This document shows, piece after piece, positions 1-64,000 of a DNA stretch of 64,000 bases. Positions within the stretch are counted from its first letter, which is position 1. The number at the start of each line of letters is the position of its first letter. Origin of the DNA: Escherichia coli (GTDB taxonomy: Bacteria; Pseudomonadota; Gammaproteobacteria; Enterobacterales; Enterobacteriaceae); NCBI RefSeq assembly GCF_003790525.1, contig NZ_CP033635.1. One strand, written 5' to 3'. The position numbers were made by a program, and so were the translations under genes. The notes under the pieces were generated by a model. The model saw only the letters and a program-made list of their open reading frames with translations, made no database searches and had not been told where the DNA came from.

Positions 1-1447
1 CAGCCGCGAAGGCGTGGAATACGCGTGGTTCAACAACGTGGAAACCAAGCCGGGCCAGGGCTTCCCGACTGACTGGGAAAACCAGGAAAAATACAAAGGC
101 GGCTGGATCCGTAAAATCAACGGCAAACTGCAGCCGCGCATGGGTAACCGCGCCATGCTGCTGGGTAAAATCTTCGCTAACCCGCATCTGCCGGGGATCG
201 ACGATTATTACGAGCCGTTCGATTTTGACTATCAGAACCTGCATACCGCGCCGGAAGGCAGCAAGTCGCAGCCGATTGCCCGTCCGCGTTCGCTGATTAC
301 CGGCGAACGGATGGCGAAAATCGAAAAAGGGCCGAACTGGGAAGATGACCTGGGCGGTGAGTTCGACAAGCTGGCGAAAGACAAGAACTTCGACAACATC
401 CAGAAGGCGATGTATAGCCAGTTCGAAAACACCTTCATGATGTATTTGCCGCGCCTGTGCGAACACTGCCTGAACCCGGCATGTGTGGCGACCTGCCCGA
501 GCGGTGCGATTTACAAGCGTGAAGAAGATGGCATCGTCCTGATCGACCAGGATAAATGCCGTGGCTGGCGTATGTGCATCACCGGATGCCCGTACAAAAA
601 AATCTATTTCAACTGGAAGAGCGGTAAGTCTGAGAAGTGCATCTTCTGCTATCCGCGTATTGAAGCGGGTCAGCCGACCGTGTGCTCAGAAACCTGTGTC
701 GGTCGTATCCGTTATCTCGGCGTGCTGTTGTACGATGCCGACGCTATTGAACGTGCAGCCAGCACTGAGAACGAGAAAGATCTTTACCAGCGTCAGCTGG
801 ACGTGTTCCTCGATCCGAACGATCCGAAAGTCATCGAGCAGGCGATTAAAGACGGTATTCCGCTGAGCGTTATTGAAGCCGCACAGCAGTCGCCGGTTTA
901 TAAAATGGCGATGGAATGGAAACTGGCGCTGCCGCTGCATCCGGAATATCGCACACTGCCGATGGTCTGGTACGTGCCGCCTCTGTCTCCGATTCAGTCT
1001 GCAGCAGACGCGGGTGAGCTGGGTAGCAACGGCATTCTGCCAGACGTCGAAAGCCTGCGTATTCCGGTGCAGTATCTGGCGAATCTGCTGACCGCCGGTG
1101 ATACCAAACCGGTACTGCGCGCGCTGAAACGTATGCTGGCGATGCGTCATTATAAACGTGCTGAAACCGTTGACGGGAAAGTGGATACCCGTGCGCTGGA
1201 AGAGGTCGGTCTGACCGAAGCCCAGGCACAGGAGATGTACCGTTATCTGGCGATTGCTAACTACGAAGATCGCTTTGTGGTGCCGAGTAGTCATCGTGAA
1301 CTGGCGCGGGAAGCCTTCCCGGAGAAAAATGGCTGCGGCTTTACCTTTGGTGATGGCTGCCACGGTTCAGATACCAAATTCAATCTGTTCAACAGCCGCC
1401 GTATCGATGCCATCGACGTAACCAGCAAAACGGAGCCGCACCCATGA
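1..1447 (+). CDS. narH: respiratory nitrate reductase beta subunit, 5'-partial (gene begins upstream of window)
   Basis: ORF 14..1447 translation carries iron-sulfur Cys clusters (CEHCLNPACVATCPSG, CRGWRMCITGCPYKK, CIFCYPR, CSETCVGRIRY) and is followed by narJ and narI; open frame reaches window edge. Confidence 0.9.
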   Translation, partial: SREGVEYAWFNNVETKPGQGFPTDWENQEKYKGGWIRKINGKLQPRMGNRAMLLGKIFANPHLPGIDDYYEPFDFDYQNLHTAPEGSKSQPIARPRSLITGERMAKIEKGPNWEDDLGGEFDKLAKDKNFDNIQKAMYSQFENTFMMYLPRLCEHCLNPACVATCPSGAIYKREEDGIVLIDQDKCRGWRMCITGCPYKKIYFNWKSGKSEKCIFCYPRIEAGQPTVCSETCVGRIRYLGVLLYDADAIERAASTENEKDLYQRQLDVFLDPNDPKVIEQAIKDGIPLSVIEAAQQSPVYKMAMEWKLALPLHPEYRTLPMVWYVPPLSPIQSAADAGELGSNGILPDVESLRIPVQYLANLLTAGDTKPVLRALKRMLAMRHYKRAETVDGKVDTRALEEVGLTEAQAQEMYRYLAIANYEDRFVVPSSHRELAREAFPEKNGCGFTFGDGCHGSDTKFNLFNSRRIDAIDVTSKTEPHP

Positions 1448-2154
1448 TCGAACTCGTGATTGTATCGCGTCTCCTTGAATATCCGGATGCTGCCTTATGG
1501 CAGCATCAACAAGAGATGTTTGAGGCGATTGCTGCGTCGAAAAATCTGTCGAAAGAAGATGCCCATGCGCTGGGCATTTTCCTGCGCGATTTAACGGCGA
1601 TGGATCCGCTCGATGCTCAGGCCCAGTACAGCGAACTGTTCGACCGTGGTCGTGCCACGTCACTGTTGCTGTTTGAACATGTGCACGGTGAATCCCGCGA
1701 CCGCGGTCAGGCGATGGTAGACCTGCTGGCGCAGTATGAGCAGCACGGTTTGCAGTTAAACAGCCGCGAATTGCCCGACCATCTGCCGCTGTATCTGGAG
1801 TACCTGGCGCAGCTGCCGCAAAGCGAAGCCGTGGAGGGTTTGAAAGATATTGCGCCGATTCTGGCATTGCTGAGTGCGCGTCTGCAACAGCGTGAAAGCC
1901 GTTATGCCGTGCTGTTTGATCTGCTGCTGAAACTGGCGAATACCGCTATCGACAGCGACAAAGTGGCGGAAAAAATTGCCGACGAAGCGCGCGACGATAC
2001 GCCGCAGGCGCTGGATGCCGTCTGGGAAGAAGAGCAGGTTAAATTCTTTGCTGACAAAGGCTGCGGTGATTCAGCAATCACTGCTCATCAGCGTCGCTTT
2101 GCCGGTGCCGTCGCGCCGCAATATCTGAATATCACCACCGGAGGACAGCACTAA
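1444..2154 (+). CDS. narJ: nitrate reductase assembly chaperone
   Basis: 236 aa ORF with 4-bp overlap after narH and immediately before narI; recognised NarJ sequence and synteny. Confidence 0.9.
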
Positions 2155-2831
2155 TGCAATTCCTGAATATGTTCTTCTTTGATATCTACCCGTACATAGC
2201 CGGGGCGGTCTTCCTGATTGGTAGCTGGCTGCGTTATGACTACGGGCAGTACACCTGGCGCGCGGCGTCCAGCCAGATGCTGGATCGCAAAGGGATGAAC
2301 CTGGCGTCGAACCTGTTCCATATCGGTATTCTGGGGATTTTTGTCGGTCACTTCTTCGGTATGCTGACGCCGCACTGGATGTATGAAGCCTGGCTGCCGA
2401 TTGAAGTGAAACAGAAAATGGCGATGTTTGCTGGTGGTGCCAGCGGTGTGCTGTGTCTGATTGGCGGCGTGCTGTTGCTGAAGCGTCGTCTGTTCAGCCC
2501 ACGCGTGCGTGCAACCACTACCGGAGCGGATATCCTGATCCTGTCGCTGCTCGTTATCCAGTGCGCGCTGGGCTTGCTGACCATTCCGTTCTCAGCCCAG
2601 CATATGGACGGTAGCGAGATGATGAAACTGGTTGGCTGGGCGCAGTCGGTAGTGACCTTCCACGGTGGTGCTTCTCAACATCTTGATGGTGTGGCATTTA
2701 TCTTCCGTCTGCACCTGGTGTTGGGGATGACGTTATTCCTGCTGTTCCCGTTCTCGCGTCTGGTGCACATCTGGAGCGTACCGGTGGAGTATCTGACACG
2801 TAAGTATCAGCTGGTGCGCGCCCGTCACTAA
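2154..2831 (+). CDS. narI: respiratory nitrate reductase gamma (cytochrome b) subunit
   Basis: 225 aa multi-TM ORF with His residues, last gene of the nar operon. Confidence 0.9.
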
Positions 2832-2852
2832 GCGAATTTTAGTTCACATAGA

Positions 2853-2877
2853 CCCTGCTTCGGCGGGGTTTTTTTAT
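2853..2877 (+). terminator. rho-independent terminator after narI
   Basis: hairpin ccctgc-ttcg-gcgggg followed by a run of nine T. Confidence 0.7.
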
Positions 2878-3009
2878 GGGCACGGTGCGGGGTGAGTTGT
2901 CGGATGCGCTTCGCTTATCCGAACTTCAGGGGAGGATATTTTAGGTCCGGTAAACGCGGTGCCATCGGGCAGAATTAGCTCGGAGTAACAGGTTTTGAGT
3001 ATTTCAGGA

Positions 3010-3190
3010 AGTAATGGTGGTGGGGGAAGGATTACTAGCGCTGCGCGCTTCACCCTTCGGATCGTTGCCTGCGGCAACGCTTTCTCGCTGGCGCTCGAGT
3101 CGCACCTTGGTCGAAGCTTCTCATCCCTCCCCGCATGGGCAGAATATTTAATTGCGGATTCGTTTGAGAGTTCACGGACTTTTGAAAAGT
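3010..3190 (-). repeat. tyrT operon distal repeat region (rtT/tpr-like) with partial tRNA 3'-end copy
   Basis: partial copy of the tRNA-Tyr 3' end (atggtggtgggggaagg) at about 3013-3031, downstream of the two full tRNA-Tyr copies; rtT/tpr identity is from memory of K-12 organisation. Confidence 0.4.
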
Positions 3191-3192
3191 GA

Positions 3193-3277
<85 letters not shown>

Positions 3278-3311
3278 AGGGGTAATTCAAATTTTGAGGT
3301 AATGCTTGAGA

Positions 3312-3396
<85 letters not shown>

Positions 3397-3439
3397 ACGG
3401 GGTAATGCTTTTTACTGGCCTGCTCCCTTATCGGGAAGC

Positions 3440-3480
3440 GGGGCGCATCATATCAAATGACGCGCCGCTGTAAAGTGTTA
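3440..3480 (-). promoter_or_regulatory. tyrT promoter (-35 TTTACA, -10 TATGAT, GC-rich discriminator)
   Basis: minus-strand sequence tttacagcggcgcgtcatttgatatgatgcgccccgc: hexamers 16 nt apart, followed by GCGCCCCGC discriminator typical of stringently controlled stable-RNA promoters. Confidence 0.75.
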
Positions 3481-3555
3481 CGTTGAGAAAAATGAACTGG
3501 TTGCGTAATTTTCATCCGTAACGGATTAAAGGTAACCAGTTATTTTTGCTGGCGA

Positions 3556-4398
3556 TTAAAGAATAATCGTCCGATTACCGTAAACAAAGACGCGCTGCGC
3601 CAGTACTTTGTAGAGTGCGCGACTTAAGACGTTTTTCTCGACGTCACGACCTGCGCGCATCATATCTTCAGCTGTGTAGGTATGATCGACATGAATAACG
3701 TCCTGCATGATGATTGGACCTTCGTCCAGATTGTCATTCACATAGTGAGCGGTTGCGCCAATAATCTTCACGCCACGTTCATAGGCCTGGTGATAAGGAC
3801 GTGCGCCGATAAACGCTGGCAGGAATGAATGGTGAATATTGATGATCTTATTCGGGAAGCGTGCCACAAATTCTGGCGTTAATACCCGCATATACTTCGC
3901 CAGCACCACGTAGTCAGGCTGATAAGCATCAATGGCATCCGCCATCTTTTGATCGTGCTCGTTGCGACTTAATCCTTCATGACTTACCAGCTCAAACGGA
4001 ATATCAAAACGCTCAACCAGAGAACGTAAAGTATCGTGGTTACCAATAACTGCCGCGATTTCGACATCCAGGCCGCCGTAATTGGCTTTCATCAACAAAT
4101 CGCCAAGGCAATGCGCCTCTTTAGTGACCAGAATCACTATCCGGCGACGACCGGCAGGATTCAGCTCACGTACGGAGCCTTCTGGCAATGCGCTATCGAG
4201 ATCCGCCAGCAGGGTGGAATCATTAAAAATCCCCTCCAGTTCCGTGCGCATAAAAAAGCGCCCGGTACGGTGATCAACAAATTCATTGTTCTGTACGATA
4301 TTTAACTCGTGCTTGTAGCAAATATTGGTGATACGTGCGATCAGACCTTTTTGGTCCGGACAAATAGTACGCAGAACTTTACGTTGGAGTGAATGCAT
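3556..4398 (-). CDS. purU: formyltetrahydrofolate deformylase
   Basis: 280 aa ORF with N-terminal ACT-like domain and C-terminal formyltransferase fold; position next to the tyrT operon. Confidence 0.9.
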   Translation of the reverse strand: MHSLQRKVLRTICPDQKGLIARITNICYKHELNIVQNNEFVDHRTGRFFMRTELEGIFNDSTLLADLDSALPEGSVRELNPAGRRRIVILVTKEAHCLGDLLMKANYGGLDVEIAAVIGNHDTLRSLVERFDIPFELVSHEGLSRNEHDQKMADAIDAYQPDYVVLAKYMRVLTPEFVARFPNKIINIHHSFLPAFIGARPYHQAYERGVKIIGATAHYVNDNLDEGPIIMQDVIHVDHTYTAEDMMRAGRDVEKNVLSRALYKVLAQRVFVYGNRTIIL

Positions 4399-4447
4399 TG
4401 CTGGAAAAACCTTGTTGAGAGTGTTTGCTAAACCGTACCGTCAACCA

Positions 4448-4906
4448 TTATTGGCCGCAGCACTTTTTAAATTTTTTACCTGAACCACAAGGGCAGGGAT
4501 CGTTGCGGCCAAACTGCGGACGTGTACCGTCAATATAGTACCATTGACCGTTTTCTTTCAAAAATCGCGAACGTTCAATGATTGCACCTGTTTTGCCACC
4601 TTCGGTAAATCGAGCAACAAAACTGACAAATCCGATATTGTCGCCGTCCTGCCAACAATGTTCAAATACGGTCAATCCCAACCATTCAGTATGCGCAAAT
4701 CCGGCCATCAATTCGGCACGTAACGCCGCTGCTCCACAAGATGGATGCCAGGTCTTTATTAAATAATCTGCGTCTTGCATCACAAAAGCGCAGTAACGCG
4801 AACGCATGAGATGTTCTGGATCAGGTGCAACCTTTTCACCAGACACATAAGGGTGGCAACATAGGCTATACTCGACAGCACTACCACAGGGACAAAGCTG
4901 AGACAC
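4448..4906 (-). CDS. ychJ: UPF0225 protein with SEC-C metal-binding motifs
   Basis: ORF with CPCGSG motifs at both ends; start placed at in-frame GTG giving 152 aa (MSQLCPCG...). Confidence 0.8.
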
Positions 4907-5018
4907 AAATAATCTCCCTGGAAACAATAACGGCGTATTAACCGCCTGAGTAGCACTATGTTAACCGAGCAGTAGCGATGTGGCTACGATTGCATTCCAG
5001 GGGAATCTTGCGGGAATA

Positions 5019-5924
5019 ATGAGAAAGATAAAAATAGGGCTGGCGCTGGGATCTGGCGCGGCGAGAGGTTGGTCGCATATTGGCGTTATTAATGCGCTAA
5101 AAAAAGTGGGTATTGAAATTGATATCGTTGCAGGATGCTCAATTGGTTCGCTGGTGGGCGCGGCCTATGCATGCGATCGATTATCTGCGCTGGAAGATTG
5201 GGTAACCTCTTTCAGTTATTGGGATGTTTTACGCCTGATGGATCTCTCCTGGCAGCGCGGTGGGTTACTGCGCGGCGAGCGTGTCTTCAATCAATATCGC
5301 GAAATAATGCCGGAAACAGAGATCGAAAATTGTTCCCGTCGCTTCGCGGCTGTTGCCACCAATTTAAGTACTGGGCGCGAATTATGGTTTACTGAAGGCG
5401 ATCTCCATCTTGCTATTCGTGCATCATGCAGTATTCCAGGACTAATGGCACCCGTTGCGCATAACGGCTACTGGCTGGTTGATGGCGCTGTAGTTAACCC
5501 AATTCCTATTTCGCTCACGCGTGCATTGGGTGCTGATATTGTGATAGCGGTCGACCTGCAGCACGATGCTCATTTGATGCAACAAGATCTGCTCTCCTTT
5601 AATGTCAGTGAAGAAAATAGCGAGAATGGTGATTCTCTGCCGTGGCATGCGCGTCTGAAAGAAAGGTTGGGCAGCATAACGACACGTCGGGCGGTGACAG
5701 CGCCAACGGCAACAGAGATTATGACCACTTCTATCCAGGTGCTGGAGAACCGCCTTAAAAGGAACCGCATGGCAGGTGATCCGCCCGATATTCTGATTCA
5801 ACCTGTTTGCCCGCAAATATCTACGCTTGATTTCCATCGCGCGCACGCTGCCATTGCGGCTGGGCAGCTGGCAGTGGAAAAGAAAATGGACGAACTTTTG
5901 CCGTTGGTACGCACCAACATTTGA
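5019..5924 (+). CDS. rssA: patatin-like phospholipase
   Basis: GxGxxRG and GCSIGS patatin motifs; start chosen at MRKIKIG (301 aa), longer ORF begins at 4980. Confidence 0.85.
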   Translation: MRKIKIGLALGSGAARGWSHIGVINALKKVGIEIDIVAGCSIGSLVGAAYACDRLSALEDWVTSFSYWDVLRLMDLSWQRGGLLRGERVFNQYREIMPETEIENCSRRFAAVATNLSTGRELWFTEGDLHLAIRASCSIPGLMAPVAHNGYWLVDGAVVNPIPISLTRALGADIVIAVDLQHDAHLMQQDLLSFNVSEENSENGDSLPWHARLKERLGSITTRRAVTAPTATEIMTTSIQVLENRLKRNRMAGDPPDILIQPVCPQISTLDFHRAHAAIAAGQLAVEKKMDELLPLVRTNI

Positions 5925-6015
5925 CCAGAATTTTTATCTACACTTAAGTTAATTCTGACAGGCGCAGGTGGCAATAGCATGCCACTATTGAGTAAAGCCA
6001 GTCAGGGGAGAGAAC

Positions 6016-7029
6016 ATGACGCAGCCATTGGTCGGAAAACAGATTCTCATTGTTGAAGATGAGCAGGTATTTCGCTCGCTTCTGGATTCGTGGTTTTCCT
6101 CATTGGGAGCGACAACGGTACTGGCGGCTGATGGGGTGGATGCCCTTGAGTTGCTGGGAGGTTTCACTCCAGACCTGATGATATGTGATATCGCGATGCC
6201 CAGAATGAACGGGCTTAAACTGCTGGAACATATACGCAACAGAGGTGACCAGACACCGGTTCTGGTGATATCTGCCACTGAAAATATGGCAGATATTGCC
6301 AAAGCGTTACGTCTGGGCGTTGAAGATGTTTTGCTGAAACCAGTTAAAGATCTGAATCGCTTGCGCGAGATGGTTTTTGCCTGTCTCTATCCCAGCATGT
6401 TTAATTCCCGCGTTGAGGAAGAGGAAAGGCTTTTTCGCGACTGGGATGCAATGGTTGATAACCCTGCCGCAGCGGCGAAATTATTACAGGAATTGCAACC
6501 GCCGGTTCAGCAGGTGATTTCCCATTGCCGGGTTAATTATCGTCAATTGGTTGCCGCGGACAAACCCGGCCTGGTGCTTGATATTGCCGCACTTTCGGAA
6601 AACGATCTGGCATTTTATTGCCTTGATGTCACCCGAGCTGGACATAATGGCGTACTTGCTGCCTTGTTATTACGCGCATTGTTTAACGGATTATTACAGG
6701 AACAGCTTGCACACCAAAATCAACGGTTGCCAGAGTTGGGCGCGTTATTGAAGCAGGTAAACCATTTACTCCGTCAGGCCAATCTGCCGGGGCAGTTTCC
6801 GCTATTAGTTGGCTATTATCATCGCGAACTGAAAAATCTCATTCTGGTTTCTGCGGGTCTGAATGCGACGTTAAATACCGGCGAACACCAGGTACAAATC
6901 AGTAATGGTGTTCCGTTAGGCACTTTAGGTAACGCTTATTTGAATCAATTGAGCCAGCGATGCGATGCCTGGCAATGCCAAATATGGGGAACCGGTGGTC
7001 GGCTGCGCTTGATGTTGTCTGCAGAATGA
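6016..7029 (+). CDS. rssB: RpoS-degradation adaptor response regulator
   Basis: 337 aa, N-terminal receiver domain (ILIVEDE, CDIAMP) and C-terminal PP2C-like domain; follows rssA. Confidence 0.9.
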   Translation: MTQPLVGKQILIVEDEQVFRSLLDSWFSSLGATTVLAADGVDALELLGGFTPDLMICDIAMPRMNGLKLLEHIRNRGDQTPVLVISATENMADIAKALRLGVEDVLLKPVKDLNRLREMVFACLYPSMFNSRVEEEERLFRDWDAMVDNPAAAAKLLQELQPPVQQVISHCRVNYRQLVAADKPGLVLDIAALSENDLAFYCLDVTRAGHNGVLAALLLRALFNGLLQEQLAHQNQRLPELGALLKQVNHLLRQANLPGQFPLLVGYYHRELKNLILVSAGLNATLNTGEHQVQISNGVPLGTLGNAYLNQLSQRCDAWQCQIWGTGGRLRLMLSAE

Positions 7030-7230
7030 GCAAACGATAACGCGGGCTAAATTTGCATTACCTGCTAATGTCGGCTGGTGGTACTATCGTCGCCATTCGT
7101 ATAAGTAATTGTCTTAATTATGCTAACTCGCCTCCTTTTCAGAACTTAGCCCCTTCGGGGTACTGATATACTGGGATGCGATACAGAAATATGAACACGT
7201 TCAAAACACGAACAGTCCAGGAGAATTTAA

Positions 7231-8139
7231 ATGGCTGCCATTAATACGAAAGTCAAAAAAGCCGTTATCCCCGTTGCGGGATTAGGAACCAGGATGTTGC
7301 CGGCGACGAAAGCCATCCCGAAAGAGATGCTGCCACTTGTCGATAAGCCATTAATTCAATACGTCGTGAATGAATGTATTGCGGCTGGCATTACTGAAAT
7401 TGTGCTGGTTACTCACTCATCTAAAAACTCTATTGAAAACCACTTTGATACCAGTTTTGAACTGGAAGCAATGCTGGAAAAACGTGTAAAACGTCAACTG
7501 CTTGATGAAGTGCAGTCTATTTGTCCGCCGCACGTGACTATTATGCAAGTTCGTCAGGGGCTGGCGAAAGGCCTGGGACACGCGGTATTGTGTGCTCACC
7601 CGGTAGTGGGTGATGAACCTGTGGCTGTTATTTTGCCTGACGTTATTCTGGATGAATATGAATCCGATTTGTCACAGGATAACCTGGCAGAGATGATCCG
7701 CCGCTTTGATGAAACGGGTCATAGCCAGATCATGGTTGAACCGGTTGCTGATGTGACCGCATATGGCGTTGTGGATTGCAAAGGCGTTGAATTAGCGCCG
7801 GGTGAAAGCGTACCGATGGTTGGCGTGGTTGAAAAACCAAAAGCGGATGTTGCGCCGTCTAATCTCGCTATTGTGGGTCGTTACGTTCTTAGCGCGGATA
7901 TTTGGCCGTTGCTGGCAAAAACCCCTCCGGGTGCTGGTGATGAAATTCAGCTCACCGACGCAATTGATATGCTGATCGAAAAAGAAACGGTGGAAGCCTA
8001 TCATATGAAAGGGAAGAGCCATGACTGCGGTAATAAATTAGGTTACATGCAGGCCTTCGTTGAATACGGTATTCGTCATAACACCCTTGGCTCGGAATTT
8101 AAAGCCTGGCTTGAAGAAGAGATGGGCATTAAGAAGTAA
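7231..8139 (+). CDS. galU: UTP-glucose-1-phosphate uridylyltransferase
   Basis: 302 aa, nucleotidyltransferase motif [24 protein letters not shown]; RBS ggaga upstream. Confidence 0.92.
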
Positions 8140-8162
8140 CATCCGTATCGGTGTTATCCACG

Positions 8163-8195
8163 AAACGGCGTTGAGCAATCGACGCCGTTTTTTTA
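8163..8195 (+). terminator. rho-independent terminator after galU
   Basis: hairpin aaacggcgt / acgccgttt followed by T run. Confidence 0.65.
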
Positions 8196-8230
8196 TAGCT
8201 TATTCTTATTAAATTGTCTTAAACCGGACA

Positions 8231-8264
8231 ATAAAAAATCCCGCCGATGGCGGGATTTTTAAGC
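8231..8264 (-). terminator. bidirectional hairpin terminator downstream of hns
   Basis: palindrome aatcccgcc-gatg-gcgggatt flanked by A and T runs on both sides. Confidence 0.65.
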
Positions 8265-8283
8265 AAGTGCAATCTACAAAAGA

Positions 8284-8697
8284 TTATTGCTTGATCAGGA
8301 AATCGTCGAGGGATTTACCTTGCTCATCCATTGCTTTTTTGATTACAGCTGGAGTACGGCCCTGGCCAGTCCAGGTTTTAGTTTCGCCGTTTTCGTCAAC
8401 GTAGCTATATTTTGCCGGACGCTGAGCACGTTTAGCTTTGGTGCCAGATTTAACGGCAGCAAGGCTATTCAGCAGTTCGTTCGGGTCAATACCGTCAGCG
8501 ATCAGCATTTCGCGATATTGCTGCAGTTTACGAGTGCGCTCTTCAACTTCAGCAGCAGCCGCGCTTTCTTCTTCGCGACGTTCGTTAACAACAACTTCTA
8601 ATTTTTCCAGCATTTCTTCCAGCGTTTCAAGTGTACATTCTCTTGCCTGCGCACGAAGAGTACGGATGTTGTTCAGAATTTTAAGTGCTTCGCTCAT
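8284..8697 (-). CDS. hns: nucleoid-associated protein H-NS
   Basis: 137 aa, [20 protein letters not shown]... with C-terminal [12 protein letters not shown]-binding motif. Confidence 0.95.
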
Positions 8698-9300
8698 TGT
8701 AGTAATCTCAAACTTATATTGGGGTGGTTTGTTGAGGTAATAATAGAGCCTTAAATTCAGTTGTGCAATAGCCAGGAATGTAAGGAATTCAAAATTGTTC
8801 TTTATTTTGTGCCGCCAATAAATATCTTTTCATAAAATTAGCCAGAAAAGACGCGGCATATAGCCCTATTTGCACCGATGATTTCGCAGCACGTGAGGTT
8901 AAAACTTCCTGATTCATGTCACATTTTATGGGGAGATTATCGTAGGCTGACGACCTTTCAGTCTTCTGTATTAGTCGTGTTTACGAGAATTCCCTATTAA
9001 GCGAATGATGAAAAGTAGAACAGTCGCAATAAGAGCAGGGACTTAGTATTGCACTATCTCCAGGAGGTCAACAGAGGGCTATTACTTGCGCAACAGGTTA
9101 AAGATTGTGAATAGTTACCAGCAGTCATTTACCCGCTTATAACAAGCGAGGCAGTTGTAATGATAGCTCAGAAGGATTATGCAAGGCTTCGTAAGGGAGA
9201 ACGCATATACCACTTCTGTGCATACTGTTGAGCTGAAAAACTGACGAATTATGATAAACTCCAGCCAACTTTAATTCATATCATTGAGGGCCTGTGGCTG

Positions 9301-9918
9301 ATGGCACAGCTATATTTCTACTATTCCGCAATGAATGCGGGTAAGTCTACAGCATTGTTGCAATCTTCATACAATTACCAGGAGCGCGGCATGCGCACTG
9401 TCGTATATACGGCAGAAATTGATGATCGCTTTGGTGCCGGGAAAGTCAGCTCGCGTATAGGTTTGTCATCGCCTGCAAAATTATTTAACCAAAATTCATC
9501 ATTATTTGATGAGATTCGTGCGGAACATGAACAGCAGGCAATTCATTGCGTACTGGTTGATGAATGCCAGTTTTTAACCAGACAACAAGTATATGAATTA
9601 TCGGAGGTTGTCGATCAACTCGATATACCCGTACTTTGTTATGGTTTACGTACCGATTTTCGAGGTGAGTTATTTATTGGCAGCCAATACTTACTGGCAT
9701 GGTCCGACAAACTGGTTGAATTAAAAACCATCTGTTTTTGTGGCCGCAAAGCAAGCATGGTGCTGCGTCTTGATCAAGCAGGCAGACCTTATAACGAAGG
9801 TGAGCAGGTGGTTATTGGTGGTAATGAACGCTACGTTTCTGTATGCCGTAAACACTATAAAGAAGCGTTAGAAGTCGGCTCATTAACGGCTATTCAGGAA
9901 AGGCATCGCCACGATTAA
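9301..9918 (+). CDS. tdk: thymidine kinase
   Basis: 205 aa, P-loop MNAGKST and zinc-binding Cys pairs (CFCG, CRKHY). Confidence 0.92.
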
Positions 9919-10169
9919 TAAGAATTTCTTTACTGACAGGGTGAGCAGGGCGCTTTTATCCTGTCAGTTCATTTTACGCACTTCATCCGGTGTATATACC
10001 CTTCTCGACAGTTCTTTAACGCCACTATACCCCTCACAGATCGCTTTTACAGTGACGTTGACTTGTGACCTGTAAAGTACAATATCGCTGTGTGTAGGCG
10101 TTATACATCGCCGTAAATATGATGAAGGCAAATGCTGTCGGTTTATGGGAAAGTTGCTTTGGGTAAAAC

Positions 10170-10197
10170 AAAAAAACGGCCCCAGAAGGGACCGTTT
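10170..10197 (-). terminator. rho-independent terminator after adhE
   Basis: minus-strand hairpin aacggtccc / ggggccgtt followed by seven T. Confidence 0.65.
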
Positions 10198-10220
10198 ATG
10201 TTGCCAGACAGCGCTACTGA

Positions 10221-12896
10221 TTAAGCGGATTTCTTCGCTTTTTTCTCAGCTTTAGCCGGAGCGGCTTCTTTTTTCGCTGCAGTTTCACCTTCTACATAAT
10301 CACGACCGTAGTAGGTATCCAGCAGAATCTGTTTCAGCTCGGAGATCAGTGGGTAACGCGGGTTAGCGCCGGTGCACTGGTCATCGAATGCATCTTCAGA
10401 CAGTTTATCCACATTCGCCAGGAAGTCTGCTTCCTGAACGCCAGCTTCACGGATAGATTTCGGAATACCCAGTTCAGCTTTCAGCGTTTCCAGCCATGCC
10501 AGCAGTTTCTCGATCTTAGCAGCAGTACGGTCGCCCGGTGCGCTCAGACCCAGGTGGTCAGCAATTTCAGCATAACGACGGCGAGCCTGCGGACGGTCAT
10601 ACTGGCTGAATGCAGTCTGCTTGGTCGGGTTGTCGTTCGCGTTGTAGCGAATAACGTTACAAATCAGCAGGGCGTTTGCCAGACCGTGCGGAATATGGAA
10701 CTGGGAACCCAGTTTGTGCGCCATTGAGTGACATACACCCAGGAAGGCGTTCGCAAACGCGATACCCGCGATAGTTGCTGCACTGTGAACACGTTCACGC
10801 GCTACCGGATTTTTAGAACCTTCGTGGTAGGACGCTGGCAGATATTCTTTCAGCAGTTTCAGTGCCTGCAGTGCCTGACCATCAGAGAACTCAGATGCCA
10901 GTACAGAAACATAAGCTTCCATGGCGTGAGTTACTGCGTCCAGACCACCGAAAGCACACAGAGACTTCGGCATGTCCATAACCAGGTTGGCATCGACAAT
11001 CGCCATATCCGGGGTCAGCGCATAGTCTGCCAGCGGATATTTCTGACCAGTAGCGTCGTCAGTTACAACCGCAAACGGAGTGACTTCAGAACCTGTACCA
11101 GAAGTGGTGGTGACAGCGATCATTTTCGCTTTCACGCCCATTTTCGGGAACTTGTAGATACGTTTACGGATATCCATAAAGCGCAGCGCCAGCTCTTCGA
11201 AGTGAGTTTCCGGATGTTCGTACATAACCCACATGATCTTCGCGGCGTCCATCGGGGAACCACCACCTAGCGCGATAATCACGTCTGGTTTGAAGGAGTT
11301 TGCCAGTTCTGCACCTTTACGAACGATGCTCAGGGTCGGGTCAGCTTCTACTTCGAAGAAGACTTCAGTTTCAACGCCTGCTGCTTTCAGTACGGAAGTG
11401 ATCTGATCAGCATAACCATTGTTGAACAGGAAGCGGTCAGTCACGATGAGCGCACGTTTGTGGCCATCAGTAATCACTTCATCCAGCGCGATTGGCAGGG
11501 AGCCACGGCGGAAGTAGATAGATTTCGGAAGTTTGTGCCACAACATGTTTTCAGCTCGCTTAGCAACGGTTTTCTTGTTGATCAGGTGTTTCGGACCAAC
11601 GTTTTCAGAGATGGAGTTACCACCCCAGGAACCACAACCCAGAGTCAGGGAAGGTGCGAGTTTGAAGTTATACAGGTCACCGATACCACCCTGAGAAGCC
11701 GGGGTGTTAATCAGGATACGAGCCGTTTTCATTTTCTGACCGAAGTAAGAAACGCGAGCCGGTTGGTTATCCTGGTCAGTGTACAGGCAAGAGGTATGAC
11801 CGATACCGCCCATAGCAACCAGTTTCTCTGCTTTTTCTACCGCATCTTCGAAATCTTTAGCACGGTACATTGCCAGAGTCGGGGACAGTTTTTCATGTGC
11901 GAACGGTTCGCTTTCATCAACAACGGTCACTTCACCGATCAGAATCTTGGTGTTTTCTGGTACAGAGAAGCCTGCCAGTTCAGCAATTTTATAGGCTGGC
12001 TGACCAACGATAGCCGCGTTCAGCGCACCGTTTTTCAGGATAACATCCTGAACAGCTTTCAGCTCTTTACCCTGCAACAGATAGCCGCCGTGGGTTGCGA
12101 AACGTTCACGTACTGCGTCATAAACAGAGTCAACAACAACAACAGACTGTTCAGAAGCACAGATTACGCCGTTGTCGAAGGTTTTGGACATCAGCACAGA
12201 TGCAACTGCACGTTTGATATCAGCAGTTTCATCGATAACAACAGGCGTGTTACCCGCGCCTACACCGATAGCTGGTTTACCGGAGCTGTATGCGGCTTTA
12301 ACCATGCCCGGACCACCAGTCGCGAGGATCAGGTTGATGTCTGGGTGGTGCATCAGTGCGTTAGACAGTTCAACCGAAGGTTGATCGATCCAGCCGATCA
12401 GATCTTTCGGAGCACCGGCAGCGATAGCAGCCTGCAGAACGATATCAGCTGCTTTGTTGGTTGCATCTTTTGCACGCGGGTGCGGGGAGAAGATAATAGC
12501 GTTACGGGTCTTCAGGCTGATCAGCGATTTGAAGATAGCAGTTGAAGTCGGGTTAGTGGTCGGAACGATACCGCAAATAATACCGATTGGTTCAGCGATA
12601 GTGATGGTACCAAAAGTGTCGTCTTCAGACAGAACACCACAGGTTTTTTCATCTTTATAGGCGTTGTAGATATATTCAGAAGCAAAGTGGTTTTTGATCA
12701 CTTTATCTTCGACGATACCCATGCCGGATTCGGCAACGGCCATTTTCGCGAGTGGGATTCGAGCATCTGCAGCAGCCAGAGCGGCGGCGCGGAAGATTTT
12801 GTCTACTTGCTCTTGAGTGAAACTGGCATATTCACGCTGGGCTTTTTTTACACGCTCTACGAGTGCGTTAAGTTCAGCGACATTAGTAACAGCCAT
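10221..12896 (-). CDS. adhE: bifunctional aldehyde/alcohol dehydrogenase
   Basis: 891 aa, N-terminal aldehyde dehydrogenase and C-terminal iron-alcohol dehydrogenase domains. Confidence 0.95.
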
Positions 12897-13372
12897 AATG
12901 CTCTCCTGATAATGTTAAACTTTTTTAGTAAATCATCTGCTCGAATACGAGAGTATAGTCAGTGCGGTGATGATTTGCTTAACCGATGGAAATCAAAAGC
13001 TTACTCGCGCTCACACTCACTGTGATTTACTAAAAGAGTTTAAACATTAGAGTTATTATCTCTAATGCGTCACTTCCAGGTGGCGTAAGCAAGATTACTC
13101 ACTTCTGGGTACTGATTACGTGATCTAAATCAAAATTTTGCAAAGCTGACACCTTTCAGCATGGCTTTTCGCCATTATAGCTAACAGTTAATAAATTGTA
13201 GTATGATTTGTTGACTACATTAGCATGTTTTGCACAAATAGATAACAATAACGAATGATAGCAATTTTAAGTAGTTAGGAGGTGAAAAATGCTGTCAAAA
13301 GGCGTATTGTCAGCGCGTCTTTTCAACCTTATTTATGGCTAACATTATCCGGCTTTTGCTTCGGAGCTAACC

Positions 13373-14020
13373 GTGATTCAGACCCTTTTTGATTTTCCCG
13401 TTTACTTCAAATTTTTCATCGGGTTATTTGCGCTGGTCAACCCGGTAGGGATTATTCCCGTCTTTATCAGCATGACCAGTTATCAGACAGCGGCAGCGCG
13501 AAATAAAACTAACCTTACAGCCAACCTGTCTGTGGCCATTATCTTGTGGATCTCGCTTTTTCTCGGCGACACGATTCTACAACTTTTTGGTATATCAATT
13601 GATTCATTCCGTATCGCCGGTGGCATCCTGGTGGTGACAATAGCGATGTCGATGATCAGCGGCAAGCTTGGCGAGGATAAACAGAACAAGCAAGAAAAAT
13701 CAGAAACCGCGGTACGTGAAAGCATTGGTGTGGTGCCGTTGGCGTTGCCGTTGATGGCGGGGCCAGGGGCGATCAGTTCTACCATCGTCTGGGGTACGCG
13801 TTATCACAGCATTAGCTATCTGTTTGGTTTCTTTGTGGCTATTGCTTTGTTCGCTTTATGTTGCTGGGGATTGTTCCGCATGGCACCGTGGCTGGTACGG
13901 GTTTTACGCCAGACCGGCATCAACGTGATTACGCGTATTATGGGGCTATTGCTGATGGCATTGGGGATTGAATTTATCGTTACTGGTATTAAGGGGATTT
14001 TCCCCGGCTTGCTTAATTAA
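13373..14020 (+). CDS. ychE: MarC-family inner membrane protein
   Basis: 215 aa multi-TM ORF between adhE and oppA. Confidence 0.85.
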   Translation: MIQTLFDFPVYFKFFIGLFALVNPVGIIPVFISMTSYQTAAARNKTNLTANLSVAIILWISLFLGDTILQLFGISIDSFRIAGGILVVTIAMSMISGKLGEDKQNKQEKSETAVRESIGVVPLALPLMAGPGAISSTIVWGTRYHSISYLFGFFVAIALFALCCWGLFRMAPWLVRVLRQTGINVITRIMGLLLMALGIEFIVTGIKGIFPGLLN

Positions 14021-14757
14021 TTCCTTTCAAATGAAACGGAGCTGCCATGCTCCGTTTACTTCGTCATTATTTTTACTTTGTTCCGGTGCAGTTATCAAAA
14101 GCAAAAGGAATGGGTAAAAATATTCTTCTTAAATTACAGTTTGTTATAAGGATTTCCTTAACTGCTTCTCGTCACCATCATGTTATTTTCGCCACATCAT
14201 AATCCTGGGCTTGCTGAAGAATAATTGAAATGATATTAGTAATTCCACTGCCTTTGGTAGAGGAAAGTGCTAAATAATAATCAATTGTTAAATTATTGTG
14301 CATTTCACTACTGGAACTGTAATCAGAAAAGATAGACATGCTTAACCCATCTCTATTTGATTGAATTGAAAGATGTTTGTTAAGACATGGATGCAAGCTA
14401 TAGATTCTGATACGGTCAATAAAAGAGAATTGCTTAACAATTTTGCAAAATGTATTGGCGAGTAAGAACCGCATTTGGTACTTTCCGGGCAACCGCCAGG
14501 CGATTCTTTATTGGTAATGAGAATAATTAACAATTAAAGAGCGTCGTGAAAGAATAATGTGTCTCGACAGGGGAGACACAGTACGAATCGACATAAGGTG
14601 ATCGTCTGAATCACCAGAATAAATAAAGTCGGTGATAGCAATCCGTAACGATAAAGTAACCTGACAGCAGAAAGTCTCCGAGCCTGTGCAGGGTCCCAAT
14701 CCGGGATTACACATGCTGGTTAATACCAGTAATTATAATGAGGGAGTCCAAAAAACA

Positions 14758-16389
14758 ATGACCAACATCACCAAGAGAAGTTTAGTAGCAGCTGGCGTTT
14801 TGGCTGCGCTTATGGCAGGGAATGTCGCGCTGGCAGCTGATGTACCCGCAGGTGTCACACTGGCGGAAAAACAAACGCTGGTACGTAACAATGGTTCAGA
14901 AGTTCAGTCATTAGATCCGCACAAAATTGAAGGTGTTCCGGAGTCTAATATCAGCCGAGACCTGTTTGAAGGCTTACTGGTTAGCGATCTTGACGGCCAT
15001 CCGGCACCTGGCGTCGCTGAATCCTGGGATAATAAAGACGCGAAAGTCTGGACCTTCCATTTGCGTAAAGATGCGAAATGGTCTGATGGCACGCCAGTCA
15101 CAGCACAAGACTTTGTGTATAGCTGGCAACGTTCTGTTGATCCAAACACTGCTTCTCCGTATGCCAGTTATCTGCAATATGGGCATATCGCCGGTATTGA
15201 TGAAATTCTTGAAGGGAAAAAACCGATTACCGATCTCGGCGTGAAAGCTATTGATGATCACACATTAGAAGTCACCTTAAGTGAACCTGTTCCGTACTTC
15301 TATAAATTACTTGTTCACCCATCAACTTCACCGGTGCCAAAAGCCGCTATCGAGAAATTCGGCGAAAAATGGACCCAGCCTGGTAATATCGTCACCAACG
15401 GTGCCTATACCTTAAAAGATTGGGTCGTAAACGAACGAATCGTTCTTGAACGCAGCCCGACCTACTGGAACAACGCGAAAACCGTTATTAACCAAGTAAC
15501 CTATTTGCCTATTGCTTCTGAAGTTACCGATGTCAACCGCTACCGTAGTGGTGAAATCGACATGACTTATAACAACATGCCGATCGAATTGTTCCAGAAG
15601 CTGAAAAAAGAGATCCCGGACGAAGTTCACGTTGATCCATACCTGTGCACTTACTATTACGAAATTAACAACCAGAAACCGCCATTTAATGACGTGCGTG
15701 TGCGTACCGCACTGAAATTGGGTATGGACCGCGATATCATTGTTAATAAAGTGAAAGCGCAGGGCGACATGCCCGCCTATGGTTACACTCCACCATATAC
15801 TGATGGCGCAAAATTGACTCAGCCGGAATGGTTTGGCTGGAGTCAGGAAAAACGTAACGAAGAAGCGAAAAAACTGCTGGCTGAAGCGGGTTATACCGCA
15901 GACAAACCGTTGACCATCAACCTGTTGTATAACACCTCCGATCTGCATAAAAAGCTGGCGATTGCTGCCTCTTCATTGTGGAAGAAAAACATTGGTGTAA
16001 ACGTCAAACTGGTTAACCAGGAGTGGAAAACGTTCCTCGACACCCGTCACCAGGGCACTTTTGATGTGGCCCGTGCAGGCTGGTGTGCAGACTACAACGA
16101 ACCAACTTCCTTCCTGAACACCATGCTGTCGAACAGCTCGATGAATACCGCGCATTATAAGAGCCCGGCCTTTGACAGCATTATGGCGGAAACGCTGAAA
16201 GCGACTGACGAGGCGCAGCGCACAGCTCTGTACACTAAAGCAGAACAACAGCTGGATAAGGATTCGGCCATTGTTCCTGTTTATTACTACGTGAATGCGC
16301 GTCTGGTGAAACCGTGGGTTGGTGGCTATACCGGCAAAGATCCGCTGGATAATACCTACACCCGGAATATGTACATTGTGAAGCACTAA
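14758..16389 (+). CDS. oppA: oligopeptide ABC transporter periplasmic binding protein
   Basis: start chosen at MTNITKRSLVAAGVLAALMAGNVALA signal peptide; substrate-binding family 5 fold; first gene of opp operon. Confidence 0.92.
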   Translation: MTNITKRSLVAAGVLAALMAGNVALAADVPAGVTLAEKQTLVRNNGSEVQSLDPHKIEGVPESNISRDLFEGLLVSDLDGHPAPGVAESWDNKDAKVWTFHLRKDAKWSDGTPVTAQDFVYSWQRSVDPNTASPYASYLQYGHIAGIDEILEGKKPITDLGVKAIDDHTLEVTLSEPVPYFYKLLVHPSTSPVPKAAIEKFGEKWTQPGNIVTNGAYTLKDWVVNERIVLERSPTYWNNAKTVINQVTYLPIASEVTDVNRYRSGEIDMTYNNMPIELFQKLKKEIPDEVHVDPYLCTYYYEINNQKPPFNDVRVRTALKLGMDRDIIVNKVKAQGDMPAYGYTPPYTDGAKLTQPEWFGWSQEKRNEEAKKLLAEAGYTADKPLTINLLYNTSDLHKKLAIAASSLWKKNIGVNVKLVNQEWKTFLDTRHQGTFDVARAGWCADYNEPTSFLNTMLSNSSMNTAHYKSPAFDSIMAETLKATDEAQRTALYTKAEQQLDKDSAIVPVYYYVNARLVKPWVGGYTGKDPLDNTYTRNMYIVKH

Positions 16390-16474
16390 TGGCAATACGT
16401 GGGGCAGGAGTGTCCTGCTCCACGGTGTCTGATTTTTATCGCATTACAGAAGGCACAGGCCAGAAGGTAGGGCA

Positions 16475-17395
16475 ATGTTAAAATTTATTCTACGTCGCTG
16501 TCTGGAAGCGATTCCGACGCTATTTATTCTTATTACTATTTCGTTCTTTATGATGCGCCTCGCACCGGGCAGTCCTTTTACCGGCGAACGTACTTTACCA
16601 CCGGAAGTGATGGCCAATATCGAAGCGAAATATCATCTTAATGATCCGATCATGACACAGTATTTCAGCTACCTGAAACAACTGGCGCATGGCGATTTCG
16701 GTCCATCGTTTAAATATAAAGATTATTCGGTCAACGACCTGGTTGCATCCAGTTTTCCCGTTTCTGCCAAACTGGGAGCCGCAGCATTTTTCCTTGCGGT
16801 AATACTGGGTGTTAGTGCTGGCGTTATTGCCGCATTAAAACAAAACACCAAATGGGACTATACCGTGATGGGGCTGGCAATGACCGGGGTTGTTATCCCC
16901 AGTTTTGTGGTTGCGCCATTATTAGTCATGATATTTGCGATCATTTTGCATTGGCTGCCGGGCGGTGGCTGGAATGGTGGTGCGCTTAAATTCATGATAC
17001 TGCCAATGGTGGCGTTGTCACTCGCCTATATCGCCAGTATTGCGCGTATTACCCGTGGCTCTATGATTGAAGTATTACACTCCAACTTTATTCGTACTGC
17101 CCGGGCGAAAGGGTTACCTATGCGGCGGATCATTTTACGCCACGCATTAAAACCTGCTCTGTTACCCGTGCTCTCCTATATGGGCCCTGCATTTGTCGGC
17201 ATTATTACCGGTTCTATGGTCATCGAAACCATTTATGGTTTGCCGGGGATTGGGCAATTGTTCGTTAATGGTGCATTGAACCGTGACTATTCCTTAGTGT
17301 TAAGCCTGACCATCCTGGTTGGTGCTTTAACCATTTTGTTTAATGCCATTGTCGATGTGCTATATGCGGTTATCGACCCGAAAATCCGTTACTGA
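16475..17395 (+). CDS. oppB: oligopeptide ABC transporter permease
   Basis: 306 aa multi-TM permease. Confidence 0.92.
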   Translation: MLKFILRRCLEAIPTLFILITISFFMMRLAPGSPFTGERTLPPEVMANIEAKYHLNDPIMTQYFSYLKQLAHGDFGPSFKYKDYSVNDLVASSFPVSAKLGAAAFFLAVILGVSAGVIAALKQNTKWDYTVMGLAMTGVVIPSFVVAPLLVMIFAIILHWLPGGGWNGGALKFMILPMVALSLAYIASIARITRGSMIEVLHSNFIRTARAKGLPMRRIILRHALKPALLPVLSYMGPAFVGIITGSMVIETIYGLPGIGQLFVNGALNRDYSLVLSLTILVGALTILFNAIVDVLYAVIDPKIRY

Positions 17396-17409
17396 TACTG
17401 GAGCTCGCG

Positions 17410-18318
17410 ATGATGTTAAGTAAGAAAAACAGCGAGACGCTGGAAAATTTCAGTGAAAAGCTGGAGGTCGAAGGGCGCAGCTTGTGGCAGGACGCACGTC
17501 GACGTTTTATGCATAACCGTGCGGCGGTTGCCAGTCTGATAGTGCTGGTGCTGATCGCGTTATTTGTCATCCTGGCACCGATGCTTTCGCAGTTTGCCTA
17601 TGACGATACTGACTGGGCGATGATGTCCAGCGCCCCGGATATGGAGTCCGGTCACTACTTTGGTACTGACTCATCTGGTCGCGACCTGCTTGTGCGCGTT
17701 GCGATTGGCGGGCGTATCTCACTCATGGTCGGTGTTGCTGCGGCACTGGTGGCAGTGGTCGTGGGGACACTTTATGGTTCGCTTTCCGGTTATCTGGGCG
17801 GTAAAGTGGATTCGGTAATGATGCGTCTGCTGGAAATCCTCAACTCCTTCCCATTCATGTTCTTCGTCATTTTGCTGGTGACCTTTTTCGGTCAAAACAT
17901 CCTGCTGATTTTCGTGGCGATTGGCATGGTTTCCTGGCTGGATATGGCTCGTATTGTGCGTGGGCAAACCCTGAGTCTGAAGCGCAAAGAGTTTATTGAG
18001 GCGGCACAAGTTGGCGGTGTATCGACGCCGGGCATTGTTATTCGCCACATTGTGCCGAACGTACTCGGTGTGGTGGTGGTCTACGCATCGCTATTGGTGC
18101 CCAGCATGATCCTCTTTGAATCTTTCCTTAGCTTCCTGGGGTTGGGGACGCAAGAGCCGTTAAGCAGCTGGGGCGCATTGCTGAGTGATGGCGCGAACTC
18201 GATGGAAGTCTCTCCATGGTTACTGTTGTTCCCAGCGGGATTCCTCGTGGTGACGCTATTTTGTTTCAACTTTATCGGCGATGGCTTGCGTGATGCCCTC
18301 GACCCGAAAGATCGTTAA
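17410..18318 (+). CDS. oppC: oligopeptide ABC transporter permease
   Basis: 302 aa multi-TM permease. Confidence 0.92.
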   Translation: MMLSKKNSETLENFSEKLEVEGRSLWQDARRRFMHNRAAVASLIVLVLIALFVILAPMLSQFAYDDTDWAMMSSAPDMESGHYFGTDSSGRDLLVRVAIGGRISLMVGVAAALVAVVVGTLYGSLSGYLGGKVDSVMMRLLEILNSFPFMFFVILLVTFFGQNILLIFVAIGMVSWLDMARIVRGQTLSLKRKEFIEAAQVGGVSTPGIVIRHIVPNVLGVVVVYASLLVPSMILFESFLSFLGLGTQEPLSSWGALLSDGANSMEVSPWLLLFPAGFLVVTLFCFNFIGDGLRDALDPKDR

Positions 18319-18329
18319 GGAGTGCAGCC

Positions 18330-19343
18330 ATGAGCGTAATTGAAACTGCAACTGTGCCGCTCGCACAACAACAGGCTGACGCACTGCTGAACGTGAAAGA
18401 TTTGCGTGTCACCTTTAATACCCCGGACGGCGACGTCACGGCGGTCAATGATCTGAATTTTTCCCTACGTGCCGGAGAAACGCTGGGCATTGTAGGTGAG
18501 TCTGGTTCGGGTAAATCGCAAACTGCATTTGCGTTGATGGGCCTGTTGGCTGCCAACGGACGTATTGGCGGATCGGCAACCTTCAATGGGCGTGAAATCC
18601 TCAATTTGCCAGAGCGTGAACTCAATAAACTGCGCGCTGAACAAATCTCAATGATTTTTCAGGACCCAATGACTTCGTTGAATCCCTATATGCGCGTCGG
18701 TGAGCAGTTGATGGAAGTGCTGATGCTGCATAAGAACATGAGCAAAGCTGAGGCGTTTGAAGAGTCGGTGCGGATGCTCGATGCGGTAAAAATGCCGGAA
18801 GCGCGTAAACGCATGAAAATGTACCCGCACGAATTTTCTGGCGGCATGCGTCAGCGAGTTATGATTGCGATGGCATTGCTATGTCGACCTAAGCTGCTGA
18901 TTGCGGATGAACCCACTACTGCGCTGGACGTCACCGTACAGGCGCAGATCATGACGCTATTGAATGAACTGAAGCGGGAATTTAATACCGCCATCATTAT
19001 GATTACCCACGATCTTGGCGTGGTGGCGGGGATCTGCGACAAAGTGCTGGTAATGTACGCCGGGCGCACGATGGAATATGGCAACGCGCGCGATGTCTTT
19101 TATCAACCCGTTCATCCTTATTCTATCGGTTTGCTCAACGCGGTGCCGCGTCTCGATGCGGAAGGTGAAACAATGTTGACCATCCCTGGTAATCCGCCAA
19201 ACCTGCTGCGATTACCGAAAGGTTGCCCGTTCCAGCCACGTTGTCCGCATGCGATGGAAATTTGTAGTAGCGCACCGCCGCTGGAAGAGTTTACGCCTGG
19301 CCGTCTGCGTGCTTGCTTTAAACCGGTGGAGGAACTGTTATGA
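18330..19343 (+). CDS. oppD: oligopeptide ABC transporter ATP-binding protein
   Basis: Walker A GESGSGKS, signature FSGGMRQR, Walker B LLIADEPTTALD. Confidence 0.92.
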   Translation: MSVIETATVPLAQQQADALLNVKDLRVTFNTPDGDVTAVNDLNFSLRAGETLGIVGESGSGKSQTAFALMGLLAANGRIGGSATFNGREILNLPERELNKLRAEQISMIFQDPMTSLNPYMRVGEQLMEVLMLHKNMSKAEAFEESVRMLDAVKMPEARKRMKMYPHEFSGGMRQRVMIAMALLCRPKLLIADEPTTALDVTVQAQIMTLLNELKREFNTAIIMITHDLGVVAGICDKVLVMYAGRTMEYGNARDVFYQPVHPYSIGLLNAVPRLDAEGETMLTIPGNPPNLLRLPKGCPFQPRCPHAMEICSSAPPLEEFTPGRLRACFKPVEELL

Positions 19344-20344
19344 ATGCTGTAACCGAAGGAAGAAAAGTCCTCCTCGAAATCGCCGATCTGAAAGTGCACT
19401 TTGAAATCAAAGATGGCAAACAGTGGTTCTGGCAACCGCCGAAAACGCTCAAAGCCGTCGATGGTGTAACTCTTCGCCTGTATGAAGGGGAAACATTAGG
19501 TGTGGTAGGGGAATCGGGATGCGGTAAGTCCACCTTTGCTCGCGCCATCATCGGTTTGGTCAAGGCGACCGACGGTCATGTTGCCTGGTTAGGTAAAGAG
19601 TTGCTGGGCATGAAGCCCGATGAATGGCGTGCCGTTCGCAGTGATATTCAGATGATTTTCCAGGATCCGTTGGCATCGCTGAACCCGCGTATGACCATCG
19701 GCGAGATCATCGCTGAACCACTGCGTACTTATCATCCGAAAATGTCACGCCAGGAAGTTCGCGAGCGCGTGAAGGCGATGATGCTGAAAGTCGGGTTATT
19801 GCCTAACCTGATTAACCGCTATCCGCATGAGTTCTCTGGTGGGCAGTGCCAGCGTATCGGGATTGCACGTGCACTTATTCTTGAACCGAAGCTGATTATC
19901 TGTGATGAGCCGGTGTCGGCGCTGGATGTGTCAATTCAGGCGCAGGTGGTCAACCTGCTCCAGCAGTTACAACGTGAGATGGGATTGTCATTAATTTTTA
20001 TCGCTCACGACCTGGCCGTGGTAAAACACATTTCCGATCGTGTGTTGGTGATGTATCTCGGCCATGCGGTAGAACTGGGGACCTATGATGAGGTCTACCA
20101 CAATCCACTACATCCTTACACCAGGGCATTGATGTCGGCAGTCCCCATACCTGATCCGGATCTGGAGAAGAACAAAACCATCCAGTTACTGGAAGGGGAA
20201 TTACCGTCGCCGATCAACCCGCCTTCCGGTTGTGTTTTCCGTACCCGTTGCCCGATTGCCGGTCCGGAGTGCGCCAAAACACGTCCTGTGCTGGAGGGCA
20301 GTTTCAGACACGCCGTTTCTTGCCTGAAAGTCGATCCACTTTAA
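19340..20344 (+). CDS. oppF: oligopeptide ABC transporter ATP-binding protein
   Basis: Walker A GESGCGKST, signature FSGGQCQR, 4-bp overlap with oppD. Confidence 0.92.
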   Translation: MNAVTEGRKVLLEIADLKVHFEIKDGKQWFWQPPKTLKAVDGVTLRLYEGETLGVVGESGCGKSTFARAIIGLVKATDGHVAWLGKELLGMKPDEWRAVRSDIQMIFQDPLASLNPRMTIGEIIAEPLRTYHPKMSRQEVRERVKAMMLKVGLLPNLINRYPHEFSGGQCQRIGIARALILEPKLIICDEPVSALDVSIQAQVVNLLQQLQREMGLSLIFIAHDLAVVKHISDRVLVMYLGHAVELGTYDEVYHNPLHPYTRALMSAVPIPDPDLEKNKTIQLLEGELPSPINPPSGCVFRTRCPIAGPECAKTRPVLEGSFRHAVSCLKVDPL

Positions 20345-20353
20345 ACACAATAA

Positions 20354-20378
20354 GGGCTGACAGTTGTCAGCCCTTTTT
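20354..20378 (+). terminator. rho-independent terminator after oppF
   Basis: hairpin gggctgaca-gt-tgtcagccc followed by TTTTT. Confidence 0.7.
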
Positions 20379-20396
20379 CACGCCGAAAGCGATTAT

Positions 20397-22221
<1,825 letters not shown>

Positions 22222-22591
22222 AGATTAGAAATCCTTTTGAAAGCGCATTGTTATGAGTTTACGCATATGGATTCATCTGGCAAATAAAAACGCGGGAAAA
22301 GCACTGGTCAGCGTCGGGGGGGGGGGTATAATGACCATTCTGTTATTGCATAGAGTAGTTAACATGAAGCGGAGTAGAACGGAAGTGGGGCGCTGGCGCA
22401 TGCAGCGTCAGGCTAGCCGACGTAAATCGCGTTGGCTTGAGGGGCAGTCGCGCCGAAATATGCGTATCCACAGCATCAGGAAGTGCATTCTAAACAAACA
22501 GCGTAACTCGTTATTGTTTGCGATCTACAATATCTAAATGTACTGGGCACCATTGCGGTGCCCAATAAGTTTACTCTTCCGTCTTTAAAGT

Positions 22592-23845
22592 CTATTTTTG
22601 CGCTGATTCTTTATTGTCAGCTTTCGTTTCTTGTTCATCGTTATCGCTGAAAATACCATGACCGGAGTTCAACAACATTGAAACGAGCATATCATTATTA
22701 ATCTCTTCACCATTTAAAACTCGTGCCAGAATTTCGCTGCCAAACAGTTGCGGCGAGAGAATGATATCCGGATGTACCATCTTAATCTTATTCAGGTTTT
22801 TGCTATCACTGACGGCGAGAACTGTTTTGACATCACTGCTCATATCTTTTGCCGAGAGTACAACAAACGCGTTATCTGCATCGTTATCACTCAGCGCCAG
22901 AATGGCCCGGCATCGATCGATTCCTGCTTTCTTTAATACTGAACTGTCATTACTGTCACCGGGGATAACATCAGCGTTATCACCTAAGCGTTGCTCAAGT
23001 TGCTTGATATCATCTTCAGGCAAGTTGCTGATAACCGTTACATTTTGTCCGCGTTGATTCAGTTGCAGAATCGTATTGATGGCGAGAATCGAATGTCCGC
23101 AAACAATAAAATGATCTTTACGATGCATTGTATGATTGTTTCCTTTTACAAGTTTGTTGAATCCCCCGCGGATAAGCGGGCCAAAAATTGAAGTCATGGA
23201 GGTGGCAAAAACGGTAATGCCGGAAATAATGACCGAAATAGTGAACAATCGTGCTGATTCAGAAACAGGGACAATATCGCCGTAGCCGACGGTTGACATG
23301 GTTTCTATCGAAAAATAGAACGCGGTCATCAAACTTTCTATTCGCGGATTAAAACCTTCGCTTAAATAAAGCGCACCGTAGGTGGAGTAAAACAGTAACG
23401 TCGTGAAACTAATAAATGCGAAAATTGTCCCGGCTGCGGCGCTACTGTGGGAGAAGTCTTTGCGCAGTATCAGCAAAAACACCAGCGTAAAAATGCAAAA
23501 TCCAATACTAAATTTCAGCCAGGGATAAAAATGCAGGGTGTAAATTAGCGCTATCAACAACAAAATGATACTGATTGCCCATGCGAGCTTTGCCCGGAAC
23601 AGTAAGCCAATGGAGTTCAGGACAAGAAAGACGCCGAGCATAAATAGAGGGGCGTTTGCCAGCAAGGAGAGATCCAACTCTGAAAATGCTTTGATATGGA
23701 AAATATCTAGCAAATTGACCGACATACCATAGATTGTTTTAAAAATAAGCAATCCATTTAAAAAGACGGCCAGCGCGAGAATGTCGTGCCGTAGGGTCAC
23801 CCATAAATTAGTTGCTGTTTGTTTGAATGTAGCCCAGTGACTCAC
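22592..23845 (-). CDS. kch: voltage-gated potassium channel Kch
   Basis: TM helices, selectivity filter TVGYGD, C-terminal RCK/TrkA-like domain; start placed at GTG giving MSHWATF (417 aa). Confidence 0.88.
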   Translation of the reverse strand: MSHWATFKQTATNLWVTLRHDILALAVFLNGLLIFKTIYGMSVNLLDIFHIKAFSELDLSLLANAPLFMLGVFLVLNSIGLLFRAKLAWAISIILLLIALIYTLHFYPWLKFSIGFCIFTLVFLLILRKDFSHSSAAAGTIFAFISFTTLLFYSTYGALYLSEGFNPRIESLMTAFYFSIETMSTVGYGDIVPVSESARLFTISVIISGITVFATSMTSIFGPLIRGGFNKLVKGNNHTMHRKDHFIVCGHSILAINTILQLNQRGQNVTVISNLPEDDIKQLEQRLGDNADVIPGDSNDSSVLKKAGIDRCRAILALSDNDADNAFVVLSAKDMSSDVKTVLAVSDSKNLNKIKMVHPDIILSPQLFGSEILARVLNGEEINNDMLVSMLLNSGHGIFSDNDEQETKADNKESAQK

Positions 23846-24348
23846 TGATACCTCTGTAACCACAATTTTGTTTAATTATCTCAACGTGCACATTTTCTGA
23901 ACATACATGCAGCGCGTGAATGTGTTAAACAATAGTAGATGACTTTATCCGCAGTAATCAAAGGTTTTGAGTGAGCAACTCTGCGTCAGGAAAGGGCATT
24001 TTCCTGAATATGTTCACATCATATAAAGAAATACAGATAAAGTTATTATCTGCTTGTGGTGGTGAATGCACTGACCGACCTATAAGGAAAGGCCAAACAA
24101 GAACACGGTTGCAAAAACCGTGCCCTTAAATATTGAATTTCTATTCAGAACACTTTCTTAAAATGTCATTCAGACCATTTCGAAGAATTTCGCATAAAAA
24201 CGTTCTGTTACGTTGAACCCTTACGCCATCTGCCTTTCAGCCCCTAAGCCATCACACTTCGAGTACAAGTGTTACATTGCGGGTATCTTTGAGCAACGAG
24301 TTTTGTGTACACTTTTGCGTACTCGCAAGCCAGATGTGTACACATTCA

Positions 24349-25407
<1,059 letters not shown>

Positions 25408-25408
25408 A

Positions 25409-25828
25409 TCAGGGAATATTCAGGTAGCAAACGCAAGCTCAGGAACCACATGGAGCTTTATGAAATCAACTGGTAACGCTGTAGCGCCTGGAGCATGGGT
25501 TCCGAATTCAGATGGCCGCCTGAAAGATGGAGTGTCCAGAATTGGAGACCCGCTCAGTAAGATGGAAATGCTAAAAGGTTGTTCCTGGACGCGAAAAGAT
25601 ACCGGACAATGGGGGATTGGGTTTATCGCGCAGGATGTTAAGAAAATCTTCCCCCAGGCAGTAACTGAGGGAGGTGATCGTCAACTTCCTGATGGAACTA
25701 TGGTGGAAGGAGTACTCTCTCCAGATACTTACGGCGTTGCGGCAGCGTTGCATCATGAAGCGATTCTGGCACTAATGAACGAACTCAGTGAATTACGAGA
25801 AGAAGTGAATGCGCTGAAAAGTGAGTAA
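25409..25828 (+). pseudogene. phage tail fibre/tailspike C-terminal fragment (intramolecular chaperone-like domain)
   Basis: translation ...NSDGRLKDGVSRIGDPLSKMEMLKGCSWTRKD...ELSELREEVNALKSE resembles the self-cleaving chaperone C-terminus of tail fibres; no N-terminal part, starts at the IS boundary. Confidence 0.45.
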
Positions 25829-25916
25829 GGGAATCATTCTTATAATCTGGAAGCCGCAACCACGCCGGATTGTACTTAATCAGTGTGACGGTTCAAGGCG
25901 TTTAATCTGAAAACAG

Positions 25917-26144
25917 CTACATATCAGTCTCTTCAAACATTTCCTGAACAGTACGGCTTATCTGTTCATTCTCATGCTTGTTGGCGTCAGTGTTGATCGC
26001 CGGCAATGTCATCATCGGTTTAACCCGGACATCAGCGCCGGGGAAAATCCGGTGAACCCTCTTGGTCAACTCGCCCAGAATGATATCTTTTGCACCGGGC
26101 AGTCCATCAAAATTCCTTTTGCCATAAACGAGTTCCACGAACAT
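25917..26144 (-). CDS. DinI-family (damage-inducible protein I / MsgA-like) protein
   Basis: 75 aa, MFVELVYGKRNFDGLPGAKDIILGELTKRVHRIFPGADVRVKP... matches DinI family pattern. Confidence 0.65.
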   Translation of the reverse strand: MFVELVYGKRNFDGLPGAKDIILGELTKRVHRIFPGADVRVKPMMTLPAINTDANKHENEQISRTVQEMFEETDM

Positions 26145-26219
26145 TGCTCATTGCCTCTTTACTGGGTGTATATACAGTATTTATACTGTGTTTTTATCCG
26201 GTATTCAAGAGAGGGCGTA

Positions 26220-26573
26220 ATGATGCCACGACGCAGCGATATTGAAATAGCCTGGTATTCTTCGATACAGCAAGAGCCGAATGGCCGGAAGACCGTCACT
26301 ACACAGCGATTTGTTCAGGGGTTGAGCAAAGTTAACTGGGAATTCTCACTCAAAGATGCTAATGCCTGGATCGAATCCAGCGTGAGCACTTTTAAATATT
26401 TATCAATGGTAGAGGGGGAAGAACGCACTTTCATGCTCTATAGCCTTGATTTATGCGATGCACATTTCCACAACCTAGTCAGGACAACCTCTTTTCTAAT
26501 AAAATGTAGATGCCTAATTTTAGGCGTCTACATAATTAATGATGATTTATTACAATTATTTTCTAGATACTAA
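26220..26573 (+). CDS. hypothetical protein
   Basis: ATG at 26220 with gagaggg RBS upstream; earlier part of the listed ORF is antisense to the DinI-like gene; 3' end runs into AT-rich DNA. Confidence 0.3.
   Translation: MMPRRSDIEIAWYSSIQQEPNGRKTVTTQRFVQGLSKVNWEFSLKDANAWIESSVSTFKYLSMVEGEERTFMLYSLDLCDAHFHNLVRTTSFLIKCRCLILGVYIINDDLLQLFSRY
26504..26533 (-). terminator. hairpin terminator downstream of the sulfatase-like gene
   Basis: 12-bp inverted repeat atgtagatgcct-aatttt-aggcgtctacat, T-rich flank on minus strand. Confidence 0.5.
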
Positions 26574-28363
26574 TCGTGAAATAATGACATTGAATAAATC
26601 CACGACGGGGTCATGTTAATTAACTTATCATAATTAAAGTTATCACTGTTTTCACAGACATGCTTTGCGTTGTGATTAAATGATACCAATCCAGATTGAA
26701 TGAAATGTTTATCAACTAATGAAGATACACAGAAAAAAGGTTTTCCATTGGCGTCGGTTATGAATTTTTTAATGGCGTCTTTATCATTTGATTTAATAAG
26801 TACAGGAACATCACCAAAATCGAGTGGGGTTGTGCTCATTTTAAAGACGAAATCTTCATCTTTTTCTTCTCCGATTTTGTTGAAAATATTACTTGGTAGC
26901 ACCCCATTTTCGACGAAATATTTATTTAGTGGTGGTTTATGGTCACCGTAAAAGACGATTACAGCATTTGGATCTATTTTTTCTACTTGCTGTGAAAATT
27001 GAACGAATCTTTTGACTGCCTCATTAATCTCATAGGTATAAACACCTTCACCATAATCATTAATGTGTTGATAAGGACCATGAGTTGACATAGTGATCAA
27101 ATGTACAAAAATATCTTTGTTTCCTGCATTTTGGATGGCTTTTAATGCTGCATTGTAAAGCAGGTAGTCATCAGGTTGCCACTGCCATGGTTTTTTAATA
27201 CTGCTATACTCTGGTGGTAAATCTCCCATATTAATAATGCTATCAAATCTATCAAATCCAAATTTAGGGTAAATTTTATTCCTATACCAAAAGTCTGCTT
27301 GGTAATTATGTGCTGCGAAAGTAATATAGCCTTTGTTTTTCAGGGCATTAGGTAATGCGTCAACTTTTGGTTTGAATGCATCTGAATATTCTTGATAGAT
27401 GATTCCTGATATTTTATCTGAATTACTTGGTAGTCCTGTCAGCATTTCAAATTCGGCATTTGCGGTACCTCCACCGTAAACTGGTGAGATGGCCCGTAAT
27501 TCACTGTAACCTTCATCAATAACAGGTTTGAAATTTTCTCGGAAGTTTTTTTTATCATACCAACATGATTCACATAAAACATAAATAATGGTTTTATTTT
27601 TTATATGAGTGGATACTAAAGATCTTTTTTCATCTAAATATCTTAATTGTTCTGCATCAGTTGCATGTGGTACAGATTTTCTGACACTTGTTTGTATTAT
27701 ATGCATTGGCAAGCCATTAACGCCAATATTTTGAGACCAATTCCAGTAAATATATTTTATATTTAAGTTGTTCGCGCTGGAGTTTATGATTTCAGAAATC
27801 CTATTGTTAGGGCTAAAAATGGTTCCAATATAGGGGTAGAATGAAAAGGGGATCGTAATGATAATTAAAAGAAATAACGATATATAATTTTTTCTTGTTG
27901 TGACCGTTTTTTTGCTAAGTAGGATTGAGATTATTGCGCCAATTAGAATAGCGACAGAGTAAGTAATGGATGATAAGTTGAGGTATTTTCCTGCGACACT
28001 CAAATTGAATCCAGAAACAATGTCATTAAATGATAAAGGCTCACCGGTTAACGCCATTTTAGTACTGTTCACAAACATCAATGTTATAATTGCGATGCCT
28101 GATAAATAAGAACATAGAAAAATTGGAATGTTTATTATTCTAAATAACAAATAAATAAACAAAATGGGGGATGAACGCCAGATGAAATTCAATATTGCAC
28201 CAATTAACTCTTTAGGCGGTTCAATATTTCCTATGATAACTATTGACTGATTTAGAAAACAAAATAAGTACAATAAAAACATAACGTTGACAATGTCGAA
28301 AACATATGATTTCAACTTTAAGTTTTTATATCTTGTAACGACTTTGCTCAAACCGATACTCAT
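26570..28363 (-). CDS. sulfatase/LTA-synthase-like membrane protein (alkaline phosphatase superfamily; possible phosphoglycerol or phosphoethanolamine transferase)
   Basis: 597 aa; N-terminal multi-TM region, C-terminal domain with metal-site-like motifs HLITMSTHGPYQ and VIVFYGDHKPP; visibly AT-rich compared with flanks. Confidence 0.7.
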   Translation of the reverse strand: MSIGLSKVVTRYKNLKLKSYVFDIVNVMFLLYLFCFLNQSIVIIGNIEPPKELIGAILNFIWRSSPILFIYLLFRIINIPIFLCSYLSGIAIITLMFVNSTKMALTGEPLSFNDIVSGFNLSVAGKYLNLSSITYSVAILIGAIISILLSKKTVTTRKNYISLFLLIIITIPFSFYPYIGTIFSPNNRISEIINSSANNLNIKYIYWNWSQNIGVNGLPMHIIQTSVRKSVPHATDAEQLRYLDEKRSLVSTHIKNKTIIYVLCESCWYDKKNFRENFKPVIDEGYSELRAISPVYGGGTANAEFEMLTGLPSNSDKISGIIYQEYSDAFKPKVDALPNALKNKGYITFAAHNYQADFWYRNKIYPKFGFDRFDSIINMGDLPPEYSSIKKPWQWQPDDYLLYNAALKAIQNAGNKDIFVHLITMSTHGPYQHINDYGEGVYTYEINEAVKRFVQFSQQVEKIDPNAVIVFYGDHKPPLNKYFVENGVLPSNIFNKIGEEKDEDFVFKMSTTPLDFGDVPVLIKSNDKDAIKKFITDANGKPFFCVSSLVDKHFIQSGLVSFNHNAKHVCENSDNFNYDKLINMTPSWIYSMSLFHD

Positions 28364-28471
28364 ATTAATGCTCTATCTCTAGAATAATGAACTTTTATGC
28401 AGAATATCACAAAATGACATTTTGGTTAAATAAATCATGGTAGTCTCTCTTACTAATCATGAGTTTAAAAT

Positions 28472-28729
28472 CTAATTAGTAGAGTATCTAATCTGTCTTT
28501 GGTATGTGTAAAAATCCAGGTTTATCCCACCATCCGGGGCGTATCCCCAGAAAACTGGATCAAGATGGAGTTTCTCGTCACGTTCGCTCAGAAGCAGAAC
28601 TTTGGTGCCTGGCGCAACGTTGAAACGTCCGATCGGTTCAGGGTCATATGGAATGTCTTGCTCGACTTCATCTGCGAGAAGGGCGAGATAGTCTTCACGC
28701 GTCATTGACTGTGAAAAGCGTCCGCACAT
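28472..28729 (-). pseudogene. SOS-response-associated peptidase (SRAP/YedK-like), truncated
   Basis: begins MCGRF (Cys2 nucleophile hallmark) but is only 85 aa, far shorter than an intact family member; C-terminus diverges next to the AT-rich insert. Confidence 0.55.
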
Positions 28730-28881
28730 AGAAACCTCCAGCCAGATGTCAGACTGAAAGTATAAGTCGTAGCGAAAAAAAAGGGGCGCTTAGATTAATG
28801 TGTACTTAAATGCGCCCTTTATTATTGATTATGTTGACTGTCTTTCGTTATTGCTTTGAATTTAAATAATATTTAATTTAT

Positions 28882-29178
28882 TCAAAACACTTTCTTAAAT
28901 GGTTTCACTGAAACGTGTTCATAGACTCCTGCCGCTACGTACGGGTCAGCATCGGCCCAGGCCTGAGCTGCTTCCAGCGACTCAAATTCAGCAATAACGG
29001 TTGAGCCAGTAAATCCCGCAGCCCCTGGATCGTTACTGTCTACTGCTGGCATTGGACCGGCGGTCAACAAACGACCTTCATCATGCAGTAACTGTAAACG
29101 TGCTAAATGTGCCGGACGAACGGAAAGGCGTTTTTCGAGGCTATCAGCTTTGTCTTGAGCGTAAATAACATACAACAC
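28882..29178 (-). CDS. yciI: YciI-like protein
   Basis: start placed at in-frame GTG giving 98 aa ([10 protein letters not shown]...); located beside tonB. Confidence 0.8.
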
Positions 29179-29401
29179 AGGCACAACTCCTTGTTCGGGA
29201 AAGTTGTAAAGTACGTTATTTGAAAGGGCGAAGATCTGCAACGGAAAGATGATGTCTTTGTTAAGACCATGCATAAAGTAAGGTCAATTACGCCAAAAAT
29301 GACATTTTCACTGATCCTGATCGTCTTGCCTTATTGAATATGATTGCTATTTGCATTTAAAATCGGGGCCTGGTTTTTCTACTGAAATGATTATGACTTC
29401 A

Positions 29402-30118
29402 ATGACCCTTGATTTACCTCGCCGCTTCCCCTGGCCGACGTTACTTTCGGTCTGCATTCATGGTGCTGTTGTGGCGGGTTTGATCTATACCTCGGTACAT
29501 CAGGTTATTGAACTACCTGCGCCCGCGCAGCCGATTTCTGTCACGATGGTTGCGCCAGCGGATCTCGAACCGCCACAAGCCGTTCAACCACCACCGGAGC
29601 CGGTGGTAGAGCCAGAACCGGAACCTGAGCCGATCCCTGAACCGCCAAAAGAAGCTCCGGTGGTCATTGAAAAGCCGAAGCCGAAACCTAAGCCAAAACC
29701 GAAGCCGGTGAAAAAGGTGGAGCAGCCAAAACGCGATGTCAAACCCGTAGAGTCGCGTCCGGCATCACCGTTTGAAAATACGGCACCCGCGCGCCCGACA
29801 TCAAGTACGGCAACGGCTGCAACCAGCAAGCCGGTTACCAGTGTGGCTTCAGGACCACGCGCATTAAGCCGTAATCAGCCGCAGTATCCGGCACGAGCAC
29901 AGGCATTGCGCATTGAAGGGCAGGTTAAAGTTAAATTTGATGTCACGCCAGATGGTCGCGTGGATAACGTACAAATCCTCTCAGCCAAGCCTGCGAACAT
30001 GTTTGAGCGTGAAGTGAAAAATGCGATGCGCAGATGGCGTTATGAGCCGGGTAAGCCAGGCAGTGGGATTGTGGTGAATATCCTGTTTAAAATTAACGGC
30101 ACTACCGAAATTCAGTAA
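29402..30118 (+). CDS. tonB: energy transducer TonB
   Basis: start at [17 protein letters not shown]; Pro-rich EP/KP repeats; C-terminal domain ...[19 protein letters not shown]... Confidence 0.92.
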
Positions 30119-30157
30119 GCATAAAGTCAAAAGCCTCCGACCGGAGGCTTTTGACTA

Positions 30158-30556
30158 TTACTCAACAGGTAAGGCGCGAGGTTTTCCTTCAGGATCAACC
30201 GCGACATACTTAAATAATGCTTCTGTCGCTTTATAGCGTTGCCCGATGGGTTCAGACGCGACTTTTTTCACCCACACTTCAATATTAATGCTGACCGATG
30301 TCGTCCCTTTCTGGACACAGCGTGCATAGCAGCACACCACATCGCCGACCGCAACCGGTCGTAAGAAAGTCATTCCTTCAACCCGCACGGTCACTACACG
30401 ACCGTGGGCAATTTCTTTCGCCAGAATAGCGCCGCCAATATCCATTTGTGACATTAACCAACCACCAAAGATGTCACCATTGGCATTGGTATCGGCGGGC
30501 ATGGCTAAAGTACGTAAAACAAGATCGCCCTGAGGGACGTTATGTGTTGTAGACAT
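30158..30556 (-). CDS. yciA: acyl-CoA thioester hydrolase (hotdog fold)
   Basis: 132 aa, position after tonB. Confidence 0.88.
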   Translation of the reverse strand: MSTTHNVPQGDLVLRTLAMPADTNANGDIFGGWLMSQMDIGGAILAKEIAHGRVVTVRVEGMTFLRPVAVGDVVCCYARCVQKGTTSVSINIEVWVKKVASEPIGQRYKATEALFKYVAVDPEGKPRALPVE

Positions 30557-30660
30557 GGTAAAACCGACTTAAAAGGAAAATCACAGGCGCGATGCTACTA
30601 TGATTTTCCTGAGGAGAACAGAGGAGATACAGCGCCAGCCCCGAAGGACTGGCAGTCTGG

Positions 30661-31200
30661 TTAGGATTTATCTTCCTGCGGCATGTGGCGGTAGATATAG
30701 ATACCGCTTAACAATGTGAAGATTAAGGTAAGGGCGGTCAGGCCAAAGACTTTAAAGTTGACCCAAATATTTTGCGGCAGCCAGAATGCGATGTAGATGT
30801 TTGCCAGGCCGCAAAGGATAAAGAAAACAGCCCAGGCCAGATTCAGCTTCGACCATACCGATTGCGGCAGGGTGAGTTCTTTACCCAGCATCCGCTGAAT
30901 TAGCGGCTTTTTCATCACCCATTGACTGACTAACAGGGCACCCGCAAACAGGGCATAAATGACAGTAACCTTCCATTTAATAAACTCATCATTGTGGAAG
31001 AACAGCGTTAAGCCACCGAAGACGACCACCAGAACAAAAGTGATCAGGGCCATCTTCTCAACCTTACGAAAGCGAACCCAGCTATAGATAAGCACAATCG
31101 CCGTGGCGACGATGAGCGCCGCAGTAGCCGCATAGATGTCATAAATCTTGTAGAACGCGAAAAAGACAACCAGCGGTAAAAAATCAAGAAACTGCTTCAT
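30661..31200 (-). CDS. yciB: inner membrane protein YciB (intracellular septation protein A family)
   Basis: 179 aa multi-TM. Confidence 0.88.
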
Positions 31201-31229
31201 TTTACGATTCCGTAATCAAATGCTTAAGG

Positions 31230-31973
31230 TTATTGGCGAATCAACATATACAGGCGGAACAGATAGATGAGCAATACGGCTGAAATCAGGTTGCTCAAGG
31301 TGTTCGCCAGTACGGCACCAATTTCCGGGGTTAATGCGGCAAAAGAAGAGGCAAAAAGCAGCAACAGTGTTTTTGCCAGCAACCAGCTCAGTACTGCGGG
31401 TGCCACCAGACGCATATTCGCCCATGTCAGCCGCATACTGCTACGCATCGAGGCAAAAATGCCCATTTTGTCCTGTACCAACATCACCGGTGCCAGAGCC
31501 AGTAAAATGGCCATGATAATTCCCGGAACGACCACCAGCATGATGCCAATCTGTACTAAAAGGGTAGTCAGAAAAATCAGAATAAATAACTTTGGCAATA
31601 TCGGCGCACTGGCACCAATAGCTCGAAGCGCACTGACTCTCTGACCCGCAGACACCAGCTGGATAATTAATATTACGCCTCCGGCTAGAATGGCGTTACC
31701 GATTAATCCTGAAAAAGTGGACGCCGCTGAAGCCTGCAGCAAAATTTGTTGCTGTTCAGGTGACATATTCTGAACCAGGTCGAACAACCCACTACTGCCG
31801 CTAACGGGCACGCCGTCATTGAGCTGAGCAAGCTGTGCATCACTGGGTGAGAAAACATGCCCTAACACCACTGTGATAAACGCACATAGCAACGATACCA
31901 ACAGAATGGTCATAAATTGATTACGGAAGAAATTTCCGGTGTCACGGTATACGGACTGCGCCGTGATAGACAT
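31230..31973 (-). CDS. yciC: inner membrane protein YciC
   Basis: 247 aa multi-TM. Confidence 0.88.
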
Positions 31974-32327
31974 GCACTCTCCTTGAGTTTTATGCAGGTG
32001 TTAATTAGCGGGCAATTGTACCCTGGTTAAGCCTCGGGTGGCAGCATCAGGTCTTGTATGGAAAAGCATATCTTTGTAAAGCGGAGGTAATTGCGGGTCT
32101 AAGCTATGGGCAAACCGCAGCAAGTGGCGAGCGAGTTAATGTTTGCGTAGTGAAATATATAGGAATTGATTTAAATCACATTAACCAGGATTCACAGTGC
32201 AACTTCTAAATTAATCCAGATCAATAAAGGGTGAATTATCATATATAATGTGATCTGTGTAGGATCATTTGTTACTCCAATGTGGGTATATTCGTCACGT
32301 TTTTATAACCATAACGACGGAGCGGAT

Positions 32328-32966
32328 ATGAAAAAGTTAACAGTGGCGGCTTTGGCAGTAACAACTCTTCTCTCTGGCAGTGCCTATGCGCATGAAGCAG
32401 GCGAATTTTTTATGCGTGCAGGGTCTGCAACCGTACGTCCAACAGAAGGTGCTGGTGGTACGTTAGGAAGTCTGGGTGGATTCAGCGTGACCAATAACAC
32501 GCAACTGGGCCTGACGTTTACTTATATGGCGACCGACAACATTGGTGTGGAATTACTGGCTGCGACGCCGTTCCGCCATAAAATCGGCACCCGGGCGACC
32601 GGCGATATTGCAACCGTTCATCATCTGCCGCCAACACTGATGGCGCAGTGGTATTTTGGTGATGCCAGCAGCAAATTCCGTCCTTACGTTGGGGCAGGTA
32701 TTAACTACACCACCTTCTTTGATAATGGATTTAACGATCATGGCAAAGAGGCGGGGCTTTCCGATCTCAGTCTGAAAGATTCCTGGGGAGCTGCCGGGCA
32801 GGTGGGGGTTGATTATCTGATTAACCGTGACTGGTTGGTTAACATGTCAGTGTGGTACATGGATATCGACACCACCGCCAGCTATAAATTTAATGGAACC
32901 CCCGTGAAAGACGCGGTACGACTGGATCCGTGGGTGTTTATGTTCTCTGCCGGATACCGCTTCTAA
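32328..32966 (+). CDS. ompW: outer membrane protein W
   Basis: start at MKKLTVAALAVTTLLSGSAYA signal peptide; beta-barrel ending ...SAGYRF (212 aa). Confidence 0.92.
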   Translation: MKKLTVAALAVTTLLSGSAYAHEAGEFFMRAGSATVRPTEGAGGTLGSLGGFSVTNNTQLGLTFTYMATDNIGVELLAATPFRHKIGTRATGDIATVHHLPPTLMAQWYFGDASSKFRPYVGAGINYTTFFDNGFNDHGKEAGLSDLSLKDSWGAAGQVGVDYLINRDWLVNMSVWYMDIDTTASYKFNGTPVKDAVRLDPWVFMFSAGYRF

Positions 32967-33002
32967 TTTTCTCTGCAAAACCTCTGCAAAACTCTTCTGC
33001 AA

Positions 33003-33029
33003 AACTGGTTATCAAATAACCAGTTTTTT
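33003..33029 (+). terminator. ompW terminator hairpin overlapping the prophage integrase stop codon (probable attL core region)
   Basis: perfect palindrome aactggttat-caa-ataaccagtt followed by TTTTTT; int stop codon lies at 33012-33014 inside the hairpin. Confidence 0.55.
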
Positions 33030-34142
33030 CCACTCTTTACCGCGTGCGTCGTTGTAAATATCGGTCATTTTTTGATTCGAATGGCCCAGCAAAATTTTGG
33101 TATCAATTCCCTGTTCTCTGAACAATCGTTCTGATAAAGATCTTTGCTCATGGAAAGAGGGTGGCGTGCCATTAGCACGCCAGTTGTAATCCACAGAATC
33201 CCGGGCTTTTTTAAATGCGACTGTTAATGTTGCTGGTTTAACCATCCCGCCGCGCTTACCCATCCCCTTAGCGTGATGATGGTGCAATAACCACGGACTA
33301 AGGATGTAATCACGACAGGATGACACCACGTCACCCAGGGTAAGATTTAATTTGTCGCAACGCAGAGCCAGAGGAATGGCTATCCGGGCTCCTGTTTTTT
33401 GCTGTTCGACATGAAGGTAACCATCCCGGATATCCGAAAACTGCATTTTGCAAATATCCGAAAGACGCTGGCCCGTCATCAGTGCCAGCAGCATGCCGCG
33501 CTGTAAAAAGTAACCATCCTTTTCCGCTGCGTTATAAATCATCATCCACTCATCAAAAGTCAGTCGCTGTCTTGATATCCGCACTTGCGGTTTTTTTGCC
33601 GATTCAGCCGGGTTAAAGCCTGGCGGAACATCACCAGTTTGTTGAGCCTCCCGGAAAACATCGATCAATACCTTCCTGAAAATTTGTCCCATTCTGTTAT
33701 GTCCCTTTGCCTTGTATTCTTCCAGCACCGATACCACATCTTTTACGGTTATGGCATCTAGCGGCCTGGCTCCAAAACGTTCATCAAACACCCTGAGAGG
33801 AGCCGCTTTTTGCTTCAGCGTGCTGAGTTTGATCTCTCCGTTCTCATATCTTTCCTGTTGAATTTTTCTGTAATTATTCAGAAAAATGGAAACGGTTGAT
33901 GCGCCGCCGGTATCACTAATAATTTTCTCCTGCAGACTGAGCATTTGCTCCATTTGTTGTCTGGCAAGACGGCTGTTCGCTTCTGCTGAAATGGTTTCCG
34001 CCAGTTTCTGGTCAATACTGCCGAGTCCATGATTTTTACCTGTGATGGGATTCCTGTAACGCCAGTAAACTTTGTTATTTCTTTTGTCAAAATACGGAGA
34101 TAAACCCGGAACATCGGTTTTATATTTTCTCGGGCGCGCCAT
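33012..34142 (-). CDS. int: prophage tyrosine integrase
   Basis: 376 aa, lambda-Int-like catalytic C-terminus (...HEQRSLSERLFREQGIDTKILLGHSNQKMTDIYNDARG) with catalytic Tyr in DIYND. Confidence 0.9.
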   Translation of the reverse strand: MARPRKYKTDVPGLSPYFDKRNNKVYWRYRNPITGKNHGLGSIDQKLAETISAEANSRLARQQMEQMLSLQEKIISDTGGASTVSIFLNNYRKIQQERYENGEIKLSTLKQKAAPLRVFDERFGARPLDAITVKDVVSVLEEYKAKGHNRMGQIFRKVLIDVFREAQQTGDVPPGFNPAESAKKPQVRISRQRLTFDEWMMIYNAAEKDGYFLQRGMLLALMTGQRLSDICKMQFSDIRDGYLHVEQQKTGARIAIPLALRCDKLNLTLGDVVSSCRDYILSPWLLHHHHAKGMGKRGGMVKPATLTVAFKKARDSVDYNWRANGTPPSFHEQRSLSERLFREQGIDTKILLGHSNQKMTDIYNDARGKEWKKLVI

Positions 34143-34368
34143 CTTCCAGTATCCTCTTCAAAGCAGGGTGATCTGTGGCGATCACCTCCGGCTTGTTTAC
34201 CATTCCGACAAAGCGAGCGCGTGGATCCACTCGCCAGTGCCTTCCTACTTTTTTGGGGAGAGGAAATATCATTCCGGCTTTAGCGTATTTACTTAACGTA
34301 CCCGGAGTAGGGACTGGTTCACTGAATTCCTCTTTTGCCCACTCAGTGAGCAGAATAAGTCTTGCCAT
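34120..34368 (-). CDS. xis: excisionase
   Basis: 82 aa ORF overlapping int start; winged-helix motif GMIFPLPKKVGRHWRVDPRARF similar to lambdoid Xis. Confidence 0.65.
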   Translation of the reverse strand: MARLILLTEWAKEEFSEPVPTPGTLSKYAKAGMIFPLPKKVGRHWRVDPRARFVGMVNKPEVIATDHPALKRILEDGAPEKI

Positions 34369-34432
34369 GAGCGTCGTTCGCTAATCATGGTCGCCGCCAC
34401 TATAGCCGGTGGGCGACGACCGGGGTTGAACA

Positions 34433-36886
34433 TTAAAAATCAGCCTGATTCGGGATCAGTTTTTGTATAGTGGCTGTTACGTATTTTGCCTGGTGAAGAG
34501 CGTCATCCAGAGCATTATGGCGCACGCCTTCGAATGGAATTACGCTTCTGGCATTGAAGTCTGTGATTTTCCCCATCTCAACGATTGTGCGTACATCACG
34601 ATCGTTGCTGTAATGCCACGGACAGGGGATGTCCAGACGTTCGTATGAGGTGCGCAAAATTGCGTTATCGAACGTTGCGCCATTACCCCACACCTGAACG
34701 AATTTTTCATCAGAGTGTTCATTGACGAATTCCCGAAAACGCAAAAGGGCATCTTTCATTTTTACCTGGTCAGTTAAAATGGCAGCTCTGGCTTCGCTGG
34801 ACTGCTTCAGCCACCATTCGATGGTGCCACCATCAGGAACAGCCCCTGTATTCATTGCGTCAGTCAGGCTGATAACGATATAAAATACCGGCCCGATTTC
34901 CCCTGTTTCCGGGTCGAAGAAAACCGCACCAATAACTACTATGGGTGCATTGGTGTTGGCTCCCATTGTTTCAAGGTCGACTGACAGGTGATTCCATACT
35001 CTGCTGGTGGATGTGATTTCACGATGACCGTTCATCTTAATTAAGGAATTTTCTGTTTCGCCAGTTTTATTATCGCTGGCGTGGCCCTGAGCGCCGCCAG
35101 TGTTCTCCTTGTGCGGATGCTCAGTGCCTTCCGTTTCCTCCGGATTTTTTTCCTGAGATTCAGCCTGATTTTCTCCATTGAATGTTTCCTGGTATGTTGC
35201 GTCACCCATTACTGAGCCACAATCAGGGCAGTTGCCGCCGCTGGTCTGACCGCAGGCGGTGCAGACTTTTTCCGGTTCCTGTTGCGCTACTGGCTCAGGT
35301 TGTTTCGTTTCTGGCTCGTTTTGTAACGCATTTTGGCTGTTTTGTTCCGCTTTCTGGTCGTTCTGTTCCGTTTCTTGCTGGTTCTGGTTCACTGAATCGC
35401 GAGTCTGGACTCCCTTAACCCATTTCAGATCATTCGGGTCGCTAATCCCTTCAACGAACTCACCACGCGAGGCCGCCAGTAATTTGTCTGCATCGACAGG
35501 ATTTTTGGGCGGAATGTTTTTCCTAGCTTCATGGAGTTCTGCCCGCAGTTTCTGATATTTCGCATCAACAGAATTCACCTGCGGCTGAGCATCCAGCGGC
35601 TGCGTGTCCGGATGATGTTCAGTTGTATCCGGTTCCACTGTTTCAGTCGTTGGCTGTTCATCTGCCATTGCGCCAGACGGTTGCGGTTTTTCTTCATCAT
35701 CCTGTTTTCCTTCTTCTGTTACACGCTGCGGCATTGGGGCAGAGGAACGACCGCAGGCAATATCCACGATTTCCGGATCAGGGTTGGCATGATCGGTTTC
35801 GGTCAGCACTTTATTCAGGTATTCGGTGACGCGCTGGGGCATAGCCTCTATACCAACCGGTGCTTCTTTCACGGAGGCAACCACGATGGCGCGGGAATAA
35901 TCCATCCCGCCTGGCATGTTCAGAAAAGCCTTAAGGAAGACGGAGAAACAGGGATCATTTTCTGCGATAATTTCGTTAACACGTCTGGTATGTGAAGGAT
36001 GCATGTTGTAAATATCCACATCCATCGAACGAGCCAGTTTTCCTGTAGCAACATCGAATGCCATTGACGCATTATCATGCACAAAACCTTCGCCGCGATC
36101 GGTAAGGATACCGCCGCCAGCGTTAGCGCCGGATGGTGTGCGACTGATGCGAGAAACACGATTTCCTTTCATCCACTCTTTTGTAAGCAGACCACGATCA
36201 GTGTAGTCAGCGTCCAGGTATGCTTCGATGAAGGAGGTCATCAGTCCCAGGTCTGAATTTACGGGGGCGGGAAAAACTTTGTCAGTGTCCCGCACCAGTT
36301 TGTACAAATCCCGAATCTCCAGCGGTTCGAGTTGCGCTGCTTTATTTGAGATGGCCAGCGCGGTAACGGCGGGAAGTTTTTCTTCCTGTGCGTTATGTAA
36401 TGAGCGCAGTTCATCCCGCGAAACGTGCGTTACTGGTTTTTCGCCGCCGTGTTGCGCCAGCCAGCGAACAGGCAGAATCTGACCTGAAACCGGCAGAAGC
36501 ATATTCTCCTCAATCTCAGTCATGTCTTCGCCATTAACATTGGTGTTGTCAGTGCTGGCTGGTTTGTCCTGCGCGGATGGCGGGGGCGCGATAAATATCA
36601 TTGTGATGCCATCTTCGCCGCCTTTTTCATACCGGTTACAGAATTCGGTATCAAACACGCCTTCCGGTGGAAGGTCATCAACAACGGGCAAATGGACGCG
36701 AACAGGTTTTTTAAAGTCGTCTTCATCATAATCGTTATCATCCATTGCGGTAATACAGCGGGAGATGGCAACAGATAATTTTTTTGCTGTAGTCCAGTAA
36801 AAACCACCTTTAATCCCAAGGCGTTTTCTGACTTTGTCATTTTTAGCTTCGCAATATAGCGCAAAAGTTTCTTTATCAGTGCTCAT
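34433..36886 (-). CDS. phage exonuclease family protein with C-terminal DEDDh (DnaQ-like) 3'-5' exonuclease domain
   Basis: 817 aa; C-terminus [23 protein letters not shown]...[13 protein letters not shown]...HNALDDA; central zinc-ribbon [16 protein letters not shown]. Confidence 0.75.
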
Positions 36887-37005
36887 TGATAAACCTCATT
36901 GCTGTTTTAAGGTTGTGCGAATCCCTGCCATTGCTGGCATATGAGAATCGACCCTTATGTATTTATTAAGCTGAATGTCGTATTGGGTCAGTTATTTATT
37001 ACAGC

Positions 37006-37227
37006 TCACCATGCCTCCGCCTTTACAGGTAAACCATCACGACCGAGGAAGACTTTAATCATGCGGTCAGTAATGCATGTTTTTGTAGTGAAATCACGGA
37101 TATAAAGTTTTTGCTTTTCGATATTGTTTGCCGATGCAACATATGTCCGGCCTTCGTAAATAACGTAATCGCCGGGAGTGACGCACTGGCGTGGTATTTC
37201 ATCGGTTCCGAAGTGATGAGCAATCAT
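37006..37227 (-). CDS. hypothetical phage protein
   Basis: 73 aa ORF with strong RBS aaggag 7 nt upstream of ATG. Confidence 0.55.
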
Positions 37228-37272
37228 AATAATCTCCTTAATAATTTGTGATATGAAGGAAATTCCAGAAAA

Positions 37273-37818
37273 CTATTTAATACTCAGCAACTGCTCGACG
37301 GTCATATTTTTAATTGCGCCCCGGTTTATGAGAGTCCATCCCTGCTTTTCCAGATAAAAACGGAAAGTATCCAGAGTACAGACCAGTGCGCCATCAGGAA
37401 CGGTTTCGGTGAATTTGATGTAGCCGTGTTCGTCGAAGCGGATAACCAGGGTGTGGTCATCACCCGGGATTATTTTGTCAGCGGGTGTGGTGTTATTCCG
37501 GCGCAGTTCTTCCTCCATGCGGTCGAACTCGGCAATGTAGGCTTCCTTGAATGCAGCGGCTTTTTTGCCGGTGAAGCCCATCACCAGGAAAACGAAGCCG
37601 TTTTTGGTGATTTGGTAGGCATTGTAGGTATTGCCACGGTGCTCGAATTTAACCCGCGAAAAGTTGCTGGTTAAAAAGCGTTCAGAACATTCGAGGGCTT
37701 CTATTTTTTGAACAACATGGTGATGCTGCTTGCCGAAGAATTCTGCGATCGCAATAGACGTAGTGACAGCGCGACCATTTTCAATGGTTACGTCAGGGTG
37801 AGAAAGGGTAGTAGCCAT
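37273..37818 (-). CDS. Rha-family phage regulatory protein (antirepressor-like)
   Basis: start placed at MATTLSHPD (RBS gagga); N-terminal Rha motif GRAVTTSIAIAEFFGKQHHHVVQKIE; frame stays open upstream to 38115. Confidence 0.7.
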   Translation of the reverse strand: MATTLSHPDVTIENGRAVTTSIAIAEFFGKQHHHVVQKIEALECSERFLTSNFSRVKFEHRGNTYNAYQITKNGFVFLVMGFTGKKAAAFKEAYIAEFDRMEEELRRNNTTPADKIIPGDDHTLVIRFDEHGYIKFTETVPDGALVCTLDTFRFYLEKQGWTLINRGAIKNMTVEQLLSIK

Positions 37819-38298
37819 GATGGCATCCTCAAGTGTTAAGTTAATTAACTCACCACCGAGGCTTTCCACGACCATAAGGGTGGCGAGACGTACAGGGGTG
37901 GAAATACCGGTCACTCGAGAACCCGGCCAGCCTTGCAGCTGCCCTGCACGCCCCACCATTATCTGAATGTGGCTGTGCTTAACGCATAAAAAAACCGCTT
38001 CGGCGCGGTTATGCGCTCGAGTAACTTTCGGGTTTCCACGCCCGGCACCCGTTTTATGAGGTGCAGGTGCACTATAATTCCACCCGTACTGGTTTTCAAT
38101 AGCTACATTCAACATTTTCTCTTACCTTTCATCACCGAAGTGAACTTTGTTGATGCGGTGCCAGGTGCCTCCAGGTGACGTTAACCAGTTAACAATTAAC
38201 GCCGGATACAGAGAATCCACCCATAACACTGTTTTTGGTTTTAACTGTTCCGCGTGCGCTGAGCCGCATTCACCACATCACAAAATTCACTTTAAAAA

Positions 38299-38349
38299 GG
38301 GCGGCAGAGCAGTCACGGAGTAAAACTGATACCGCCACGTCACCAGAAA
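38299..38349 (-). ncRNA. dicF: DicF-like small RNA
   Basis: minus strand reads tttctggtgacgtggcggtatcagttttactccgtgactgctctgccgccc, near-identical to the remembered Qin DicF sequence (2-nt difference), followed by a T run. Confidence 0.6.
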
Positions 38350-38540
38350 ATTGATAACAGAGGGCGTTGCAGCGGGGTTGTCACTCAGGCGCATGGTCAA
38401 CCTGACAACCCGGTGTCCTCAAGGGGAAGGGAACCCCGCCATGCTTACCGCCGCGCGCTTTCGTGTTGTGTGCCTGCTTTTAACCACGTCAGGCGAGGTG
38501 GTATCCTCTGAGGGGTCTGTTACCCGAGAGGAAATTGGTT

Positions 38541-38741
38541 ATGAATACAATCAAGTTTTCTTGCCCAGAATGTGGTGGCGAAGTCTTCGACACATCCTTT
38601 AAGCCGCAGGGCTCTGACAGTTTCGCGGGAGCCATCTGCAAAAATTGTGGTCACCTTGTAACTGAAGATGAGTCCTCGCAATTCGATGAGGAAATCGTTG
38701 ACAATATCTTCGGTGTAATCACCGGAGCCTTTCTGAAGTAA
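38541..38741 (+). CDS. small zinc-ribbon protein
   Basis: 66 aa with two CxxC pairs (CPECGG ... CKNCGH) and acidic tail; RBS gagagg; an overlapping minus-strand ORF (38520..38876) is a competing call. Confidence 0.4.
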   Translation: MNTIKFSCPECGGEVFDTSFKPQGSDSFAGAICKNCGHLVTEDESSQFDEEIVDNIFGVITGAFLK

Positions 38742-39060
38742 AGGCACATACCGCTTAGTTACCGCTCTGATAATTCTTACCTGTCCGGCAATGGCGCTGA
38801 TGTCAATATAAAGCGCCATTGCTGCTTCTTTGCCGATCCCGGGATGCCTTCCATTCTGATGTTTGACTTCGCCCACTGAGAAATCCTCTGTTTCCCCTTA
38901 ACGCCGGGGTAGCGGAACAAAAACCTGCTGCATAGTTAAAGTTAAACCCTGCCGTCATGTTCATACGCCTCGGGCTGGCTACTTAACCCCTGACCACTGC
39001 CTGGTAACTCGAAGTATTGCCCTGCGTTCTGTGGGGCGGGGTGGGTTGGTATGAAAGAAA

Positions 39061-39100
39061 GGATACCCATGGGTATCCAAAAAGTAAATACCCATGGGTA
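39061..39100. promoter_or_regulatory. operator palindromes downstream of the repressor gene (OL-like)
   Basis: perfect 18-bp palindrome GGATACCCATGGGTATCC and a second TACCCATGGGTA 11 bp away. Confidence 0.6.
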
Positions 39101-39144
39101 ATTTTTTTTGATGTATCTTAACTGGTGACTGGTTGTTTGGTGAG

Positions 39145-39564
39145 TTATGATGCGTTTTGTGCTTTCTTTTTACGGATTTCTTCGTAGATCATATTGTAAT
39201 ACTGTTTTTTCTCTTCAAGAGTTTTTAATAAGTTATCCGCTTCACTTTCAGGCAGTTCGTCTAAGAGATCTAAAAAAATACGTTGTCGTGGCGTTAGAAC
39301 CCTTGTTTCATAATTGGAGGCTGTGTTCGTTGATGATGAAACGATACCATCCATCCATCCCCGGGGTAACCCAAAGGACTCTTCTATAATCTCCACCATA
39401 TCATCAGCGATCCGTTTTTTTCCTTTTTTCCCCTCTGGGTACAACATTCTTGATACATAAGAAGGCTCGCGACCGATCTTTCTGGCCACGTTAACCGCTT
39501 TACCATCGCATTTCTCATCACGAATTTTGATGAGTTGTTGTCGTCTAAATTCATATTTGTCCAT
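39145..39564 (-). CDS. prophage repressor (HTH, RacR/DicA-like position)
   Basis: start at MDKYEFRRQQL (listed ORF starts further upstream at a TTG inside the operator region); divergent from the cro-like gene. Confidence 0.7.
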   Translation of the reverse strand: MDKYEFRRQQLIKIRDEKCDGKAVNVARKIGREPSYVSRMLYPEGKKGKKRIADDMVEIIEESFGLPRGWMDGIVSSSTNTASNYETRVLTPRQRIFLDLLDELPESEADNLLKTLEEKKQYYNMIYEEIRKKKAQNAS

Positions 39565-39583
39565 AGGTAAATAATAGATGCGA

Positions 39584-39638
39584 TTACCGCAAGGTAAACA
39601 ACCCAAGGGTATTGACTTTTGTTTACCTGTGGGTATTC
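39584..39638. promoter_or_regulatory. divergent promoter/operator region between repressor and cro-like gene
   Basis: three related palindromic sites TTACCgcaaGGTAA, ACCCaaGGGT, TACCtgtgGGTA sharing half-sites with the sites at 39061-39100. Confidence 0.55.
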
Positions 39639-39665
39639 TTTTGCTGTGTTTACTAAGGAGTAGCT

Positions 39666-39947
39666 ATGGAAGAATTAAGAATATTTCTCAATTCTCTTTC
39701 GTCAGATGAACAGCGTATGTTTGCATGTGAGTGTGGTACTAGCATCGGTTATCTAAGAAAGGCATTGAGTAAAGGTCAAATGTTAGGGGCATCGTTATGT
39801 GTCCTTATTGAGCGAGCCAGTAATGGTGAAGTTACACGTCAGCAACTAAGGCCTTTTGATTGGATGAATATTTGGCCCGAGCTGGAAGATACCAAAACGT
39901 TAACACAACCACTTACTAGGAGCTTGATTCATGAAAATCAAGCATGA
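39666..39947 (+). CDS. Cro-like transcriptional regulator (YdaS family)
   Basis: 93 aa, RBS aaggag, divergent from repressor, similar to Rac YdaS. Confidence 0.7.
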   Translation: MEELRIFLNSLSSDEQRMFACECGTSIGYLRKALSKGQMLGASLCVLIERASNGEVTRQQLRPFDWMNIWPELEDTKTLTQPLTRSLIHENQA

Positions 39948-40356
39948 ACACATCCGCATGGCGATGAATGCCTGGGCGCGTCCTGATGGCGAAAAAGTTC
40001 CGGCAGCTGAAATAACCCGGGCTTATTTTGAGCTGGGTATGACGTTCCCGGAACTGTATGACGACAGCCATCCCGAAGCCCTGGCCCGTAATACCCAGAA
40101 AATTTTCCGCTGGGTGGAGAAAGACACCCCTGATGCGGTTGTAAAAATTCAGGCGTTACTACCAGCGATCGAAAAGGCAATGCCGCCTTTGCTGGTGGCC
40201 AGAATGCGTAGCCACAGCTCAGCCTATTTCAGGGAGCTGCTGGAGACACGAGAACGGCTGGTGAGAGACGCTGATGATTTTATCGCAGTGGCAATCGCCG
40301 GTTTCAATCAGATGAATCGTGGTGGCCCGGCGGGTAATGCTGTGGTGATGCACTGA
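39931..40356 (+). CDS. YdaT-like regulatory protein (CII-like position)
   Basis: 141 aa ORF overlapping the cro-like stop; arrangement as in Rac ydaS-ydaT. Confidence 0.6.
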   Translation: MKIKHEHIRMAMNAWARPDGEKVPAAEITRAYFELGMTFPELYDDSHPEALARNTQKIFRWVEKDTPDAVVKIQALLPAIEKAMPPLLVARMRSHSSAYFRELLETRERLVRDADDFIAVAIAGFNQMNRGGPAGNAVVMH

Positions 40357-40426
40357 CTGGCAATAGTTATACCGGATCGCTTTCGGTAGTACGTGATTAA
40401 GGAATTCGGTATCAGAAGAGGCAATT

Positions 40427-41437
40427 ATGGCCGCATTACCATACATGCAACTGTACATCGCTGATTACCTGGCTGACACCATGCATTTATCAGCAGAGGA
40501 GCACGGTGCGTATTTGTTGCTGATGTTCAATTACTGGCAAACAGGAAAGCCAATACCTAAAAACAGGCTGGCAAAAATTGCCCGTCTGACTAATGAGCGA
40601 TGGGCTGATGTGGAGCCATCCTTGCGGGAGTTTTTTCACGATAACGGCGATGAATGGGTGCATCTTCGGATTGAGGAAGATCTGGCATCAGTCAGGGAAA
40701 AATTAACCAAAAAATCAGCCGCCGGAAAAGCATCTGTTCAGGCCAGAAGAAGCAGAAAGGAAGCAGATGTTCAAACAAAACAAGAGAGAGATTTAACAGG
40801 TGTTCAAACAAATGTTGGTGTGGTGTTTGAACATAACGCAAACACAAAGGCAACTAATAAAGATACAGATAAAGAATTAAACCCCACACATAACGCGCGC
40901 GTGCGCGAGAGTGCTCCGACCAGTGAACCGAACGGTACGCCGTTGCAGGTGGCGGAACCTGAATTTCCGGATGGCCTGAGTGAACCCATCGGGAAATTTC
41001 CGATGGCCGATGGCTGGCATCCGTCGCTGGATTTTCGACGACGGGCTGCGTTGTGGGGAGCAGCTTTGCCGGAACCGGAATTTACACCTGCTGAACTTGC
41101 CGCCTTCCGGGATTACTGGATGGCGGAGGGGAAAGTGTTCACACAGGTTCAGTGGGAGCAGAAATTCGCCCGTCACGTAAATCACGTCAGGGCGCAGGTT
41201 AAACCAGTCAGCAAGGGGGTGAACCATGCAGCAGCACCAGGTGGCACCGCATCACGGGCAGTTCAGGAAATTCGGGCAGCACGTGAGCAGTGGGAACGTG
41301 AAAACGGATTTTTCAGCGACGGAAACAGCCTGGAAGCTGTGGGAACTCATGGGGGAGGTTTATTCGGACCGCTGGACCCGGAAGAACGGGACCGCACCTT
41401 CGAAGCTCTGGATTGCACAGATTGGTGCGATGACTGA
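40427..41437 (+). CDS. replication initiation-associated protein (YdaU/DUF1376-like N-terminus)
   Basis: 336 aa; N-terminus MAALPYMQLYIADYLADTMHLSAEEHGAYLLLMFNYWQTGKP typical of DUF1376. Confidence 0.65.
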   Translation: MAALPYMQLYIADYLADTMHLSAEEHGAYLLLMFNYWQTGKPIPKNRLAKIARLTNERWADVEPSLREFFHDNGDEWVHLRIEEDLASVREKLTKKSAAGKASVQARRSRKEADVQTKQERDLTGVQTNVGVVFEHNANTKATNKDTDKELNPTHNARVRESAPTSEPNGTPLQVAEPEFPDGLSEPIGKFPMADGWHPSLDFRRRAALWGAALPEPEFTPAELAAFRDYWMAEGKVFTQVQWEQKFARHVNHVRAQVKPVSKGVNHAAAPGGTASRAVQEIRAAREQWERENGFFSDGNSLEAVGTHGGGLFGPLDPEERDRTFEALDCTDWCDD

Positions 41438-41891
41438 GCAGCAAATCCGGCAGGTCTGCCGCCAGTGCATGGACCGCTGCCGGGCGGGTGAAACATGGCC
41501 TCCTGACCTGGCTGAGTTTGTGGCGCTGATTTCTGAAAGCGGAGCCAATCCATTCGGTCTGACGTTGGATGCCGTGATGGAGGAGTACCGTCGCTGGCGC
41601 AACGAGTCCTGGCGATACGACGGGAGCGATAAATACCCGTGGTCTCAGCCTGTGCTGTATCACATATGCCTCGAGATGCGTTCAAAGGGGATTGAGCGGC
41701 AGATGACCGAAGGGGAGTTAAAACGGCTTGCAGAACGGCAACTGACGAAATGGTCAAAGCATGTTGGTATGGGCCTCAGCGTTCCGCCAGTCCGGCGACA
41801 ACTGGCGGCCCCCAAACGCCCGTCGGGACCAACGCCAATTGAGTTGCTGAAACAGGAGTATGAACGCCGGAAAGCGGCTGGTTTTGTCTGA
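41430..41891 (+). CDS. replication protein P-like (helicase loader-like)
   Basis: ATGA start/stop overlap with upstream gene; alternative in-frame starts at 41226 and 41349 would overlap the upstream gene. Confidence 0.5.
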   Translation: MTEQQIRQVCRQCMDRCRAGETWPPDLAEFVALISESGANPFGLTLDAVMEEYRRWRNESWRYDGSDKYPWSQPVLYHICLEMRSKGIERQMTEGELKRLAERQLTKWSKHVGMGLSVPPVRRQLAAPKRPSGPTPIELLKQEYERRKAAGFV

Positions 41892-41923
41892 GTTGAGAAG
41901 TAATTTTTACCGGGAGGAAATTT

Positions 41924-42688
41924 ATGGAGACTGTTTTTGACGCACTGAAAGCGATGGGAAAAGCCACATCGGTAGAACTGGCTACGCGACTTGATATCAG
42001 TCGTGAAGAAGTGCTGAACGAGCTGTGGGAACTCAAAAGAAATGGCGTCGTTGATAAAACTGGTCACACCTGGTTTCTGGCTGGCGAAGGTGAATCCCGG
42101 GTAACCGAAGAGCGACCAGAAAAATCTGAAGCACAGGATATGCTGACCGGGGAGGTTGAACAAAAAGTTACCGCAGACATGATGATTGAGTTTATCAGTC
42201 AGGAGGGGGCTAAAACGTGTGAGGAACTGGCGGGTAAGTTCGGTGTCAGCACTCGCAAGGTTGCTTCCACACTGGCGGTAGTAACCGCAACGGGGCGGCT
42301 GGCACGCGTTAATCGGAACGGTAAATTTCGTTACTGCATGCCGGGCGGTAATTTACCAGCAGAGCCGAAAGCGGCATCGGTAGCGGAAACTGATGGTAAA
42401 GCCTTTCCTCAGCCTGCATGTGTTGCGTTACCAGTACAGGAAGCTGCAACACAGGAAGATATTAAAACAGAAACTGTGGCGGACATTGTGCAGTCGCTGC
42501 CATCGTTCACCGAAACGCGAGCGGATGACCTGATTTTACCATCGCTGCATATGGCAAACCGCGAACTGCGTCGGGCGAAAAGTCATGTCCAGAAGTGGGA
42601 GCGAGTCTGCGCCGCGCTGCGGGAGCTGAATAAATATCGCGATATTGTCGCCCAGCTTTGCCAGGAGGAAACCAGTGAGCAACATTAA
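41924..42688 (+). CDS. hypothetical phage protein with two winged-helix-like segments
   Basis: 254 aa, RBS ggagga; two similar segments ([15 protein letters not shown] and [17 protein letters not shown]). Confidence 0.6.
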
Positions 42689-43244
42689 TTACCAGGCACT
42701 GCGAATGGCGGCAGAAAATGCAACCCCTGGCGAATGGTGTTCTGATGATTACTATGGGGTAATTGCTGATGCCGGACTGAACGCAAATTACTACATAGCA
42801 TCATGCTCAGGACCAGATAATCGCGCTAATAAGCGATTCATAGCAGCAGCCAATCCGGCTACCGTGCTGGCAGTGCTTGATGAACGGGAAGCCCAAAACA
42901 AACGCATTGCTGAACTGGAAATTAATCTTGCTGCACTTGCGGCGGAGAATGCGGGGCTGAAACACGCAATGGCCGTAACTCTTGAGCATGTGTCGGTCAC
43001 GGATGCAGGGCAGGCCGGAGTTGCTGCGATGATTATTAATGATGCCCTGCACCACAGCGAAACGCCAGCTACCGACGCTTTCCTGGCGGAAGTGCGGGCG
43101 CAGGGGGTGGATATGGCTCGTAACGCGATGATTGATTTTGTTGATGGTGAAGTTGGGCCAAACAAGAACGTTCCGGGGCTGATTAGAGGCGCAGAGATAT
43201 GCGTAAGTATTGCTGAACAGCTTCGCAAAGGAGGCAACCAGTGA
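42675..43244 (+). CDS. Ea22/ead-like protein, paralog 1
   Basis: GTG start after RBS aggagga; N-terminus [13 protein letters not shown]; coiled-coil segment [11 protein letters not shown]. Confidence 0.65.
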
Positions 43245-43870
43245 GCGAAATTAATTACCAGGCACTGCGTGAGGCGGCGGAACGTGCAATTCCAGCAATG
43301 GAACGCCTGTTAATGTTGCCAGCTGATGATGATTTGTTAAGTGAACAGGAACTTAAAGATTACGGTGTGGATATTGATGCGCTCAACGCCTTCAAATTTC
43401 TGACCGGACCAGAAACCGTGCTGGCGCTGCTGGATGAACGGGAAAGAAACCAGCAATACATAAAACGCCGTGACCAGGAGAACGAGGATATTGCGCTAAC
43501 GGTAGGGAAGCTGCGCGTTGAGCTGGAAGCCGCAGAGAAGCGCATTGCAGAGCTGGAGGGTAATTTCACGGTGCTGGCAGTGGAGAATGCCTCAATGAAG
43601 CTGTTTATCAGGGGTTGTTGCTACGTGTTTGATGGTCAGCAGGATGAAATATCTGATGCGTATATCTGCGCAACAGACGGAGGGATGCCGCAAACCTCGA
43701 CTACAGATGCTTTCCTGGCTGATGTACGGGCGGTGGCGTTTAACGAGCTTCGCGCGGCGTTTGTCAGGCACGCAAAAGTTGCAGGACTGGATGATGCCGA
43801 TACCGTAACGCTTAAGGAAGTGACAGAAGCATTGTTGCATTGTGCGGAACAGATTCGCGCGCCTGAATAA
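43241..43870 (+). CDS. Ea22/ead-like protein, paralog 2
   Basis: GTGA overlap with paralog 1; N-terminus [13 protein letters not shown]; coiled-coil EKRIAELE. Confidence 0.65.
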   Translation: MSEINYQALREAAERAIPAMERLLMLPADDDLLSEQELKDYGVDIDALNAFKFLTGPETVLALLDERERNQQYIKRRDQENEDIALTVGKLRVELEAAEKRIAELEGNFTVLAVENASMKLFIRGCCYVFDGQQDEISDAYICATDGGMPQTSTTDAFLADVRAVAFNELRAAFVRHAKVAGLDDADTVTLKEVTEALLHCAEQIRAPE

Positions 43871-43965
43871 TTAAATTTAGTGTTGTAAATAAAATTTAAT
43901 CCTTAACCGGAGGGATTTCTGCACCTTCAGAACAGCAGGAGGCCACCCGAAAGGGCGGTAGTGAA

Positions 43966-44148
43966 ATGCGAAAGTTCAAAATAATTATTGAAACTGGAAT
44001 AGCTGGTGGAGATTTTGAGGATGTATTCGAAGTGGACGATGACGCAACACCTGATGAAATTCATGACGAAGCAAAAGAAATTTTCTTTAACTACTGCAAT
44101 TACTCATATCACGAAATAAAAGACGAAGAGGAAGAACAAAATGGCTGA
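43966..44148 (+). CDS. small acidic phage protein
   Basis: 60 aa highly acidic ORF. Confidence 0.4.
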   Translation: MRKFKIIIETGIAGGDFEDVFEVDDDATPDEIHDEAKEIFFNYCNYSYHEIKDEEEEQNG

Positions 44149-44317
44149 TTTTGGTTCAACTAAATACAACGTCAGTTTTGAAGAATGGCATGAACTGTTA
44201 ATGGATTATGCAGAGTTACGTGGTGGAAGTGCTGCTGATGCTGAAGCCTGGCGTGATGACTACGAAGCAGGAAAAACTCCGGTCGAAGCATATTGTGATG
44301 AGTGGGGCGATGAATGA
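44141..44317 (+). CDS. small phage protein
   Basis: 58 aa ORF (MADFGSTKYNVSFEEWHELL...) found by manual translation, below the ORF-track cutoff; overlaps neighbours at both ends (ATGA at 3' end). Confidence 0.4.
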   Translation: MADFGSTKYNVSFEEWHELLMDYAELRGGSAADAEAWRDDYEAGKTPVEAYCDEWGDE

Positions 44318-44829
44318 GCGAGATTAATTATCAGGAAGGGCATGAAATGGCAGGGCAGGCAAAACCAGTTGCATGGCGATATCGCTACGTGAAAAAAGGC
44401 GTTACGGACTTTCAGGAGAAGATGTGGGTTGGTGACTGGAAATATGTACCGACAAAAGAGGATTGCAACGACAGGCCGAGCTATGAGATTCAGGCCTTAT
44501 TCACTGCCCCGTCAGTCCCGGTGACATCAGAAGGACTGGTTAAAGCCGTGCGCTTTTATGAACAGGTAAAGCGTGAGAATCCACCAGTCGAAACAGGAGC
44601 ATGGAAAGATGCTGTTGATTGGGTGCTCAAAGAGGCCTGCTGTGCTGTCATTCTGAGTAAAGCCGACAATCCACTGGCATCCAGTAATCAGGTTGGCGAA
44701 TTAACAATGTGGGTTAAACGACTGGTCAGTCAACTGAAAAAAGCTCAGCCGGACTGCAAATTACCGGAGAAGGCGATGGATTACCTGAAACGAAATGGAC
44801 TGATAAGCGCGGAGGATATTTTACGATGA
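44314..44829 (+). CDS. Ea22/ead-like protein, paralog 3
   Basis: N-terminus MSEINYQEGHEMAG shares the conserved start of the two upstream paralogs; C-terminal part differs. Confidence 0.6.
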   Translation: MSEINYQEGHEMAGQAKPVAWRYRYVKKGVTDFQEKMWVGDWKYVPTKEDCNDRPSYEIQALFTAPSVPVTSEGLVKAVRFYEQVKRENPPVETGAWKDAVDWVLKEACCAVILSKADNPLASSNQVGELTMWVKRLVSQLKKAQPDCKLPEKAMDYLKRNGLISAEDILR

Positions 44830-45033
44830 CCTGGCCTGAAGCATTCACAACGGCAGGAATTGCAATGGCGGAGGCGCTGGTGATGTATTCTATTTGCGGT
44901 TGGGGATAAATCGTTGAAAAAAGCTCCCGACACAAACATGAGTCGGGAGCTTTGATTTATATGGCTTACGAATCCGCCAGCAAGAGAGCGGGCGGACATT
45001 TTATTCTAACACCGGAATTCTGTGGGGACAAGT

Positions 45034-45333
45034 TTATAAGAAATCGGTTTCATAACTTTGTCCGCCATGATAAACACCTGCGATAAAGACTTTATTGTCA
45101 TCAACGGCAAAAGCAATAATCGTTCTGTGGCGGAAATGAGTTACCCGCATCCCCTGGCGAATATCATCGCGTTTATTGCCCCGATGCGGAAATGCAGAAA
45201 ACCCATCAAGATAATCAAGAAGCGCATTGGCATAATTGTCAGCAATGACGCCTCCTGCTTTCTCCGTTATATATCTGTGCAGGTTTATTATCTGCTGTTC
45301 GGCCTCGGGGGTAATGATGACTTCAAATGTCAT
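45034..45333 (-). CDS. parE: type II toxin, RelE/ParE family
   Basis: 99 aa ParE-like pattern; 5 bp downstream of antitoxin gene. Confidence 0.7.
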   Translation of the reverse strand: MTFEVIITPEAEQQIINLHRYITEKAGGVIADNYANALLDYLDGFSAFPHRGNKRDDIRQGMRVTHFRHRTIIAFAVDDNKVFIAGVYHGGQSYETDFL

Positions 45334-45338
45334 GCAGA

Positions 45339-45596
45339 CTACTTCCCGGATCTAATCGCGGCGCGAACCTGTGAAATGGAGCGTCCGTTGTTTGGGTTTT
45401 CGCGGATAGAATCAAGAGAGGGGGCGACTGAATGCGTTAACCACGCTTCGATTGCTTTATCGCGCTCATTCAGTGCGCGAAGCCCTTCACGAATGACCTC
45501 GCTTTCTGAAGCATAGGCACCGGAAGCCACACGGGAGCGCACCATGTCAGCCATCTCGTTAGTTAATGTAATACTGAATTGTTGGGTTGTACGCAT
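45339..45596 (-). CDS. parD: type II antitoxin, ParD/ribbon-helix-helix family
   Basis: start at MRTTQQFSITL (RBS gtgagg); RHH motif SESEVIREGLRALNERDKAIEAWL. Confidence 0.7.
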   Translation of the reverse strand: MRTTQQFSITLTNEMADMVRSRVASGAYASESEVIREGLRALNERDKAIEAWLTHSVAPSLDSIRENPNNGRSISQVRAAIRSGK

Positions 45597-45731
45597 GGTA
45601 AACCTCACGGAGTAGGATAGAACACCATTCGATGATAGCACGCTGCCTGTTGACGACAACAGAAATCAGAGACAATATTGCCTCCAGCCAGCCTGAACAA
45701 CTGGCACCTGCTGCGCCAGCAGAGACAACGG

Positions 45732-46010
45732 ATGGCGCACGATACCAGATTACACAATTCTGATAATCTCGCCGTCTTTGCCAGCAGGCACGGGCGGCAT
45801 TCACACGCATTCAAATCTGACTGGTTCCGGCATGATCCATGTACTGAAGAACAGGCAGAGTGGCTAATTCAGAACTACCGCAGACGTGGTTACGAGTTTC
45901 AGAAAGACCTAAGTCTTGACCGCCTGTACTGGATCATCTCCGTCAGGCTCCCTTATTCCGAACGCCCACCGCGTCCATCCCGCACGTACCAGCAACGGAT
46001 CTGGAGGTAA
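45732..46010 (+). CDS. hypothetical phage protein (nin-region)
   Basis: ORF preceding DUF968 gene; start uncertain (ATG at 45732 or upstream TTG at 45678). Confidence 0.35.
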   Translation: MAHDTRLHNSDNLAVFASRHGRHSHAFKSDWFRHDPCTEEQAEWLIQNYRRRGYEFQKDLSLDRLYWIISVRLPYSERPPRPSRTYQQRIWR

Positions 46011-46011
46011 C

Positions 46012-47064
46012 GTGAGGGTATTAGTGACACCTGAAATTGCTCACCGTCTGGGGATTGTACTTTTCAGACCCGGTCCTGATGCGATGCCTTTGTTTATGCA
46101 GGGGCGTGTGCTGGTGGAGCCTGAACCGAAAAGCATGCGCGGTCTGCCGTCCGGAGTCGTTCCTGCCGTTCGCCAGCCGTTGGCGGAAGATAAATCATTA
46201 CTCCCATTTTTCAGCAATGAGCGTGTGATTCGTGCTGCCGGCGGCGCTGGTGCACTGTCTGACTGGCTGTTGCGTCATGTCAAATCCTGCCAGTGGCCTC
46301 ATGGTGACTATCATCACAGTGAAACCGTCATACATCGTTACGGTACCGGAGCGATGGTGTTGTGCTGGCACTGCGACAACCAGCTGCGTGACCAGACATC
46401 CGAATCACTTGAGCAACTTGCTCAACAAAACCAGGCAGAATGGATGATTGACGTCATACGCCATGCAATGAACGGCACGCAGGAGCGGGAATTATCGCTG
46501 GCTGAATTATGCTGGTGGGCGGTGTGCAATCAGGTGACGGATGCACTACCCGAGACAGTATTGAGTCGTTCGATGGGATTACCTGCGGAAAAAATACGCT
46601 CTGTATACCGCGAAAGCGACATCATACCAGGAGAAAAGACCGCCACCAGCATACTGAAACAGCGCACAAAAAATCTTGTGCTGCCGACCCACCAGCAACA
46701 GAACCGACCACAGGAAAATAAGGTGGTCACCCTTACCGTTGATCCCGATTCTCCGGCTCAGTATCTCCGGCGCCAGAAACCACAACGGGAAGAGATGCCC
46801 GTATACACGCGCTGGGTAAAAACGCAGAAATGCATGACGTGTGGCAATCAGGCAGATGATCCGCATCACATCATTGGTCATGGACTGGGAGGGATGGGAA
46901 CAAAGGCTGACGATTTATTTGTTATTCCGCTGTGTCGTAAATGCCACAACGAACTGCATGCCGGGGTAAAAGAATTTGAAGAAAAACACGGCAGCCAGCT
47001 GTTGTTGTTGATTTGTTTTTTAATGCACGCGAAAAATTCGGGCGTCCTGAAGTGGAATGCATAA
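46012..47064 (+). CDS. DUF968-like phage protein with C-terminal zinc-finger/HNH-like motif
   Basis: GTG start after ggagg RBS; C-terminal CMTCGNQADDPHHIIGHGLGGMG...CRKCHNELH. Confidence 0.65.
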   Translation: MRVLVTPEIAHRLGIVLFRPGPDAMPLFMQGRVLVEPEPKSMRGLPSGVVPAVRQPLAEDKSLLPFFSNERVIRAAGGAGALSDWLLRHVKSCQWPHGDYHHSETVIHRYGTGAMVLCWHCDNQLRDQTSESLEQLAQQNQAEWMIDVIRHAMNGTQERELSLAELCWWAVCNQVTDALPETVLSRSMGLPAEKIRSVYRESDIIPGEKTATSILKQRTKNLVLPTHQQQNRPQENKVVTLTVDPDSPAQYLRRQKPQREEMPVYTRWVKTQKCMTCGNQADDPHHIIGHGLGGMGTKADDLFVIPLCRKCHNELHAGVKEFEEKHGSQLLLLICFLMHAKNSGVLKWNA

Positions 47065-47430
47065 ATGACTGAACACATAGAATTTGTTTTGCCTTACCCG
47101 CCAACGGTGAATACTTACTGGCGACGTCGTGGCAGCACATATTTTGTATCAAAAGTCGGTGAACGTTATCGCCGGGATGTGGCGTTAATTGTTCGCCAAC
47201 AGCGGTTGAAATTAAACCTGTCCGGAAGGCTGGCAATAAAAATTATTGCAGAGCCACCGGATAAGCGCCGCCGCGACCTGGACAATATCCTGAAGGCACC
47301 ACTGGATGCACTGACGCATGCCGGACTATTCATAGACGACGAGCAGTTTGATGAAATTAATATTGTGCGCGGTCAGCCCGTTCCTGGTGGGCGGCTGGGG
47401 ATAAAAATCACAGAACTGGAGTGCGCATGA
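47065..47430 (+). CDS. rusA: Holliday junction resolvase RusA
   Basis: 121 aa with conserved RRDLDNILKAPLDAL motif. Confidence 0.85.
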   Translation: MTEHIEFVLPYPPTVNTYWRRRGSTYFVSKVGERYRRDVALIVRQQRLKLNLSGRLAIKIIAEPPDKRRRDLDNILKAPLDALTHAGLFIDDEQFDEINIVRGQPVPGGRLGIKITELECA

Positions 47431-48095
47431 ATAACCAGTATTTACAGTTTGTGCGTGAGCAGCTCATTATCGCCACCGCTGATTTGAGTGGGGCAACAAA
47501 AGGTCAGCTTGAAGCCTGGCAGGAGAATGCCATGTTCGATACAGGGCGTTACAGGCGTAAAAAAATCCGGTACCGCGATGAAGTGACTGGAAAAATGATA
47601 ACGCGGGATAATCCACCAATCCCGGGAAAACAATCGCTGGCGAAAGGCTCATCAATTGCCCTGGTCAGCCCGGTTGAGTTTTCGACATCATCATGGCGGC
47701 GGGCGGTTCTGTCTATTGAAGAACATCAGAAAGCCTGGTTGTTGTGGTGTTACAGCGGGAGTATTTGCTGGGAGTATCAGGTCACTATAACCCACTGGGC
47801 ATGGGAAGAGTTTAAGGCCCATTGTGGCAACAGGAAAATTGCAGAGAAAACACGGGAACGCCTGAAAAAATTAATCTGGCTGGCGGCGCAGGCAGTAAAA
47901 GCAGAAATTTTTGGTAAGGAAGGTTACGAATACCAGGATCTGGCATTACTGGCGGGAGTGACAGCCAAAAACTGGTCCAAAACATTTACTGGTCACTGGA
48001 TTGCAATGAAACACATTTTTCACCGGCTGGATAGTGAGGCTTTATTGTTTGTGACGAGAACACGTTCAAAACAAAAGGCGGCATTTTCACAGTAA
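47427..48095 (+). CDS. late-gene antiterminator Q-like protein
   Basis: ATGA overlap with rusA stop; sits before a promoter-terminator pair and the lysis genes, the lambdoid Q position. Confidence 0.6.
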   Translation: MNNQYLQFVREQLIIATADLSGATKGQLEAWQENAMFDTGRYRRKKIRYRDEVTGKMITRDNPPIPGKQSLAKGSSIALVSPVEFSTSSWRRAVLSIEEHQKAWLLWCYSGSICWEYQVTITHWAWEEFKAHCGNRKIAEKTRERLKKLIWLAAQAVKAEIFGKEGYEYQDLALLAGVTAKNWSKTFTGHWIAMKHIFHRLDSEALLFVTRTRSKQKAAFSQ

Positions 48096-48180
48096 AGTAT
48101 TGCAAAAGTAGATTAAAAGGCATATATTTCGTGTGAATTTGATATTCTGCCGATTTTGTACGTAATGGCAAATCAAGCAA

Positions 48181-48205
48181 AACCCGCCGCCGAGTGGGTT
48201 TTTTT
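48181..48205 (+). terminator. tR'-like terminator downstream of Q (late promoter region)
   Basis: hairpin aacccgc-cgccga-gtgggtt followed by seven T. Confidence 0.65.
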
Positions 48206-48345
48206 ATACCTGAAAAAGACACAGAACATTAAATGTGATGGCTATTGTGCTATGAGTTTTTCCTGCTATGAAGCTTCTTGACTACATGGAGCTCCATTTG
48301 TTATGCAATATATTGTTATGTTTTTGAGTTGTTAATGGTGTTGCT

Positions 48346-49059
48346 ATGGATGACAGTACTCTGCTCAGGTACTCTTCACTTTTTGTTGCTTATATGGGAT
48401 GTCTTGGGTGGGGAAGCGCTTACTTTTATGGCTGGGGTACATCCTTTTATTATGGTTTCCCATGGTGGGTGGTTGGGGCTGGTGTCGATGATGTGGCCAG
48501 AAGCCTTTTTTATGCCGTTACAGTCATTGTTATATTCCTGATTGGGTGGGGAGTCGGTGTTGTTTTCTTCCTGGGGATCAAACAAAAAAATAATGTGCAG
48601 GATCTGAGTTTTATCAGACTTTTTCTGGCGATATTGTTGCTTTTTGTTCCGCCTGCTCTGGAGTTTTCAGTAATTCATCGACGCGTTGCGCTAGATGCAT
48701 TGGTTTTATGCGTTATTGCTGCCTTAATAATTACGGTTTTTGTCAGGTCAGGAAGAAGACTTATTTCAGTCAAATGTTTTTCGGAAATGTCTTTTATTCG
48801 TCATCACTGGATTGAGTGTATGATGGTCGGATTCATGATCTATTTCTGGGGATTTTCACTTATTGCCGGTTGGTACAAACCCCAGTTTAAGAAGGAATAT
48901 CAGATGCTCCACTATGATAGTGTCTGGTATTATGTTCTTGCACGCTATGATGACAGGCTGGTGTTGTCGAAATCGTACAGTAATGGGAGTTCTACATTCG
49001 TTATACTTAATAGCGGGCAGATTGATGACTTCGAAGTTAATGTAGTCAGAGTGCGTTAA
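48346..49059 (+). CDS. membrane protein of unknown function (cargo between Q and tRNA genes)
   Basis: 237 aa; Trp/Gly-rich N-terminal TM helices plus hydrophilic C-terminal region; visibly AT-richer than flanking prophage genes. Confidence 0.6.
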   Translation: MDDSTLLRYSSLFVAYMGCLGWGSAYFYGWGTSFYYGFPWWVVGAGVDDVARSLFYAVTVIVIFLIGWGVGVVFFLGIKQKNNVQDLSFIRLFLAILLLFVPPALEFSVIHRRVALDALVLCVIAALIITVFVRSGRRLISVKCFSEMSFIRHHWIECMMVGFMIYFWGFSLIAGWYKPQFKKEYQMLHYDSVWYYVLARYDDRLVLSKSYSNGSSTFVILNSGQIDDFEVNVVRVR

Positions 49060-49181
49060 TATTGCCTGAGTAATTTTCTGTTGACCGCTCAAATTCTTTT
49101 ACCATGTGTAGGCCAATATGCAGGATTTAATCAGGGAAGGGTATTGCAGAGCAAAACTGGCATAAGTATTATTCCGCATAC

Positions 49182-49257
49182 GTCCCTTTAGCTCAGTGGT
49201 GAGAGCGAGCGACTCATAATCGCCAGGTCGCTGGTTCAAATCCAGCAAGGGCCACCA
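49182..49257 (+). tRNA. tRNA with CAU anticodon (Ile2/Met-type, ileZ-like)
   Basis: cloverleaf folds by eye: D stem GCTC/GAGC, anticodon loop CTCATAA, T loop TTCAAAT, CCA encoded; one mismatch at pair 2-71. Confidence 0.8.
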
Positions 49258-49258
49258 A

Positions 49259-49335
49259 CCGCCACTAGCTCATCAGGAGAGAGCATCAGCCTTCTAAGCT
49301 GACTGTGCGGGGTTCGAGTCCCCGGTGGCGGTCCA
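49259..49335 (+). tRNA. tRNA-Arg (UCU)
   Basis: cloverleaf folds by eye: D stem GCTC/GAGC, anticodon stem TCAGC/GCTGA, loop CTTCTAA, T stem CGGGG/CCCCG, CCA encoded. Confidence 0.85.
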
Positions 49336-49336
49336 G

Positions 49337-49410
49337 CGCCGACTTACCTCAGTCGGCAGAACAGTTTAGTTGTAACCATCAGGCCACCACTTCAATTCCG
49401 GTAGTCGGCA
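49337..49410 (+). tRNA. tRNA-like sequence, possibly degenerate third tRNA
   Basis: perfect 7-bp acceptor stem GCCGACT/AGTCGGC and TTCAATT T-loop-like motif, but no canonical D or anticodon arm and no CCA. Confidence 0.25.
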
Positions 49411-49750
49411 CTAAATTTCCAGGCTCGTGCTCACGGCCTGCTTCATATCCGCGCCAGGTCCGTCGCGATTAAACCACAGGGCTTTTCAGGAGGGGCCACA
49501 GAGAGCGTCACACTGACCATTCCCTGTGGCTTGTGCTGAGATCCGGTCAGTGAAATTGTGCAAAGGGAATCTTCGGGAGCTTTGGGCAGAATGTCAGTTA
49601 TTGATGTTGACATCCTCCACACCCTGAAGGTCGGGGTTTTACGGCGCACTGGATAAAATACCTGAACAAACAGCCTCTTCGTGCGGCTTTTTTATAACGA
49701 GATTCTGACTTGCTGCCGTCCGTAATGTCGGATGGCGGAGGTGAGGGACT

Positions 49751-50023
49751 ATGAGAATGGACGAACGATACAGTAACGCTGCATACGGCAGCGCAGGACT
49801 TGTTGCGTTCTTTGCCAGCCTGTCACTGCAGGATTGGGGATTTATTATCGGCGTGGCGTTCAGTATCATTCTTGGTGTTCTTACTTATCGCCTTAACAAA
49901 CGGGAGCAGGAAAAACGAACCCGCATATTGCTCGAAATTCTGGAACGAACTAATGCCGGTAATGTTCCGGCTACGGCACATGCTGTGGCTGAGATTGCGA
50001 AAAAGGCACCAAAAGAAATATGA
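49751..50023 (+). CDS. holin (two-TM, pinholin-like) with dual-start motif
   Basis: 90 aa; MRM dual start, two hydrophobic helices, charged C-terminus; RBS ggaggtgaggg. Confidence 0.7.
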   Translation: MRMDERYSNAAYGSAGLVAFFASLSLQDWGFIIGVAFSIILGVLTYRLNKREQEKRTRILLEILERTNAGNVPATAHAVAEIAKKAPKEI

Positions 50024-50179
50024 CGAATATCCCGGGAGTGAGGGGATAATATACCTTTTAACAAAATCCGGGAACATGAAACGCCCGGAACGTTTCATGA
50101 GACATGCCCCGTGGGGAGCAGGGCATAACTGTGCGGAATAGCTTTCATTGTGATATCAATAATCACGGTATTCAAAATA

Positions 50180-50557
50180 TTACGGGCCTGTGGGATCAGG
50201 TTGTTTTTTGTCTGATTCCAGAGGGAAGGGACGCTGTTTCGGTTCTCTGAACTTTAGTGATAATGAATTGAAAATCCTCATTTTTTGCTGCCATGCATAA
50301 TGTCTGTCCCATGAACAGGGGGGGCTCAATTCTTCATTCACCCATGCGTTAATATCTTGTTTCAGGTGTTGAAGCATATGGGGTGTTAATGCACTCATAA
50401 TAATATCCAGCGTTTTATGCGAGAGTTTACCGTAAGGGTCTGCAAGGATGCTGCTCGTTGCTTCGTTATTATCCACCATAAGTGGAAGTAGCGCTGATTT
50501 AACTTTTTCTGTCATTAGTTGCAAAAATCTACTGCGCAAATTTTCTTTACTGTTCAT
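50180..50557 (-). CDS. hypothetical protein encoded antisense inside the lysis cassette
   Basis: 125 aa hydrophilic ORF with gagg RBS; lies between 11-bp direct repeats at 50087 and 50607. Confidence 0.45.
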   Translation of the reverse strand: MNSKENLRSRFLQLMTEKVKSALLPLMVDNNEATSSILADPYGKLSHKTLDIIMSALTPHMLQHLKQDINAWVNEELSPPCSWDRHYAWQQKMRIFNSLSLKFREPKQRPFPLESDKKQPDPTGP

Positions 50558-50680
50558 TTCTGAAGCCTCATCTGTTGTCGTTTGGTTTTCCTGAACGGGT
50601 ATGTTTATGAGACATGCTGGTACTGGATTATATACCTGATATATCCAGGGCTATAAACCTTTAGATCCTGATAAATATAC

Positions 50681-51214
50681 ATGAACGCAAAAATCAGATA
50701 CGGCCTGTCGGCTGCCGTTCTGGCGCTGATTGGTGCTGGCGCATCTGCTCCTCAGATACTTGATCAGTTTCTGGACGAAAAAGAGGGTAACCACACAACG
50801 GCATACCGCGATGGTTCTGGCATATGGACCATCTGCCGCGGTGCCACGGTGGTGGATGGAAAACACGTTTTTCCCGGAATGAAGCTGTCGAAGGAAAAAT
50901 GCGCTCAGGTTAATGCCATTGAGCGTGATAAGGCGCTGGCATGGGTGGAGCGCAATATTAAAGTTCCACTGACCGAAGCACAGAAAGCGGGTATTGCGTC
51001 ATTCTGTCCCTATAACATTGGCCCCGGTAAGTGTTTCCCGTCGACGTTTTATAAGCGGCTTAATGCCGGTGATCGAAAAGGCGCCTGCGAGGCGATTCGC
51101 TGGTGGATAAAGGATGGTGGGCGCGATTGCCGCATACGTTCAAATAACTGCTATGGACAGGTTATTCGTCGTGACCAGGAAAGCGCATTAGCCTGTTGGG
51201 GGATAGATCAGTGA
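50681..51214 (+). CDS. SAR-type endolysin (phage lysozyme)
   Basis: 177 aa; N-terminal signal-anchor-release-like segment [15 protein letters not shown] followed by lysozyme-like catalytic region; precedes Rz/Rz1. Confidence 0.8.
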
Positions 51215-51678
51215 GCAGAGTCGCCGCGATTATTTATGCTCTGGTTATCTGCATCATCGTCTGCCTGTCGTTGGCGGTCAATCATTACCGTGATAACGCC
51301 ATAGCCTACAAAGAACAGCGTGATAAAAAAGTCAGTGAACTGAAGCAGGCGACCGCCACCATTACTGACATGCAGCAGCGTCAGCGTGATGTTGCTGCGC
51401 TCGATGCAAAGTACTCGAGAGAATTAGCCAATGCGAAAGCTGAAAATGAAACTCTGCGCGCTGATGTTGCCGCTGGCCGTAAGCGCCTGCGGGTCAATGC
51501 CAGTTGCTCCGAAGCCGTGCGTGAAGCCACCGGACCCACCAGCGTGGATAATGCAACCAGCCCCCGACTGGCAGACACCGCTGAACGGGATTATTTCACC
51601 CTCAGAGAACGGTTGATGACGATGCAGAAGCAACTGGAAGGGGCACAGGAGTATATCCGCACTCAGTGCATTAAGTAG
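51211..51678 (+). CDS. i-spanin Rz
   Basis: GTGA overlap with endolysin stop; N-terminal TM helix, coiled-coil periplasmic domain. Confidence 0.8.
51431..51616 (+). CDS. o-spanin Rz1 (lipoprotein embedded in Rz, +1 frame)
   Basis: [22 protein letters not shown] lipobox and Pro-rich [28 protein letters not shown], very similar to lambda Rz1. Confidence 0.8.
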
Positions 51679-51701
51679 CCTTTTTGTTATCAGGAGAATG
51701 T

Positions 51702-51971
51702 ATGAAGAAATTACTGGTAACCGCAAAGCTCTTTAATGGAAGAATCCCGTTCCGGATTTTACAGCGTGGTCGTGTTCTGGCTGAAGGTACATTCAGTGGT
51801 AAATGCACGGAATGTTATTCACGAATATATGAAGTGGATGCCACGGATGAAGATATAATCGTTGAGTGTAATGCCGGGATTGTATCGGCCACATTGCTTC
51901 ATGGGCGAATTGAGTTGTCGCTGGAGGATGCGGCAAATGAATTACCAACTGGCAAAACTTTATCGCGGTAA
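51702..51971 (+). CDS. hypothetical phage protein
   Basis: start MKKLLVTAK with RBS aggaga; overlaps next ORF in another frame. Confidence 0.45.
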   Translation: MKKLLVTAKLFNGRIPFRILQRGRVLAEGTFSGKCTECYSRIYEVDATDEDIIVECNAGIVSATLLHGRIELSLEDAANELPTGKTLSR

Positions 51972-52137
51972 ACATTTCGCAGGGTATGGGATTGCAGTTA
52001 ATGGTGAGTTACTGGAGGGGCAGCTTTCCGCCAGGACAGAGTCACGCGGAGGCGAGCCACCAACAGTCACTGTGACTTTCAGACTGACAGCAGAACATAT
52101 CGAGAATCAGCCCGTCATTCAACTGAACAGGGTGTGA
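51937..52137 (+). CDS. hypothetical phage protein
   Basis: start MNYQLAKLY with RBS ggagga; reading frame is open upstream to 51862. Confidence 0.4.
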   Translation: MNYQLAKLYRGKHFAGYGIAVNGELLEGQLSARTESRGGEPPTVTVTFRLTAEHIENQPVIQLNRV

Positions 52138-52144
52138 GGTATTT

Positions 52145-52231
52145 ATGCCATCACGAATCCCACGTGCCTGCCGTAAGCGTGGATGCGCAGGTACAATCAC
52201 AGACAGTTCTGGTTACTGCGATAAACATCGT
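52145..52231 (+). pseudogene. HNH endonuclease, N-terminal remnant
   Basis: MPSRIPRACRKRGCAGTITDSSGYCDKHR matches the characteristic start of phage HNH endonucleases; downstream sequence is unrelated AT-rich DNA. Confidence 0.45.
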
Positions 52232-52313
52232 GTGCGACCGTGGTTGCTCGGTATCTTTGTCTCTCTTGGTAACTTATTTGTTCGAACCGGTTTACAACTT
52301 ACAGGATATAAAC

Positions 52314-52763
52314 ATGCAAGAAGAAGCAAATAAAATTCTTGTTGATTTATTGACGAAGGCCAGCGATGGAATTGATTCCGCCATTGCATTCAGTCAGGCT
52401 CAGATTCCGGATGTTGTTCATCAGTTGCTGGTATGGAATATGGTTGATAGCCTGATTAAAACATTAATAGCCATTTCAACAATCCCTCTGGTTTTCTGGT
52501 TTATGAAGAAGCAGTGCCAAAGAGTTGAGACAGGTAAAATCGGTGATGAAGGATATTCATGGGAGAAGGGAAATCCCAAATACAGGCCGACAATGGTTTG
52601 GGATAGCAAAGGTGATATTAATCTTCTTATCGTGCCATTGGTTGGAGTTTTGACTATGTGGGGGATTTTTATTATTTGTGCAGTAACCAATATGACATGG
52701 TTAAAAATCTGGCTGGCACCTAAGTTATATCTAATCGAATACGCAGCATCACTAATTAAATAG
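52314..52763 (+). CDS. membrane protein of unknown function (AT-rich moron)
   Basis: start MQEEANKIL with agga RBS; two predicted TM helices; hairpin terminator just downstream. Confidence 0.55.
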   Translation: MQEEANKILVDLLTKASDGIDSAIAFSQAQIPDVVHQLLVWNMVDSLIKTLIAISTIPLVFWFMKKQCQRVETGKIGDEGYSWEKGNPKYRPTMVWDSKGDINLLIVPLVGVLTMWGIFIICAVTNMTWLKIWLAPKLYLIEYAASLIK

Positions 52764-53194
52764 TCCATTACAAAAGCCATTCGCTACAGAGTGGCTTTGA
52801 TAATGGCTTATACCCTGTACGGGATAACTTAATTGATATCCCTTTTAACGGATAAAGGTATTCAAGCCTGACACATCATTCGCTATATAGTCGCCGTATT
52901 CCCGTATGAACAGAAACCGTAGCCCGACGGGGAACTCCTTCTGCGCGAGTGTGCGGGAATAATCAAAAACGATGTACACCGGGTTTTTACCGCGTTAATG
53001 ATTCGCGGGTTTATCCCTCATAGTCGCCTGTCCGGTGCGATGGTGGAAGAAACCGGAAGCTGTATTACAGAAAGTGCTACTACTGTATCCTGATGCGATG
53101 TATGTAATGTGAGTCAGATAATGGCACAGGATGTGGTGATGTGGCAGTCTGGAACACAGGATATATTGTCAGAATAAGACCCGTAGGAATAAAA

Positions 53195-53521
53195 ATGAAA
53201 AGACGCCTTTCACTACTTTTTCTGTTATCTGCCCTGGCAGTGGGATGCTCGCAGCAAAAAGCTGATGAGCCCCGGCAATTAGTGACGGTGTATCCACGAT
53301 ATCCGGAATATGCTGCAGCAAATTATATCAAGGGGCTGGTTGAGGTTAAGTTCGATATTGGTGCTGACGGGACTGTGACACGGATCGTTTTTCTCCGCTC
53401 AGAGCCTCATAATTTGTTTCGTGATGAAGTGGTGAAGGCCATGGCGAAATGGAGATTTGAAAAGAATAGTCCCCGTCAGGGAGTGAAGAGACAATTTATC
53501 TTTACGCCATCACGTCCCTGA
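53195..53521 (+). CDS. lipoprotein consisting of a TonB C-terminal-like domain
   Basis: start MKRRLSLLFLLSALAVGCSQQ (lipobox LAVGC); region YPRYPEYAAANYIKGLVEVKFDIGADGTVTRIVFL...FRDEVVKAMAKWRFE aligns with host TonB C-terminus [32 protein letters not shown]...[15 protein letters not shown] in this window. Confidence 0.7.
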   Translation: MKRRLSLLFLLSALAVGCSQQKADEPRQLVTVYPRYPEYAAANYIKGLVEVKFDIGADGTVTRIVFLRSEPHNLFRDEVVKAMAKWRFEKNSPRQGVKRQFIFTPSRP

Positions 53522-53885
53522 TGCTTCCAGGTAGAGAGGGGCTGGAAGCAGGAGAAAAATGAAAGAGCCAGCGGTTATATTTTTGTCATGGCTGACGAGA
53601 AATGATGGAAGAAGGCGTTGTATGCCACACAACGCCTCACTGTTCATTTCTTCTTTTTCTCTGGTGTAACCCGATGAATAAGAGTTGCACTGGTTTCCGG
53701 TGAGATGGCGATATGCTCGGGCAAAGTATGCTGGCAGTTTTCCAACTGGTCAAAAATATCTGCTCTCGTCTGTTGCAATGCCTGCAGCATGCGGCGGCAA
53801 TGCGCCTTTGCTTTTGCTAACCATCTTTCCTTCCTCTATCAGTCGCTGCGTGAACTCATCATGGAATACCAGGTAAATGCGGATG

Positions 53886-54137
53886 TTATCGGTTTTGGCT
53901 ACGCAGCATAGTACAAAACGGACAGGTGCATCCCGGAATGGGGGAGGCGTCACATGTCCCTGTGATGGTTGTTCCGGGTAATGCACTGTGTGGGGCATAA
54001 AAATGTCCGATAATTTTACTTTCTACCGCAGTTAGTTGATTCGTTGGTCCTGGTAGCACATTGGGCGAGGGTTTAAATGCCAGGCAACTGAAGGATGATG
54101 TTGCAAGGGAGATAGCGAGAATATTTCTGATTTTCAT
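53886..54137 (-). CDS. small secreted Cys-rich protein
   Basis: start MKIRNILAISLATSSFSCLA signal peptide; C-terminal Cys cluster TGTCDASPIPGCTCPFC. Confidence 0.45.
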   Translation of the reverse strand: MKIRNILAISLATSSFSCLAFKPSPNVLPGPTNQLTAVESKIIGHFYAPHSALPGTTITGTCDASPIPGCTCPFCTMLRSQNR

Positions 54138-54287
54138 TTGATGATGCCTCTGTGTGAAATGACGGTAAACGACGCACTTGTGCCGGCACATAATAGCAAG
54201 CATCAGAATAGATCAGATTCGATTCTTGCTGTAAGTGATAATTATTCTCGTTTTTTCGGGTCCTTTCCGGCGATCCAACAGGTTACG

Positions 54288-54299
54288 GGGCGTCGACCT
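54288..54299 (+). other. cos site cohesive-end sequence (cosN), lambda-like
   Basis: ...ccggcgatccaacaggttacg GGGCGTCGACCT cgcgggttttcgctatttatg closely matches the remembered lambda cos junction; about 180 bp upstream of Nu1. Confidence 0.7.
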
Positions 54300-54476
54300 C
54301 GCGGGTTTTCGCTATTTATGAAAATTTTCCGGTTTAAGGCATTTCCGTTCTTCTTCGTCGTAACTTAATGTTTTTATTTAAAATACCCCCTGAAAAGAAA
54401 GGAAACGACAGGTGCTGAAAACGAGCTTTTGGGCCTCTGTCGTTTCCTTTCTCTGTTTTTGGCCGTGGAATGAACA

Positions 54477-55025
54477 ATGGAAGTCAACAAAAAGCAGCTG
54501 GCTGACATTTTCGGTGCGAGTATCCGTACCATTCAGAACTGGCAGGAGCAGGGAATGCCCGTTCTGCGAGGCGGTGGGAAGGGTAATGAGGTGCTTTATG
54601 ACTCTGCCGCCGTCATAAAATGGTATGCCGAAAGGGATGCTGAAATTGAGAACGAAAAGCTGCGCCGGGAGGTTGAAGAACTGCGGCAGGCCAGCGAGAC
54701 AGATCTGCAGCCCGGTACGATTGATTACGAACGCTACCGTCTCACAAAAGCACAGGCAGATGCGCAGGAACTGAAAAATGCTCGTGAAGAAGGGCTGGTT
54801 CTTGAAACGGAATTATTTACCTACATTTTTCAGCGAGTTGCGCAGAATATATCCGGGATCCTTGTTCGTGTTCCGCAGACACTGCAGCGTAAATACCCTG
54901 ATATATCACCAGCACATCTTGATGCTGTGAAAACTGAAATCGCGAAAGCATCCGATGTGGCTTCTGAATCAGGTGAGAATGTGTGGAGGTGGATTGATGA
55001 TTTCAGACGAGCTGAGGGCGGCTAA
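54477..55025 (+). CDS. nu1: terminase small subunit
   Basis: [42 protein letters not shown] matches lambda Nu1 N-terminus. Confidence 0.92.
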
Positions 55026-56925
55026 CTCTACAGGAGCGATAACGACTGGTCTCCTTGCGCTAAAAATTCCTGTACCCCTGACGACAGTTCAGTGGGCAGA
55101 TCAACATTATTACCTGCCGAAAGAGTCGTCTTACACACCAGGGCGGTGGGAAACATTGCCGTTTCAGGTTGCCATAATGAACAGTATGGGTAATGACCTG
55201 ATCCGCACTGTTAATCTGATTAAATCTGCCCGTGTTGGTTATACAAAAATGCTGTTGGGAGTGGAGGCTTATTTTATTGAGCATAAATCCCGCAACAGTC
55301 TGCTTTTTCAGCCCACGGACTCAGCTGCTGAAGATTTTATGAAATCTCATGTTGAGCCAACGATAAGGGATGTTCCTGCATTGCTGGAGCTGGCTCCATG
55401 GTTCGGAAGAAAACACCGCGATAATACGCTCACCCTGAAGCGTTTTTCCTCCGGTGTGGGGTTCTGGTGTCTGGGTGGTGCGGCAGCAAAAAACTACCGT
55501 GAAAAATCCGTGGATGTGGTCTGTTATGACGAGCTTTCCTCGTTCGAACCGGATGTTGAAAAAGAGGGCTCGCCAACCCTGCTGGGGGATAAGCGTATTG
55601 AGGGCTCTGTATGGCCAAAATCCATTCGCGGCTCGACGCCTAAAATCAAAGGCTCCTGCCAGATCGAAAAAGCCGCTAACGAGTCGGCACATTTCATGCG
55701 TTTTTATGTGCCCTGCCCGCACTGTGGGGAGGAGCAGTATCTGAAATTTGGCGATGAATCCACGCCTTTTGGCCTTAAATGGGAGAAGGAAAGCCCCGAA
55801 AGCGTTTTCTACCTTTGTGAGCATCATGGCTGTGTGATCCATCAGTCTGAGCTTGACCAGAGTAACGGGCGGTGGATCTGTGAAAACACGGGCATGTGGA
55901 CCCGTGACGGCCTGATGTTTTTCAGCGCCCGGGGTGATGAAATTCCGCCGCCGCGCTCCATCACTTTCCATATCTGGACGGCGTACAGTCCGTTCACCAC
56001 CTGGGTACAGATTGTCTATGACTGGCTGGATGCACTGAAAGATCCCAACGGCCTGAAAACCTTTGTGAACACCACGCTGGGCGAGACCTGGGAAGAGGCC
56101 GTGGGCGAAAAACTCGATCACCAGGTACTGATGGATAAGGTTGTGCGTTACACGGCGGCGGTGCCTGCCCGGGTGGTTTATCTGACGGCGGGCATTGACT
56201 CGCAGCGAAACCGTTTTGAGATGTATGTCTGGGGATGGGCTCCGGGAGAGGAAGCCTTTCTGGTGGATAAAATCATTATTATGGGGCGTCCCGATGAGGA
56301 AGAGACACTGTTACGTGTGGATGCAGCGATCAACAAAAAATACTGCCATGCAGACGGAACCGAAATGACCATTTCCCGTGTCTGCTGGGACATCGGGGGG
56401 ATCGATGGCGAAATCGTTTATCAGAGGTCAAAAAAACACGGTGTTTTCCGGGTGCTGCCGGTAAAAGGCGCATCTGTCTATGGCAAGCCGGTGATCACCA
56501 TGCCAAAAACCCGCAATCAGCGGGGCGTGTATCTGTGTGAAGTGGGCACGGACACCGCAAAAGAAATTCTCTATGCCCGTATGAAAGCCGCTCCCACGCC
56601 TGCGGATGAATCCACGTCGTATGCCATCCGTTTTCCTGATGATCCGGAGATTTTTTCGCAGACAGAGGCGCAGCAACTGGTCGCGGAAGAGCTTGTGGAG
56701 AAGTGGGAAAAAGGAAAGATGCGTCTGCTGTGGGATAACAAAAAGCGGCGTAACGAAGCGCTGGACTGCCTGGTGTATGCCTACGCGGCATTACGTGTGT
56801 CCGTGCAACGCTGGCAGCTTGATCTGGCTGTACTGGCAAAATCCCGGGAAGAAGAGACGACCCGGCCAACCCTTAAAGAACTGGCAGCGAAGCTGTCCGG
56901 AGGAGTGAATGGTTACAGTCGCTGA
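54997..56925 (+). CDS. A: terminase large subunit
   Basis: start [11 protein letters not shown] overlapping Nu1 3' end; Walker-like ATPase region and close match to lambda gpA. Confidence 0.92.
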
Positions 56926-57115
56926 ACTGCAGGCGCTGCGTCAGGCGCGCCTTGATTTATTAACCGGTAAACGGGTGGTGTCTGTCCAGAAAGATGGTCG
57001 CAGAATTGAATATACGGCGGCTTCTCTGGATGAGCTTAACCGGGCGATCAATGATGCGGAGTCGGTACTGGGGACAACCCGACGTCGCCGTCGTCCGCTG
57101 GGAGTGAGGTTATGA
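56909..57115 (+). CDS. W: head-tail joining protein W
   Basis: 68 aa, ...LTGKRVVSVQKDGRRIEYTAASL... matches lambda gpW. Confidence 0.88.
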   Translation: MVTVAELQALRQARLDLLTGKRVVSVQKDGRRIEYTAASLDELNRAINDAESVLGTTRRRRRPLGVRL

Positions 57116-58704
57116 AAAGAACGCCTGTCCTGATTGATGTGAACGGCGTTCCGCTTCGTGAGAGTCTCAGCTACAACGGGGGCGGCGCAGGATTTGGCGG
57201 GCAAATGGCGGAGTGGTTGCCACCGGCGCAGAGTGTCGATGCGGCCCTGCTGCCCGCGTTGCGTCTGGGGAATGCCCGGGCAGATGATCTGGTGCGCAAT
57301 AACGGAATAGCGGCTAATGCGGTGGCCCTGCATAAGGATCACATAGTCGGGCATATGTTTCTGATCAGCTACCGTCCGAACTGGCGCTGGCTGGGGATGC
57401 GGGAGACCGCAGCAAAAAGCTTTGTCGATGAGGTGGAGGCGGCCTGGTCGGAATACGCCGAAGGGATGTCTGGCGAGATCGACGTGGAAGGAAAACGCAC
57501 GTTCACGGAATTTATCCGGGAAGGCGTGGGCGTTCATGCGTTTAACGGCGAAATCTTTGTGCAGCCGGTCTGGGATGCGGAGACTACGCAGCTGTTTCGT
57601 ACGCGTTTTAAAGCCGTGAGTCCGAAACGGGTGGACACGCCAGGATACGGTTTGGGGAACCGCTTTCTGCGGGCCGGGGTGGAGGTCGATCGGCATGGAC
57701 GGGCCGTTGCGTACCATATCTGTGAGGATGATTTTCCGCTCTCTGGTAGTGGACGATGGGAACGGATCCCGCGTGAACTTCCCACCGGGCGTCCGGCCAT
57801 GCTGCATATTTTCGAGCCGGTTGAGGACGGGCAGACCCGTGGGGCTAATCAGTTTTACAGCGTCATGGAACGGCTGAAAATGCTCGATTCCCTGCAGGCA
57901 ACACAGCTTCAGTCAGCCATAGTGAAGGCGATGTATGCAGCGACGATTGAAAGTGAACTTGATACCGAAAAGGCCTTTGAATATATCGCCGGTGCGCCGC
58001 AGGGGCAGAAGGATAATCCGCTTATTAATATTCTGGAGAAGTTCTCCAGCTGGTATGACACGAATAACGTGACACTGGGCGGTGTCAAAATTCCGCACCT
58101 TTTCCCCGGTGATGATCTGAAACTACAGACTGCGCAGGATTCAGACAATGGATTTTCTGCGCTTGAACAGGCGCTGCTGCGGTATATCGCCGCCGGTCTT
58201 GGCGTTTCCTACGAACAGTTGTCCCGTGATTACTCGAAGGTCAGTTATTCAAGTGCCCGCGCCTCCGCCAATGAGTCGTGGCGCTATTTTATGGGGCGGC
58301 GAAAATTTATTGCGGCCCGGCTGGCCACGCAGATGTTTTCCTGCTGGCTGGAAGAGGCTCTTCTGCGGGGGATTATTCGTCCGCCACGGGCGCGTTTTGA
58401 TTTTTATCAGGCGCGTTCATCCTGGTCACGGGCAGAGTGGATTGGAGACGGAAGAATGGCCATTGACGGGCTCAAGGAGGTCCAGGAATCGGTGATGCGC
58501 ATTGAGGCCGGACTGAGCACGTATGAGAAAGAGCTGGCGCTGATGGGTGAGGATTATCAGGACATTTTCCGCCAGCAGGTCAGGGAATCTGCAGAGCGGG
58601 AAAAAGCCGGACTCTCACGTCCGGTGTGGATAGCGCAGGCGTATCAGCAGCAGATAGCGGCGAGTCGCAGGCCGGAAGAGGAGACAACACCACGTGAGAC
58701 GTAA
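57112..58704 (+). CDS. B: portal protein
   Basis: 530 aa, lambda gpB-like, position after W. Confidence 0.9.
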   Translation: MKRTPVLIDVNGVPLRESLSYNGGGAGFGGQMAEWLPPAQSVDAALLPALRLGNARADDLVRNNGIAANAVALHKDHIVGHMFLISYRPNWRWLGMRETAAKSFVDEVEAAWSEYAEGMSGEIDVEGKRTFTEFIREGVGVHAFNGEIFVQPVWDAETTQLFRTRFKAVSPKRVDTPGYGLGNRFLRAGVEVDRHGRAVAYHICEDDFPLSGSGRWERIPRELPTGRPAMLHIFEPVEDGQTRGANQFYSVMERLKMLDSLQATQLQSAIVKAMYAATIESELDTEKAFEYIAGAPQGQKDNPLINILEKFSSWYDTNNVTLGGVKIPHLFPGDDLKLQTAQDSDNGFSALEQALLRYIAAGLGVSYEQLSRDYSKVSYSSARASANESWRYFMGRRKFIAARLATQMFSCWLEEALLRGIIRPPRARFDFYQARSSWSRAEWIGDGRMAIDGLKEVQESVMRIEAGLSTYEKELALMGEDYQDIFRQQVRESAEREKAGLSRPVWIAQAYQQQIAASRRPEEETTPRET

Positions 58705-60199
58705 TCTTTCACACATTATTGCCGCAGCATTCAATGAACCGCTGCTTCTGGAGCCCGCCTATGCGCGGGTTTTCTTTTGCGCGCTCGGGCGCGAGATGGG
58801 GGCAGCAAGTCTTTCGGTACCACAACAGCAGGTACAGCTTGATGCTCCCGGAATGCTGGCTGAAACGGACGAGTACATGGCCGGAGGTAAACGACCGGCC
58901 CGTGTTTACCGGGTGGTGAACGGTATTGCTGTACTGCCGGTGACCGGCATGCTGGTGCACCGGCTGGGTGGTATGCGGCCATTTTCCGGAATGACAGGCT
59001 ATGACGGCATTGTCGCCTGTCTTCAGCAGGCAATGGCGGACACCGCTGTCCGGGGCGTACTGCTGGACATTGACAGTCCGGGCGGGCAGGCCGCAGGCGC
59101 GTTTGACTGCGCTGACATGATTTACCGCCTCCGTCAGCAGAAGCCGGTCTGGGCAGTGTGCAATGACACGGCCTGTTCTGCAGCCATGCTGCTGGCGTCG
59201 GCCTGCTCCCGACGGCTGGTTACCCAGACATCCCGTATCGGCTCCATTGGCGTGATGATGAGCCATCTCAGCTATGCCGGTCATCTGGCGCAGGCCGGTG
59301 TGGATATCACGCTGATTTATGCCGGGGCGCACAAGGTGGATGGCAATCAGTTTGAAGCCTTACCGGAAGAGGTGCGTCAGGACATGCAGCAGCGCATTGA
59401 TGCGGCACACCGGATGTTTGCCGAAAAAGTGGCGATGTATACCGGGCTGTCTGTGGATGTGGTCACGGGAACAGAGGCCGCCGTTTTTGAAGGTCAGTCC
59501 GGCATTGAGGCCGGGCTGGCGGATGAATTAGTCAATGCGTCGGATGCCATCAGTGTGATGACCACGGCGCTGTACACACATGATACAGGAGGCACTATGC
59601 CGCAATTAACTGCAACGGAAGCCGCCGCGCAGGAGAACCAGCGAGTGATGGGGATCCTGACGAGTAAGGAAGCGAAAGGACGTGAACAGCTTGCCACGAT
59701 GCTGGCGGGACAACAGGGCATGAGCGTTGAACAGGCCCGGGAGATCCTGGCCGCGGCGGCACCACAGCAGCCGGTGGCATCCGCGCAGAGTGAAGCCGAT
59801 CGCATTATGGCGTGTGAAGAGGCGAAAGGTCGTGAACAACTGGCGGCAACGCTGGCGGCGATGCCGGAGATGACGGTGGAAAAAGCCCGCCCGATCCTGG
59901 CAGCTTCACCGCAGGCGGATGCCGGACCATCACTCCGTGATCAGATCATGGCCCTGGATGAGGCAAAAGGGGCTGAGGCGCAGGCTGAACAGCTGGCTGC
60001 CTGCCCGGGAATGACCGTGGAGAACGCCCGGGCTGTGCTGGCTGCGGGATCAGGTAAGGCAGAACCGGTCTCTGCATCCACAACCGCCATGTTTGAACAT
60101 TTCATGGCGAACCATTCACCGGCAGCGGTACAGGGTGGCGTGCCACAGACGTCAGCAGACGGTGATGCGGACGTGAAAATGCTCATGGCCATGCCATGA
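58694..60199 (+). CDS. C: head maturation protease C with nested scaffold (Nu3-like) region, carrying internal tandem repeats
   Basis: GTG start; N-terminal ClpP/S49-like protease region matches lambda gpC; C-terminal part has three copies of an approx 40-aa motif (EAKGREQLA...MTVE.AR.ILAA). Confidence 0.85.
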   Translation: MRRNLSHIIAAAFNEPLLLEPAYARVFFCALGREMGAASLSVPQQQVQLDAPGMLAETDEYMAGGKRPARVYRVVNGIAVLPVTGMLVHRLGGMRPFSGMTGYDGIVACLQQAMADTAVRGVLLDIDSPGGQAAGAFDCADMIYRLRQQKPVWAVCNDTACSAAMLLASACSRRLVTQTSRIGSIGVMMSHLSYAGHLAQAGVDITLIYAGAHKVDGNQFEALPEEVRQDMQQRIDAAHRMFAEKVAMYTGLSVDVVTGTEAAVFEGQSGIEAGLADELVNASDAISVMTTALYTHDTGGTMPQLTATEAAAQENQRVMGILTSKEAKGREQLATMLAGQQGMSVEQAREILAAAAPQQPVASAQSEADRIMACEEAKGREQLAATLAAMPEMTVEKARPILAASPQADAGPSLRDQIMALDEAKGAEAQAEQLAACPGMTVENARAVLAAGSGKAEPVSASTTAMFEHFMANHSPAAVQGGVPQTSADGDADVKMLMAMP

Positions 60200-60235
60200 A
60201 GCCAGTGCTGACCATCAATAGGAGGTTTTGACAAT

Positions 60236-60583
60236 ATGGTAACGAAAACCATCACTGAACAGCGTGCGGAAGTACGTATTTTTGCCGGTAATGATCCGGC
60301 TCACACCGCCACAGGCAGCAGCGGGATTTCCTCGGCAACACCGGCACTGACGCCCCTGATGCTGGATGAAGCCACCGGGAAACTGGTGGTCTGGGACGGA
60401 CAGAAAGCCGGAGGTGCGGTTGGCATACTGGTACTGCCGCTTGAAGGCACAGAGACGGTGCTGACGTATTACAAGTCGGGGACTTTTGCGACGGAGGCAA
60501 TCCGCTGGCCTGACAGTGTGGATGAACACAAAAAGGCCAACGCCTTTGCAGGCAGTGTCCTGAGTCACGCGGCGCTGCCGTAA
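60236..60583 (+). CDS. D: head decoration protein D
   Basis: 115 aa, ...DPAHTATGSSG...TPLMLDEATGKLVVWDG... matches lambda gpD. Confidence 0.88.
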   Translation: MVTKTITEQRAEVRIFAGNDPAHTATGSSGISSATPALTPLMLDEATGKLVVWDGQKAGGAVGILVLPLEGTETVLTYYKSGTFATEAIRWPDSVDEHKKANAFAGSVLSHAALP

Positions 60584-60640
60584 CACGTTATCAGGCCACC
60601 GCGGTGGCCTGACTGATTTCTGAATGAAAGGAACTGATTT

Positions 60641-61669
60641 ATGGGATTGTTTACGACCCGCCAGTTACTCGGTTATACCGAACAAAAAGTGAAATTTCGT
60701 GCGCTGTTTCTGGAGCTGTTTTTCCGTCGTACGGTGAATTTCCATACCGAAGAGGTGATGCTGGACAAAATTACCGGAAAAACGCCGGTGGCGGCCTATG
60801 TCTCCCCGGTTGTTGAAGGAAAAGTGCTGCGTCATCGTGGTGGTGAAACCCGCGTCTTGCGTCCGGGATACGTCAAGCCGAAACACGAATTTAATTCCCG
60901 GCAGGCGGTTGAGCGCCTTCCTGGTGAAGATCCGGCTCAACTGAACGATCCGGCTTACCGCCGTCTGCGTATCATTACCGATAACCTCAAACAGGAAGAG
61001 TACGCGATTGTCCAGGTGGAAGAAATGCAGGCGGTAAATGCCGTGCTGTATGGCAAATACACCATGGAAGGAGACCAGTTCGAGAAAATTGAGGTCGATT
61101 TTGGCAGATCGCCGGCGAATAACATTACGCAGGCCAGTGGTAAAAAATGGTCTGAGCACGATCGTGACACGTTCGATCCTGCGCATGATATTGACCTCTA
61201 CTGCGACCAGGCCAGCGGCCTTGTGAATATTGCCATTATGGACGGTAGCGTCTGGCGTCTGCTGAATGGTTTTAAGCTGTTCCGCGAAAAACTGGATACC
61301 CGTCGCGGTTCAAATTCGCAACTCGAAACGGCAGTGAAAGACCTGGGGGCGGTGGTGTCTTTCAAAGGGTATTACGGTGATCTGGCCATTGTGGTGGCGA
61401 AAACGTCTTATGTGGCAGAGGACGGTACCGAAAAACGTTATCTGCCAGACGGCACGCTGGTCCTGGGGAATACTGCTGCAGATGGGATCCGTTGTTACGG
61501 TGCCATTCAGGATGCACAGGCGTTGTCTGAAGGCGTGGTGGCCTCTTCCCGTTATCCGAAACACTGGCTGACGGTGGGGGATCCCGCCCGTGAATTTACC
61601 ATGACGCAGTCCGCGCCGCTGATGGTGTTGCCGGACCCGGATGAGTTTGTGGTGGTACAGGTGAAATAA
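60641..61669 (+). CDS. E: major capsid protein E
   Basis: 342 aa, ...TPGYVKPKHE..., ...TRRGSNS.LETAVKDLG..., ...YPKHW.TVGDPAREFTM.QSAPLM matches lambda gpE. Confidence 0.92.
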   Translation: MGLFTTRQLLGYTEQKVKFRALFLELFFRRTVNFHTEEVMLDKITGKTPVAAYVSPVVEGKVLRHRGGETRVLRPGYVKPKHEFNSRQAVERLPGEDPAQLNDPAYRRLRIITDNLKQEEYAIVQVEEMQAVNAVLYGKYTMEGDQFEKIEVDFGRSPANNITQASGKKWSEHDRDTFDPAHDIDLYCDQASGLVNIAIMDGSVWRLLNGFKLFREKLDTRRGSNSQLETAVKDLGAVVSFKGYYGDLAIVVAKTSYVAEDGTEKRYLPDGTLVLGNTAADGIRCYGAIQDAQALSEGVVASSRYPKHWLTVGDPAREFTMTQSAPLMVLPDPDEFVVVQVK

Positions 61670-61720
61670 TCCGTGAGCGGGGGCGAAATGCCCCCGTGTC
61701 TTTTTTCACAGAGGCCTGAT

Positions 61721-62083
61721 ATGGCAACGAAAGAGCAAAATCTGAAACGGCTTGATGAACTGGCCCGGATTCTGGGGCGTGAGCCGGATATATCCGGGAG
61801 TGCCGCAGAGATAGCGCAGCGGGTGGCGGAATGGGAAGAGGAAGCAGAGGACAAAAACCAGGAGAGTGATGAGAACGAAAGGCATTTGATGACGTATAGC
61901 TACTCCACTGGCGGGGATGAAATGAGCACTGTTCGTGTACTCAAAACCCTGCATGTGGCGGGAAAACATCCGCATGATGACAGTGATATGGAGATTGTTG
62001 TTACAGGTATGACTGTCAGAGTTGATCCAGTGAATGTTGCGGAACTTGTCCTGGAGGGGCTTGTTACAGATGAAAGTTATTAA
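61721..62083 (+). CDS. FI: DNA packaging protein FI-like
   Basis: start MATKEQNLKRL; position between E and FII; acidic central region. Confidence 0.6.
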   Translation: MATKEQNLKRLDELARILGREPDISGSAAEIAQRVAEWEEEAEDKNQESDENERHLMTYSYSTGGDEMSTVRVLKTLHVAGKHPHDDSDMEIVVTGMTVRVDPVNVAELVLEGLVTDESY

Positions 62084-62432
62084 TATCAGGGATAACGGTT
62101 TTGATACAGCCATTGCCCGGGCTGATGAAACGATACGCGGGCATATGGGAACGTCAGCCACCATTACATCCGGTGAGCAGCCCGGCGCAGTAATACGTGG
62201 TGTTTTTGATGACCCTGAAAATATCAGCTATGCCGGACAGGGCGTGCGCGTTGAAGGCTCCAGCCCGTCCCTGTTTGTCCGGACTGATGATGTGCGGCAA
62301 CTGCGGCGTGGAGACACGCTGACCATCGGTGAGGAAAACTTCTGGATAGACCGGGTTTCGCCGGATGATGGCGGAAGCTGTCATCTCTGGCTTGGGCGTG
62401 GCGTGCCGCCTGCCGTTAACCGTCGTCGCTGA
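62070..62432 (+). CDS. FII: head-tail connector protein FII
   Basis: start MKVINIRDNGFDTAIARADETIRGHMGTSATITSGEQPGAVIRG matches lambda gpFII. Confidence 0.85.
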   Translation: MKVINIRDNGFDTAIARADETIRGHMGTSATITSGEQPGAVIRGVFDDPENISYAGQGVRVEGSSPSLFVRTDDVRQLRRGDTLTIGEENFWIDRVSPDDGGSCHLWLGRGVPPAVNRRR

Positions 62433-62443
62433 AAGGGGGATGT

Positions 62444-63019
62444 ATGGCCATACAGGGTCTTGAGCAGGCCGTTGAAAACCTCAGTCGTATCAGCAGAACG
62501 GCGGTGCCCGGTGCGTCAGCAATGGCCATTAACCGCGTGGCCACAACGGCGATTAATCAGTCTTCGTCTCAGGTCGCCCGTGAAACCCGGGTGCCGAGAA
62601 AACTGGTTAAACAGCGATCCAGACTGAAACGGGCTACGGTCAGAAATCCGAATGCAAAAATTATCGTTAACCGAGGTGATCTCCCTGCTATTAAGCTGGG
62701 GATCAGGATGCTTGGTCATCGCCCGAACAGCATACTCAAAGCCGGTCAGCATCGTTATCAGCGGGCATTCATCCAGCGATTAAATAATGGGCGCTGGCAT
62801 GTTATGCAACGTCTGCCAGAAGCCAGGTATGCGAAGGGCAATGACGATAAGGGAAGGAAAAAGCGTAATCGTCTTCCCATTCAGGTGGTGAAAATTCCGA
62901 TGGCGGTCCCACTGAAACAGGCTTTTGATGAGAACGTTAACCGTATCCGGCGAGAACGTCTGCCAAAAGAACTGAGCTATGCGCTGAAACAACAACTGAG
63001 GATTGTGATAAAGCGATGA
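62444..63019 (+). CDS. Z: tail completion protein Z
   Basis: 191 aa, MAIQGLEQAVENLSRIS...ERLPKEL.YAL...LR.VIKR matches lambda gpZ. Confidence 0.88.
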   Translation: MAIQGLEQAVENLSRISRTAVPGASAMAINRVATTAINQSSSQVARETRVPRKLVKQRSRLKRATVRNPNAKIIVNRGDLPAIKLGIRMLGHRPNSILKAGQHRYQRAFIQRLNNGRWHVMQRLPEARYAKGNDDKGRKKRNRLPIQVVKIPMAVPLKQAFDENVNRIRRERLPKELSYALKQQLRIVIKR

Positions 63020-63411
63020 AACATACTGAACTCCGTGCAGCCGTACTGGATGCACTGGAGAAGCATGACACCGGGGCGACGCTTTTTGATGGTCGCCCCG
63101 CTGTTTTTGATGAGGCGGATTTTCCGGCAATTGCCGTTTATCTCACCGGCGCTGAATACACGGGCGAAGAGCTGGACAGCGATACCTGGCAGGCAGAGCT
63201 GCATATTGAAGTTTTCCTGCCTGCTCAGGTGCCGGATTCAGAGCTGGATTCGTGGATGGAGTCCCGGATTTATCCGGTGATGAGTGATATCCCGGCACTG
63301 TCAGATTTGATCACCAGTATGGTGGCCAGCGGCTATGACTACCGGCGCGACGATGATGCGGGCCTGTGGAGTTCAGCCGATCTGACTTATGTCATTACCT
63401 ATGAAATGTGA
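63016..63411 (+). CDS. U: tail terminator protein U
   Basis: 131 aa, [37 protein letters not shown] matches lambda gpU. Confidence 0.9.
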
Positions 63412-63418
63412 GGACGCT

Positions 63419-64000
63419 ATGCCTGTACCAAATCCTGTAATGCCGGTGAAAGGTGCCGGGACCACACTGTGGGTTTATAAGGGGAACGGTGACCCTTATG
63501 CGAATCCGCTTTCAGACGTTGACTGGTCGCGTCTGGCTAAAGTTAAAGACCTGACGCCCGGCGAACTGACCGCTGAGTCCTATGACGACAGTTATCTCGA
63601 TGATGAAGATGCGGACTGGGCCGCGACCGGACAGGGGCAGAAATCCGCCGGAGATACCAGCTTCACGCTGGCGTGGATGCCCGGAGAGCAGGGGCAGCAG
63701 GCGCTGCTGGCGTGGTTTAATGAAGGTGATACCCGTGCCTATAAAATCCGCTTCCCGAACGGCACGGTCGATGTGTTCCGCGGCTGGGTCAGCAGCATCG
63801 GTAAGGCGGTGACGGCGAAAGAAGTGATCACCCGCACGGTGAAAGTCACTAACGTGGGTAAACCTTCTGTAGCGGAAGAACGCAGCAAAATTACGCCGGT
63901 CAGTGCGATTAAGGTGACGCCGACATCCGGTACGGTGGCAAAAGGGAAAACAACCACCCTGACGGTTTCTTTTGAGCCGGAAAGTGCAACCGACAAGACG
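63419..64000 (+). CDS. V: major tail protein V, 3'-partial (runs off window)
   Basis: frame from ATG 63419 reads [57 protein letters not shown]..., lambda gpV-like; no stop before window end. Confidence 0.85.

What the first reader, a model, noticed from the sequence alone, without database searches (positions are those of the whole stretch)
22316..22332. G11 homopolymer abutting a TATAAT hexamer upstream of cls
An 11-nt G run (22316-22326) is immediately followed by TATAAT in the cls upstream / kch downstream intergenic region. Homopolymer tracts of this length are prone to slipped-strand changes and can modulate a neighbouring promoter; it could also be a sequencing or assembly artefact.
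Basis: seen in the sequence. Interest (0 to 1): 0.25.

Follow-up and report, generated by a model that had tools for sequence, protein, structure and literature searches.

The report
Slippery G-run inside the yciY promoter
The 11-G run sits between the two recognition boxes of the promoter of the tiny gene yciY (not cls); a single base change created it in about 1% of E. coli genomes, and it then varies from 10 to 13 Gs, a modest and so far untested example of a mutation-prone promoter.

Summary
In detail: G11 at 22316-22326 abuts TATAAT at 22327-22332.

The interpretation needs changing. A published K-12 start-site map places the yciY start at window 22339, 7 nt downstream of the TATAAT. cls has its own mapped promoter, with its start at 22248 on the minus strand.

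The TATAAT is identical in 80 of 80 Enterobacteriaceae species, and the -35-like box lies at an invariant 16-nt spacing.

Most E. coli carry G5-T-G5 (2375 genomes) or G5-C-G5 (1482). The window has G at that middle base (promoter position -18), which fuses the two runs. The fused run occurs in 72 of about 5420 complete genomes, on at least 7 local haplotypes:
- G10: 5 genomes
- G11: 59
- G12: 7
- G13: 1

Off-length alleles are about 170 times more frequent than in interrupted tracts. In the window's own clone the tract is often the only difference across 20 kb.

The run is therefore real and length-variable, and it should change the promoter spacer from 15 to 18 nt. Some variants may be assembly errors, no expression data exist, and nothing suggests an evolved switch. 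Interest is low to moderate.

The parts
22316..22326 (+). G11 homopolymer. It forms positions -23 to -13 of the yciY promoter, the downstream 11 nt of the 16-nt spacer.
   Evidence: Sequence. Position relative to the mapped start. Length variants G10 to G13.
22321..22321 (+). Polymorphic base at promoter position -18. It is G in the window, T in 2375 genomes and C in 1482 genomes. The G allele fuses two G5 runs.
   Evidence: The preference T>A>C>G at -18 is from PMC3130263. Across 80 species this base is A 59%, T 24%, C 11% and G 6%.
22327..22332 (+). TATAAT, the -10 hexamer of the yciY promoter (-12 to -7).
   Evidence: scan. Mapped start 7 nt downstream. Identical in 80 of 80 Enterobacteriaceae species representatives.
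22305..22310 (+). TGGTCA, the -35-like hexamer (4 of 6 matches), 16 nt upstream of the -10.
   Evidence: The C-TGGTC block stays conserved in a gapless alignment anchored on TATAAT, so the spacing is invariant across 80 species.
22297..22300 (+). AAAA block just upstream of the -35 (promoter -42 to -39), almost invariant across species. Possibly an UP-element-like or regulator contact (inference).
   Evidence: A in 86-100% of 80 species at these four positions.
22339..22339 (+). Transcription start of yciY, transferred from the K-12 map. The 5' UTR is 25 nt.
   Evidence: Kim et al. 2012, PMC3415461, supplementary file 2: start at 1306787 (+), 27 reads, assigned to b4595 yciY. Coordinate transfer uses the yciY ATG at 22364.
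22364..22537 (+). yciY, a 57-aa basic protein of unknown function.
   Evidence: RefSeq annotation of identical loci. NCBIfam NF033701 YciY family, E = 5e-32. Translation shown by Venus fusion and ribosome profiling in PMC4909307.
22248..22283 (-). Proximal cls (clsA) promoter: -35 TTGCCA at 22283-22278, -10 TAAACT at 22261-22256, start at 22248. It diverges back to back from the yciY promoter.
   Evidence: scan. Kim et al. 2012 start at 1306696 (-), 6 reads, 27-nt UTR, with matching upstream sequence.
22477..22477 (-). Weak distal cls start, antisense within yciY. A transcript from here would carry the tract as C11 in a 256-nt leader.
   Evidence: Kim et al. 2012 start at 1306925 (-), only 3 reads.
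20761..22221 (-). cls (clsA), cardiolipin synthase.
   Evidence: ORF. Annotation.

Best explanation
The G11 run is the downstream part of the 16-nt spacer of the sigma-70 promoter of the small gene yciY. The TATAAT beside it is that promoter's -10 box and points away from cls.

The usual E. coli spacer reads G5-T-G5 or G5-C-G5. In the window's lineage a single change to G at promoter position -18 fused the two G5 runs into one run of 11. The same change occurred separately on several other haplotypes.

A run of that length slips during replication, so close relatives carry 10, 12 or 13 Gs.

Because the run lies between the -35 and -10 boxes, each gain or loss changes the spacer (15, 16, 17 or 18 nt). 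That should raise or lower yciY transcription. G at -18 is itself the least favoured base for sigma-70.

The run is most likely an incidental mutational hot spot in a conserved promoter, not an evolved on/off switch.

Status of each step:
- Shown: promoter identity, allele history and length polymorphism.
- Inferred: that the length differences are biological rather than assembly errors, and that they change expression.
For: Promoter identity:
- The scan gives TGGTCA-16-TATAAT on the + strand, 10 of 12 matches.
- The K-12 start-site map places a 27-read start for yciY at the base equivalent to window 22339, 7 nt after the TATAAT.
- cls has its own mapped start and promoter.
- TATAAT is identical in 80 of 80 species, and the -35-like block stays conserved in a gapless alignment, so the spacer is fixed at 16 nt.

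Allele history:
- MG1655 and most strains carry G5TG5. Exact counts are T 2375, C 1482 and G11 59.
- The 7 closest island-bearing relatives outside the G-run clade carry G5CG5.
- E. albertii also carries G5CG5.
- The run occurs on at least 7 local haplotypes. One of them is 1 SNP from MG1655 over 3.9 kb.

Instability:
- Counts are G10 5, G12 7, G13 1 and G9 0.
- Interrupted tracts have only four 10-nt alleles and no G6TG5 or G5TG6.
- Off-length alleles are 13 of 72 against 4 of 3861, Fisher p = 2e-20.
- In the window's clone, XDL, XH992, E22 and TUM1586 have 0 SNPs in 20 kb. The tract is their only small indel.
- PM22 (G12) and BEC1 (G10) have identical 3.9-kb flanks.

Literature:
- The preference T>A>C>G at -18 is from PMC3130263.
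- The indel rate rises exponentially with run length in E. coli, and 8-bp G·C runs are already outliers in K-12 (PMC8510543).
Against: - No expression measurement exists for any G-run allele. The mapped start comes from K-12, which carries G5TG5.
- Long G runs are hard for every sequencing platform. Two of the five G10 assemblies (LS45, CS5L) carry other 1-bp deletions and 'frameshifted' genes nearby, so part of the length spectrum may be error.
- Reads and sequencing platforms were not available.
- The -35 match is only 4 of 6. The conserved block could also be a regulator site.
- The metagenome scan found no uninterrupted run among 16 contigs, so there is no independent short-read confirmation.
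Confidence: 0.72

Rival explanations
1. The tract is a stable G11, and the G10, G12 and G13 versions are consensus errors of long-read or hybrid assemblies at a difficult homopolymer. On this reading there is a fixed point-mutant promoter but no real length polymorphism.
For: - LS45 (G10) has three other 1-bp deletions in 20 kb, with cls, yciY and ompW annotated as frameshifted.
- CS5L (G10) has one other 1-bp deletion and a frameshifted IS3 gene.
- Homopolymers of 10 or more are known error sites for sequencing platforms (general knowledge).
Against: - Six variant assemblies show the tract as the only small indel in 20 kb.
- The separately deposited XDL and XH992 records (different BioProjects, judged from their accession and locus-tag prefixes) both give G12.
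- E2 and MSI001 both give G12 on the K-12-like haplotype. PM22 and ZH177 both give G12.
- An A8 and a T8 run in the same 20 kb show no indel in those assemblies.
- A systematic error specific to G11 cannot be excluded without reads.
Confidence: 0.25
2. The run is an evolved contingency locus. On this reading, selection repeatedly created and maintains a slippery spacer so that populations switch yciY expression reversibly, as in the porA, opc and fetA promoters of Neisseria.
For: - The tract lies between -35 and -10, as in porA, opc and fetA (PMC2791445).
- It arose on at least 7 haplotypes.
- Both gains and losses occur within a clone that has 0-3 SNPs per 20 kb.
Against: - Only about 1.3% of complete genomes carry it.
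- The ancestral and dominant states are interrupted.
- Spacer length is invariant at 16 nt across 80 species, which argues for purifying selection on spacing.
- Recurrent origin is also expected from misalignment mutagenesis at a base flanked by two G5 runs (inference from established knowledge).
- YciY is not known to be a surface or antigenic protein.
- E. coli has active mismatch repair.
Confidence: 0.07
3. The tract and the TATAAT act on cls. This would work either through a bidirectional -10 or by altering upstream contacts of the cls promoter.
For: - The tract is 95 bp upstream of the cls start codon.
- The minus-strand reading CATTAT (complement of 22328-22333) matches 4 of 6 positions of a -10.
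- A weak distal cls start at 22477 would transcribe through the tract.
Against: - The mapped proximal cls start is at 22248, with its own -35 and -10. The tract lies at -68 to -78, outside the core promoter and the UP-element zone.
- No usable -35 exists for the minus-strand CATTAT (my reading: ACTCTA, 1 of 6 matches).
- No minus-strand start is recorded near 22320 in the K-12 map.
- The distal start has only 3 reads.
Confidence: 0.05

Closest known systems
Neisseria meningitidis porA (poly-G), opc and fetA (poly-C) promoter tracts
   Same: A G/C homopolymer of about 9-15 nt lies between the -35 and -10 boxes. Slippage changes the spacer length and hence promoter strength (PMC2791445). Here the tract occupies the same place, and lengths of 10-13 nt give spacers of 15-18 nt.
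   Different: In Neisseria the tract is a fixed, species-wide feature of surface-antigen genes, and switching has been measured. Here it is a rare derived allele (about 1.3% of genomes) of a conserved promoter in a mismatch-repair-proficient species. It drives a cytoplasmic-looking 57-aa protein of unknown function, and no expression or switching data exist.
Haemophilus influenzae hifA/hifB divergent fimbrial promoters (TA repeats)
   Same: A variable repeat lies within a shared region between two divergently transcribed genes (cited in PMC2791445). Here yciY and cls diverge, with starts 91 bp apart.
   Different: In hif the repeat lies in the overlapping spacers of both promoters and controls both genes. 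Here the tract is in the yciY spacer only, well upstream of the cls core promoter.
Spacer position -18 effect on sigma-70 promoters (Singh, Typas, Hengge and Grainger 2011)
   Same: The base that differs between the common alleles and the window is exactly -18 relative to the mapped start. That study reports T>A>C>G, and a 3-fold drop for T>G at gapA P1.
   Different: The effect depends on the promoter and has not been measured for yciY. Here the substitution has a second consequence, creation of a long homopolymer.
Run-length-dependent indel hot spots in E. coli (for example the 8-bp G·C runs in leu tRNA genes)
   Same: Indel rate rises exponentially with run length, and mononucleotide runs are hot spots (PMC8510543). 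The 11-bp run behaves as expected, with an off-length frequency about 170 times that of the interrupted tract.
   Different: Those data come from laboratory mutation-accumulation lines. Here the evidence is natural polymorphism among assemblies, and the run is longer than any noted in K-12.

Membership tests
Sigma-70 promoter (of yciY) | -10 hexamer close to TATAAT on the strand of the gene | tested here: met
   TATAAT matches 6 of 6 on the + strand. Conserved in 80 of 80 species.
Sigma-70 promoter (of yciY) | -35-like hexamer 16-18 nt upstream | tested here: met
   TGGTCA matches 4 of 6 with a 16-nt spacer. The block and its spacing are conserved across 80 species.
Sigma-70 promoter (of yciY) | Experimentally mapped transcription start about 7 nt downstream of the -10 | tested here: met
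   Kim et al. 2012 supplementary table: start at the base equivalent to window 22339, 27 reads. Measured in K-12 (G5TG5), not in a G11 strain.
Homopolymer or SSR promoter phase variation (porA/opc/fetA type) | Repeat tract located between the -35 and -10 elements | tested here: met
   The tract spans -23 to -13.
Homopolymer or SSR promoter phase variation (porA/opc/fetA type) | Tract length differs among closely related isolates | tested here: met
   G10 to G13 within a clone that has 0-3 SNPs per 20 kb. Caveat: two assemblies are visibly error-prone and no reads were seen.
Homopolymer or SSR promoter phase variation (porA/opc/fetA type) | High-frequency reversible switching within a culture | not testable with these tools
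   Needs colony or amplicon sequencing, or reporter sectoring.
Homopolymer or SSR promoter phase variation (porA/opc/fetA type) | Expression level depends on tract length | not testable with these tools
   Inferred only, from spacer lengths of 15-18 nt against the conserved 16 nt.
Homopolymer or SSR promoter phase variation (porA/opc/fetA type) | Tract is a maintained, species-wide feature of the locus | tested here: not met
   72 of about 5420 genomes carry the run. The dominant alleles are interrupted. The longest G run in the spacers of 80 species is 7.
Sequencing or assembly artefact | Feature confined to one assembly and absent from independent sequences of the same lineage | tested here: not met
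   The exact G11 with 40-nt flanks occurs in 59 complete genomes, 15 of them in the window's own lineage.
cls (clsA) promoter element | -10 oriented towards cls, with a cls start just downstream | tested here: not met
   The TATAAT is on the opposite strand. The cls starts map to 22248 and 22477.

The most novel reading that the evidence does not exclude
E. coli, usually regarded as lacking repeat-based contingency loci, has repeatedly evolved a genuine one. On this reading the fused G-run in the yciY promoter spacer switches yciY expression heritably and reversibly among spacer lengths of 15-18 nt. Its recurrence on at least 7 haplotypes would reflect selection in particular hosts (many carriers are pig, poultry and ST354-like human isolates) rather than mutation pressure alone.
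Probability: 0.08. Interest if true: 0.55.

Novelty: new member of a known kind. Interest (0 to 1): 0.3.

Why it matters
If the length changes are real and alter expression, this is a natural example in E. coli of how one point mutation can turn a deeply conserved, fixed-spacing promoter into a hypermutable one. It would show the first step towards a contingency locus, caught as a polymorphism.

It also offers a ready-made allelic series (T, C or G at -18; spacers of 15-18 nt) for probing the unknown function of YciY.

On the practical side, it marks a site where assemblies of one clone disagree. Such a site should be masked or checked in SNP and indel typing.

The stakes are modest, because yciY has no known phenotype.

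Tried and rejected
Start-site data sought elsewhere:
- The Cappable-seq supplement is stored truncated and does not reach this region.
- The Thomason 2015 dRNA-seq paper is not held.
- The Conway 2014 supplements are not held.
- Only Kim 2012 gave usable data.

Other searches:
- The only substantive paper found on yciY is a translation-start study.
- A metagenome scan with a variable gap returned only 16 contigs, all with interrupted 11-nt tracts. It gave no independent view of G-run lengths.
- Rfam shows nothing at the site. A sub-threshold CRISPR-DR35 hit inside kch is chance.

Readings considered and rejected:
- A bidirectional -10 serving cls. There is no minus-strand -35, and cls has mapped starts elsewhere.
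- A G-quadruplex. There is only one G run, or two in the common alleles, not four.
- A transcribed slippery run affecting a reading frame. The tract lies upstream of the yciY start and outside every ORF of note.

Limits of the census:
- About 1490 genomes whose flanks differ from the window by SNPs (for example the B2-type A-G4-C-G5 allele) are outside the exact-match counts.

Full report
**Observation**

The window reads ...GGTCAGCGTC-GGGGGGGGGGG-TATAATGACC... with the G run at 22316-22326 and TATAAT at 22327-22332. It is the only homopolymer above 8 nt in 64 kb. About 0.017 G runs of 11 or more would be expected by chance.

**Context**

The window is E. coli. The gene order is oppF, yciU, cls (20761-22221, minus), yciY (22364-22537, plus) and kch (22592-23845, minus). 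Identical loci are annotated this way in RefSeq.

The 57-aa product matches NCBIfam NF033701 'YciY family' with E = 5e-32. Its translation was confirmed in K-12 by ribosome profiling and a Venus fusion (PMC4909307).

**Which promoter**

The consensus scan finds TGGTCA (22305-22310), a 16-nt spacer and TATAAT on the + strand, 10 of 12 matches. It also finds a separate minus-strand site, TTGCCA-16-TAAACT at 22283-22256.

The start-site table of Kim et al. 2012 (PMC3415461, supplementary file 2) gives three relevant entries for MG1655:
- A + strand start with 27 reads assigned to yciY, with a 25-nt leader. Its upstream sequence ends ...GGGGGTGGGGGTATAATGACCATT.
- A cls start with 6 reads and a 27-nt leader. 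Its upstream sequence contains TTGCCA...TAAACT.
- A weak distal cls start with 3 reads.

Using the yciY ATG as the tie point, these map to window 22339 (+), 22248 (-) and 22477 (-).

So the TATAAT spans -12 to -7 of the yciY promoter, and the G run spans -23 to -13. Relative to the proximal cls promoter the tract lies at -68 to -78. The two promoters are back to back, with starts 91 bp apart.

**Conservation**

A scan of one genome per species found yciY relatives in 162 stretches, of which 80 were kept. Findings from these 80:
- All 80 have TATAAT 35-39 nt before the ATG.
- When the sequences are stacked without gaps on that hexamer, AAAA and C-TGGTC remain 75-100% conserved. The -35-like box is therefore always 16 nt from the -10.
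- A GGG block at -17 to -15 is 78-89% conserved.
- The base at -18 is A 59%, T 24%, C 11% and G 6%.
- The longest G run in any spacer is 7.

This is a deeply conserved promoter with fixed spacing.

**Origin of the run**

MG1655 and most strains read GGGGGTGGGGG. The window differs only by G at 22321, which is position -18.

Exact-match counts with 40-nt flanks among 5426 complete genomes:

| Allele | Genomes |
|---|---|
| G5TG5 | 2375 |
| G5CG5 | 1482 |
| G11 | 59 |
| G12 | 7 |
| G10 | 5 |
| G13 | 1 |
| G9 | 0 |
| G14 | none seen |

Genomes whose flanks carry SNPs, such as the B2-type A-G4-C-G5 allele, fall outside these counts.

E. albertii has G5CG5.

The window carries a 5-kb island between kch and yciI that only 30 genomes share. 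Of those 30:
- 7 have G5CG5.
- 23 have an uninterrupted run: G10 in 4, G11 in 15, G12 in 3 and G13 in 1.

In this lineage the run therefore arose by C to G.

Over 3.9 kb of flanks, the uninterrupted run sits on at least 7 haplotypes that differ by 5 SNPs or more. One of them is 1 SNP from MG1655: NT1F10 has G11, and E2 and MSI001 have G12. Recurrent origin is the simplest reading. A base flanked by two G5 runs is a plausible target for misalignment mutagenesis, but that is an inference.

**Instability**

Comparison of off-length alleles (p values are Fisher exact tests):

| Measure | Uninterrupted run | Interrupted tract | p |
|---|---|---|---|
| Any off-length allele | 13 of 72 (18%) | 4 of 3861 | 2e-20 |
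| +1 or +2 alleles | 8 of 72 | 0 of 2375 (G6TG5, G5TG6) | 4e-13 |

The four interrupted off-length alleles are 10-nt tracts, for example G4TG5 in strain 2013C-4361.

Within the window's clone, compared with the window over 20 kb:
- XDL and XH992 (G12) and E22 and TUM1586 (G10) have 0 SNPs.
- CM2 (G12) has 3 SNPs and 23CRST013 (G13) has 2.
- In all six, the tract is the only small indel.

PM22 (G12) and BEC1 (G10) have identical flanks.

This agrees with the literature. Indel rates in E. coli rise exponentially with run length, and 8-bp G·C runs are already outliers in K-12 (PMC8510543).

**Caveat**

LS45 and CS5L (both G10) carry other 1-bp deletions and 'frameshifted' cls, yciY, ompW or IS3 annotations. 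They are typical of unpolished long-read assemblies.

A G run of 10 or more is difficult for all platforms, and I had no reads or platform metadata. Some of the spectrum may therefore be error. The agreement of separate assemblies on the same non-modal length argues that not all of it is.

**Likely consequence (inferred)**

G at -18 is the least favoured base for sigma-70. The reported order is T>A>C>G, and T>G at gapA P1 costs 3-fold (PMC3130263). The G11 allele probably weakens the promoter.

Length changes give spacers of 15 (G10), 16 (G11), 17 (G12) or 18 (G13) nt, against a spacing held at 16 in 80 species. That is the mechanism by which the porA, opc and fetA homopolymers modulate expression in Neisseria (PMC2791445).

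An effect on cls is unlikely, because the tract is outside its core promoter.

**Verdict**

The feature is real, and the idea of slippage in a promoter is broadly right. However, the gene is yciY, and the run is a rare derived allele rather than a designed switch.

It works like the Neisseria spacer tracts but fails one membership criterion: it is not a maintained, species-wide tract. Two other criteria, switching within a culture and length-dependent expression, could not be tested.

I file it as a new member of a known kind, with low to moderate interest.

Noticed in passing
window about 23900-28800: A 5-kb island lies between kch and yciI. It holds an Arm-type integrase fragment, an IS3-family transposase, a tail-fibre fragment, a DinI-like gene, an LTA synthase family gene and a frameshifted SOS-response peptidase. 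Only 30 of 5426 complete genomes have it, including SMS-3-5. Some relatives carry an extra IS or a group II intron (ltrA) inside it.
   Followed up: partly
L003 (strain Rb-3) 386-420, equivalent to window 22305-22326: One genome has a 6-bp duplication (GTCAGC) at the -35/spacer junction of the yciY promoter, plus A-G4-C-G5. The duplication moves TGGTCA 6 nt away but places GCGTCA (3 of 6 matches) at the 16-nt position. It is the only record in the 90-95% identity band.
   Followed up: partly
window 22297-22326 and loci L041-L120: Across 80 Enterobacteriaceae species the yciY upstream region keeps AAAA, GCGCTGGTC and a GGG block at -17 to -15 nearly invariant. The mean spacer G+C is 69%. The reason for the conserved G-rich block and A-tract is unexplained; a regulator site, UP element or sigma contact are possibilities.
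   Followed up: partly
window 22477 (minus strand), inside yciY: The K-12 start-site map lists a weak distal cls start (3 reads) antisense to yciY, giving a 256-nt cls leader that overlaps the yciY promoter and 5' end. cls and yciY transcription may therefore interfere with each other.
   Followed up: no
L014 (LS45) and L015 (CS5L), whole 20-kb loci: These RefSeq 'complete' assemblies carry scattered 1-bp deletions relative to otherwise identical relatives. The result is 'frameshifted' annotations of cls, yciY, ompW and an IS3 transposase. These are probably assembly errors rather than pseudogenes.
   Followed up: yes
window 22321; loci L125, L018-L024: Promoter position -18 is tri-allelic in E. 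coli (T, C, G). B2-type strains additionally have A at the first tract base and a G at window 22345. Four genomes have a 10-nt interrupted tract, for example G4TG5 in 2013C-4361.
   Followed up: yes
window 22649-22684 (minus strand), inside kch: A sub-threshold Rfam hit to CRISPR-DR35 (23.3 bits against a gathering score of 35, E = 0.066). It is a single copy inside a coding region, so almost certainly chance.
   Followed up: no

What the first reader, a model, noticed from the sequence alone, without database searches (positions are those of the whole stretch)
26570..28363. AT-rich gene for a sulfatase/LTA-synthase-like membrane protein
A 597-aa protein with an N-terminal polytopic membrane domain and a C-terminal alkaline-phosphatase-superfamily domain (motifs HLITMSTHGPYQ and VIVFYGDHKPP), encoded on DNA much more AT-rich than the surrounding chromosome, so it was probably acquired from a low-GC donor. 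Enzymes of this architecture transfer phosphoglycerol or phosphoethanolamine onto envelope glycans or lipids, so it could alter LPS, OPG or ECA and affect phage adsorption or antimicrobial-peptide resistance.
Basis: partly seen in the sequence, partly recalled or inferred. Interest (0 to 1): 0.5.

Follow-up and report, generated by a model that had tools for sequence, protein, structure and literature searches.

The report
Prophage-borne LtaS-like envelope phosphotransferase gene
This is an intact, AT-rich gene left behind by a decayed prophage in a minority E. coli lineage; it encodes an uncharacterised membrane enzyme of the lipoteichoic-acid-synthase type that probably adds glycerol-phosphate to a surface sugar polymer such as the O antigen.

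Summary
Window 26570-28363 (-) is an intact 597-codon ORF with both quoted motifs. Its GC is 32.5% (GC3 29%) against 49.6% for the backbone.

The protein has five N-terminal transmembrane helices and a periplasmic alkaline-phosphatase-superfamily domain (Pfam Sulfatase, 1.4e-25). Its only solved relatives by sequence are glycerol-phosphate transferases: GacH, LtaP and LtaS. The metal ligands, the Thr nucleophile and the glycerol-phosphate contacts are invariant across 36 homologues. It is not a formylglycine sulfatase, and not an OpgB, EptA/MCR or Shigella Lpt-O relative.

The gene is the largest intact ORF in a 4.7-kb prophage remnant between kch and yciI, bounded by an att-like repeat. It occurs in 30 of 5426 complete E. 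coli genomes, always at this site and at least 99.8% identical.

Homologues elsewhere are solitary, equally AT-rich mobile genes. The more distant ones sit inside O-antigen or polysaccharide clusters.

The best reading is a phosphatidylglycerol-dependent glycerol-phosphate transferase that decorates O antigen or LPS, that is, a lysogenic-conversion gene. Donor and acceptor are inferred, not shown. RefSeq already annotates the gene generically, with a truncated start. Interest is moderate.

The parts
26570..28363 (-). LtaS/GacH-like membrane phosphotransferase gene, 597 aa. Five TM helices (about residues 19-183), a linker, and a periplasmic catalytic domain (about 257-597). Key codons in window coordinates: E265 27569-27571, T300 27464-27466, H352 27308-27310, R361 27281-27283, H428 27080-27082, D474/H475 26939-26944.
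28055..28057 (-). Codon M103, the start used by RefSeq/PGAP (495-aa product WP_224114834.1). It is judged too short because it removes TM1-3 and invariant K102.
24129..24162 (.). Left att-like copy of the imperfect ~34-bp direct repeat that bounds the island. The exact core AACACTTTCTTAAA is at 24149-24162.
28868..28901 (.). Right att-like copy of the repeat (core at 28886-28899). It overlaps the 3' end of yciI.
24349..24477 (+). Fragment of a phage integrase (Arm DNA-binding N-terminus only).
24486..25364 (-). IS3-family transposase remnant that replaced most of the prophage.
25460..25828 (+). C-terminal fragment of a phage tail-fibre protein (phrog_1980, 4.6e-34).
25917..26144 (-). DinI-like phage gene (phrog_189 and phrog_36550).
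26220..26444 (+). Truncated phage gene of unknown function (phrog_3893).
28506..28729 (-). Frameshifted fragment of a phage SOS-response-associated peptidase (SRAP/YedK-like, phrog_1599), at the right end of the island.

Best explanation
The gene encodes a functional inner-membrane enzyme of the LtaS/GacH clade of the alkaline-phosphatase superfamily. It is the last intact cargo gene (moron) of a decayed prophage integrated at the kch/yciI site.

Proposed mechanism, by analogy with LtaS and GacH:
- Five transmembrane helices hold a periplasmic, metal-dependent catalytic domain at the outer face of the inner membrane.
- Thr300, activated by a metal bound to Glu265, Asp474 and His475, attacks the head-group phosphodiester of phosphatidylglycerol.
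- Diacylglycerol is released and a glycerol-phosphate-threonine intermediate forms.
- A hydroxyl of a periplasmic glycan then takes over the sn-glycerol-1-phosphate.

The acceptor is most probably the O antigen, either undecaprenyl-linked or already on LPS, or another part of LPS. The result would be a negatively charged decoration that changes the serotype and the receptor seen by phages (lysogenic conversion or superinfection exclusion).

Shown here: the fold, the topology, conservation of the catalytic and ligand residues, the prophage origin, the restricted distribution, and the association of distant homologues with polysaccharide gene clusters.

Inferred, not shown: the donor lipid, the acceptor, expression, and any phenotype.
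For: Fold and family:
- Pfam Sulfatase, 1.4e-25.
- Both the single sequence and the 36-sequence profile hit only glycerol-phosphate transferases in the PDB: GacH 1.5e-18, LtaP 4e-15, LtaS 1e-11.
- The AlphaFold2 model has pLDDT 88.3. Its best Foldseek PDB matches are LtaP, GacH and LtaS.

Active site:
- The GacH preprint lists E488/T530/D711/H712 as Mn ligands, equal to LtaS E255/T300/D475/H476. It lists G529/T530/H650 on the phosphate and H580/N586/R589 on the glycerol, equal to LtaS H347 and R356.
- The aligned residues here are E265, G299, T300, H352, R361, H428, D474 and H475. All but G299 (conserved in at least 90% of sequences) are invariant in 36 homologues of 32-66% identity.

Topology: five TM helices with positive-inside loops place the domain in the periplasm.

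Prophage origin:
- A 4.7-kb insert relative to K-12, flanked by an att-like repeat.
- Phage tail-fibre, DinI, SRAP and integrase fragments surround the gene.
- The same site holds a larger lambdoid prophage in another strain.

Distribution: 30 of 5426 complete genomes, same locus, at least 99.8% identical and full length. The ORF was translated and found intact in the three genomes checked.

Acceptor:
- Homologues lie inside O-antigen or polysaccharide clusters in Aeromonas salmonicida.
- Three wzm/wzt clusters contain one. One of these proteins shares a 90% cluster with a Sinorhizobium meliloti protein.
- One homologue lies next to a Wzx-like flippase.
- Others lie in such clusters in Pseudomonas putida, a Desulfuromonadaceae MAG and Bdellovibrio.
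- Several are adjacent to Acyl_transf_3 genes, the usual partners in periplasmic O-antigen modification.
Against: - No experiment exists for any member of this subfamily, and the paper searches found none.
- The family label does not fix the donor. Shigella Lpt-O carries the same NCBI name yet transfers phosphoethanolamine. OpgB, a proven phosphoglycerol transferase, does not show the H/W/R motif in the profile alignment.
- The E. coli gene and its close enterobacterial relatives are solitary, not in glycan clusters.
- Carriers have at least two different O-antigen clusters, O153-like and O1-family. The enzyme is therefore either not specific to one O unit or targets something conserved.
- In SMS-3-5 the wzx gene is annotated as truncated.
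- The promoter scan found nothing above chance.
- DNA this AT-rich is typically silenced by H-NS in E. coli (established knowledge), so expression is uncertain.
- The gene matches no PHROG family and no sequenced phage genome closely.
Confidence: 0.5

Rival explanations
1. The enzyme uses the same architecture with a different donor. It transfers phosphoethanolamine from phosphatidylethanolamine, or another head group, to O antigen or LPS, as Shigella Lpt-O, EptB/EptC and OpgE do.
For: Most characterised membrane-bound alkaline-phosphatase-superfamily transferases of Gram-negative bacteria are phosphoethanolamine transferases, and phosphatidylethanolamine is the main E. coli lipid (established knowledge). 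Lpt-O, a mobile serotype-converting gene, carries the same NCBI name. Full-length MCR-1 is a good Foldseek match.
Against: No phosphoethanolamine transferase passes E 1e-3 in the sequence or profile searches of the PDB, although MCR-1, EptC and PbgA are in it. Lpt-O is not detectably related: BLASTP E 0.78, hhalign probability 17%. The glycerol-binding His and Arg of LtaS and GacH are invariant here.
Confidence: 0.15
2. The enzyme is a glycerol-phosphate transferase, but the acceptor is not LPS. It could be osmoregulated periplasmic glucans (as for OpgB and CgmB), enterobacterial common antigen, a capsule or a protein.
For: Rhizobial cyclic-glucan modification proteins (CgmB-like) appear among the AlphaFold DB structural neighbours, and Sinorhizobium plasmid/chromid records hold weak tblastn matches. 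The gene persists in strains with different O antigens. It is solitary and present at a fixed site across Kosakonia and Enterobacter asburiae genomes, which would suit a conserved acceptor.
Against: OpgB is only a remote relative: BLASTP not significant, hhalign E 7e-6. E. coli already has opgB. No homologue was found next to opgGH-like or ECA genes, whereas several lie in O-antigen or polysaccharide clusters.
Confidence: 0.2
3. The gene is a silent relic. It was once a phage moron but is no longer expressed or useful in E. coli, and it survives only because the acquisition is recent.
For: All 30 copies are nearly identical, so there has been little time for decay. Every neighbouring phage gene is already broken. 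No promoter signal stands above chance. The DNA is very AT-rich. RefSeq does not even call the full ORF.
Against: This is the only long ORF that stayed intact while ISs and deletions removed about 90% of a prophage in three differently rearranged versions of the island. The catalytic residues are intact. Solitary homologues are maintained in several other genera.
Confidence: 0.12
4. The protein is a true sulfatase or phosphodiesterase that hydrolyses a periplasmic substrate rather than transferring a group.
For: The Pfam family name is Sulfatase, and sulfatases appear among the weaker structural matches.
Against: There is no [CS]x[PA]xR formylglycine motif anywhere in the protein. The nucleophile position is Thr in GGGTAN, as in LtaS and GacH. 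A polytopic membrane anchor is typical of the lipid-dependent transferases.
Confidence: 0.03

Closest known systems
GacH / SccH (streptococcal glycerol-phosphate transferases that decorate rhamnose polysaccharides; PDB 5U9Z, 6DGM)
   Same: It is the best sequence match among solved structures (profile E 1.5e-18). It has the same catalytic Thr, metal ligands and glycerol-phosphate contacts (8 of 9 residues). The proposed job is the same: decorating an already exported glycan with sn-glycerol-1-phosphate taken from phosphatidylglycerol. Distant homologues of the query, like gacH, sit inside the glycan's gene cluster.
   Different: GacH has eleven predicted TM helices and the query has five. Identity is only about 19%. 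The host is Gram-negative, the acceptor would be O antigen or LPS in the periplasm, and the E. coli gene is a solitary prophage cargo gene.
LtaS / LtaP (lipoteichoic acid synthase and primase of Firmicutes; PDB 2W5Q, 4UOO, 4UOP)
   Same: It shares the five-TM plus extracytoplasmic-domain architecture. Residue spacing is almost identical: E265/T300/H352/W359/R361/H428/D474/H475 against LtaS E255/T300/H347/W354/R356/H416/D475/H476. LtaS W354 and H416 are recalled from memory; the other LtaS numbers are quoted in the GacH preprint read. LtaP is the top Foldseek match.
   Different: The query scores 27 bits against the NCBIfam LtaS equivalog, whose cut-off is 970. E. coli makes no lipoteichoic acid, so a polymerase role on a glycolipid anchor is not expected.
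OpgB (MdoB), phosphatidylglycerol:membrane-oligosaccharide glycerophosphotransferase of E. coli
   Same: It is a Gram-negative, periplasm-facing, phosphatidylglycerol-dependent glycerol-phosphate transferase of the same superfamily.
   Different: It is only remotely related: BLASTP not significant, hhalign probability 85%. It is 763 aa with a different membrane domain, a chromosomal core gene, and acts on OPG.
Lpt-O / Opt of Shigella flexneri plasmid pSFxv_2 (O-antigen phosphoethanolamine transferase, serotypes Xv, 4av, Yv)
   Same: It is a mobile, solitary gene for a membrane-anchored sulfatase-domain enzyme that converts serotype by adding a phospho-head-group to the O antigen in the periplasm. 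NCBI gives it the same product name.
   Different: There is no detectable sequence relationship (BLASTP E 0.78, hhalign probability 17%). It is plasmid-borne rather than phage-borne, and it transfers phosphoethanolamine.
Phage-encoded O-antigen modification genes (gtrABC glucosylation, oac/Acyl_transf_3 acetylation)
   Same: The genetic logic is the same: an AT-rich cargo gene at the end of a temperate prophage near the att site, acting on the periplasmic face. An Acyl_transf_3 gene is adjacent to homologues in Pragia and in two wzm/wzt clusters.
   Different: The chemistry and the protein family are entirely different.

Membership tests
Alkaline-phosphatase superfamily, Pfam Sulfatase (PF00884) | Significant match to the family HMM | tested here: met
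   E 1.4e-25 over residues 257-481.
LtaS/GacH-type glycerol-phosphate transferases | Thr nucleophile and metal ligands (Glu, Thr, Asp, His) | tested here: met
   E265, T300, D474 and H475 align to GacH E488/T530/D711/H712. They are invariant in 36 homologues.
LtaS/GacH-type glycerol-phosphate transferases | Residues that hold glycerol-phosphate (GacH G529, H650, H580, N586, R589; LtaS H347, R356) | tested here: met
   G299, H428, H352 and R361 are conserved, and W359 is conserved in at least 90% of sequences. Only the N586 position differs (F358), giving 8 of 9 residues overall.
LtaS/GacH-type glycerol-phosphate transferases | Polytopic membrane anchor with the catalytic domain outside the cytoplasm | tested here: met
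   Five helices with positive-inside loops. This is predicted only.
LtaS/GacH-type glycerol-phosphate transferases | Uses phosphatidylglycerol and transfers sn-glycerol-1-phosphate | not testable with these tools
   Needs biochemistry or product analysis.
LtaS proper (lipoteichoic acid synthase, NCBIfam NF053595 equivalog) | Whole-protein score above the curated cut-off | tested here: not met
   27.4 bits against a cut-off of 970.
GacH family | Eleven transmembrane helices | tested here: not met
   Five helices are predicted here. GacH is described with eleven.
GacH family | Gene located in the cluster of the glycan it decorates | tested here: inconclusive
   This does not hold for the E. coli gene, which is in a prophage remnant. 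It does hold for distant homologues.
OpgB (phosphoglycerol transferase I) | Sequence similarity to OpgB or a match to its NCBIfam model | tested here: not met
   BLASTP best E 0.26. hhalign probability 85% over the catalytic core only. No NCBIfam hit other than LtaS and one spurious match, even at E up to 10.
Phosphoethanolamine transferases (EptA/MCR-1, EptC, Lpt-O) | Sequence or profile similarity to characterised members | tested here: not met
   None passes E 1e-3 in the PDB searches. For Lpt-O, BLASTP E is 0.78 and hhalign probability 17%. Only fold-level similarity is seen.
Formylglycine-dependent sulfatases | [CS]x[PA]xR motif at the nucleophile position | tested here: not met
   The motif occurs nowhere in the protein. 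The nucleophile is Thr in GGGTAN.
Prophage cargo (moron) / lysogenic-conversion gene | Lies inside a prophage bounded by att repeats, is not needed for the phage cycle, and has atypical composition | tested here: met
   A 4.7-kb insert with an att-like repeat, phage gene fragments on both sides, and GC 32.5%.
Prophage cargo (moron) / lysogenic-conversion gene | Found in intact, sequenced phages or changes the host phenotype | tested here: not met
   No close hit in 50,697 phage records and no PHROG family. The four IMG/VR hits lie just outside attR of a Kosakonia P2-like prophage. Phenotype is not testable here.
Anti-phage defence systems (PADLOC) | Match to a defence-system model | tested here: not met
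   0 families at E 0.01.

The most novel reading that the evidence does not exclude
This family would be the first phosphatidylglycerol-dependent, periplasmic glycerol-phosphate transferases known to decorate Gram-negative O antigens or LPS. It would be spread as solitary AT-rich cargo by temperate phages and ISs. That would add glycerophosphorylation to glucosylation and acetylation as a phage-associated route of serotype conversion and receptor masking in Enterobacterales, alongside the plasmid-borne phosphoethanolamine addition by Lpt-O.
Probability: 0.35. Interest if true: 0.6.

Novelty: new member of a known kind. Interest (0 to 1): 0.36.

Why it matters
If the enzyme is active, it would put a negatively charged glycerol-phosphate on the O antigen or LPS of a multidrug-resistant extra-intestinal E. 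coli lineage (SMS-3-5 and its relatives from humans, poultry and dogs).

Such a decoration would not be predictable from the O-antigen gene cluster. It could therefore confound genome-based serotyping, glycoconjugate vaccine design and the choice of phages for therapy.

It would also assign a function to a widespread but unstudied Gram-negative branch of the LtaS family. That includes genes sitting in O-antigen clusters of Aeromonas, Pseudomonas and rhizobia.

On the practical side, the RefSeq gene model is about 100 codons too short at the N-terminus and should be corrected.

Tried and rejected
- **Sulfatase reading.** Rejected: there is no formylglycine motif and the nucleophile is Thr.
- **OpgB paralogue.** Rejected: only remote profile similarity.
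- **Relative of Shigella Lpt-O.** Rejected despite the identical NCBI product name.
- **Known anti-phage defence gene.** No PADLOC hit.
- **Known phage protein family.** No PHROG hit, and no close match in phage or plasmid collections.
- **IMG/VR hits.** They looked like proof of carriage by P2-like phages. Comparison with a prophage-free Kosakonia genome showed the gene lies about 130 bp outside the duplicated 50-bp att site.
- **Link to one O serotype.** Rejected. At least 50 of the 80 genomes with the O153-like wzy lack the gene, and one carrier has an O1-family cluster.
- **Divergent alleles elsewhere in E. coli.** None found with sensitive blastn.
- **Promoter and terminator scan.** Nothing above the shuffled expectation.
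- **Literature.** Nine searches found no study of this subfamily and no report of phage-borne glycerophosphorylation of O antigens.
- **Neighbour annotation.** Local single-sequence phmmer annotation of the 25 genome loci had low sensitivity. NCBIfam left several neighbours unnamed, so the fraction of homologues in glycan clusters is a lower bound.
Full report
**1. The observation**

The minus-strand ORF at 26570-28363 is real. It is 597 codons long, starts with ATG and has a single terminal stop. Both quoted motifs are present, at residues 421 and 468.

Its GC content is 32.5% (GC3 29.4%). The window outside the island region has 49.6%. Only 0.8% of equally long windows are as AT-rich, and all of those overlap this gene.

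RefSeq annotates the gene in E. coli SMS-3-5 as 'LTA synthase family protein', but starts it at Met103 (495 aa) or, in sister genomes, gives a 502-aa product. The long ORF is the correct one. Homologues of 560-610 aa from many genera align from residue 1. The conserved blocks include the first three membrane helices and invariant Lys102, just upstream of the RefSeq start. Older GenBank records do carry the 597-aa product, named 'sulfatase-like hydrolase/transferase', on about 1000 contigs, including some from Shigella boydii.

**2. The protein**

Pfam finds one domain, Sulfatase (PF00884), at residues 257-481 with E 1.4e-25. NCBIfam gives only a far-sub-threshold match to Gram-positive LtaS: 27 bits against a cut-off of 970. 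Nothing matches OpgB or the Ept enzymes, even at E up to 10.

Against all PDB sequences, the single protein and a profile of 36 homologues hit only glycerol-phosphate transferases. These are GacH of Streptococcus pyogenes (1.5e-18), the Listeria primase LtaP (4e-15), and LtaS of Listeria, Staphylococcus and Bacillus.

An AlphaFold2 model built on the alignment is confident, with mean pLDDT 88.3 and pTM 0.87. Its best Foldseek PDB matches are LtaP, GacH and LtaS. Full-length MCR-1 also matches because it shares the membrane-plus-catalytic layout.

The model and a hydropathy profile give five transmembrane helices at about 19-38, 50-76, 81-106, 130-153 and 160-183. K/R-rich segments at the N-terminus and between helices 4 and 5 place the catalytic domain in the periplasm. 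A strongly conserved loop, N-x-T-K-x-x-L-T-G-E-P-L-S-F-N-D, lies on the periplasmic side between helices 3 and 4. That is where a lipid head group would be presented. This last point is inference.

**3. The active site**

The GacH preprint (10.1101/337519) states three things:
- Mn2+ is bound by E488, T530, D711 and H712, equivalent to LtaS E255, T300, D475 and H476.
- The phosphate of sn-glycerol-1-phosphate is held by G529, T530 and H650.
- The glycerol is held by H580, N586 and R589, with H580 and R589 equivalent to LtaS H347 and R356.

In the HMMER alignments these positions correspond here to E265, T300, D474, H475, G299, H428, H352, F358 and R361. Eight of the nine are conserved. All but Gly299 (conserved in at least 90% of sequences) are invariant across 36 homologues that share only 32-66% identity with the query. 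The local motif H-x6-W-x-R has the LtaS spacing.

There is no [CS]x[PA]xR formylglycine motif, so the protein is not a sulfatase.

Two named comparators are not close relatives.
- Shigella flexneri Lpt-O is the plasmid-borne O-antigen phosphoethanolamine transferase, and NCBI also calls it 'LTA synthase family protein'. It is not detectably related: BLASTP E 0.78, hhalign probability 17%.
- E. coli OpgB matches only at profile level: probability 85%, E 7e-6.

The balance of evidence favours glycerol-phosphate from phosphatidylglycerol as the group transferred. This remains an inference from homology. OpgB shows that the H/W/R signature is not obligatory for this chemistry. Lpt-O shows that the database name does not fix the donor.

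**4. Genomic setting in E. coli**

The window matches E. coli SMS-3-5 (NC_010498.1) at 100% identity, apart from one nested 1.3-kb IS copy that the window lacks.

Alignment with K-12 shows a 4.7-kb insertion between kch and the 3' end of yciI, at about 24163-28867. It is bounded by an imperfect 34-bp direct repeat with the 14-bp exact core AACACTTTCTTAAA.

The insertion contains:
- the N-terminal Arm fragment of an integrase;
- an IS3-family remnant;
- the C-terminal fragment of a tail-fibre protein (phrog_1980, 4.6e-34);
- a DinI-like gene;
- a truncated phrog_3893 gene;
- the LtaS-like gene;
- a frameshifted SOS-response-associated peptidase fragment.

In another strain the same site holds a much larger lambdoid prophage with a complete integrase. 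The island is therefore the stump of a prophage, and the LtaS-like gene is the only long ORF that survived.

Exactly 30 of 5426 complete E. coli genomes carry the gene. It is always chromosomal, always at this locus and always full length, at 99.8-100% identity. Sensitive blastn finds no diverged alleles. Three differently rearranged versions of the island were inspected, with extra IS2, ISEc53 or group II intron insertions. All three keep the 597-codon frame, with at most one amino-acid change.

**5. Relatives and their neighbourhoods**

Full-length homologues at 45-66% identity occur in Pseudescherichia, Enterobacter asburiae and roggenkampii, Citrobacter, Pragia, Mangrovibacter and Kosakonia. 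More distant ones, at 28-43%, occur in Aeromonas, Pseudomonas, Alcaligenes, Cupriavidus, rhizobia, Geobacter and Bdellovibrio. All hosts are Gram-negative.

In the six loci measured, the gene has 30-38% GC in hosts of 39-55%. AT-richness therefore travels with the family and does not point to a particular donor.

The close enterobacterial relatives are solitary and often sit beside mobile DNA:
- an Ogr/Delta fragment in Citrobacter;
- a prophage-rich region, next to an Acyl_transf_3 gene, in Pragia;
- an integrase island in one Enterobacter genome;
- an IS3 element within the sap operon in Kosakonia sacchari;
- the att site of a P2-like prophage in Kosakonia radicincitans, where the gene lies just outside the prophage.

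The distant relatives are informative about the acceptor:
- In Aeromonas salmonicida the gene is IS-flanked inside the O-antigen cluster, among FnlABC-like, WecA-like, RmlC, Wzz and ligase genes.
- In three loci it is co-directional with, or adjacent to, wzm/wzt O-polysaccharide export genes, GT2 glycosyltransferases, a Bac_transf initiating transferase, a Wzy_C/ligase-type protein and an Acyl_transf_3 gene. One of the three proteins shares a 90% cluster with a Sinorhizobium meliloti protein.
- One homologue is next to a Wzx-like flippase.
- In Pseudomonas putida the gene sits between rmlB/rmlC and Bac_transf/GT2 genes.
- In a Desulfuromonadaceae MAG it sits beside wzm/wzt and a giant GT2.
- In Bdellovibrio it sits beside GmhB-like, GlmS and exopolysaccharide amidotransferase genes.
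- Others, in Phaseolibacter and Vitreoscilla, are solitary.

This recurring association with surface-polysaccharide assembly genes is the main argument that the acceptor is an O antigen or a related glycan. GacH is similarly encoded in the cluster of the carbohydrate it decorates.

**6. What weakens the acceptor assignment in E. coli**

Carriers do not share one O antigen.
- SMS-3-5 has an O153-like cluster. Its wzy occurs in 80 genomes. At least 15 of those are carriers and at least 50 are not.
- Strain MS 21-1 carries an O1-family cluster and still has an intact gene.

The enzyme therefore either recognises a feature common to several O units, targets a conserved part of LPS or another periplasmic glycan, or is idle in some backgrounds. 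In SMS-3-5 the wzx gene is annotated as truncated, with an IS1 nearby.

Expression is unknown. The consensus promoter scan is not above chance. DNA this AT-rich is commonly silenced by H-NS (established knowledge).

**7. Comparison with known systems, and novelty**

In mechanism, the closest known systems are GacH/SccH and LtaS/LtaP.

In genetic logic, the closest are the phage-borne gtr and oac O-antigen modification genes and the plasmid-borne lpt-O.

The protein meets the defining structural and active-site features of LtaS/GacH-type glycerol-phosphate transferases. It fails membership of LtaS proper (score), of the GacH family (five helices, not eleven), of OpgB, of the phosphoethanolamine transferases and of the sulfatases.

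No paper in the searchable library describes this subfamily or a phage-associated glycerophosphorylation of a Gram-negative O antigen. The nearest mention is the Acinetobacter K-locus gene pgt1, a 'phosphoglycerol transferase' with no defined role.

The gene is already in the databases under generic names. I therefore classify it as a new, uncharacterised member of a known kind of enzyme, with a plausible but unproven lysogenic-conversion role.

**8. Verdict**

| Claim | Confidence |
|---|---|
| LtaS/GacH-type periplasmic phosphotransferase acquired on a prophage | about 0.95 |
| It transfers glycerol-phosphate | about 0.6 |
| The acceptor is O antigen or LPS | about 0.45-0.5 |

Interest is moderate, at 0.36.

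Noticed in passing
window 28055-28363: RefSeq/PGAP gene models start this gene at Met103 (495 aa) or give a 502-aa product. This omits three conserved transmembrane helices and invariant Lys102. Older GenBank entries have the full 597 aa.
   Followed up: yes
window 24129-24162 and 28868-28901: An imperfect 34-bp direct repeat (exact core AACACTTTCTTAAA) marks a prophage attachment site that overlaps the last codons of yciI. The same site holds a larger lambdoid prophage with an intact integrase in NZ_OZ261667.1 (L020).
   Followed up: yes
window 24983-24988: The window is 100% identical to SMS-3-5 (NC_010498.1) on both sides of this point, but it lacks a 1,330-bp nested IS3-family copy that the RefSeq record has here. 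Sister genomes carry other insertions in the island (IS2, ISEc53 with a ClbS-like gene, a group II intron).
   Followed up: partly
L030 19058-21447 (NC_010498.1 1049057-1051446): In the O153-like O-antigen cluster of SMS-3-5, the wzx flippase is annotated as truncated and an IS1A sits just before gnd. The strain may make little or no O antigen.
   Followed up: no
L030 14281-16047: A 588-aa hypothetical protein sits in the O153-like O-antigen cluster. By eye its N-terminus looks HAD-like (YDVWDTIL), and no family search was run on it. Its function is unassigned, and O153 contains ribofuranose, whose pathway genes are unknown.
   Followed up: no
L010 9833-9882; L022 9758-9807 and 9885 onward: In Kosakonia a P2-like prophage (tape-measure, U, D, Ogr) integrates at a 50-bp att site about 130 bp upstream of the homologous gene. 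IMG/VR provirus calls therefore wrongly include the gene at their edge.
   Followed up: yes
L014 6713-9782: In Kosakonia sacchari the homologue, together with an IS3 element, is inserted between the sapB-like and sapC-like permease genes of the sap peptide-transport operon.
   Followed up: no
L005 11865-12839; L026 11946-13097; L027 8741-9886: An Acyl_transf_3 (O-acetyltransferase-type) gene lies directly next to the homologue in Pragia fontium and in two wzm/wzt polysaccharide clusters. This suggests a recurring pair of periplasmic glycan-modifying enzymes.
   Followed up: partly
L043 8155-9791: In Bdellovibrio the homologue is preceded by a glycerol-3-phosphate-oxidase-like FAD enzyme and a GmhB-like HAD phosphatase. 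This is an intriguing link to glycerol-phosphate metabolism.
   Followed up: no

What the first reader, a model, noticed from the sequence alone, without database searches (positions are those of the whole stretch)
28472..28729. Truncated SRAP (MCGRF) gene at the islet edge
The ORF starts with the MCGRF motif that defines SOS-response-associated peptidases (Cys2 nucleophile for abasic-site crosslinking) but is only 85 aa, and its C-terminus diverges into unrelated sequence next to the AT-rich insert. Likely a gene decapitated by the insertion.
Basis: partly seen in the sequence, partly recalled or inferred. Interest (0 to 1): 0.3.

Follow-up and report, generated by a model that had tools for sequence, protein, structure and literature searches.

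The report
Dead SRAP gene stub in prophage remnant
This is the broken front third of a phage-borne copy of the DNA-repair gene yedK, left in a decayed 4.7-kb prophage between kch and yciI of E. coli; it is an ordinary pseudogene that public annotation already labels as such.

Summary
An 85-codon ORF on the minus strand (28729→28472) starts with MCGRF. Its first 65 residues match E. coli YedK residues 1-65 (PDB 6kcq, E 3e-36).

It is a gene remnant, not a small paralog:
- DNA homology to four intact 208-223-aa prophage SRAP genes stops at base 28519, inside codon 71.
- A 1-nt deletion in a C-run (plus-strand G4 at 28536-28539) shifts the frame after residue 65.
- Catalytic Asn75, Glu105 and His160 are missing.

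The stub was not a host gene cut by an island. It is the last gene of a degraded prophage (24163-28867). That prophage is bounded by a roughly 32-34-bp direct repeat overlapping the 3' end of yciI.

Inside the prophage, a 2,074-bp block of 32% GC (about 26445-28518) carries an intact 597-aa LTA-synthase-family gene. The block replaced the 3' two-thirds of the SRAP gene and the last few codons of a convergent small phage gene.

"Decapitated" is therefore the wrong word: the head is kept and the tail is lost.

NCBI's PGAP annotation of strain SMS-3-5 already marks it as a pseudogene ("frameshifted; incomplete; missing C-terminus"). The same stub occurs in 30 of 5,426 complete E. coli genomes, always in this context. 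Interest is low.

The parts
28519..28729 (-). 5' remnant of a prophage SRAP (YedK-paralog) gene: 211 bp corresponding to codons 1-71 of about 222
   Evidence: YedK PDB match E 3e-36. blastn to four intact prophage SRAP genes (L002, L004, L005, L007) always starts at 28519, or 28518 for L007. Alignments. PGAP pseudogene in SMS-3-5 maps to window 28506-28729.
28536..28539 (-). Frameshift site: a 1-nt deletion, GC(C/T)CCCGG in intact relatives versus GCCCCGG here
   Evidence: All four intact comparators carry one more base in this run. Translation in the shifted frame restores PGWWDKP.
28472..28518 (-). Tail of the 85-aa ORF read from the AT-rich block (codon 71 straddles the junction; codons 72-85 and the stop lie in the block); unrelated to SRAP
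   Evidence: No homology to intact SRAP genes beyond 28519; GC 29.8%.
28730..28786 (-). Native 5' region of the SRAP gene. GGAGG ribosome-binding site at 28735-28739, a -10-like TATACT at 28759-28764, and a hairpin (28734-28761) pairing ACUUUC with the ribosome-binding site
   Evidence: Region conserved in intact homologues from E. coli AH01, E. coli 20A24 and Gifsy-2. Hairpin listed. Promoter function is inferred, not shown.
28776..28819 (-). GC-stem hairpin (GGGCGC...GCGCCCC) followed by T8 on the minus strand. Probably an intrinsic terminator supplied by the prophage just downstream of yciI
   Evidence: Sequence. RNA fold -15.8 kcal/mol, z = -2.06. Function is inferred.
28868..28899 (.). 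attR: right copy of the direct repeat; overlaps the last 5 sense codons and the stop codon of yciI
   Evidence: K-12 kch-yciI intergenic sequence aligns to the window twice, at 24129-24162 and 28868-28899. Repeat D2. Homology to 5,400+ other E. coli genomes begins at 28868.
24129..24162 (.). attL: left copy of the direct repeat
26445..28518 (.). AT-rich replacement block (2,074 bp, GC 32.0%). The left junction is approximate (about ±10 bp)
   Evidence: GC profile and counts. Right junction. Left junction from the end of the phrog_3893 match and the PGAP pseudogene end. Found only in the same 30 E. coli genomes and only in this context. No flanking direct or inverted repeats.
26570..28363 (-). 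Intact LTA-synthase / phosphoglycerol-transferase-family gene (597 aa), co-directional with and downstream of the SRAP stub
   Evidence: Pfam Sulfatase PF00884, E 2.8e-27. Homologues of 589-611 aa cover 94-100% of it at 45-66% identity in Citrobacter, Pragia, Kosakonia and Enterobacter.
26220..26444 (+). Small phage gene (phrog_3893), convergent with the SRAP stub, retaining 74 of 79 profile positions; its last few codons were replaced by the AT block
   Evidence: PGAP calls it 'hypothetical protein, incomplete, missing C-terminus'.
25917..26144 (-). DinI-like gene of the prophage remnant, with a LexA-box-like site TACTGGGTGTATATACAGTA at 26160-26179 just upstream
   Evidence: Pfam DinI E 3.5e-15. 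LexA pattern hit at 26162-26177 with 1 mismatch. Sequence.
25352..25828 (+). C-terminal fragment of a phage tail-fibre gene
   Evidence: Pfam Peptidase_S74. phrog_1980 tail fibre, profile positions 299-435 of 449.
24476..25402 (-). IS3-family element remnant bounded by 28-nt inverted repeats
   Evidence: Inverted repeat I1. PGAP labels it an IS3-family transposase pseudogene. SMS-3-5 carries a further 1.33-kb insertion here that the window lacks; PGAP annotates an IS3-family transposase within it.
24349..24477 (+). N-terminal (arm-DNA-binding) stub of a tyrosine integrase, next to attL
   Evidence: PGAP: 'Arm DNA-binding domain-containing protein, incomplete, missing C-terminus' (mapped with the offset). 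Found only in the same 30 genomes.

Best explanation
The 85-aa ORF is a pseudogene: the 5' third of a prophage-borne paralog of yedK (SOS-response-associated peptidase). A temperate phage integrated at a roughly 32-34-bp site overlapping the 3' end of yciI. Its SRAP gene was the last gene before attR and was transcribed inward. A similar end arrangement is seen in E. coli 1943 and 20A24 prophages and, one step in from the end, in the AH01 prophage. The prophage then decayed to 4.7 kb. Within it, an illegitimate recombination event replaced the DNA between the 3' end of a small convergent phage gene and codon 71 of the SRAP gene with a 2.07-kb AT-rich block. That block carries an intact LTA-synthase-family membrane enzyme gene. 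A separate 1-nt deletion in a C-run shifted the SRAP frame after codon 65. What remains encodes Cys2 and about 65 native residues. It lacks Asn75, Glu105, His160 and two-thirds of the fold, so it cannot form the abasic-site thiazolidine crosslink. Shown: the homology, breakpoint, frameshift, att repeats and islet content. Inferred: the order of events, loss of function, and that the stub may still be transcribed from its conserved 5' region into the downstream cargo gene.
For: Residues 1-65 match YedK 1-65. In the corrected frame the match runs to P71 and then stops. Four intact relatives all lose DNA homology at 28519, and all carry one more base in the C-run. GC drops from 52.1% to 32.0% at the junction. 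K-12 has no SRAP here: its 299-bp kch-yciI spacer aligns to both edges of the islet, giving the att duplication. The other genomes listed begin matching at 28868. The islet holds an integrase stub, an IS3 remnant, a tail-fibre stub, a DinI-like gene and a phage small gene. Intact relatives show DinI - S24 peptidase (± Y-family polymerase) - SRAP at or close to the prophage end. PGAP independently calls it 'frameshifted; incomplete; missing C-terminus'. It is identical in 30 independently assembled complete genomes. The catalytic roles of Cys2, Asn75, Glu105 and His160 come from PMC9436759.
Against: No intact progenitor prophage at the yciI site was found among 5,426 E. coli genomes. The replaced segment and the order of events are therefore reconstructed only by analogy with prophages at other sites, whose SRAP genes are 76-89% identical in DNA to the stub. 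The start codon, ribosome-binding site and conserved upstream region are intact, so expression of an 85-aa peptide cannot be excluded. The integrase stub reads inward from the att copy distal to yciI. This could mean the islet is a composite of more than one element.
Confidence: 0.93

Rival explanations
1. The stub persists because it now serves as promoter and 5' leader for the co-directional AT-rich LTA-synthase-family gene (promoter capture). On this reading its retention is functional even though SRAP activity is lost.
For: The stub and the cargo gene are on the same strand, 108 bp apart, and the scan found no terminator-like site between them. The SRAP upstream region and ribosome-binding site are conserved with intact homologues. 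A terminator-like hairpin upstream insulates the unit from yciI.
Against: The AT block has its own promoter-like site (28512-28483). In Citrobacter phage Chris1 an independent SRAP stub lies convergent to its neighbouring cargo gene. Other SRAP stubs have unrelated causes: an IS next to the stub, a frameshift, or lone remnants. There are no expression data.
Confidence: 0.15
2. The ORF is a complete, functional small SRAP-like paralog.
For: The ORF is open with a good ribosome-binding site. It is identical in 30 genomes, and near-identical 85-aa proteins turn up in metagenome assemblies (P0012, P0020).
Against: The identity reflects one clonal islet in one context. Homology ends at a sharp DNA junction with a GC step. 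There is a frameshift inside homologous DNA. Three of the four catalytic residues are missing. The NCBIfam YedK-subfamily model scores 145 bits against a cut-off of 349.
Confidence: 0.03
3. A resident chromosomal SRAP gene was cut by insertion of the AT-rich islet (the literal reading of the finding).
For: The stub abuts AT-rich DNA.
Against: K-12 and the other genomes listed have nothing between kch and yciI but a 299-bp spacer. The stub lies inside the att-bounded islet. The chromosomal yedK sits elsewhere, next to yedL, and was matched in 5,377 of 5,426 genomes.
Confidence: 0.02
4. The truncation or frameshift is a sequencing or assembly artefact.
For: The frameshift lies in a homopolymer, which is a typical error site.
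Against: The same sequence appears at 100% identity in most of the 30 complete genomes, from different laboratories and hosts. The 3' truncation is a 2-kb structural difference, not a base-call error.
Confidence: 0.01

Closest known systems
E. coli YedK (SRAP, PF02586; PDB 6kcq, 6nua, 2icu)
   Same: Same N-terminal MCGRF motif with the Cys2 nucleophile. High identity over residues 1-65, and the GWWDKP motif (66-71) is recoverable after frame correction.
   Different: Only 71 of 222 codons remain. It is frameshifted, lacks Asn75, Glu105 and His160, and sits in a prophage remnant rather than at the yedK-yedL locus.
Intact prophage-end SRAP genes (E. coli 1943 WP_096035061.1, AH01 WP_114211938.1, 20A24 WP_001514219.1; Gifsy-2)
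   Same: 76-89% DNA identity over the retained 211 bp. The upstream region and ribosome-binding site are conserved in AH01, 20A24 and Gifsy-2. In 1943 and 20A24 the gene holds the same position, last before the prophage end and transcribed inward. AH01 and 20A24 have neighbouring SOS-type genes: DinI, S24 peptidase, Y-family polymerase.
   Different: Those genes are full length (208-223 aa) and lie in prophages at other integration sites. The AH01 and Gifsy-2 copies are not the terminal gene. In the window the SOS-type neighbour slot is occupied by an AT-rich LTA-synthase-family gene.
SRAP 5' stub in Citrobacter phage Chris1 (ON041214, unannotated)
   Same: An independent case: only the first 82 nt of an SRAP gene survive, beside a foreign cargo gene (GGDEF/EAL), between the dinI/msgA-like gene and the attachment site and integrase.
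   Different: The breakpoint differs (codon 27 versus 71), the cargo differs and is convergent, and the integrase and attachment site differ.

Membership tests
SRAP / YedK family (PF02586), as a functional member | N-terminal Met-Cys2 (MCGRF) nucleophile motif | tested here: met
   The ORF starts MCGRF and aligns to YedK residue 1 onward.
SRAP / YedK family (PF02586), as a functional member | Significant sequence match to the family model | tested here: met
   Pfam 30.8 bits against a gathering score of 27.1, but covering only profile positions 1-65 of 214. PHROG phrog_1599 E 3e-20, positions 1-69 of 225.
SRAP / YedK family (PF02586), as a functional member | Full-length domain (about 200-230 aa) reaching the curated YedK-subfamily score | tested here: not met
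   NCBIfam NF007413 scores 145 bits against a cut-off of 349, matching positions 1-73 of 222. Homology ends at codon 71.
SRAP / YedK family (PF02586), as a functional member | Catalytic Asn75, Glu105 and His160 (YedK numbering; PMC9436759) | tested here: not met
   All three lie beyond the breakpoint. They are present in the intact comparators and absent here.
SRAP / YedK family (PF02586), as a functional member | Uninterrupted reading frame | tested here: not met
   A 1-nt deletion relative to four intact relatives. PGAP flags it 'frameshifted'.
SRAP / YedK family (PF02586), as a functional member | Covalent crosslinking to abasic sites in ssDNA | not testable with these tools
   This needs biochemistry. 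A negative result is predicted from the missing residues.
Integrated prophage remnant | Direct repeats (att) flanking DNA that is absent from the empty site | tested here: met
   The K-12 spacer aligns to 24129-24162 and 28868-28899. The 4.7 kb between them is absent from K-12.
Integrated prophage remnant | Integrase gene next to an att site | tested here: inconclusive
   Only a 43-codon arm-binding-domain stub remains. Its PHROG match is weak.
Integrated prophage remnant | Phage structural or accessory genes | tested here: met
   Tail-fibre C-terminus, DinI-like gene and phrog_3893 gene. The same gene order appears in the prophage of strain AH01.

The most novel reading that the evidence does not exclude
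The SRAP stub has been co-opted. Its conserved promoter, leader and ribosome-binding site, insulated from yciI by a phage-supplied terminator, now drive read-through expression of the foreign AT-rich LTA-synthase-family enzyme. The slot between the dinI-like gene and the attachment site would then be a recurrent cargo-exchange site in enterobacterial temperate phages, where the 5' end of the SRAP gene tends to survive (as also seen in phage Chris1).
Probability: 0.12. Interest if true: 0.3.

Novelty: already known. Interest (0 to 1): 0.08.

Why it matters
It matters little. The result shows that the ORF should not be counted as a gene or as a second SRAP activity in this lineage, and that the islet between kch and yciI is a decayed prophage. 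The one element here that may affect phenotype is the intact, foreign LTA-synthase-family membrane enzyme that displaced the SRAP 3' end. The locus is a tidy textbook example of cargo replacement at a prophage end, but it opens no new question.

Tried and rejected
- **Intact progenitor in E. coli.** I searched 5,426 complete genomes with the stub, the AT block and the integrase stub. Each was found only in the same 30 genomes, always in this context.
- **Phage collection.** It returned only partial relatives: Gifsy-2, Chris1, PHB10 and Erwinia phages.
- **Transposon-type ends.** I looked for direct or inverted repeats around the AT block that would mark a transposon insertion. None were found at the junctions.
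- **LexA box upstream of the stub.** None was found. The only good LexA-box match in the islet is upstream of the dinI-like gene.
- **Recurrent breakpoint or cargo pattern.** I asked whether the many short SRAP N-terminal proteins in public data share a breakpoint or a co-directional cargo. Their end points are scattered. Three sampled contexts have unrelated causes: an IS240-family transposase next to the stub in Klebsiella, a broken chromosomal yedK in E. coli, and a lone remnant in Enterobacter. That search listed only proteins under 125 aa, so it says nothing about how frequent stubs are compared with full-length genes.
- **Context of LTA-synthase-family homologues.** Their neighbourhoods are varied accessory regions, none next to an SRAP gene.

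Full report
**Observation**

The minus strand carries an ORF from 28729 down to 28472, 85 codons, beginning MCGRF. Pfam SRAP (PF02586) matches residues 1-66 to profile positions 1-65 of 214, at 30.8 bits against a gathering score of 27.1. The solved E. coli YedK structures match at E = 3e-36, residues 1-66 to 1-66.

**Where the gene breaks**

I took three full-length prophage SRAP proteins (222-223 aa) from E. coli strains 1943, AH01 and 20A24. Aligned with the ORF, they are colinear through A64-P65, after which the ORF reads DGGINLDFY....

At the DNA level there are two separate lesions:
- **A frameshift.** All four intact relatives, including Gifsy-2, read GC(C/T)CCCGG where the window reads GCCCCGG. 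This is a 1-nt deletion at the plus-strand G4 run 28536-28539. Translating in the shifted frame restores PGWWDKP, which is YedK 65-71.
- **A truncation.** Homology to every intact relative ends after ...GATAAACC, at window base 28519, inside codon 71. blastn alignments to L002, L004 and L005 all begin at 28519, and the alignment to L007 begins at 28518.

So 211 bp of an approximately 669-bp gene survive. Residues 66-70 of the ORF are a frameshifted reading of homologous DNA. Residues 71-85 come from unrelated AT-rich DNA (GC 29.8%, against 52.1% for the homologous part).

Asn75, Glu105 and His160, together with Cys2, form the YedK active site (PMC9436759). All three lie beyond the break. They are present in the intact comparators.

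The NCBIfam YedK-subfamily model scores 145 bits against a cut-off of 349, matching positions 1-73 of 222.

**Context: a decayed prophage**

The window is E. coli, identical or nearly so to strain SMS-3-5 from 14716 to 32968, apart from a 1.33-kb insertion present in SMS-3-5 and absent from the window.

In K-12, kch and yciI are separated by 299 bp. That spacer aligns to the window twice. It runs up to 24162 on the left and resumes at 28868 on the right. The stretch AATATTGAAT..TATTCAGAACACTTTCTTAAA is present at both edges, at 24129-24162 and 28868-28899. This duplicated segment overlaps the last five sense codons and the stop codon of yciI.

Megablast matched 5,422 of 5,426 genomes to the flanking region. 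Only the 30 islet carriers cover the stub portion, and the other genomes listed start matching at 28868. The 4,705 bp from 24163 to 28867 (GC 40.7%) is therefore an integrated element with att-like direct repeats.

Its content, from left to right:

| Coordinates | Strand | Feature |
|---|---|---|
| 24349-24477 | + | Integrase arm-binding-domain stub |
| 24476-25402 | - | IS3-family remnant with 28-nt inverted repeats |
| 25352-25828 | + | C-terminal tail-fibre fragment |
| 25917-26144 | - | DinI-like gene, with a near-consensus LexA box at 26160-26179 |
| 26220-26444 | + | Small phage gene, phrog_3893, 74 of 79 profile positions |
| ~26445-28518 | . | AT-rich block |
| 28519-28729 | - | SRAP stub |
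| 28776-28819 | - | Hairpin plus T8 |

**What intact relatives look like**

- In strain 1943 the order is tail-fibre assembly gene, then SRAP (inward-facing), then the prophage end beside yecD.
- In AH01 it is invertase, DinI, hypothetical gene, S24 peptidase, SRAP, followed by two more genes before the icd fragment.
- In 20A24 it is S24 peptidase, Y-family polymerase, SRAP, then the prophage end beside yciB.

In two of these three prophages the SRAP gene is the terminal gene, facing inward, and in AH01 it lies close to the end. In AH01 and 20A24 it sits next to SOS-type genes. The stub in the window holds the terminal position. It also keeps the conserved upstream sequence CTATACTTTCAGTCTGACATCTGGCTGGAGGTTTCTATG, which it shares with AH01, 20A24 and Gifsy-2.

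**What cut the gene**

The 2,074-bp block from about 26445 to 28518 has 32.0% GC, against 46-52% on either side.

It carries one gene, 26570-28363 on the minus strand, 597 aa, with a Sulfatase/LTA-synthase domain. The gene is full length: homologues of 589-611 aa cover 94-100% of it at 45-66% identity in Citrobacter, Pragia, Kosakonia and Enterobacter.

The block removed the 3' ends of two convergent genes: a few codons of the phrog_3893 gene and 151 codons of the SRAP gene. No direct or inverted repeats mark its junctions and no transposase is present. I therefore read it as an illegitimate replacement of the kind that installs accessory genes in phage genomes, not a transposon insertion. This is an inference.

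In E. coli complete genomes the block is found only in the same 30 genomes and only here. Whether the swap happened in the free phage or after integration cannot be resolved.

It is partly supported. Truncation, position at the islet edge and contact with the AT-rich insert are all correct. "Decapitated" is wrong, because the 5' end survives and the 3' end is lost. The protein-level divergence starts at a separate frameshift, 17 nt before the junction. And the gene is part of the horizontally acquired islet rather than a host gene disrupted by it.

PGAP already annotates the feature in SMS-3-5 as [quoted passage not shown]. The finding is therefore already known.

**Function**

The most likely answer is none, as an SRAP. 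The peptide would have Cys2 but not the catalytic Glu, His or Asn, nor most of the fold. A chromosomal yedK match, at another locus next to yedL, was found in 5,377 of 5,426 genomes. I did not check the 30 carrier genomes individually.

The start codon, GGAGG site and upstream region are intact. The cargo gene lies 108 bp downstream on the same strand, with no terminator-like site between them. Read-through expression of the cargo gene from the old SRAP promoter is therefore possible but untested. The AT block has its own promoter-like site at 28512-28483.

**Wider pattern, checked and found unremarkable**

A database search returned 172 short (60-123 aa) SRAP N-terminal proteins from Enterobacteriaceae. 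Their end points are scattered.

Three sampled contexts have unrelated causes:
- an IS240-family transposase gene immediately downstream of the stub in Klebsiella;
- a broken chromosomal yedK in E. coli;
- an isolated remnant in Enterobacter.

Citrobacter phage Chris1 carries an unannotated 82-nt SRAP 5' stub beside a GGDEF/EAL cargo gene in the equivalent slot. This is a parallel case, but with convergent orientation. Together these indicate ordinary, repeated decay of an accessory gene rather than a designed feature.

**Scores**

The stub is an already annotated pseudogene of a well-characterised family. Novelty is "already known" and interest is 0.08.

Noticed in passing
window 26570-28363 (-): Intact 597-aa LTA-synthase / phosphoglycerol-transferase-family gene in a 32% GC block. 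RefSeq PGAP annotates only 496 aa (window 26570-28057), but homologues of 589-611 aa align over 94-100% of the long ORF, so the annotated start is probably about 100 codons too short. The closest relatives are only 63-66% identical, so the source is unknown. The gene may modify the cell envelope.
   Followed up: partly
window 26160-26179: Near-consensus LexA box TACTGGGTGTATATACAGTA lies between the divergent dinI-like gene and the phrog_3893 small gene. It overlaps a promoter-like site (26158-26187), so an SOS-regulated unit seems to survive in the prophage remnant.
   Followed up: partly
window 28734-28761 (-): Upstream of the SRAP start, ACUUUC can pair with the ribosome-binding site GGAGGU in a 10-pair hairpin. 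The ACUUUC and GGAGGU motifs are kept in E. coli prophages 1943, AH01 and 20A24, while Gifsy-2 has a 3-nt gap at the ribosome-binding site. This could be a translational control element of prophage SRAP genes. Covariation was not tested.
   Followed up: no
window 28776-28819 and 24103-24125: Integration separated yciI from its native downstream hairpin, which now lies at the attL side (about 24103-24125). The prophage supplies a replacement GC hairpin plus T8 immediately downstream of yciI at the attR side.
   Followed up: partly
window 32968-34142: The window stops matching SMS-3-5 just after ompW (32968). A 376-aa phage integrase gene (33012-34142, minus strand) follows, so this strain carries a further prophage at the ompW site that SMS-3-5 lacks. 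Identical ompW-integrase junctions occur in several chicken and human isolates.
   Followed up: partly
window ~24988 (IS3 remnant 24476-25402): SMS-3-5 has an extra 1.33-kb insertion at this point that the window lacks; PGAP annotates a complete IS3-family transposase with programmed frameshift within it. In the window the older IS3-family remnant reads as one fused 292-aa ORF (24486-25364).
   Followed up: partly
L006 (Citrobacter phage Chris1, ON041214) 4642-4723: Unannotated 82-nt remnant of an SRAP gene 5' end (80% identical to window 28647-28728). It lies between a GGDEF/EAL cargo gene and the attachment site and integrase. This is an independent truncation in the same slot of a phage that was deposited as a complete genome.
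   Followed up: partly
L005 (E. coli 20A24, NZ_CP147044) 2909-5212: A prophage end carrying S24 peptidase (UmuD-like), a Y-family polymerase and SRAP lies directly beside yciB, only a few genes from the yciI site used here. The yciI-yciB neighbourhood may be a repeated target for SRAP-carrying phages.
   Followed up: no

What the first reader, a model, noticed from the sequence alone, without database searches (positions are those of the whole stretch)
32967..33030. attL candidate: integrase stop codon inside a perfect palindrome plus a triple CTGCAAAAC repeat
Between the ompW stop and the int stop lies ctctgcaaaac-ctctgcaaaac-tcttctgcaaaac (three copies of CTGCAAAAC) followed by the perfect palindrome AACTGGTTAT-CAA-ATAACCAGTT and a T run. 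The int stop codon (33012-33014) sits inside the hairpin loop region. This is the likely core of the attachment site and shows how the phage reconstitutes the ompW terminator.
Basis: seen in the sequence. Interest (0 to 1): 0.35.

Follow-up and report, generated by a model that had tools for sequence, protein, structure and literature searches.

The report
Prophage junction arm beside ompW
This stretch is the phage-derived flank of a common E. coli prophage's left junction, holding three probable integrase docking sites and a terminator hairpin. The real crossover site lies about 100 bases upstream inside ompW, so this is an ordinary lambda-style arrangement.

Summary
Three CTGCAAAAC copies (32973-81, 32984-92, 32997-33005), a perfect 12-nt-arm palindrome (33001-12 / 33016-27), a T run, and the int stop (33012-14) at the arm/loop border are all present and far beyond chance.

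Comparing attL with attB (K-12), attR (strain DG341-1, 98.5-100% identical prophage) and intact attP contigs puts the shared core at 32853-32880. That is inside ompW, about 85 bp before its stop. Everything to the right is phage DNA, including a substitute ompW 3' end (32881-32966) and the whole finding. This matches the published 121-bp att of PPompW prophages (window 32848-32968).

The triple repeat is best read as lambda-style arm-type Int-binding sites (P'1-P'3):
- The Int has the lambda arm-binding domain.
- A fourth copy sits in the P arm, 253 bp upstream in attP.
- The motif is invariant across diverged ompW phages.
- It travels with int in 21 viral contigs with about a dozen unrelated left flanks.
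- Lambda has the same layout.

The hairpin is probably a bidirectional terminator that replaces the native ompW terminator. One compensatory pair supports it; this evidence is weaker.

Ordinary biology, and a new member of a known kind. In passing: the phage-borne ompW end rewrites OmpW's last loop and explains a published "mosaic" hypervariable region.

The parts
32328..32966 (+). Hybrid ompW CDS (212 aa). The host part runs up to the core; the phage-supplied part runs from 32881 to the stop.
   Evidence: Annotated as ompW in the 99.7%-identical DG341-1 locus. Identical to solved E. coli OmpW (2F1T/2MHL) except in the segment right of the core.
32853..32880 (.). attL copy of the common core (crossover region): TGGTACATGGATATCGACACCACCGCCA. 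It contains the dyad GTGGTA...(T/C)ACCAC. The strand-exchange (overlap) region is inferred to lie within 32853-32869.
   Evidence: Identity block shared by attL, K-12 attB and DG341-1 attR. The O145-type phage shares CAGTGTGGTACATGGATATCGATACCAC across attL, attR, attP and attB. The C at 32870 (attL) versus T (attB, attR) places the exchange to its left (inference).
32881..32966 (+). Phage-borne substitute ompW 3' end (28 codons plus stop), encoding SYKFNGTPVKDAVRLDPWVFMFSAGYRF.
   Evidence: It diverges from K-12 exactly from 32881 onward. The K-12-type 3' end survives as a pseudogene remnant at attR. Three different versions occur among ompW prophages.
32972..32981 (+). Putative arm-type Int-binding site P'1 (TCTGCAAAAC).
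32983..32992 (+). Putative arm-type Int-binding site P'2 (TCTGCAAAAC).
32996..33005 (+). Putative arm-type Int-binding site P'3 (TCTGCAAAAC). Its last 5 nt form the base of the hairpin.
33001..33029 (.). Hairpin (12-bp stem, 3-nt loop) with an A run before it and a T run after it. Probable bidirectional intrinsic terminator for ompW (+) and int (-).
   Evidence: 81-nt + strand segment folds to -14.7 kcal/mol, z = -5.3; stem kept in 4 haplotypes, with one compensatory T-A to C-G pair and one G-U pair.
33012..34142 (-). int: lambda-family tyrosine integrase with an N-terminal arm-DNA-binding domain. The stop codon is at 33012-33014.
   Evidence: Pfam PF09003 E = 3e-20 and PF00589 E = 5e-16. 96% identical to PPompW IntE, 49% to phage 21 Int, 36% to lambda Int.
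34120..34368 (-). xis (excisionase), overlapping the int start.
   Evidence: Pfam PF07825 E = 3.6e-7. Annotated as excisionase in DG341-1.

Best explanation
The interval 32967-33030 is the outer part of the phage-derived P' arm of attL, from a lambdoid 'PPompW' prophage integrated inside the 3' end of ompW. Int-mediated crossover occurs about 100 bp upstream, in a 23-28 bp core within ompW (32853-32880). The phage carries its own copy of the last 28 ompW codons, so the gene stays intact. The three tandem TCTGCAAAAC repeats (spacing 11 and 13 bp) are the arm-type binding sites for the N-terminal domain of Int and correspond to lambda P'1-P'3. Together with a single copy in the P arm (about -144 from the core centre) and an IHF-like site next to it, they would let Int bridge arm and core DNA in the recombination complex. 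The hairpin that overlaps the third repeat and the int stop codon, flanked by A and T runs, most likely acts as a bidirectional intrinsic terminator. It would end the rebuilt ompW transcript before it runs antisense into int, and end int transcripts before they enter ompW. In doing so it replaces the native ompW terminator, which is left behind at attR. What is shown: the position of the core, the phage origin of the segment, the motif distribution and conservation, and the Int domain content. What is inferred: Int binding to the repeats, termination at the hairpin, and the exact overlap region.
For: Core and phage origin:
- The attL/attB/attR alignment places the core at 32853-32880.
- An ompW remnant pseudogene sits at attR of the 98.5-100% identical DG341-1 prophage.
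- Intact attP contigs L078, L106 and L109 read P arm, core, ompW', triple repeat, int without interruption.
- The published 121-bp PPompW att was verified by PCR of excised circles (GenBank annotation).

Arm sites:
- Int has the lambda Arm-DNA-binding domain.
- There are 4 perfect copies of the 9-mer within a ~290-bp attP, and only the 3 P' copies in the 64-kb window.
- The three copies are invariant in 7 attL variants, while the spacers and the adjacent ompW' segment vary.
- The P-arm copy is invariant, and homology among 5 diverged attR arms begins exactly at it.
- The P-arm-to-P'1 distance is 253 bp both in the reconstructed attP and in the independent intact attP contigs.
- The same triple, with the same 11+13 spacing, lies next to the stop of a 375-381 aa Int in 26 viral contigs. 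Of these, 21 are not PPompW-type, with Int only 52-74% identical in the catalytic part and about a dozen unrelated left flanks.
- Lambda itself has three tandem P' repeats overlapping its int stop.
- Klebsiella phages with 44-52% identical Int have three tandem ~11-bp repeats with a different 5' half next to int.

Hairpin:
- 12-bp perfect stem, with z = -5.3 for the folded segment.
- The stem is kept in 4 haplotypes, with one compensatory change whose int-coding side is synonymous (GTT to GTC).
- The other two 12-nt palindromes in the window are classic bidirectional terminators between or after genes.
- Related phages that carry a strong GC-rich terminator left of the repeats lack this hairpin.
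Against: - No binding or termination experiment exists.
- Only one perfect copy is found in the P arm, with no recognisable P2 counterpart.
- The P' sites lie at +109 to +141 from the core centre, about 55 bp further out than in lambda. No IHF consensus was found between the core and P'1.
- One attL type has a 15-bp insertion between the core and the P' sites, which changes the helical phase.
- The hairpin stem has only 3 G-C pairs, and a simple terminator scan did not flag it.
- Covariation rests on 4 haplotypes and is not statistically distinguishable from shuffles (136/500).
- The right arm is constrained by int coding anyway.
- The window's own attR lies about 18 kb beyond the window end, so the P arm is taken from a near-identical prophage.
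Confidence: 0.78

Rival explanations
1. One reading: the repeats plus palindrome are the core of the attachment site, where phage and host DNA cross over.
For: The block lies at the host/prophage boundary, between ompW and int, and it is absent from prophage-free ompW loci.
Against: - The block is not present in attB or attR.
- The shared core is at 32853-32880.
- The published att duplication ends at window 32968.
- The triple repeat occurs next to int in phages with unrelated integration flanks.
Confidence: 0.02
2. The repeats act at the RNA level, as part of the int 3' untranslated region. They would be processing or stability elements analogous to lambda sib/tI, or an RNase III target together with the hairpin, rather than DNA sites for Int.
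For: They lie immediately downstream of the int stop on the int transcript. The - strand RNA is predicted to form a second small hairpin within the repeats (-19 kcal/mol, z = -3.1).
Against: - A further copy lies in the P arm, about 250 bp away on the far side of the core, where it marks the edge of attP homology. An int 3' UTR role does not explain this.
- Unlike sib, the element is not separated from int by integration.
- Rfam has no match.
- The 11/13-bp spacing and the 10-bp unit fit DNA-binding sites as in lambda.
Confidence: 0.07
3. The hairpin has no terminator role. It is a by-product of the third arm site (AAAAC) lying next to the int C-terminal codons (AAAAAACTGGTTATT), or it is a protein-binding palindrome.
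For: The stem is AT-rich and was not called by the consensus scan. The right arm is coding. The hairpin is absent in most non-ompW members of the Int clade. Covariation is statistically weak.
Against: - The non-coding left arm tracks a synonymous change in the coding arm.
- A third haplotype from a more distant ompW phage keeps all 12 pairs with a different loop and a different stop codon.
- The A-run/stem/T-run layout between convergent genes matches the window's two bona fide bidirectional terminators.
- Clade members that have a GC-rich terminator to the left of the repeats lack the hairpin, as expected if one terminator is needed.
Confidence: 0.22
4. The triple repeat is a functionless slippage duplication, or it was inherited with the substitute ompW segment from the donor species' ompW downstream region.
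For: Short tandem duplications arise easily. The repeats directly follow the ompW' stop.
Against: The repeats are invariant while the neighbouring ompW' segment and the spacers vary. They are found with the same spacing next to int in 21 non-PPompW contigs with about a dozen unrelated left flanks that have no ompW. K-12 has nothing similar downstream of ompW.
Confidence: 0.03

Closest known systems
Bacteriophage lambda attP, P' arm (arm-type sites P'1-P'3 next to int)
   Same: - A tyrosine integrase with an N-terminal arm-binding domain (36% identical overall).
- Gene order att-int-xis.
- Three tandem ~10-bp direct repeats in the arm next to int, ending at the int stop codon. The lambda sequence was read directly.
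- A further copy in the same orientation far out in the P arm (about -144 here; lambda 'int 1' is at -148 to -129).
- An IHF-consensus site next to that P-arm copy.
   Different: - The motif is TCTGCAAAAC, not C/AAGTCACTAT.
- The P' sites are at +109 to +141 rather than about +54 to +85, because 86 bp of ompW coding sequence is inserted between the core and the arm sites.
- No inverted P2-like site and no H'-like IHF site were recognised.
- The core lies inside a protein-coding gene.
- A hairpin overlaps P'3 and the int stop.
PPompW prophages of STEC O145:H28 / O157:H7 (Nakamura et al. 2021, PMC8112680; GenBank LC567818-LC567841)
   Same: The integration locus, gene order and Int (96% identical) are the same. 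The 121-bp imperfect att duplication corresponds to window 32848-32968. The triple repeat is identical.
   Different: - The window's phage carries a different substitute ompW end (SYKFNGTPVKDA versus KYKSGVTTVKDS).
- Its perfect core block is shifted (TGGTAC...CGCCA versus CAGTG...CCAC).
- Its hairpin has T-A instead of C-G at one pair.
- No 21-bp attB-in-PP sequence occurs within the window.
- The paper does not mention arm-type sites (0 occurrences).
Phage 21 / e14 integration into icd
   Same: This is the closest characterised Int (49% identical). Integration is inside the 3' end of a host gene, with a phage-borne diverged replacement of that 3' end (the icd pseudogene in M61865).
   Different: The gene order is att-xis-int in phage 21, so the arm next to int is not the one carrying the substitute gene end. 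The CTGCAAAAY motif is not enriched there.
Bidirectional Rho-independent terminators between convergent genes (for example tonB/yciA in this same window, 30125-30156)
   Same: A perfect palindrome flanked by an A run and a T run, lying between two convergent genes.
   Different: The stem is AT-rich (3 G-C pairs of 12), the loop is 3 nt, and the structure overlaps a stop codon and a putative protein-binding site. It was not called by the consensus scan.

Membership tests
att core (crossover site) of a tyrosine-integrase prophage | The sequence is identical in attP and attB and is therefore present at both prophage ends. | tested here: not met
   For 32967-33030: absent from K-12 attB and from attR. 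The feature is met instead by 32853-32880.
att core (crossover site) of a tyrosine-integrase prophage | Imperfect inverted core-type sites flank a 6-8 bp overlap region. | tested here: inconclusive
   GTGGTA (32852-57) and TACCAC (32870-75; CACCAC in the window) form a dyad around CATGGATATCGA, as read. The overlap position is inferred only from the C/T difference at 32870.
Lambda-type arm-type Int-binding sites | The cognate integrase carries the N-terminal arm-DNA-binding domain. | tested here: met
   Pfam PF09003 Arm-DNA-bind_1, E = 3.1e-20, residues 2-71.
Lambda-type arm-type Int-binding sites | A ~10-bp motif, unrelated to the core sequence, is repeated in both arms of attP within about 150 bp of the core. 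| tested here: met
   Three copies at +109 to +141 and one at -144 to -136. The same layout is seen in contiguous attP contigs. No copy occurs elsewhere in the 64-kb window.
Lambda-type arm-type Int-binding sites | The motif is conserved with the integrase lineage, independently of the integration site. | tested here: met
   Invariant in 7 attL and 5 attR variants. Present with identical spacing next to int in 21 non-PPompW viral contigs with about a dozen unrelated left flanks. More distant Ints (44-52% identical) have triple repeats with a different 5' half.
Lambda-type arm-type Int-binding sites | The Int N-terminal domain binds the sites directly (footprint or gel shift), and the sites are required for recombination. 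| not testable with these tools
Lambda-type arm-type Int-binding sites | Sites for accessory DNA-bending proteins (IHF) lie between the arm sites and the core in both arms. | tested here: inconclusive
   P arm: AATCAGGCAGTTA matches WATCARNNNNTTR at -117 to -105, and the match is kept in all variants. P' arm: no consensus match between the core and P'1.
Intrinsic (Rho-independent) terminator | A stable stem-loop is immediately followed by a U run. | tested here: met
   12-bp stem, 3-nt loop and six Ts. The fold of the 81-nt segment is -14.7 kcal/mol, z = -5.3. However, only 3 G-C pairs are present and 4 of the 6 Ts are in the stem, and the consensus scan did not call it.
Intrinsic (Rho-independent) terminator | The structure is conserved through compensatory change. 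| tested here: inconclusive
   100% pairing in 4 haplotypes, with 1 pair changed on both sides and 1 G-U pair. However, 136 of 500 shuffles do as well.
Intrinsic (Rho-independent) terminator | Transcript 3' ends map to the U run in vivo. | not testable with these tools
   No transcript data are available.
PPompW prophage family (Nakamura et al. 2021) | A lambdoid prophage integrated in the ompW 3' end, with a >90% identical integrase and a 121-bp imperfect att duplication. | tested here: met
   Int is 96.3% identical at the protein level and 92% at the DNA level to the LC5678xx records. The att duplication aligns to 32848-32968. The attR ompW remnant is present in the near-identical DG341-1 prophage. 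The window's own attR lies outside the window.

The most novel reading that the evidence does not exclude
Integration of PPompW-type phages works as a lysogenic-conversion device on a surface protein. Each phage lineage carries its own version of the tip of OmpW's last beta-hairpin (extracellular loop 4) and swaps it in on integration. At least three cassettes are seen, one of them 5 residues longer. This would account for the OmpW 'HVR1' alleles recently attributed to mosaic evolution by recombination. It could also change recognition of OmpW by colicin S4, OmpW-dependent phages or conjugative TraN adhesins, to the benefit of the lysogen or the phage. Separately, the TCTGCAAAAC triple (11+13 bp spacing) would be a diagnostic arm-site signature for a whole clade of enterobacterial integrases with many different targets.
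Probability: 0.25. Interest if true: 0.55.

Novelty: new member of a known kind. Interest (0 to 1): 0.2.

Why it matters
It corrects where this very common prophage recombines. An int gene sits next to ompW in about 1,700 of 5,426 complete E. coli genomes, including O157:H7 and O145:H28. The crossover is inside ompW, not in the intergenic repeats.

It also gives a concrete, testable map of the phage attachment site: core, three P' sites, one P site, an IHF-like site and a terminator. That map can guide prophage-boundary annotation and engineering of this Int clade.

The biology is the standard lambda paradigm, so the finding itself is not surprising. The side observation has somewhat wider interest for work on outer-membrane-protein variation and receptor evolution: prophage integration replaces OmpW's last surface loop, and this explains a published 'hypervariable region'.

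Tried and rejected
- A search for a second copy of the 32600-33100 region inside the window found only chance 12-mers. The prophage right end lies about 18 kb beyond the window end, so attR was taken from the near-identical DG341-1 genome.
- Hit H47 (AR_0058) looked like a possible tandem or attP junction. It turned out to be an attR with a deletion that joins the ompW remnant to trpA.
- Phage 21 (closest characterised Int) was scanned for CTGCAAAAY: 4 matches at up to 1 mismatch, not above chance (43/200 shuffles). Its gene order is different, so it is uninformative.
- Rfam at permissive E-value returned only a meaningless snoRNA hit at E = 0.86.
- The consensus terminator scan did not flag the hairpin.
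- Covariation counting on 4 haplotypes is supportive but not significant.
- No second (P2-like) arm site or P'-side IHF site was found by regex.
- A literature search for the motif together with 'integrase' returned nothing relevant. A search for arm-type/lambdoid/icd papers returned nothing on ompW phages.
- The 21-bp attB-in-PP sequence of Nakamura et al. is absent from the window.
- tblastn of the third published OmpW HVR1 type (EVKYKSNGAVLPAGRYSDNV) against phage records found no exact carrier, so its phage origin is untested.
- A sib-like retroregulation reading was considered and rejected, because the hairpin is not separated from int by integration.
Full report
**Observation**

The sequence is as described.
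- The ompW stop TAA is at 32964-32966.
- CTGCAAAAC occurs at 32973-81, 32984-92 and 32997-33005. These are the only three copies in the 64-kb window.
- Each copy is preceded by T, giving a 10-bp unit TCTGCAAAAC with start-to-start spacing of 11 and 13 bp.
- The palindrome is longer than reported: 12-nt arms at 33001-12 and 33016-27, 100% complementary, with loop CAA, followed by a run of six Ts.
- The int ORF (- strand, 33012-34142, 376 aa) stops at 33012-14, at the boundary of left arm and loop.
- The right arm encodes the last Int residues, K-K-L-V-I.

None of 60 first-order Markov simulations of the window gave a triple 9-mer within 40 bp or a perfect 12-nt-arm palindrome. The two other such palindromes in the real window are textbook bidirectional terminators: tonB/yciA at 30125 and another at 8234.

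**Where the junction really is**

Megablast against 5,426 complete E. coli genomes shows two classes.
- About 1,708 genomes match the whole ompW-int query.
- The rest, including K-12, match only up to window 32968.

Aligning the window with prophage-free K-12 gives near-perfect identity up to 32880. Beyond that is a diverged but still ompW-like stretch to the stop codon, and then unrelated sequence.

Strain DG341-1 carries a prophage that is 98.5-100% identical to the window's over the parts compared. Its left junction is identical to the window. Its right junction, about 47 kb away, carries an 'OmpW family, missing N-terminus' pseudogene next to yciE. The window ends in the tail genes, about 18 kb short of that point, so no attR is present in the window.

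The four-way alignment shows that attR reads phage P arm, then TGGTACATGGATATCGATACCACCGCCA, then the K-12-type ompW 3' end and its native hairpin terminator. The shared core is therefore window 32853-32880. Everything to its right is phage DNA: the last 28 ompW codons, the repeats and the hairpin.

The only core difference is C in attL versus T in attB and attR at 32870. This implies exchange to the left of that base (inference). The core contains a dyad, GTGGTA...TACCAC, around CATGGATATCGA.

**Agreement with published work**

The phage collection contains PPompW records from STEC O145:H28 that are 92% identical in DNA and 96% in Int. They annotate a 121-bp 'duplication due to insertion' at both ends. 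Aligned to the window, this is 32848-32968.

Nakamura et al. [quoted passage not shown] The finding's interval begins exactly where that att ends. The paper does not mention arm-type sites.

**What the triple repeat is**

The integrase carries the lambda Arm-DNA-binding domain (PF09003, E = 3e-20) plus the catalytic domain. An excisionase gene overlaps its start. Such integrases need arm-type sites. Four lines of evidence point to TCTGCAAAAC.

1. Distribution within attP. A reconstructed attP (DG341-1 P arm plus the window core and P' arm) has copies at +109, +120 and +133, and one at -144, all in the same orientation. An IHF-consensus match, AATCAGGCAGTTA, lies at -117. Three IMG/VR contigs (L078, L106, L109) hold a contiguous PPompW attP with the P-arm copy exactly 253 bp upstream of P'1, the same distance.

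2. Conservation among ompW phages. In seven attL variants the three copies are invariant. The spacers differ (TCTT versus CCCT), and the adjacent ompW' segment exists in three very different versions, one with a 15-bp insertion. In five diverged attR arms, sequence similarity begins exactly at the invariant P-arm CTGCAAAAC; upstream of it the sequences are unrelated.

3. Conservation with the integrase, not with ompW.
   - A pattern scan of viral contigs found 33 loci with a triple copy.
   - In 26 of them a 375-381 aa ORF on the opposite strand ends within about 25 nt of the third copy.
   - Of these 26, 21 are not PPompW-type. They are 52-74% identical to the window Int in the catalytic part and share the N-terminal MARPRKY...KVYWRY(K/R)HP.TGK.HGLG segment.
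   - Their left flanks fall into about a dozen unrelated classes, many ending in a GC-rich terminator, while the 11+13 spacing is kept.
   - Two Klebsiella phages with more distant Ints (52% and 44%) have three tandem ~11-bp repeats beside int with a different 5' half: TTATCAAAAY and YCCCCAAAAY.

4. Lambda has the same plan. Read directly from the lambda record, AGGTCACTAT-CAGTCAAAAT-AAAATCATTAT lie in tandem, and the int stop codon falls inside the third. Identifying these as P'1-P'3 rests on established knowledge of lambda attP.

Points against, or differences from lambda:
- Only one P-arm copy was found, with no P2-like site.
- No IHF consensus lies between the core and P'1.
- The P' sites are about 55 bp further from the core than in lambda.
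- There is a 15-bp spacing variant.
- No binding data exist, and no relevant literature on the motif was found.

**What the hairpin is**

As RNA, the + strand 81-nt segment folds to -14.7 kcal/mol (z = -5.3). The - strand also forms the stem. The layout is an A run, a stem and a T run between two convergent genes, like the window's two bona fide bidirectional terminators.

Across haplotypes the stem is preserved.
- The window has T-A where all other E. coli variants have C-G. The coding-side change is a synonymous GTT to GTC in int, matched by a change in the non-coding arm.
- A more distant ompW phage (L074, L097; Int 74% identical in the catalytic part) keeps all 12 pairs with a G-U pair, a different loop and a TAA stop.
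- Clade members that bring a GC-rich terminator to the left of the repeats lack this hairpin.

The native ompW hairpin (GACCCCGTAATATACGGGGTC) stays at attR. The phage hairpin therefore replaces the ompW terminator rather than reconstituting it. It would also insulate int from antisense read-through out of ompW.

Caveats:
- The stem has only 3 G-C pairs.
- The consensus scan did not call it.
- Covariation is not significant with 4 haplotypes.
- Rfam has nothing.

The 'core' claim is wrong. A different test, comparison with attR, attB and attP, relocates the core.

**Comparison with known systems, and novelty**

The closest known systems are these:
- the lambda attP P' arm, for mechanism and layout;
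- the published PPompW prophages, the same family, 96% Int identity;
- phage 21/e14 integration into icd, which has the closest characterised Int at 49% identity and uses the same trick of carrying a replacement gene end.

The att site is already known. The arm-site assignment, its P-arm partner and its clade-wide conservation appear not to have been described in the literature searched, but they are a new member of a well-known kind.

**Noticed in passing**

The hybrid OmpW is identical to the solved E. coli OmpW except in the phage-supplied segment. There, NYKLGGAQQHDS becomes SYKFNGTPVKDA. Other phages give KYKSGVTTVKDS or KYKSDGRKLAKGSYSDN.

A 2025 paper (PMC12175518) lists exactly this stretch (residues 182-200) as OmpW 'HVR1'. 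Its types include TAKYKSGVTTVKDSVRL, and the paper attributes them to mosaic evolution without mentioning prophages. At least that allele is simply the attL hybrid made by PPompW integration.

By the standard topology of 8-stranded outer-membrane barrels (own knowledge), this is the extracellular tip of the last hairpin (loop 4). Lysogeny therefore rewrites a surface loop of a known colicin receptor. Whether that has any functional consequence is untested.

Noticed in passing
window 32881-32966 (also L010, L012-L016): The phage-borne ompW 3' end changes the tip of OmpW's last beta-hairpin: K-12 NYKLGGAQQHDS becomes SYKFNGTPVKDA here, and other phages give KYKSGVTTVKDS or a version 5 residues longer. 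This is exactly the OmpW 'HVR1' (residues 182-200) that PMC12175518 ascribes to mosaic evolution without mentioning prophages. At least the HVR1_1 allele is the attL hybrid created by prophage integration.
   Followed up: partly
L027-L128 (IMG/VR viral contigs): The triple CTGCAAAAC with 11+13 bp spacing sits next to the stop codon of 375-381 aa integrases in 26 viral contigs. Of these, 21 are not PPompW-type, with Int 52-74% identical in the catalytic part and about a dozen unrelated left flanks. It looks like an arm-site signature of a whole integrase clade with many different integration targets.
   Followed up: partly
L020:60-100; L019:270-310 (- strand): Klebsiella phages Kp4865-4 and ST13-OXA48phi12.4 have Int 52% and 44% identical to the window's. 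Each has three tandem ~11-bp repeats beside int with a different 5' half (TTATCAAAAY; YCCCCAAAAY) but the same CAAAAY ending. This may be co-variation of the arm motif with the Int N-terminal domain.
   Followed up: no
window 32870: There is a single C/T difference inside the core: C in attL (window and DG341-1), T in K-12 attB and in all attR copies examined. This places strand exchange to the left of this base and breaks the TACCAC half of the core dyad on the phage side.
   Followed up: partly
L074, L097: A fourth ompW-type junction (...GTTCTCGGCCGGCTACCGCTTCTAA) has an Int only 74% identical in the catalytic part and a variant hairpin (loop TAA, stop codon TAA). This is presumably an ompW-integrating phage of another enterobacterial host.
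   Followed up: no
L004:2750-2941 (E. coli AR_0058): At this attR the ompW remnant is joined directly to trpA; yciE, yciF and yciG are missing. A deletion is therefore present next to the prophage right end.
   Followed up: no
window 34433-36886 (- strand): An 817-aa ORF next to xis is annotated in DG341-1 as a 3'-5' exonuclease. It has a long acidic, Q/E/P-rich low-complexity middle part, and local AT skew reaches -0.57 around 35100-35400.
   Followed up: no
window 49182-49335: Two adjacent tRNA genes lie in the prophage late region. ARAGORN calls tRNA-Met (CAT) and tRNA-Arg (TCT). The corresponding first gene is annotated tRNA-Ile in DG341-1, as is typical of lambdoid and Stx-type phages.
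   Followed up: no
window 30125-30156 and 8234-8260: These are the only other perfect 12-nt-arm palindromes in the window. Both are classic GC-rich bidirectional terminators flanked by A and T runs: one between tonB and yciA, and one at 8234.
   Followed up: yes
L018 (lambda J02459 27400-28000): The GenBank lambda record places the 'int 4' binding feature at 27814-27854. The three tandem P'-type repeats visible in the sequence lie at about 27785-27815, ending in the int stop codon. This looks like an offset in the old annotation.
   Followed up: no
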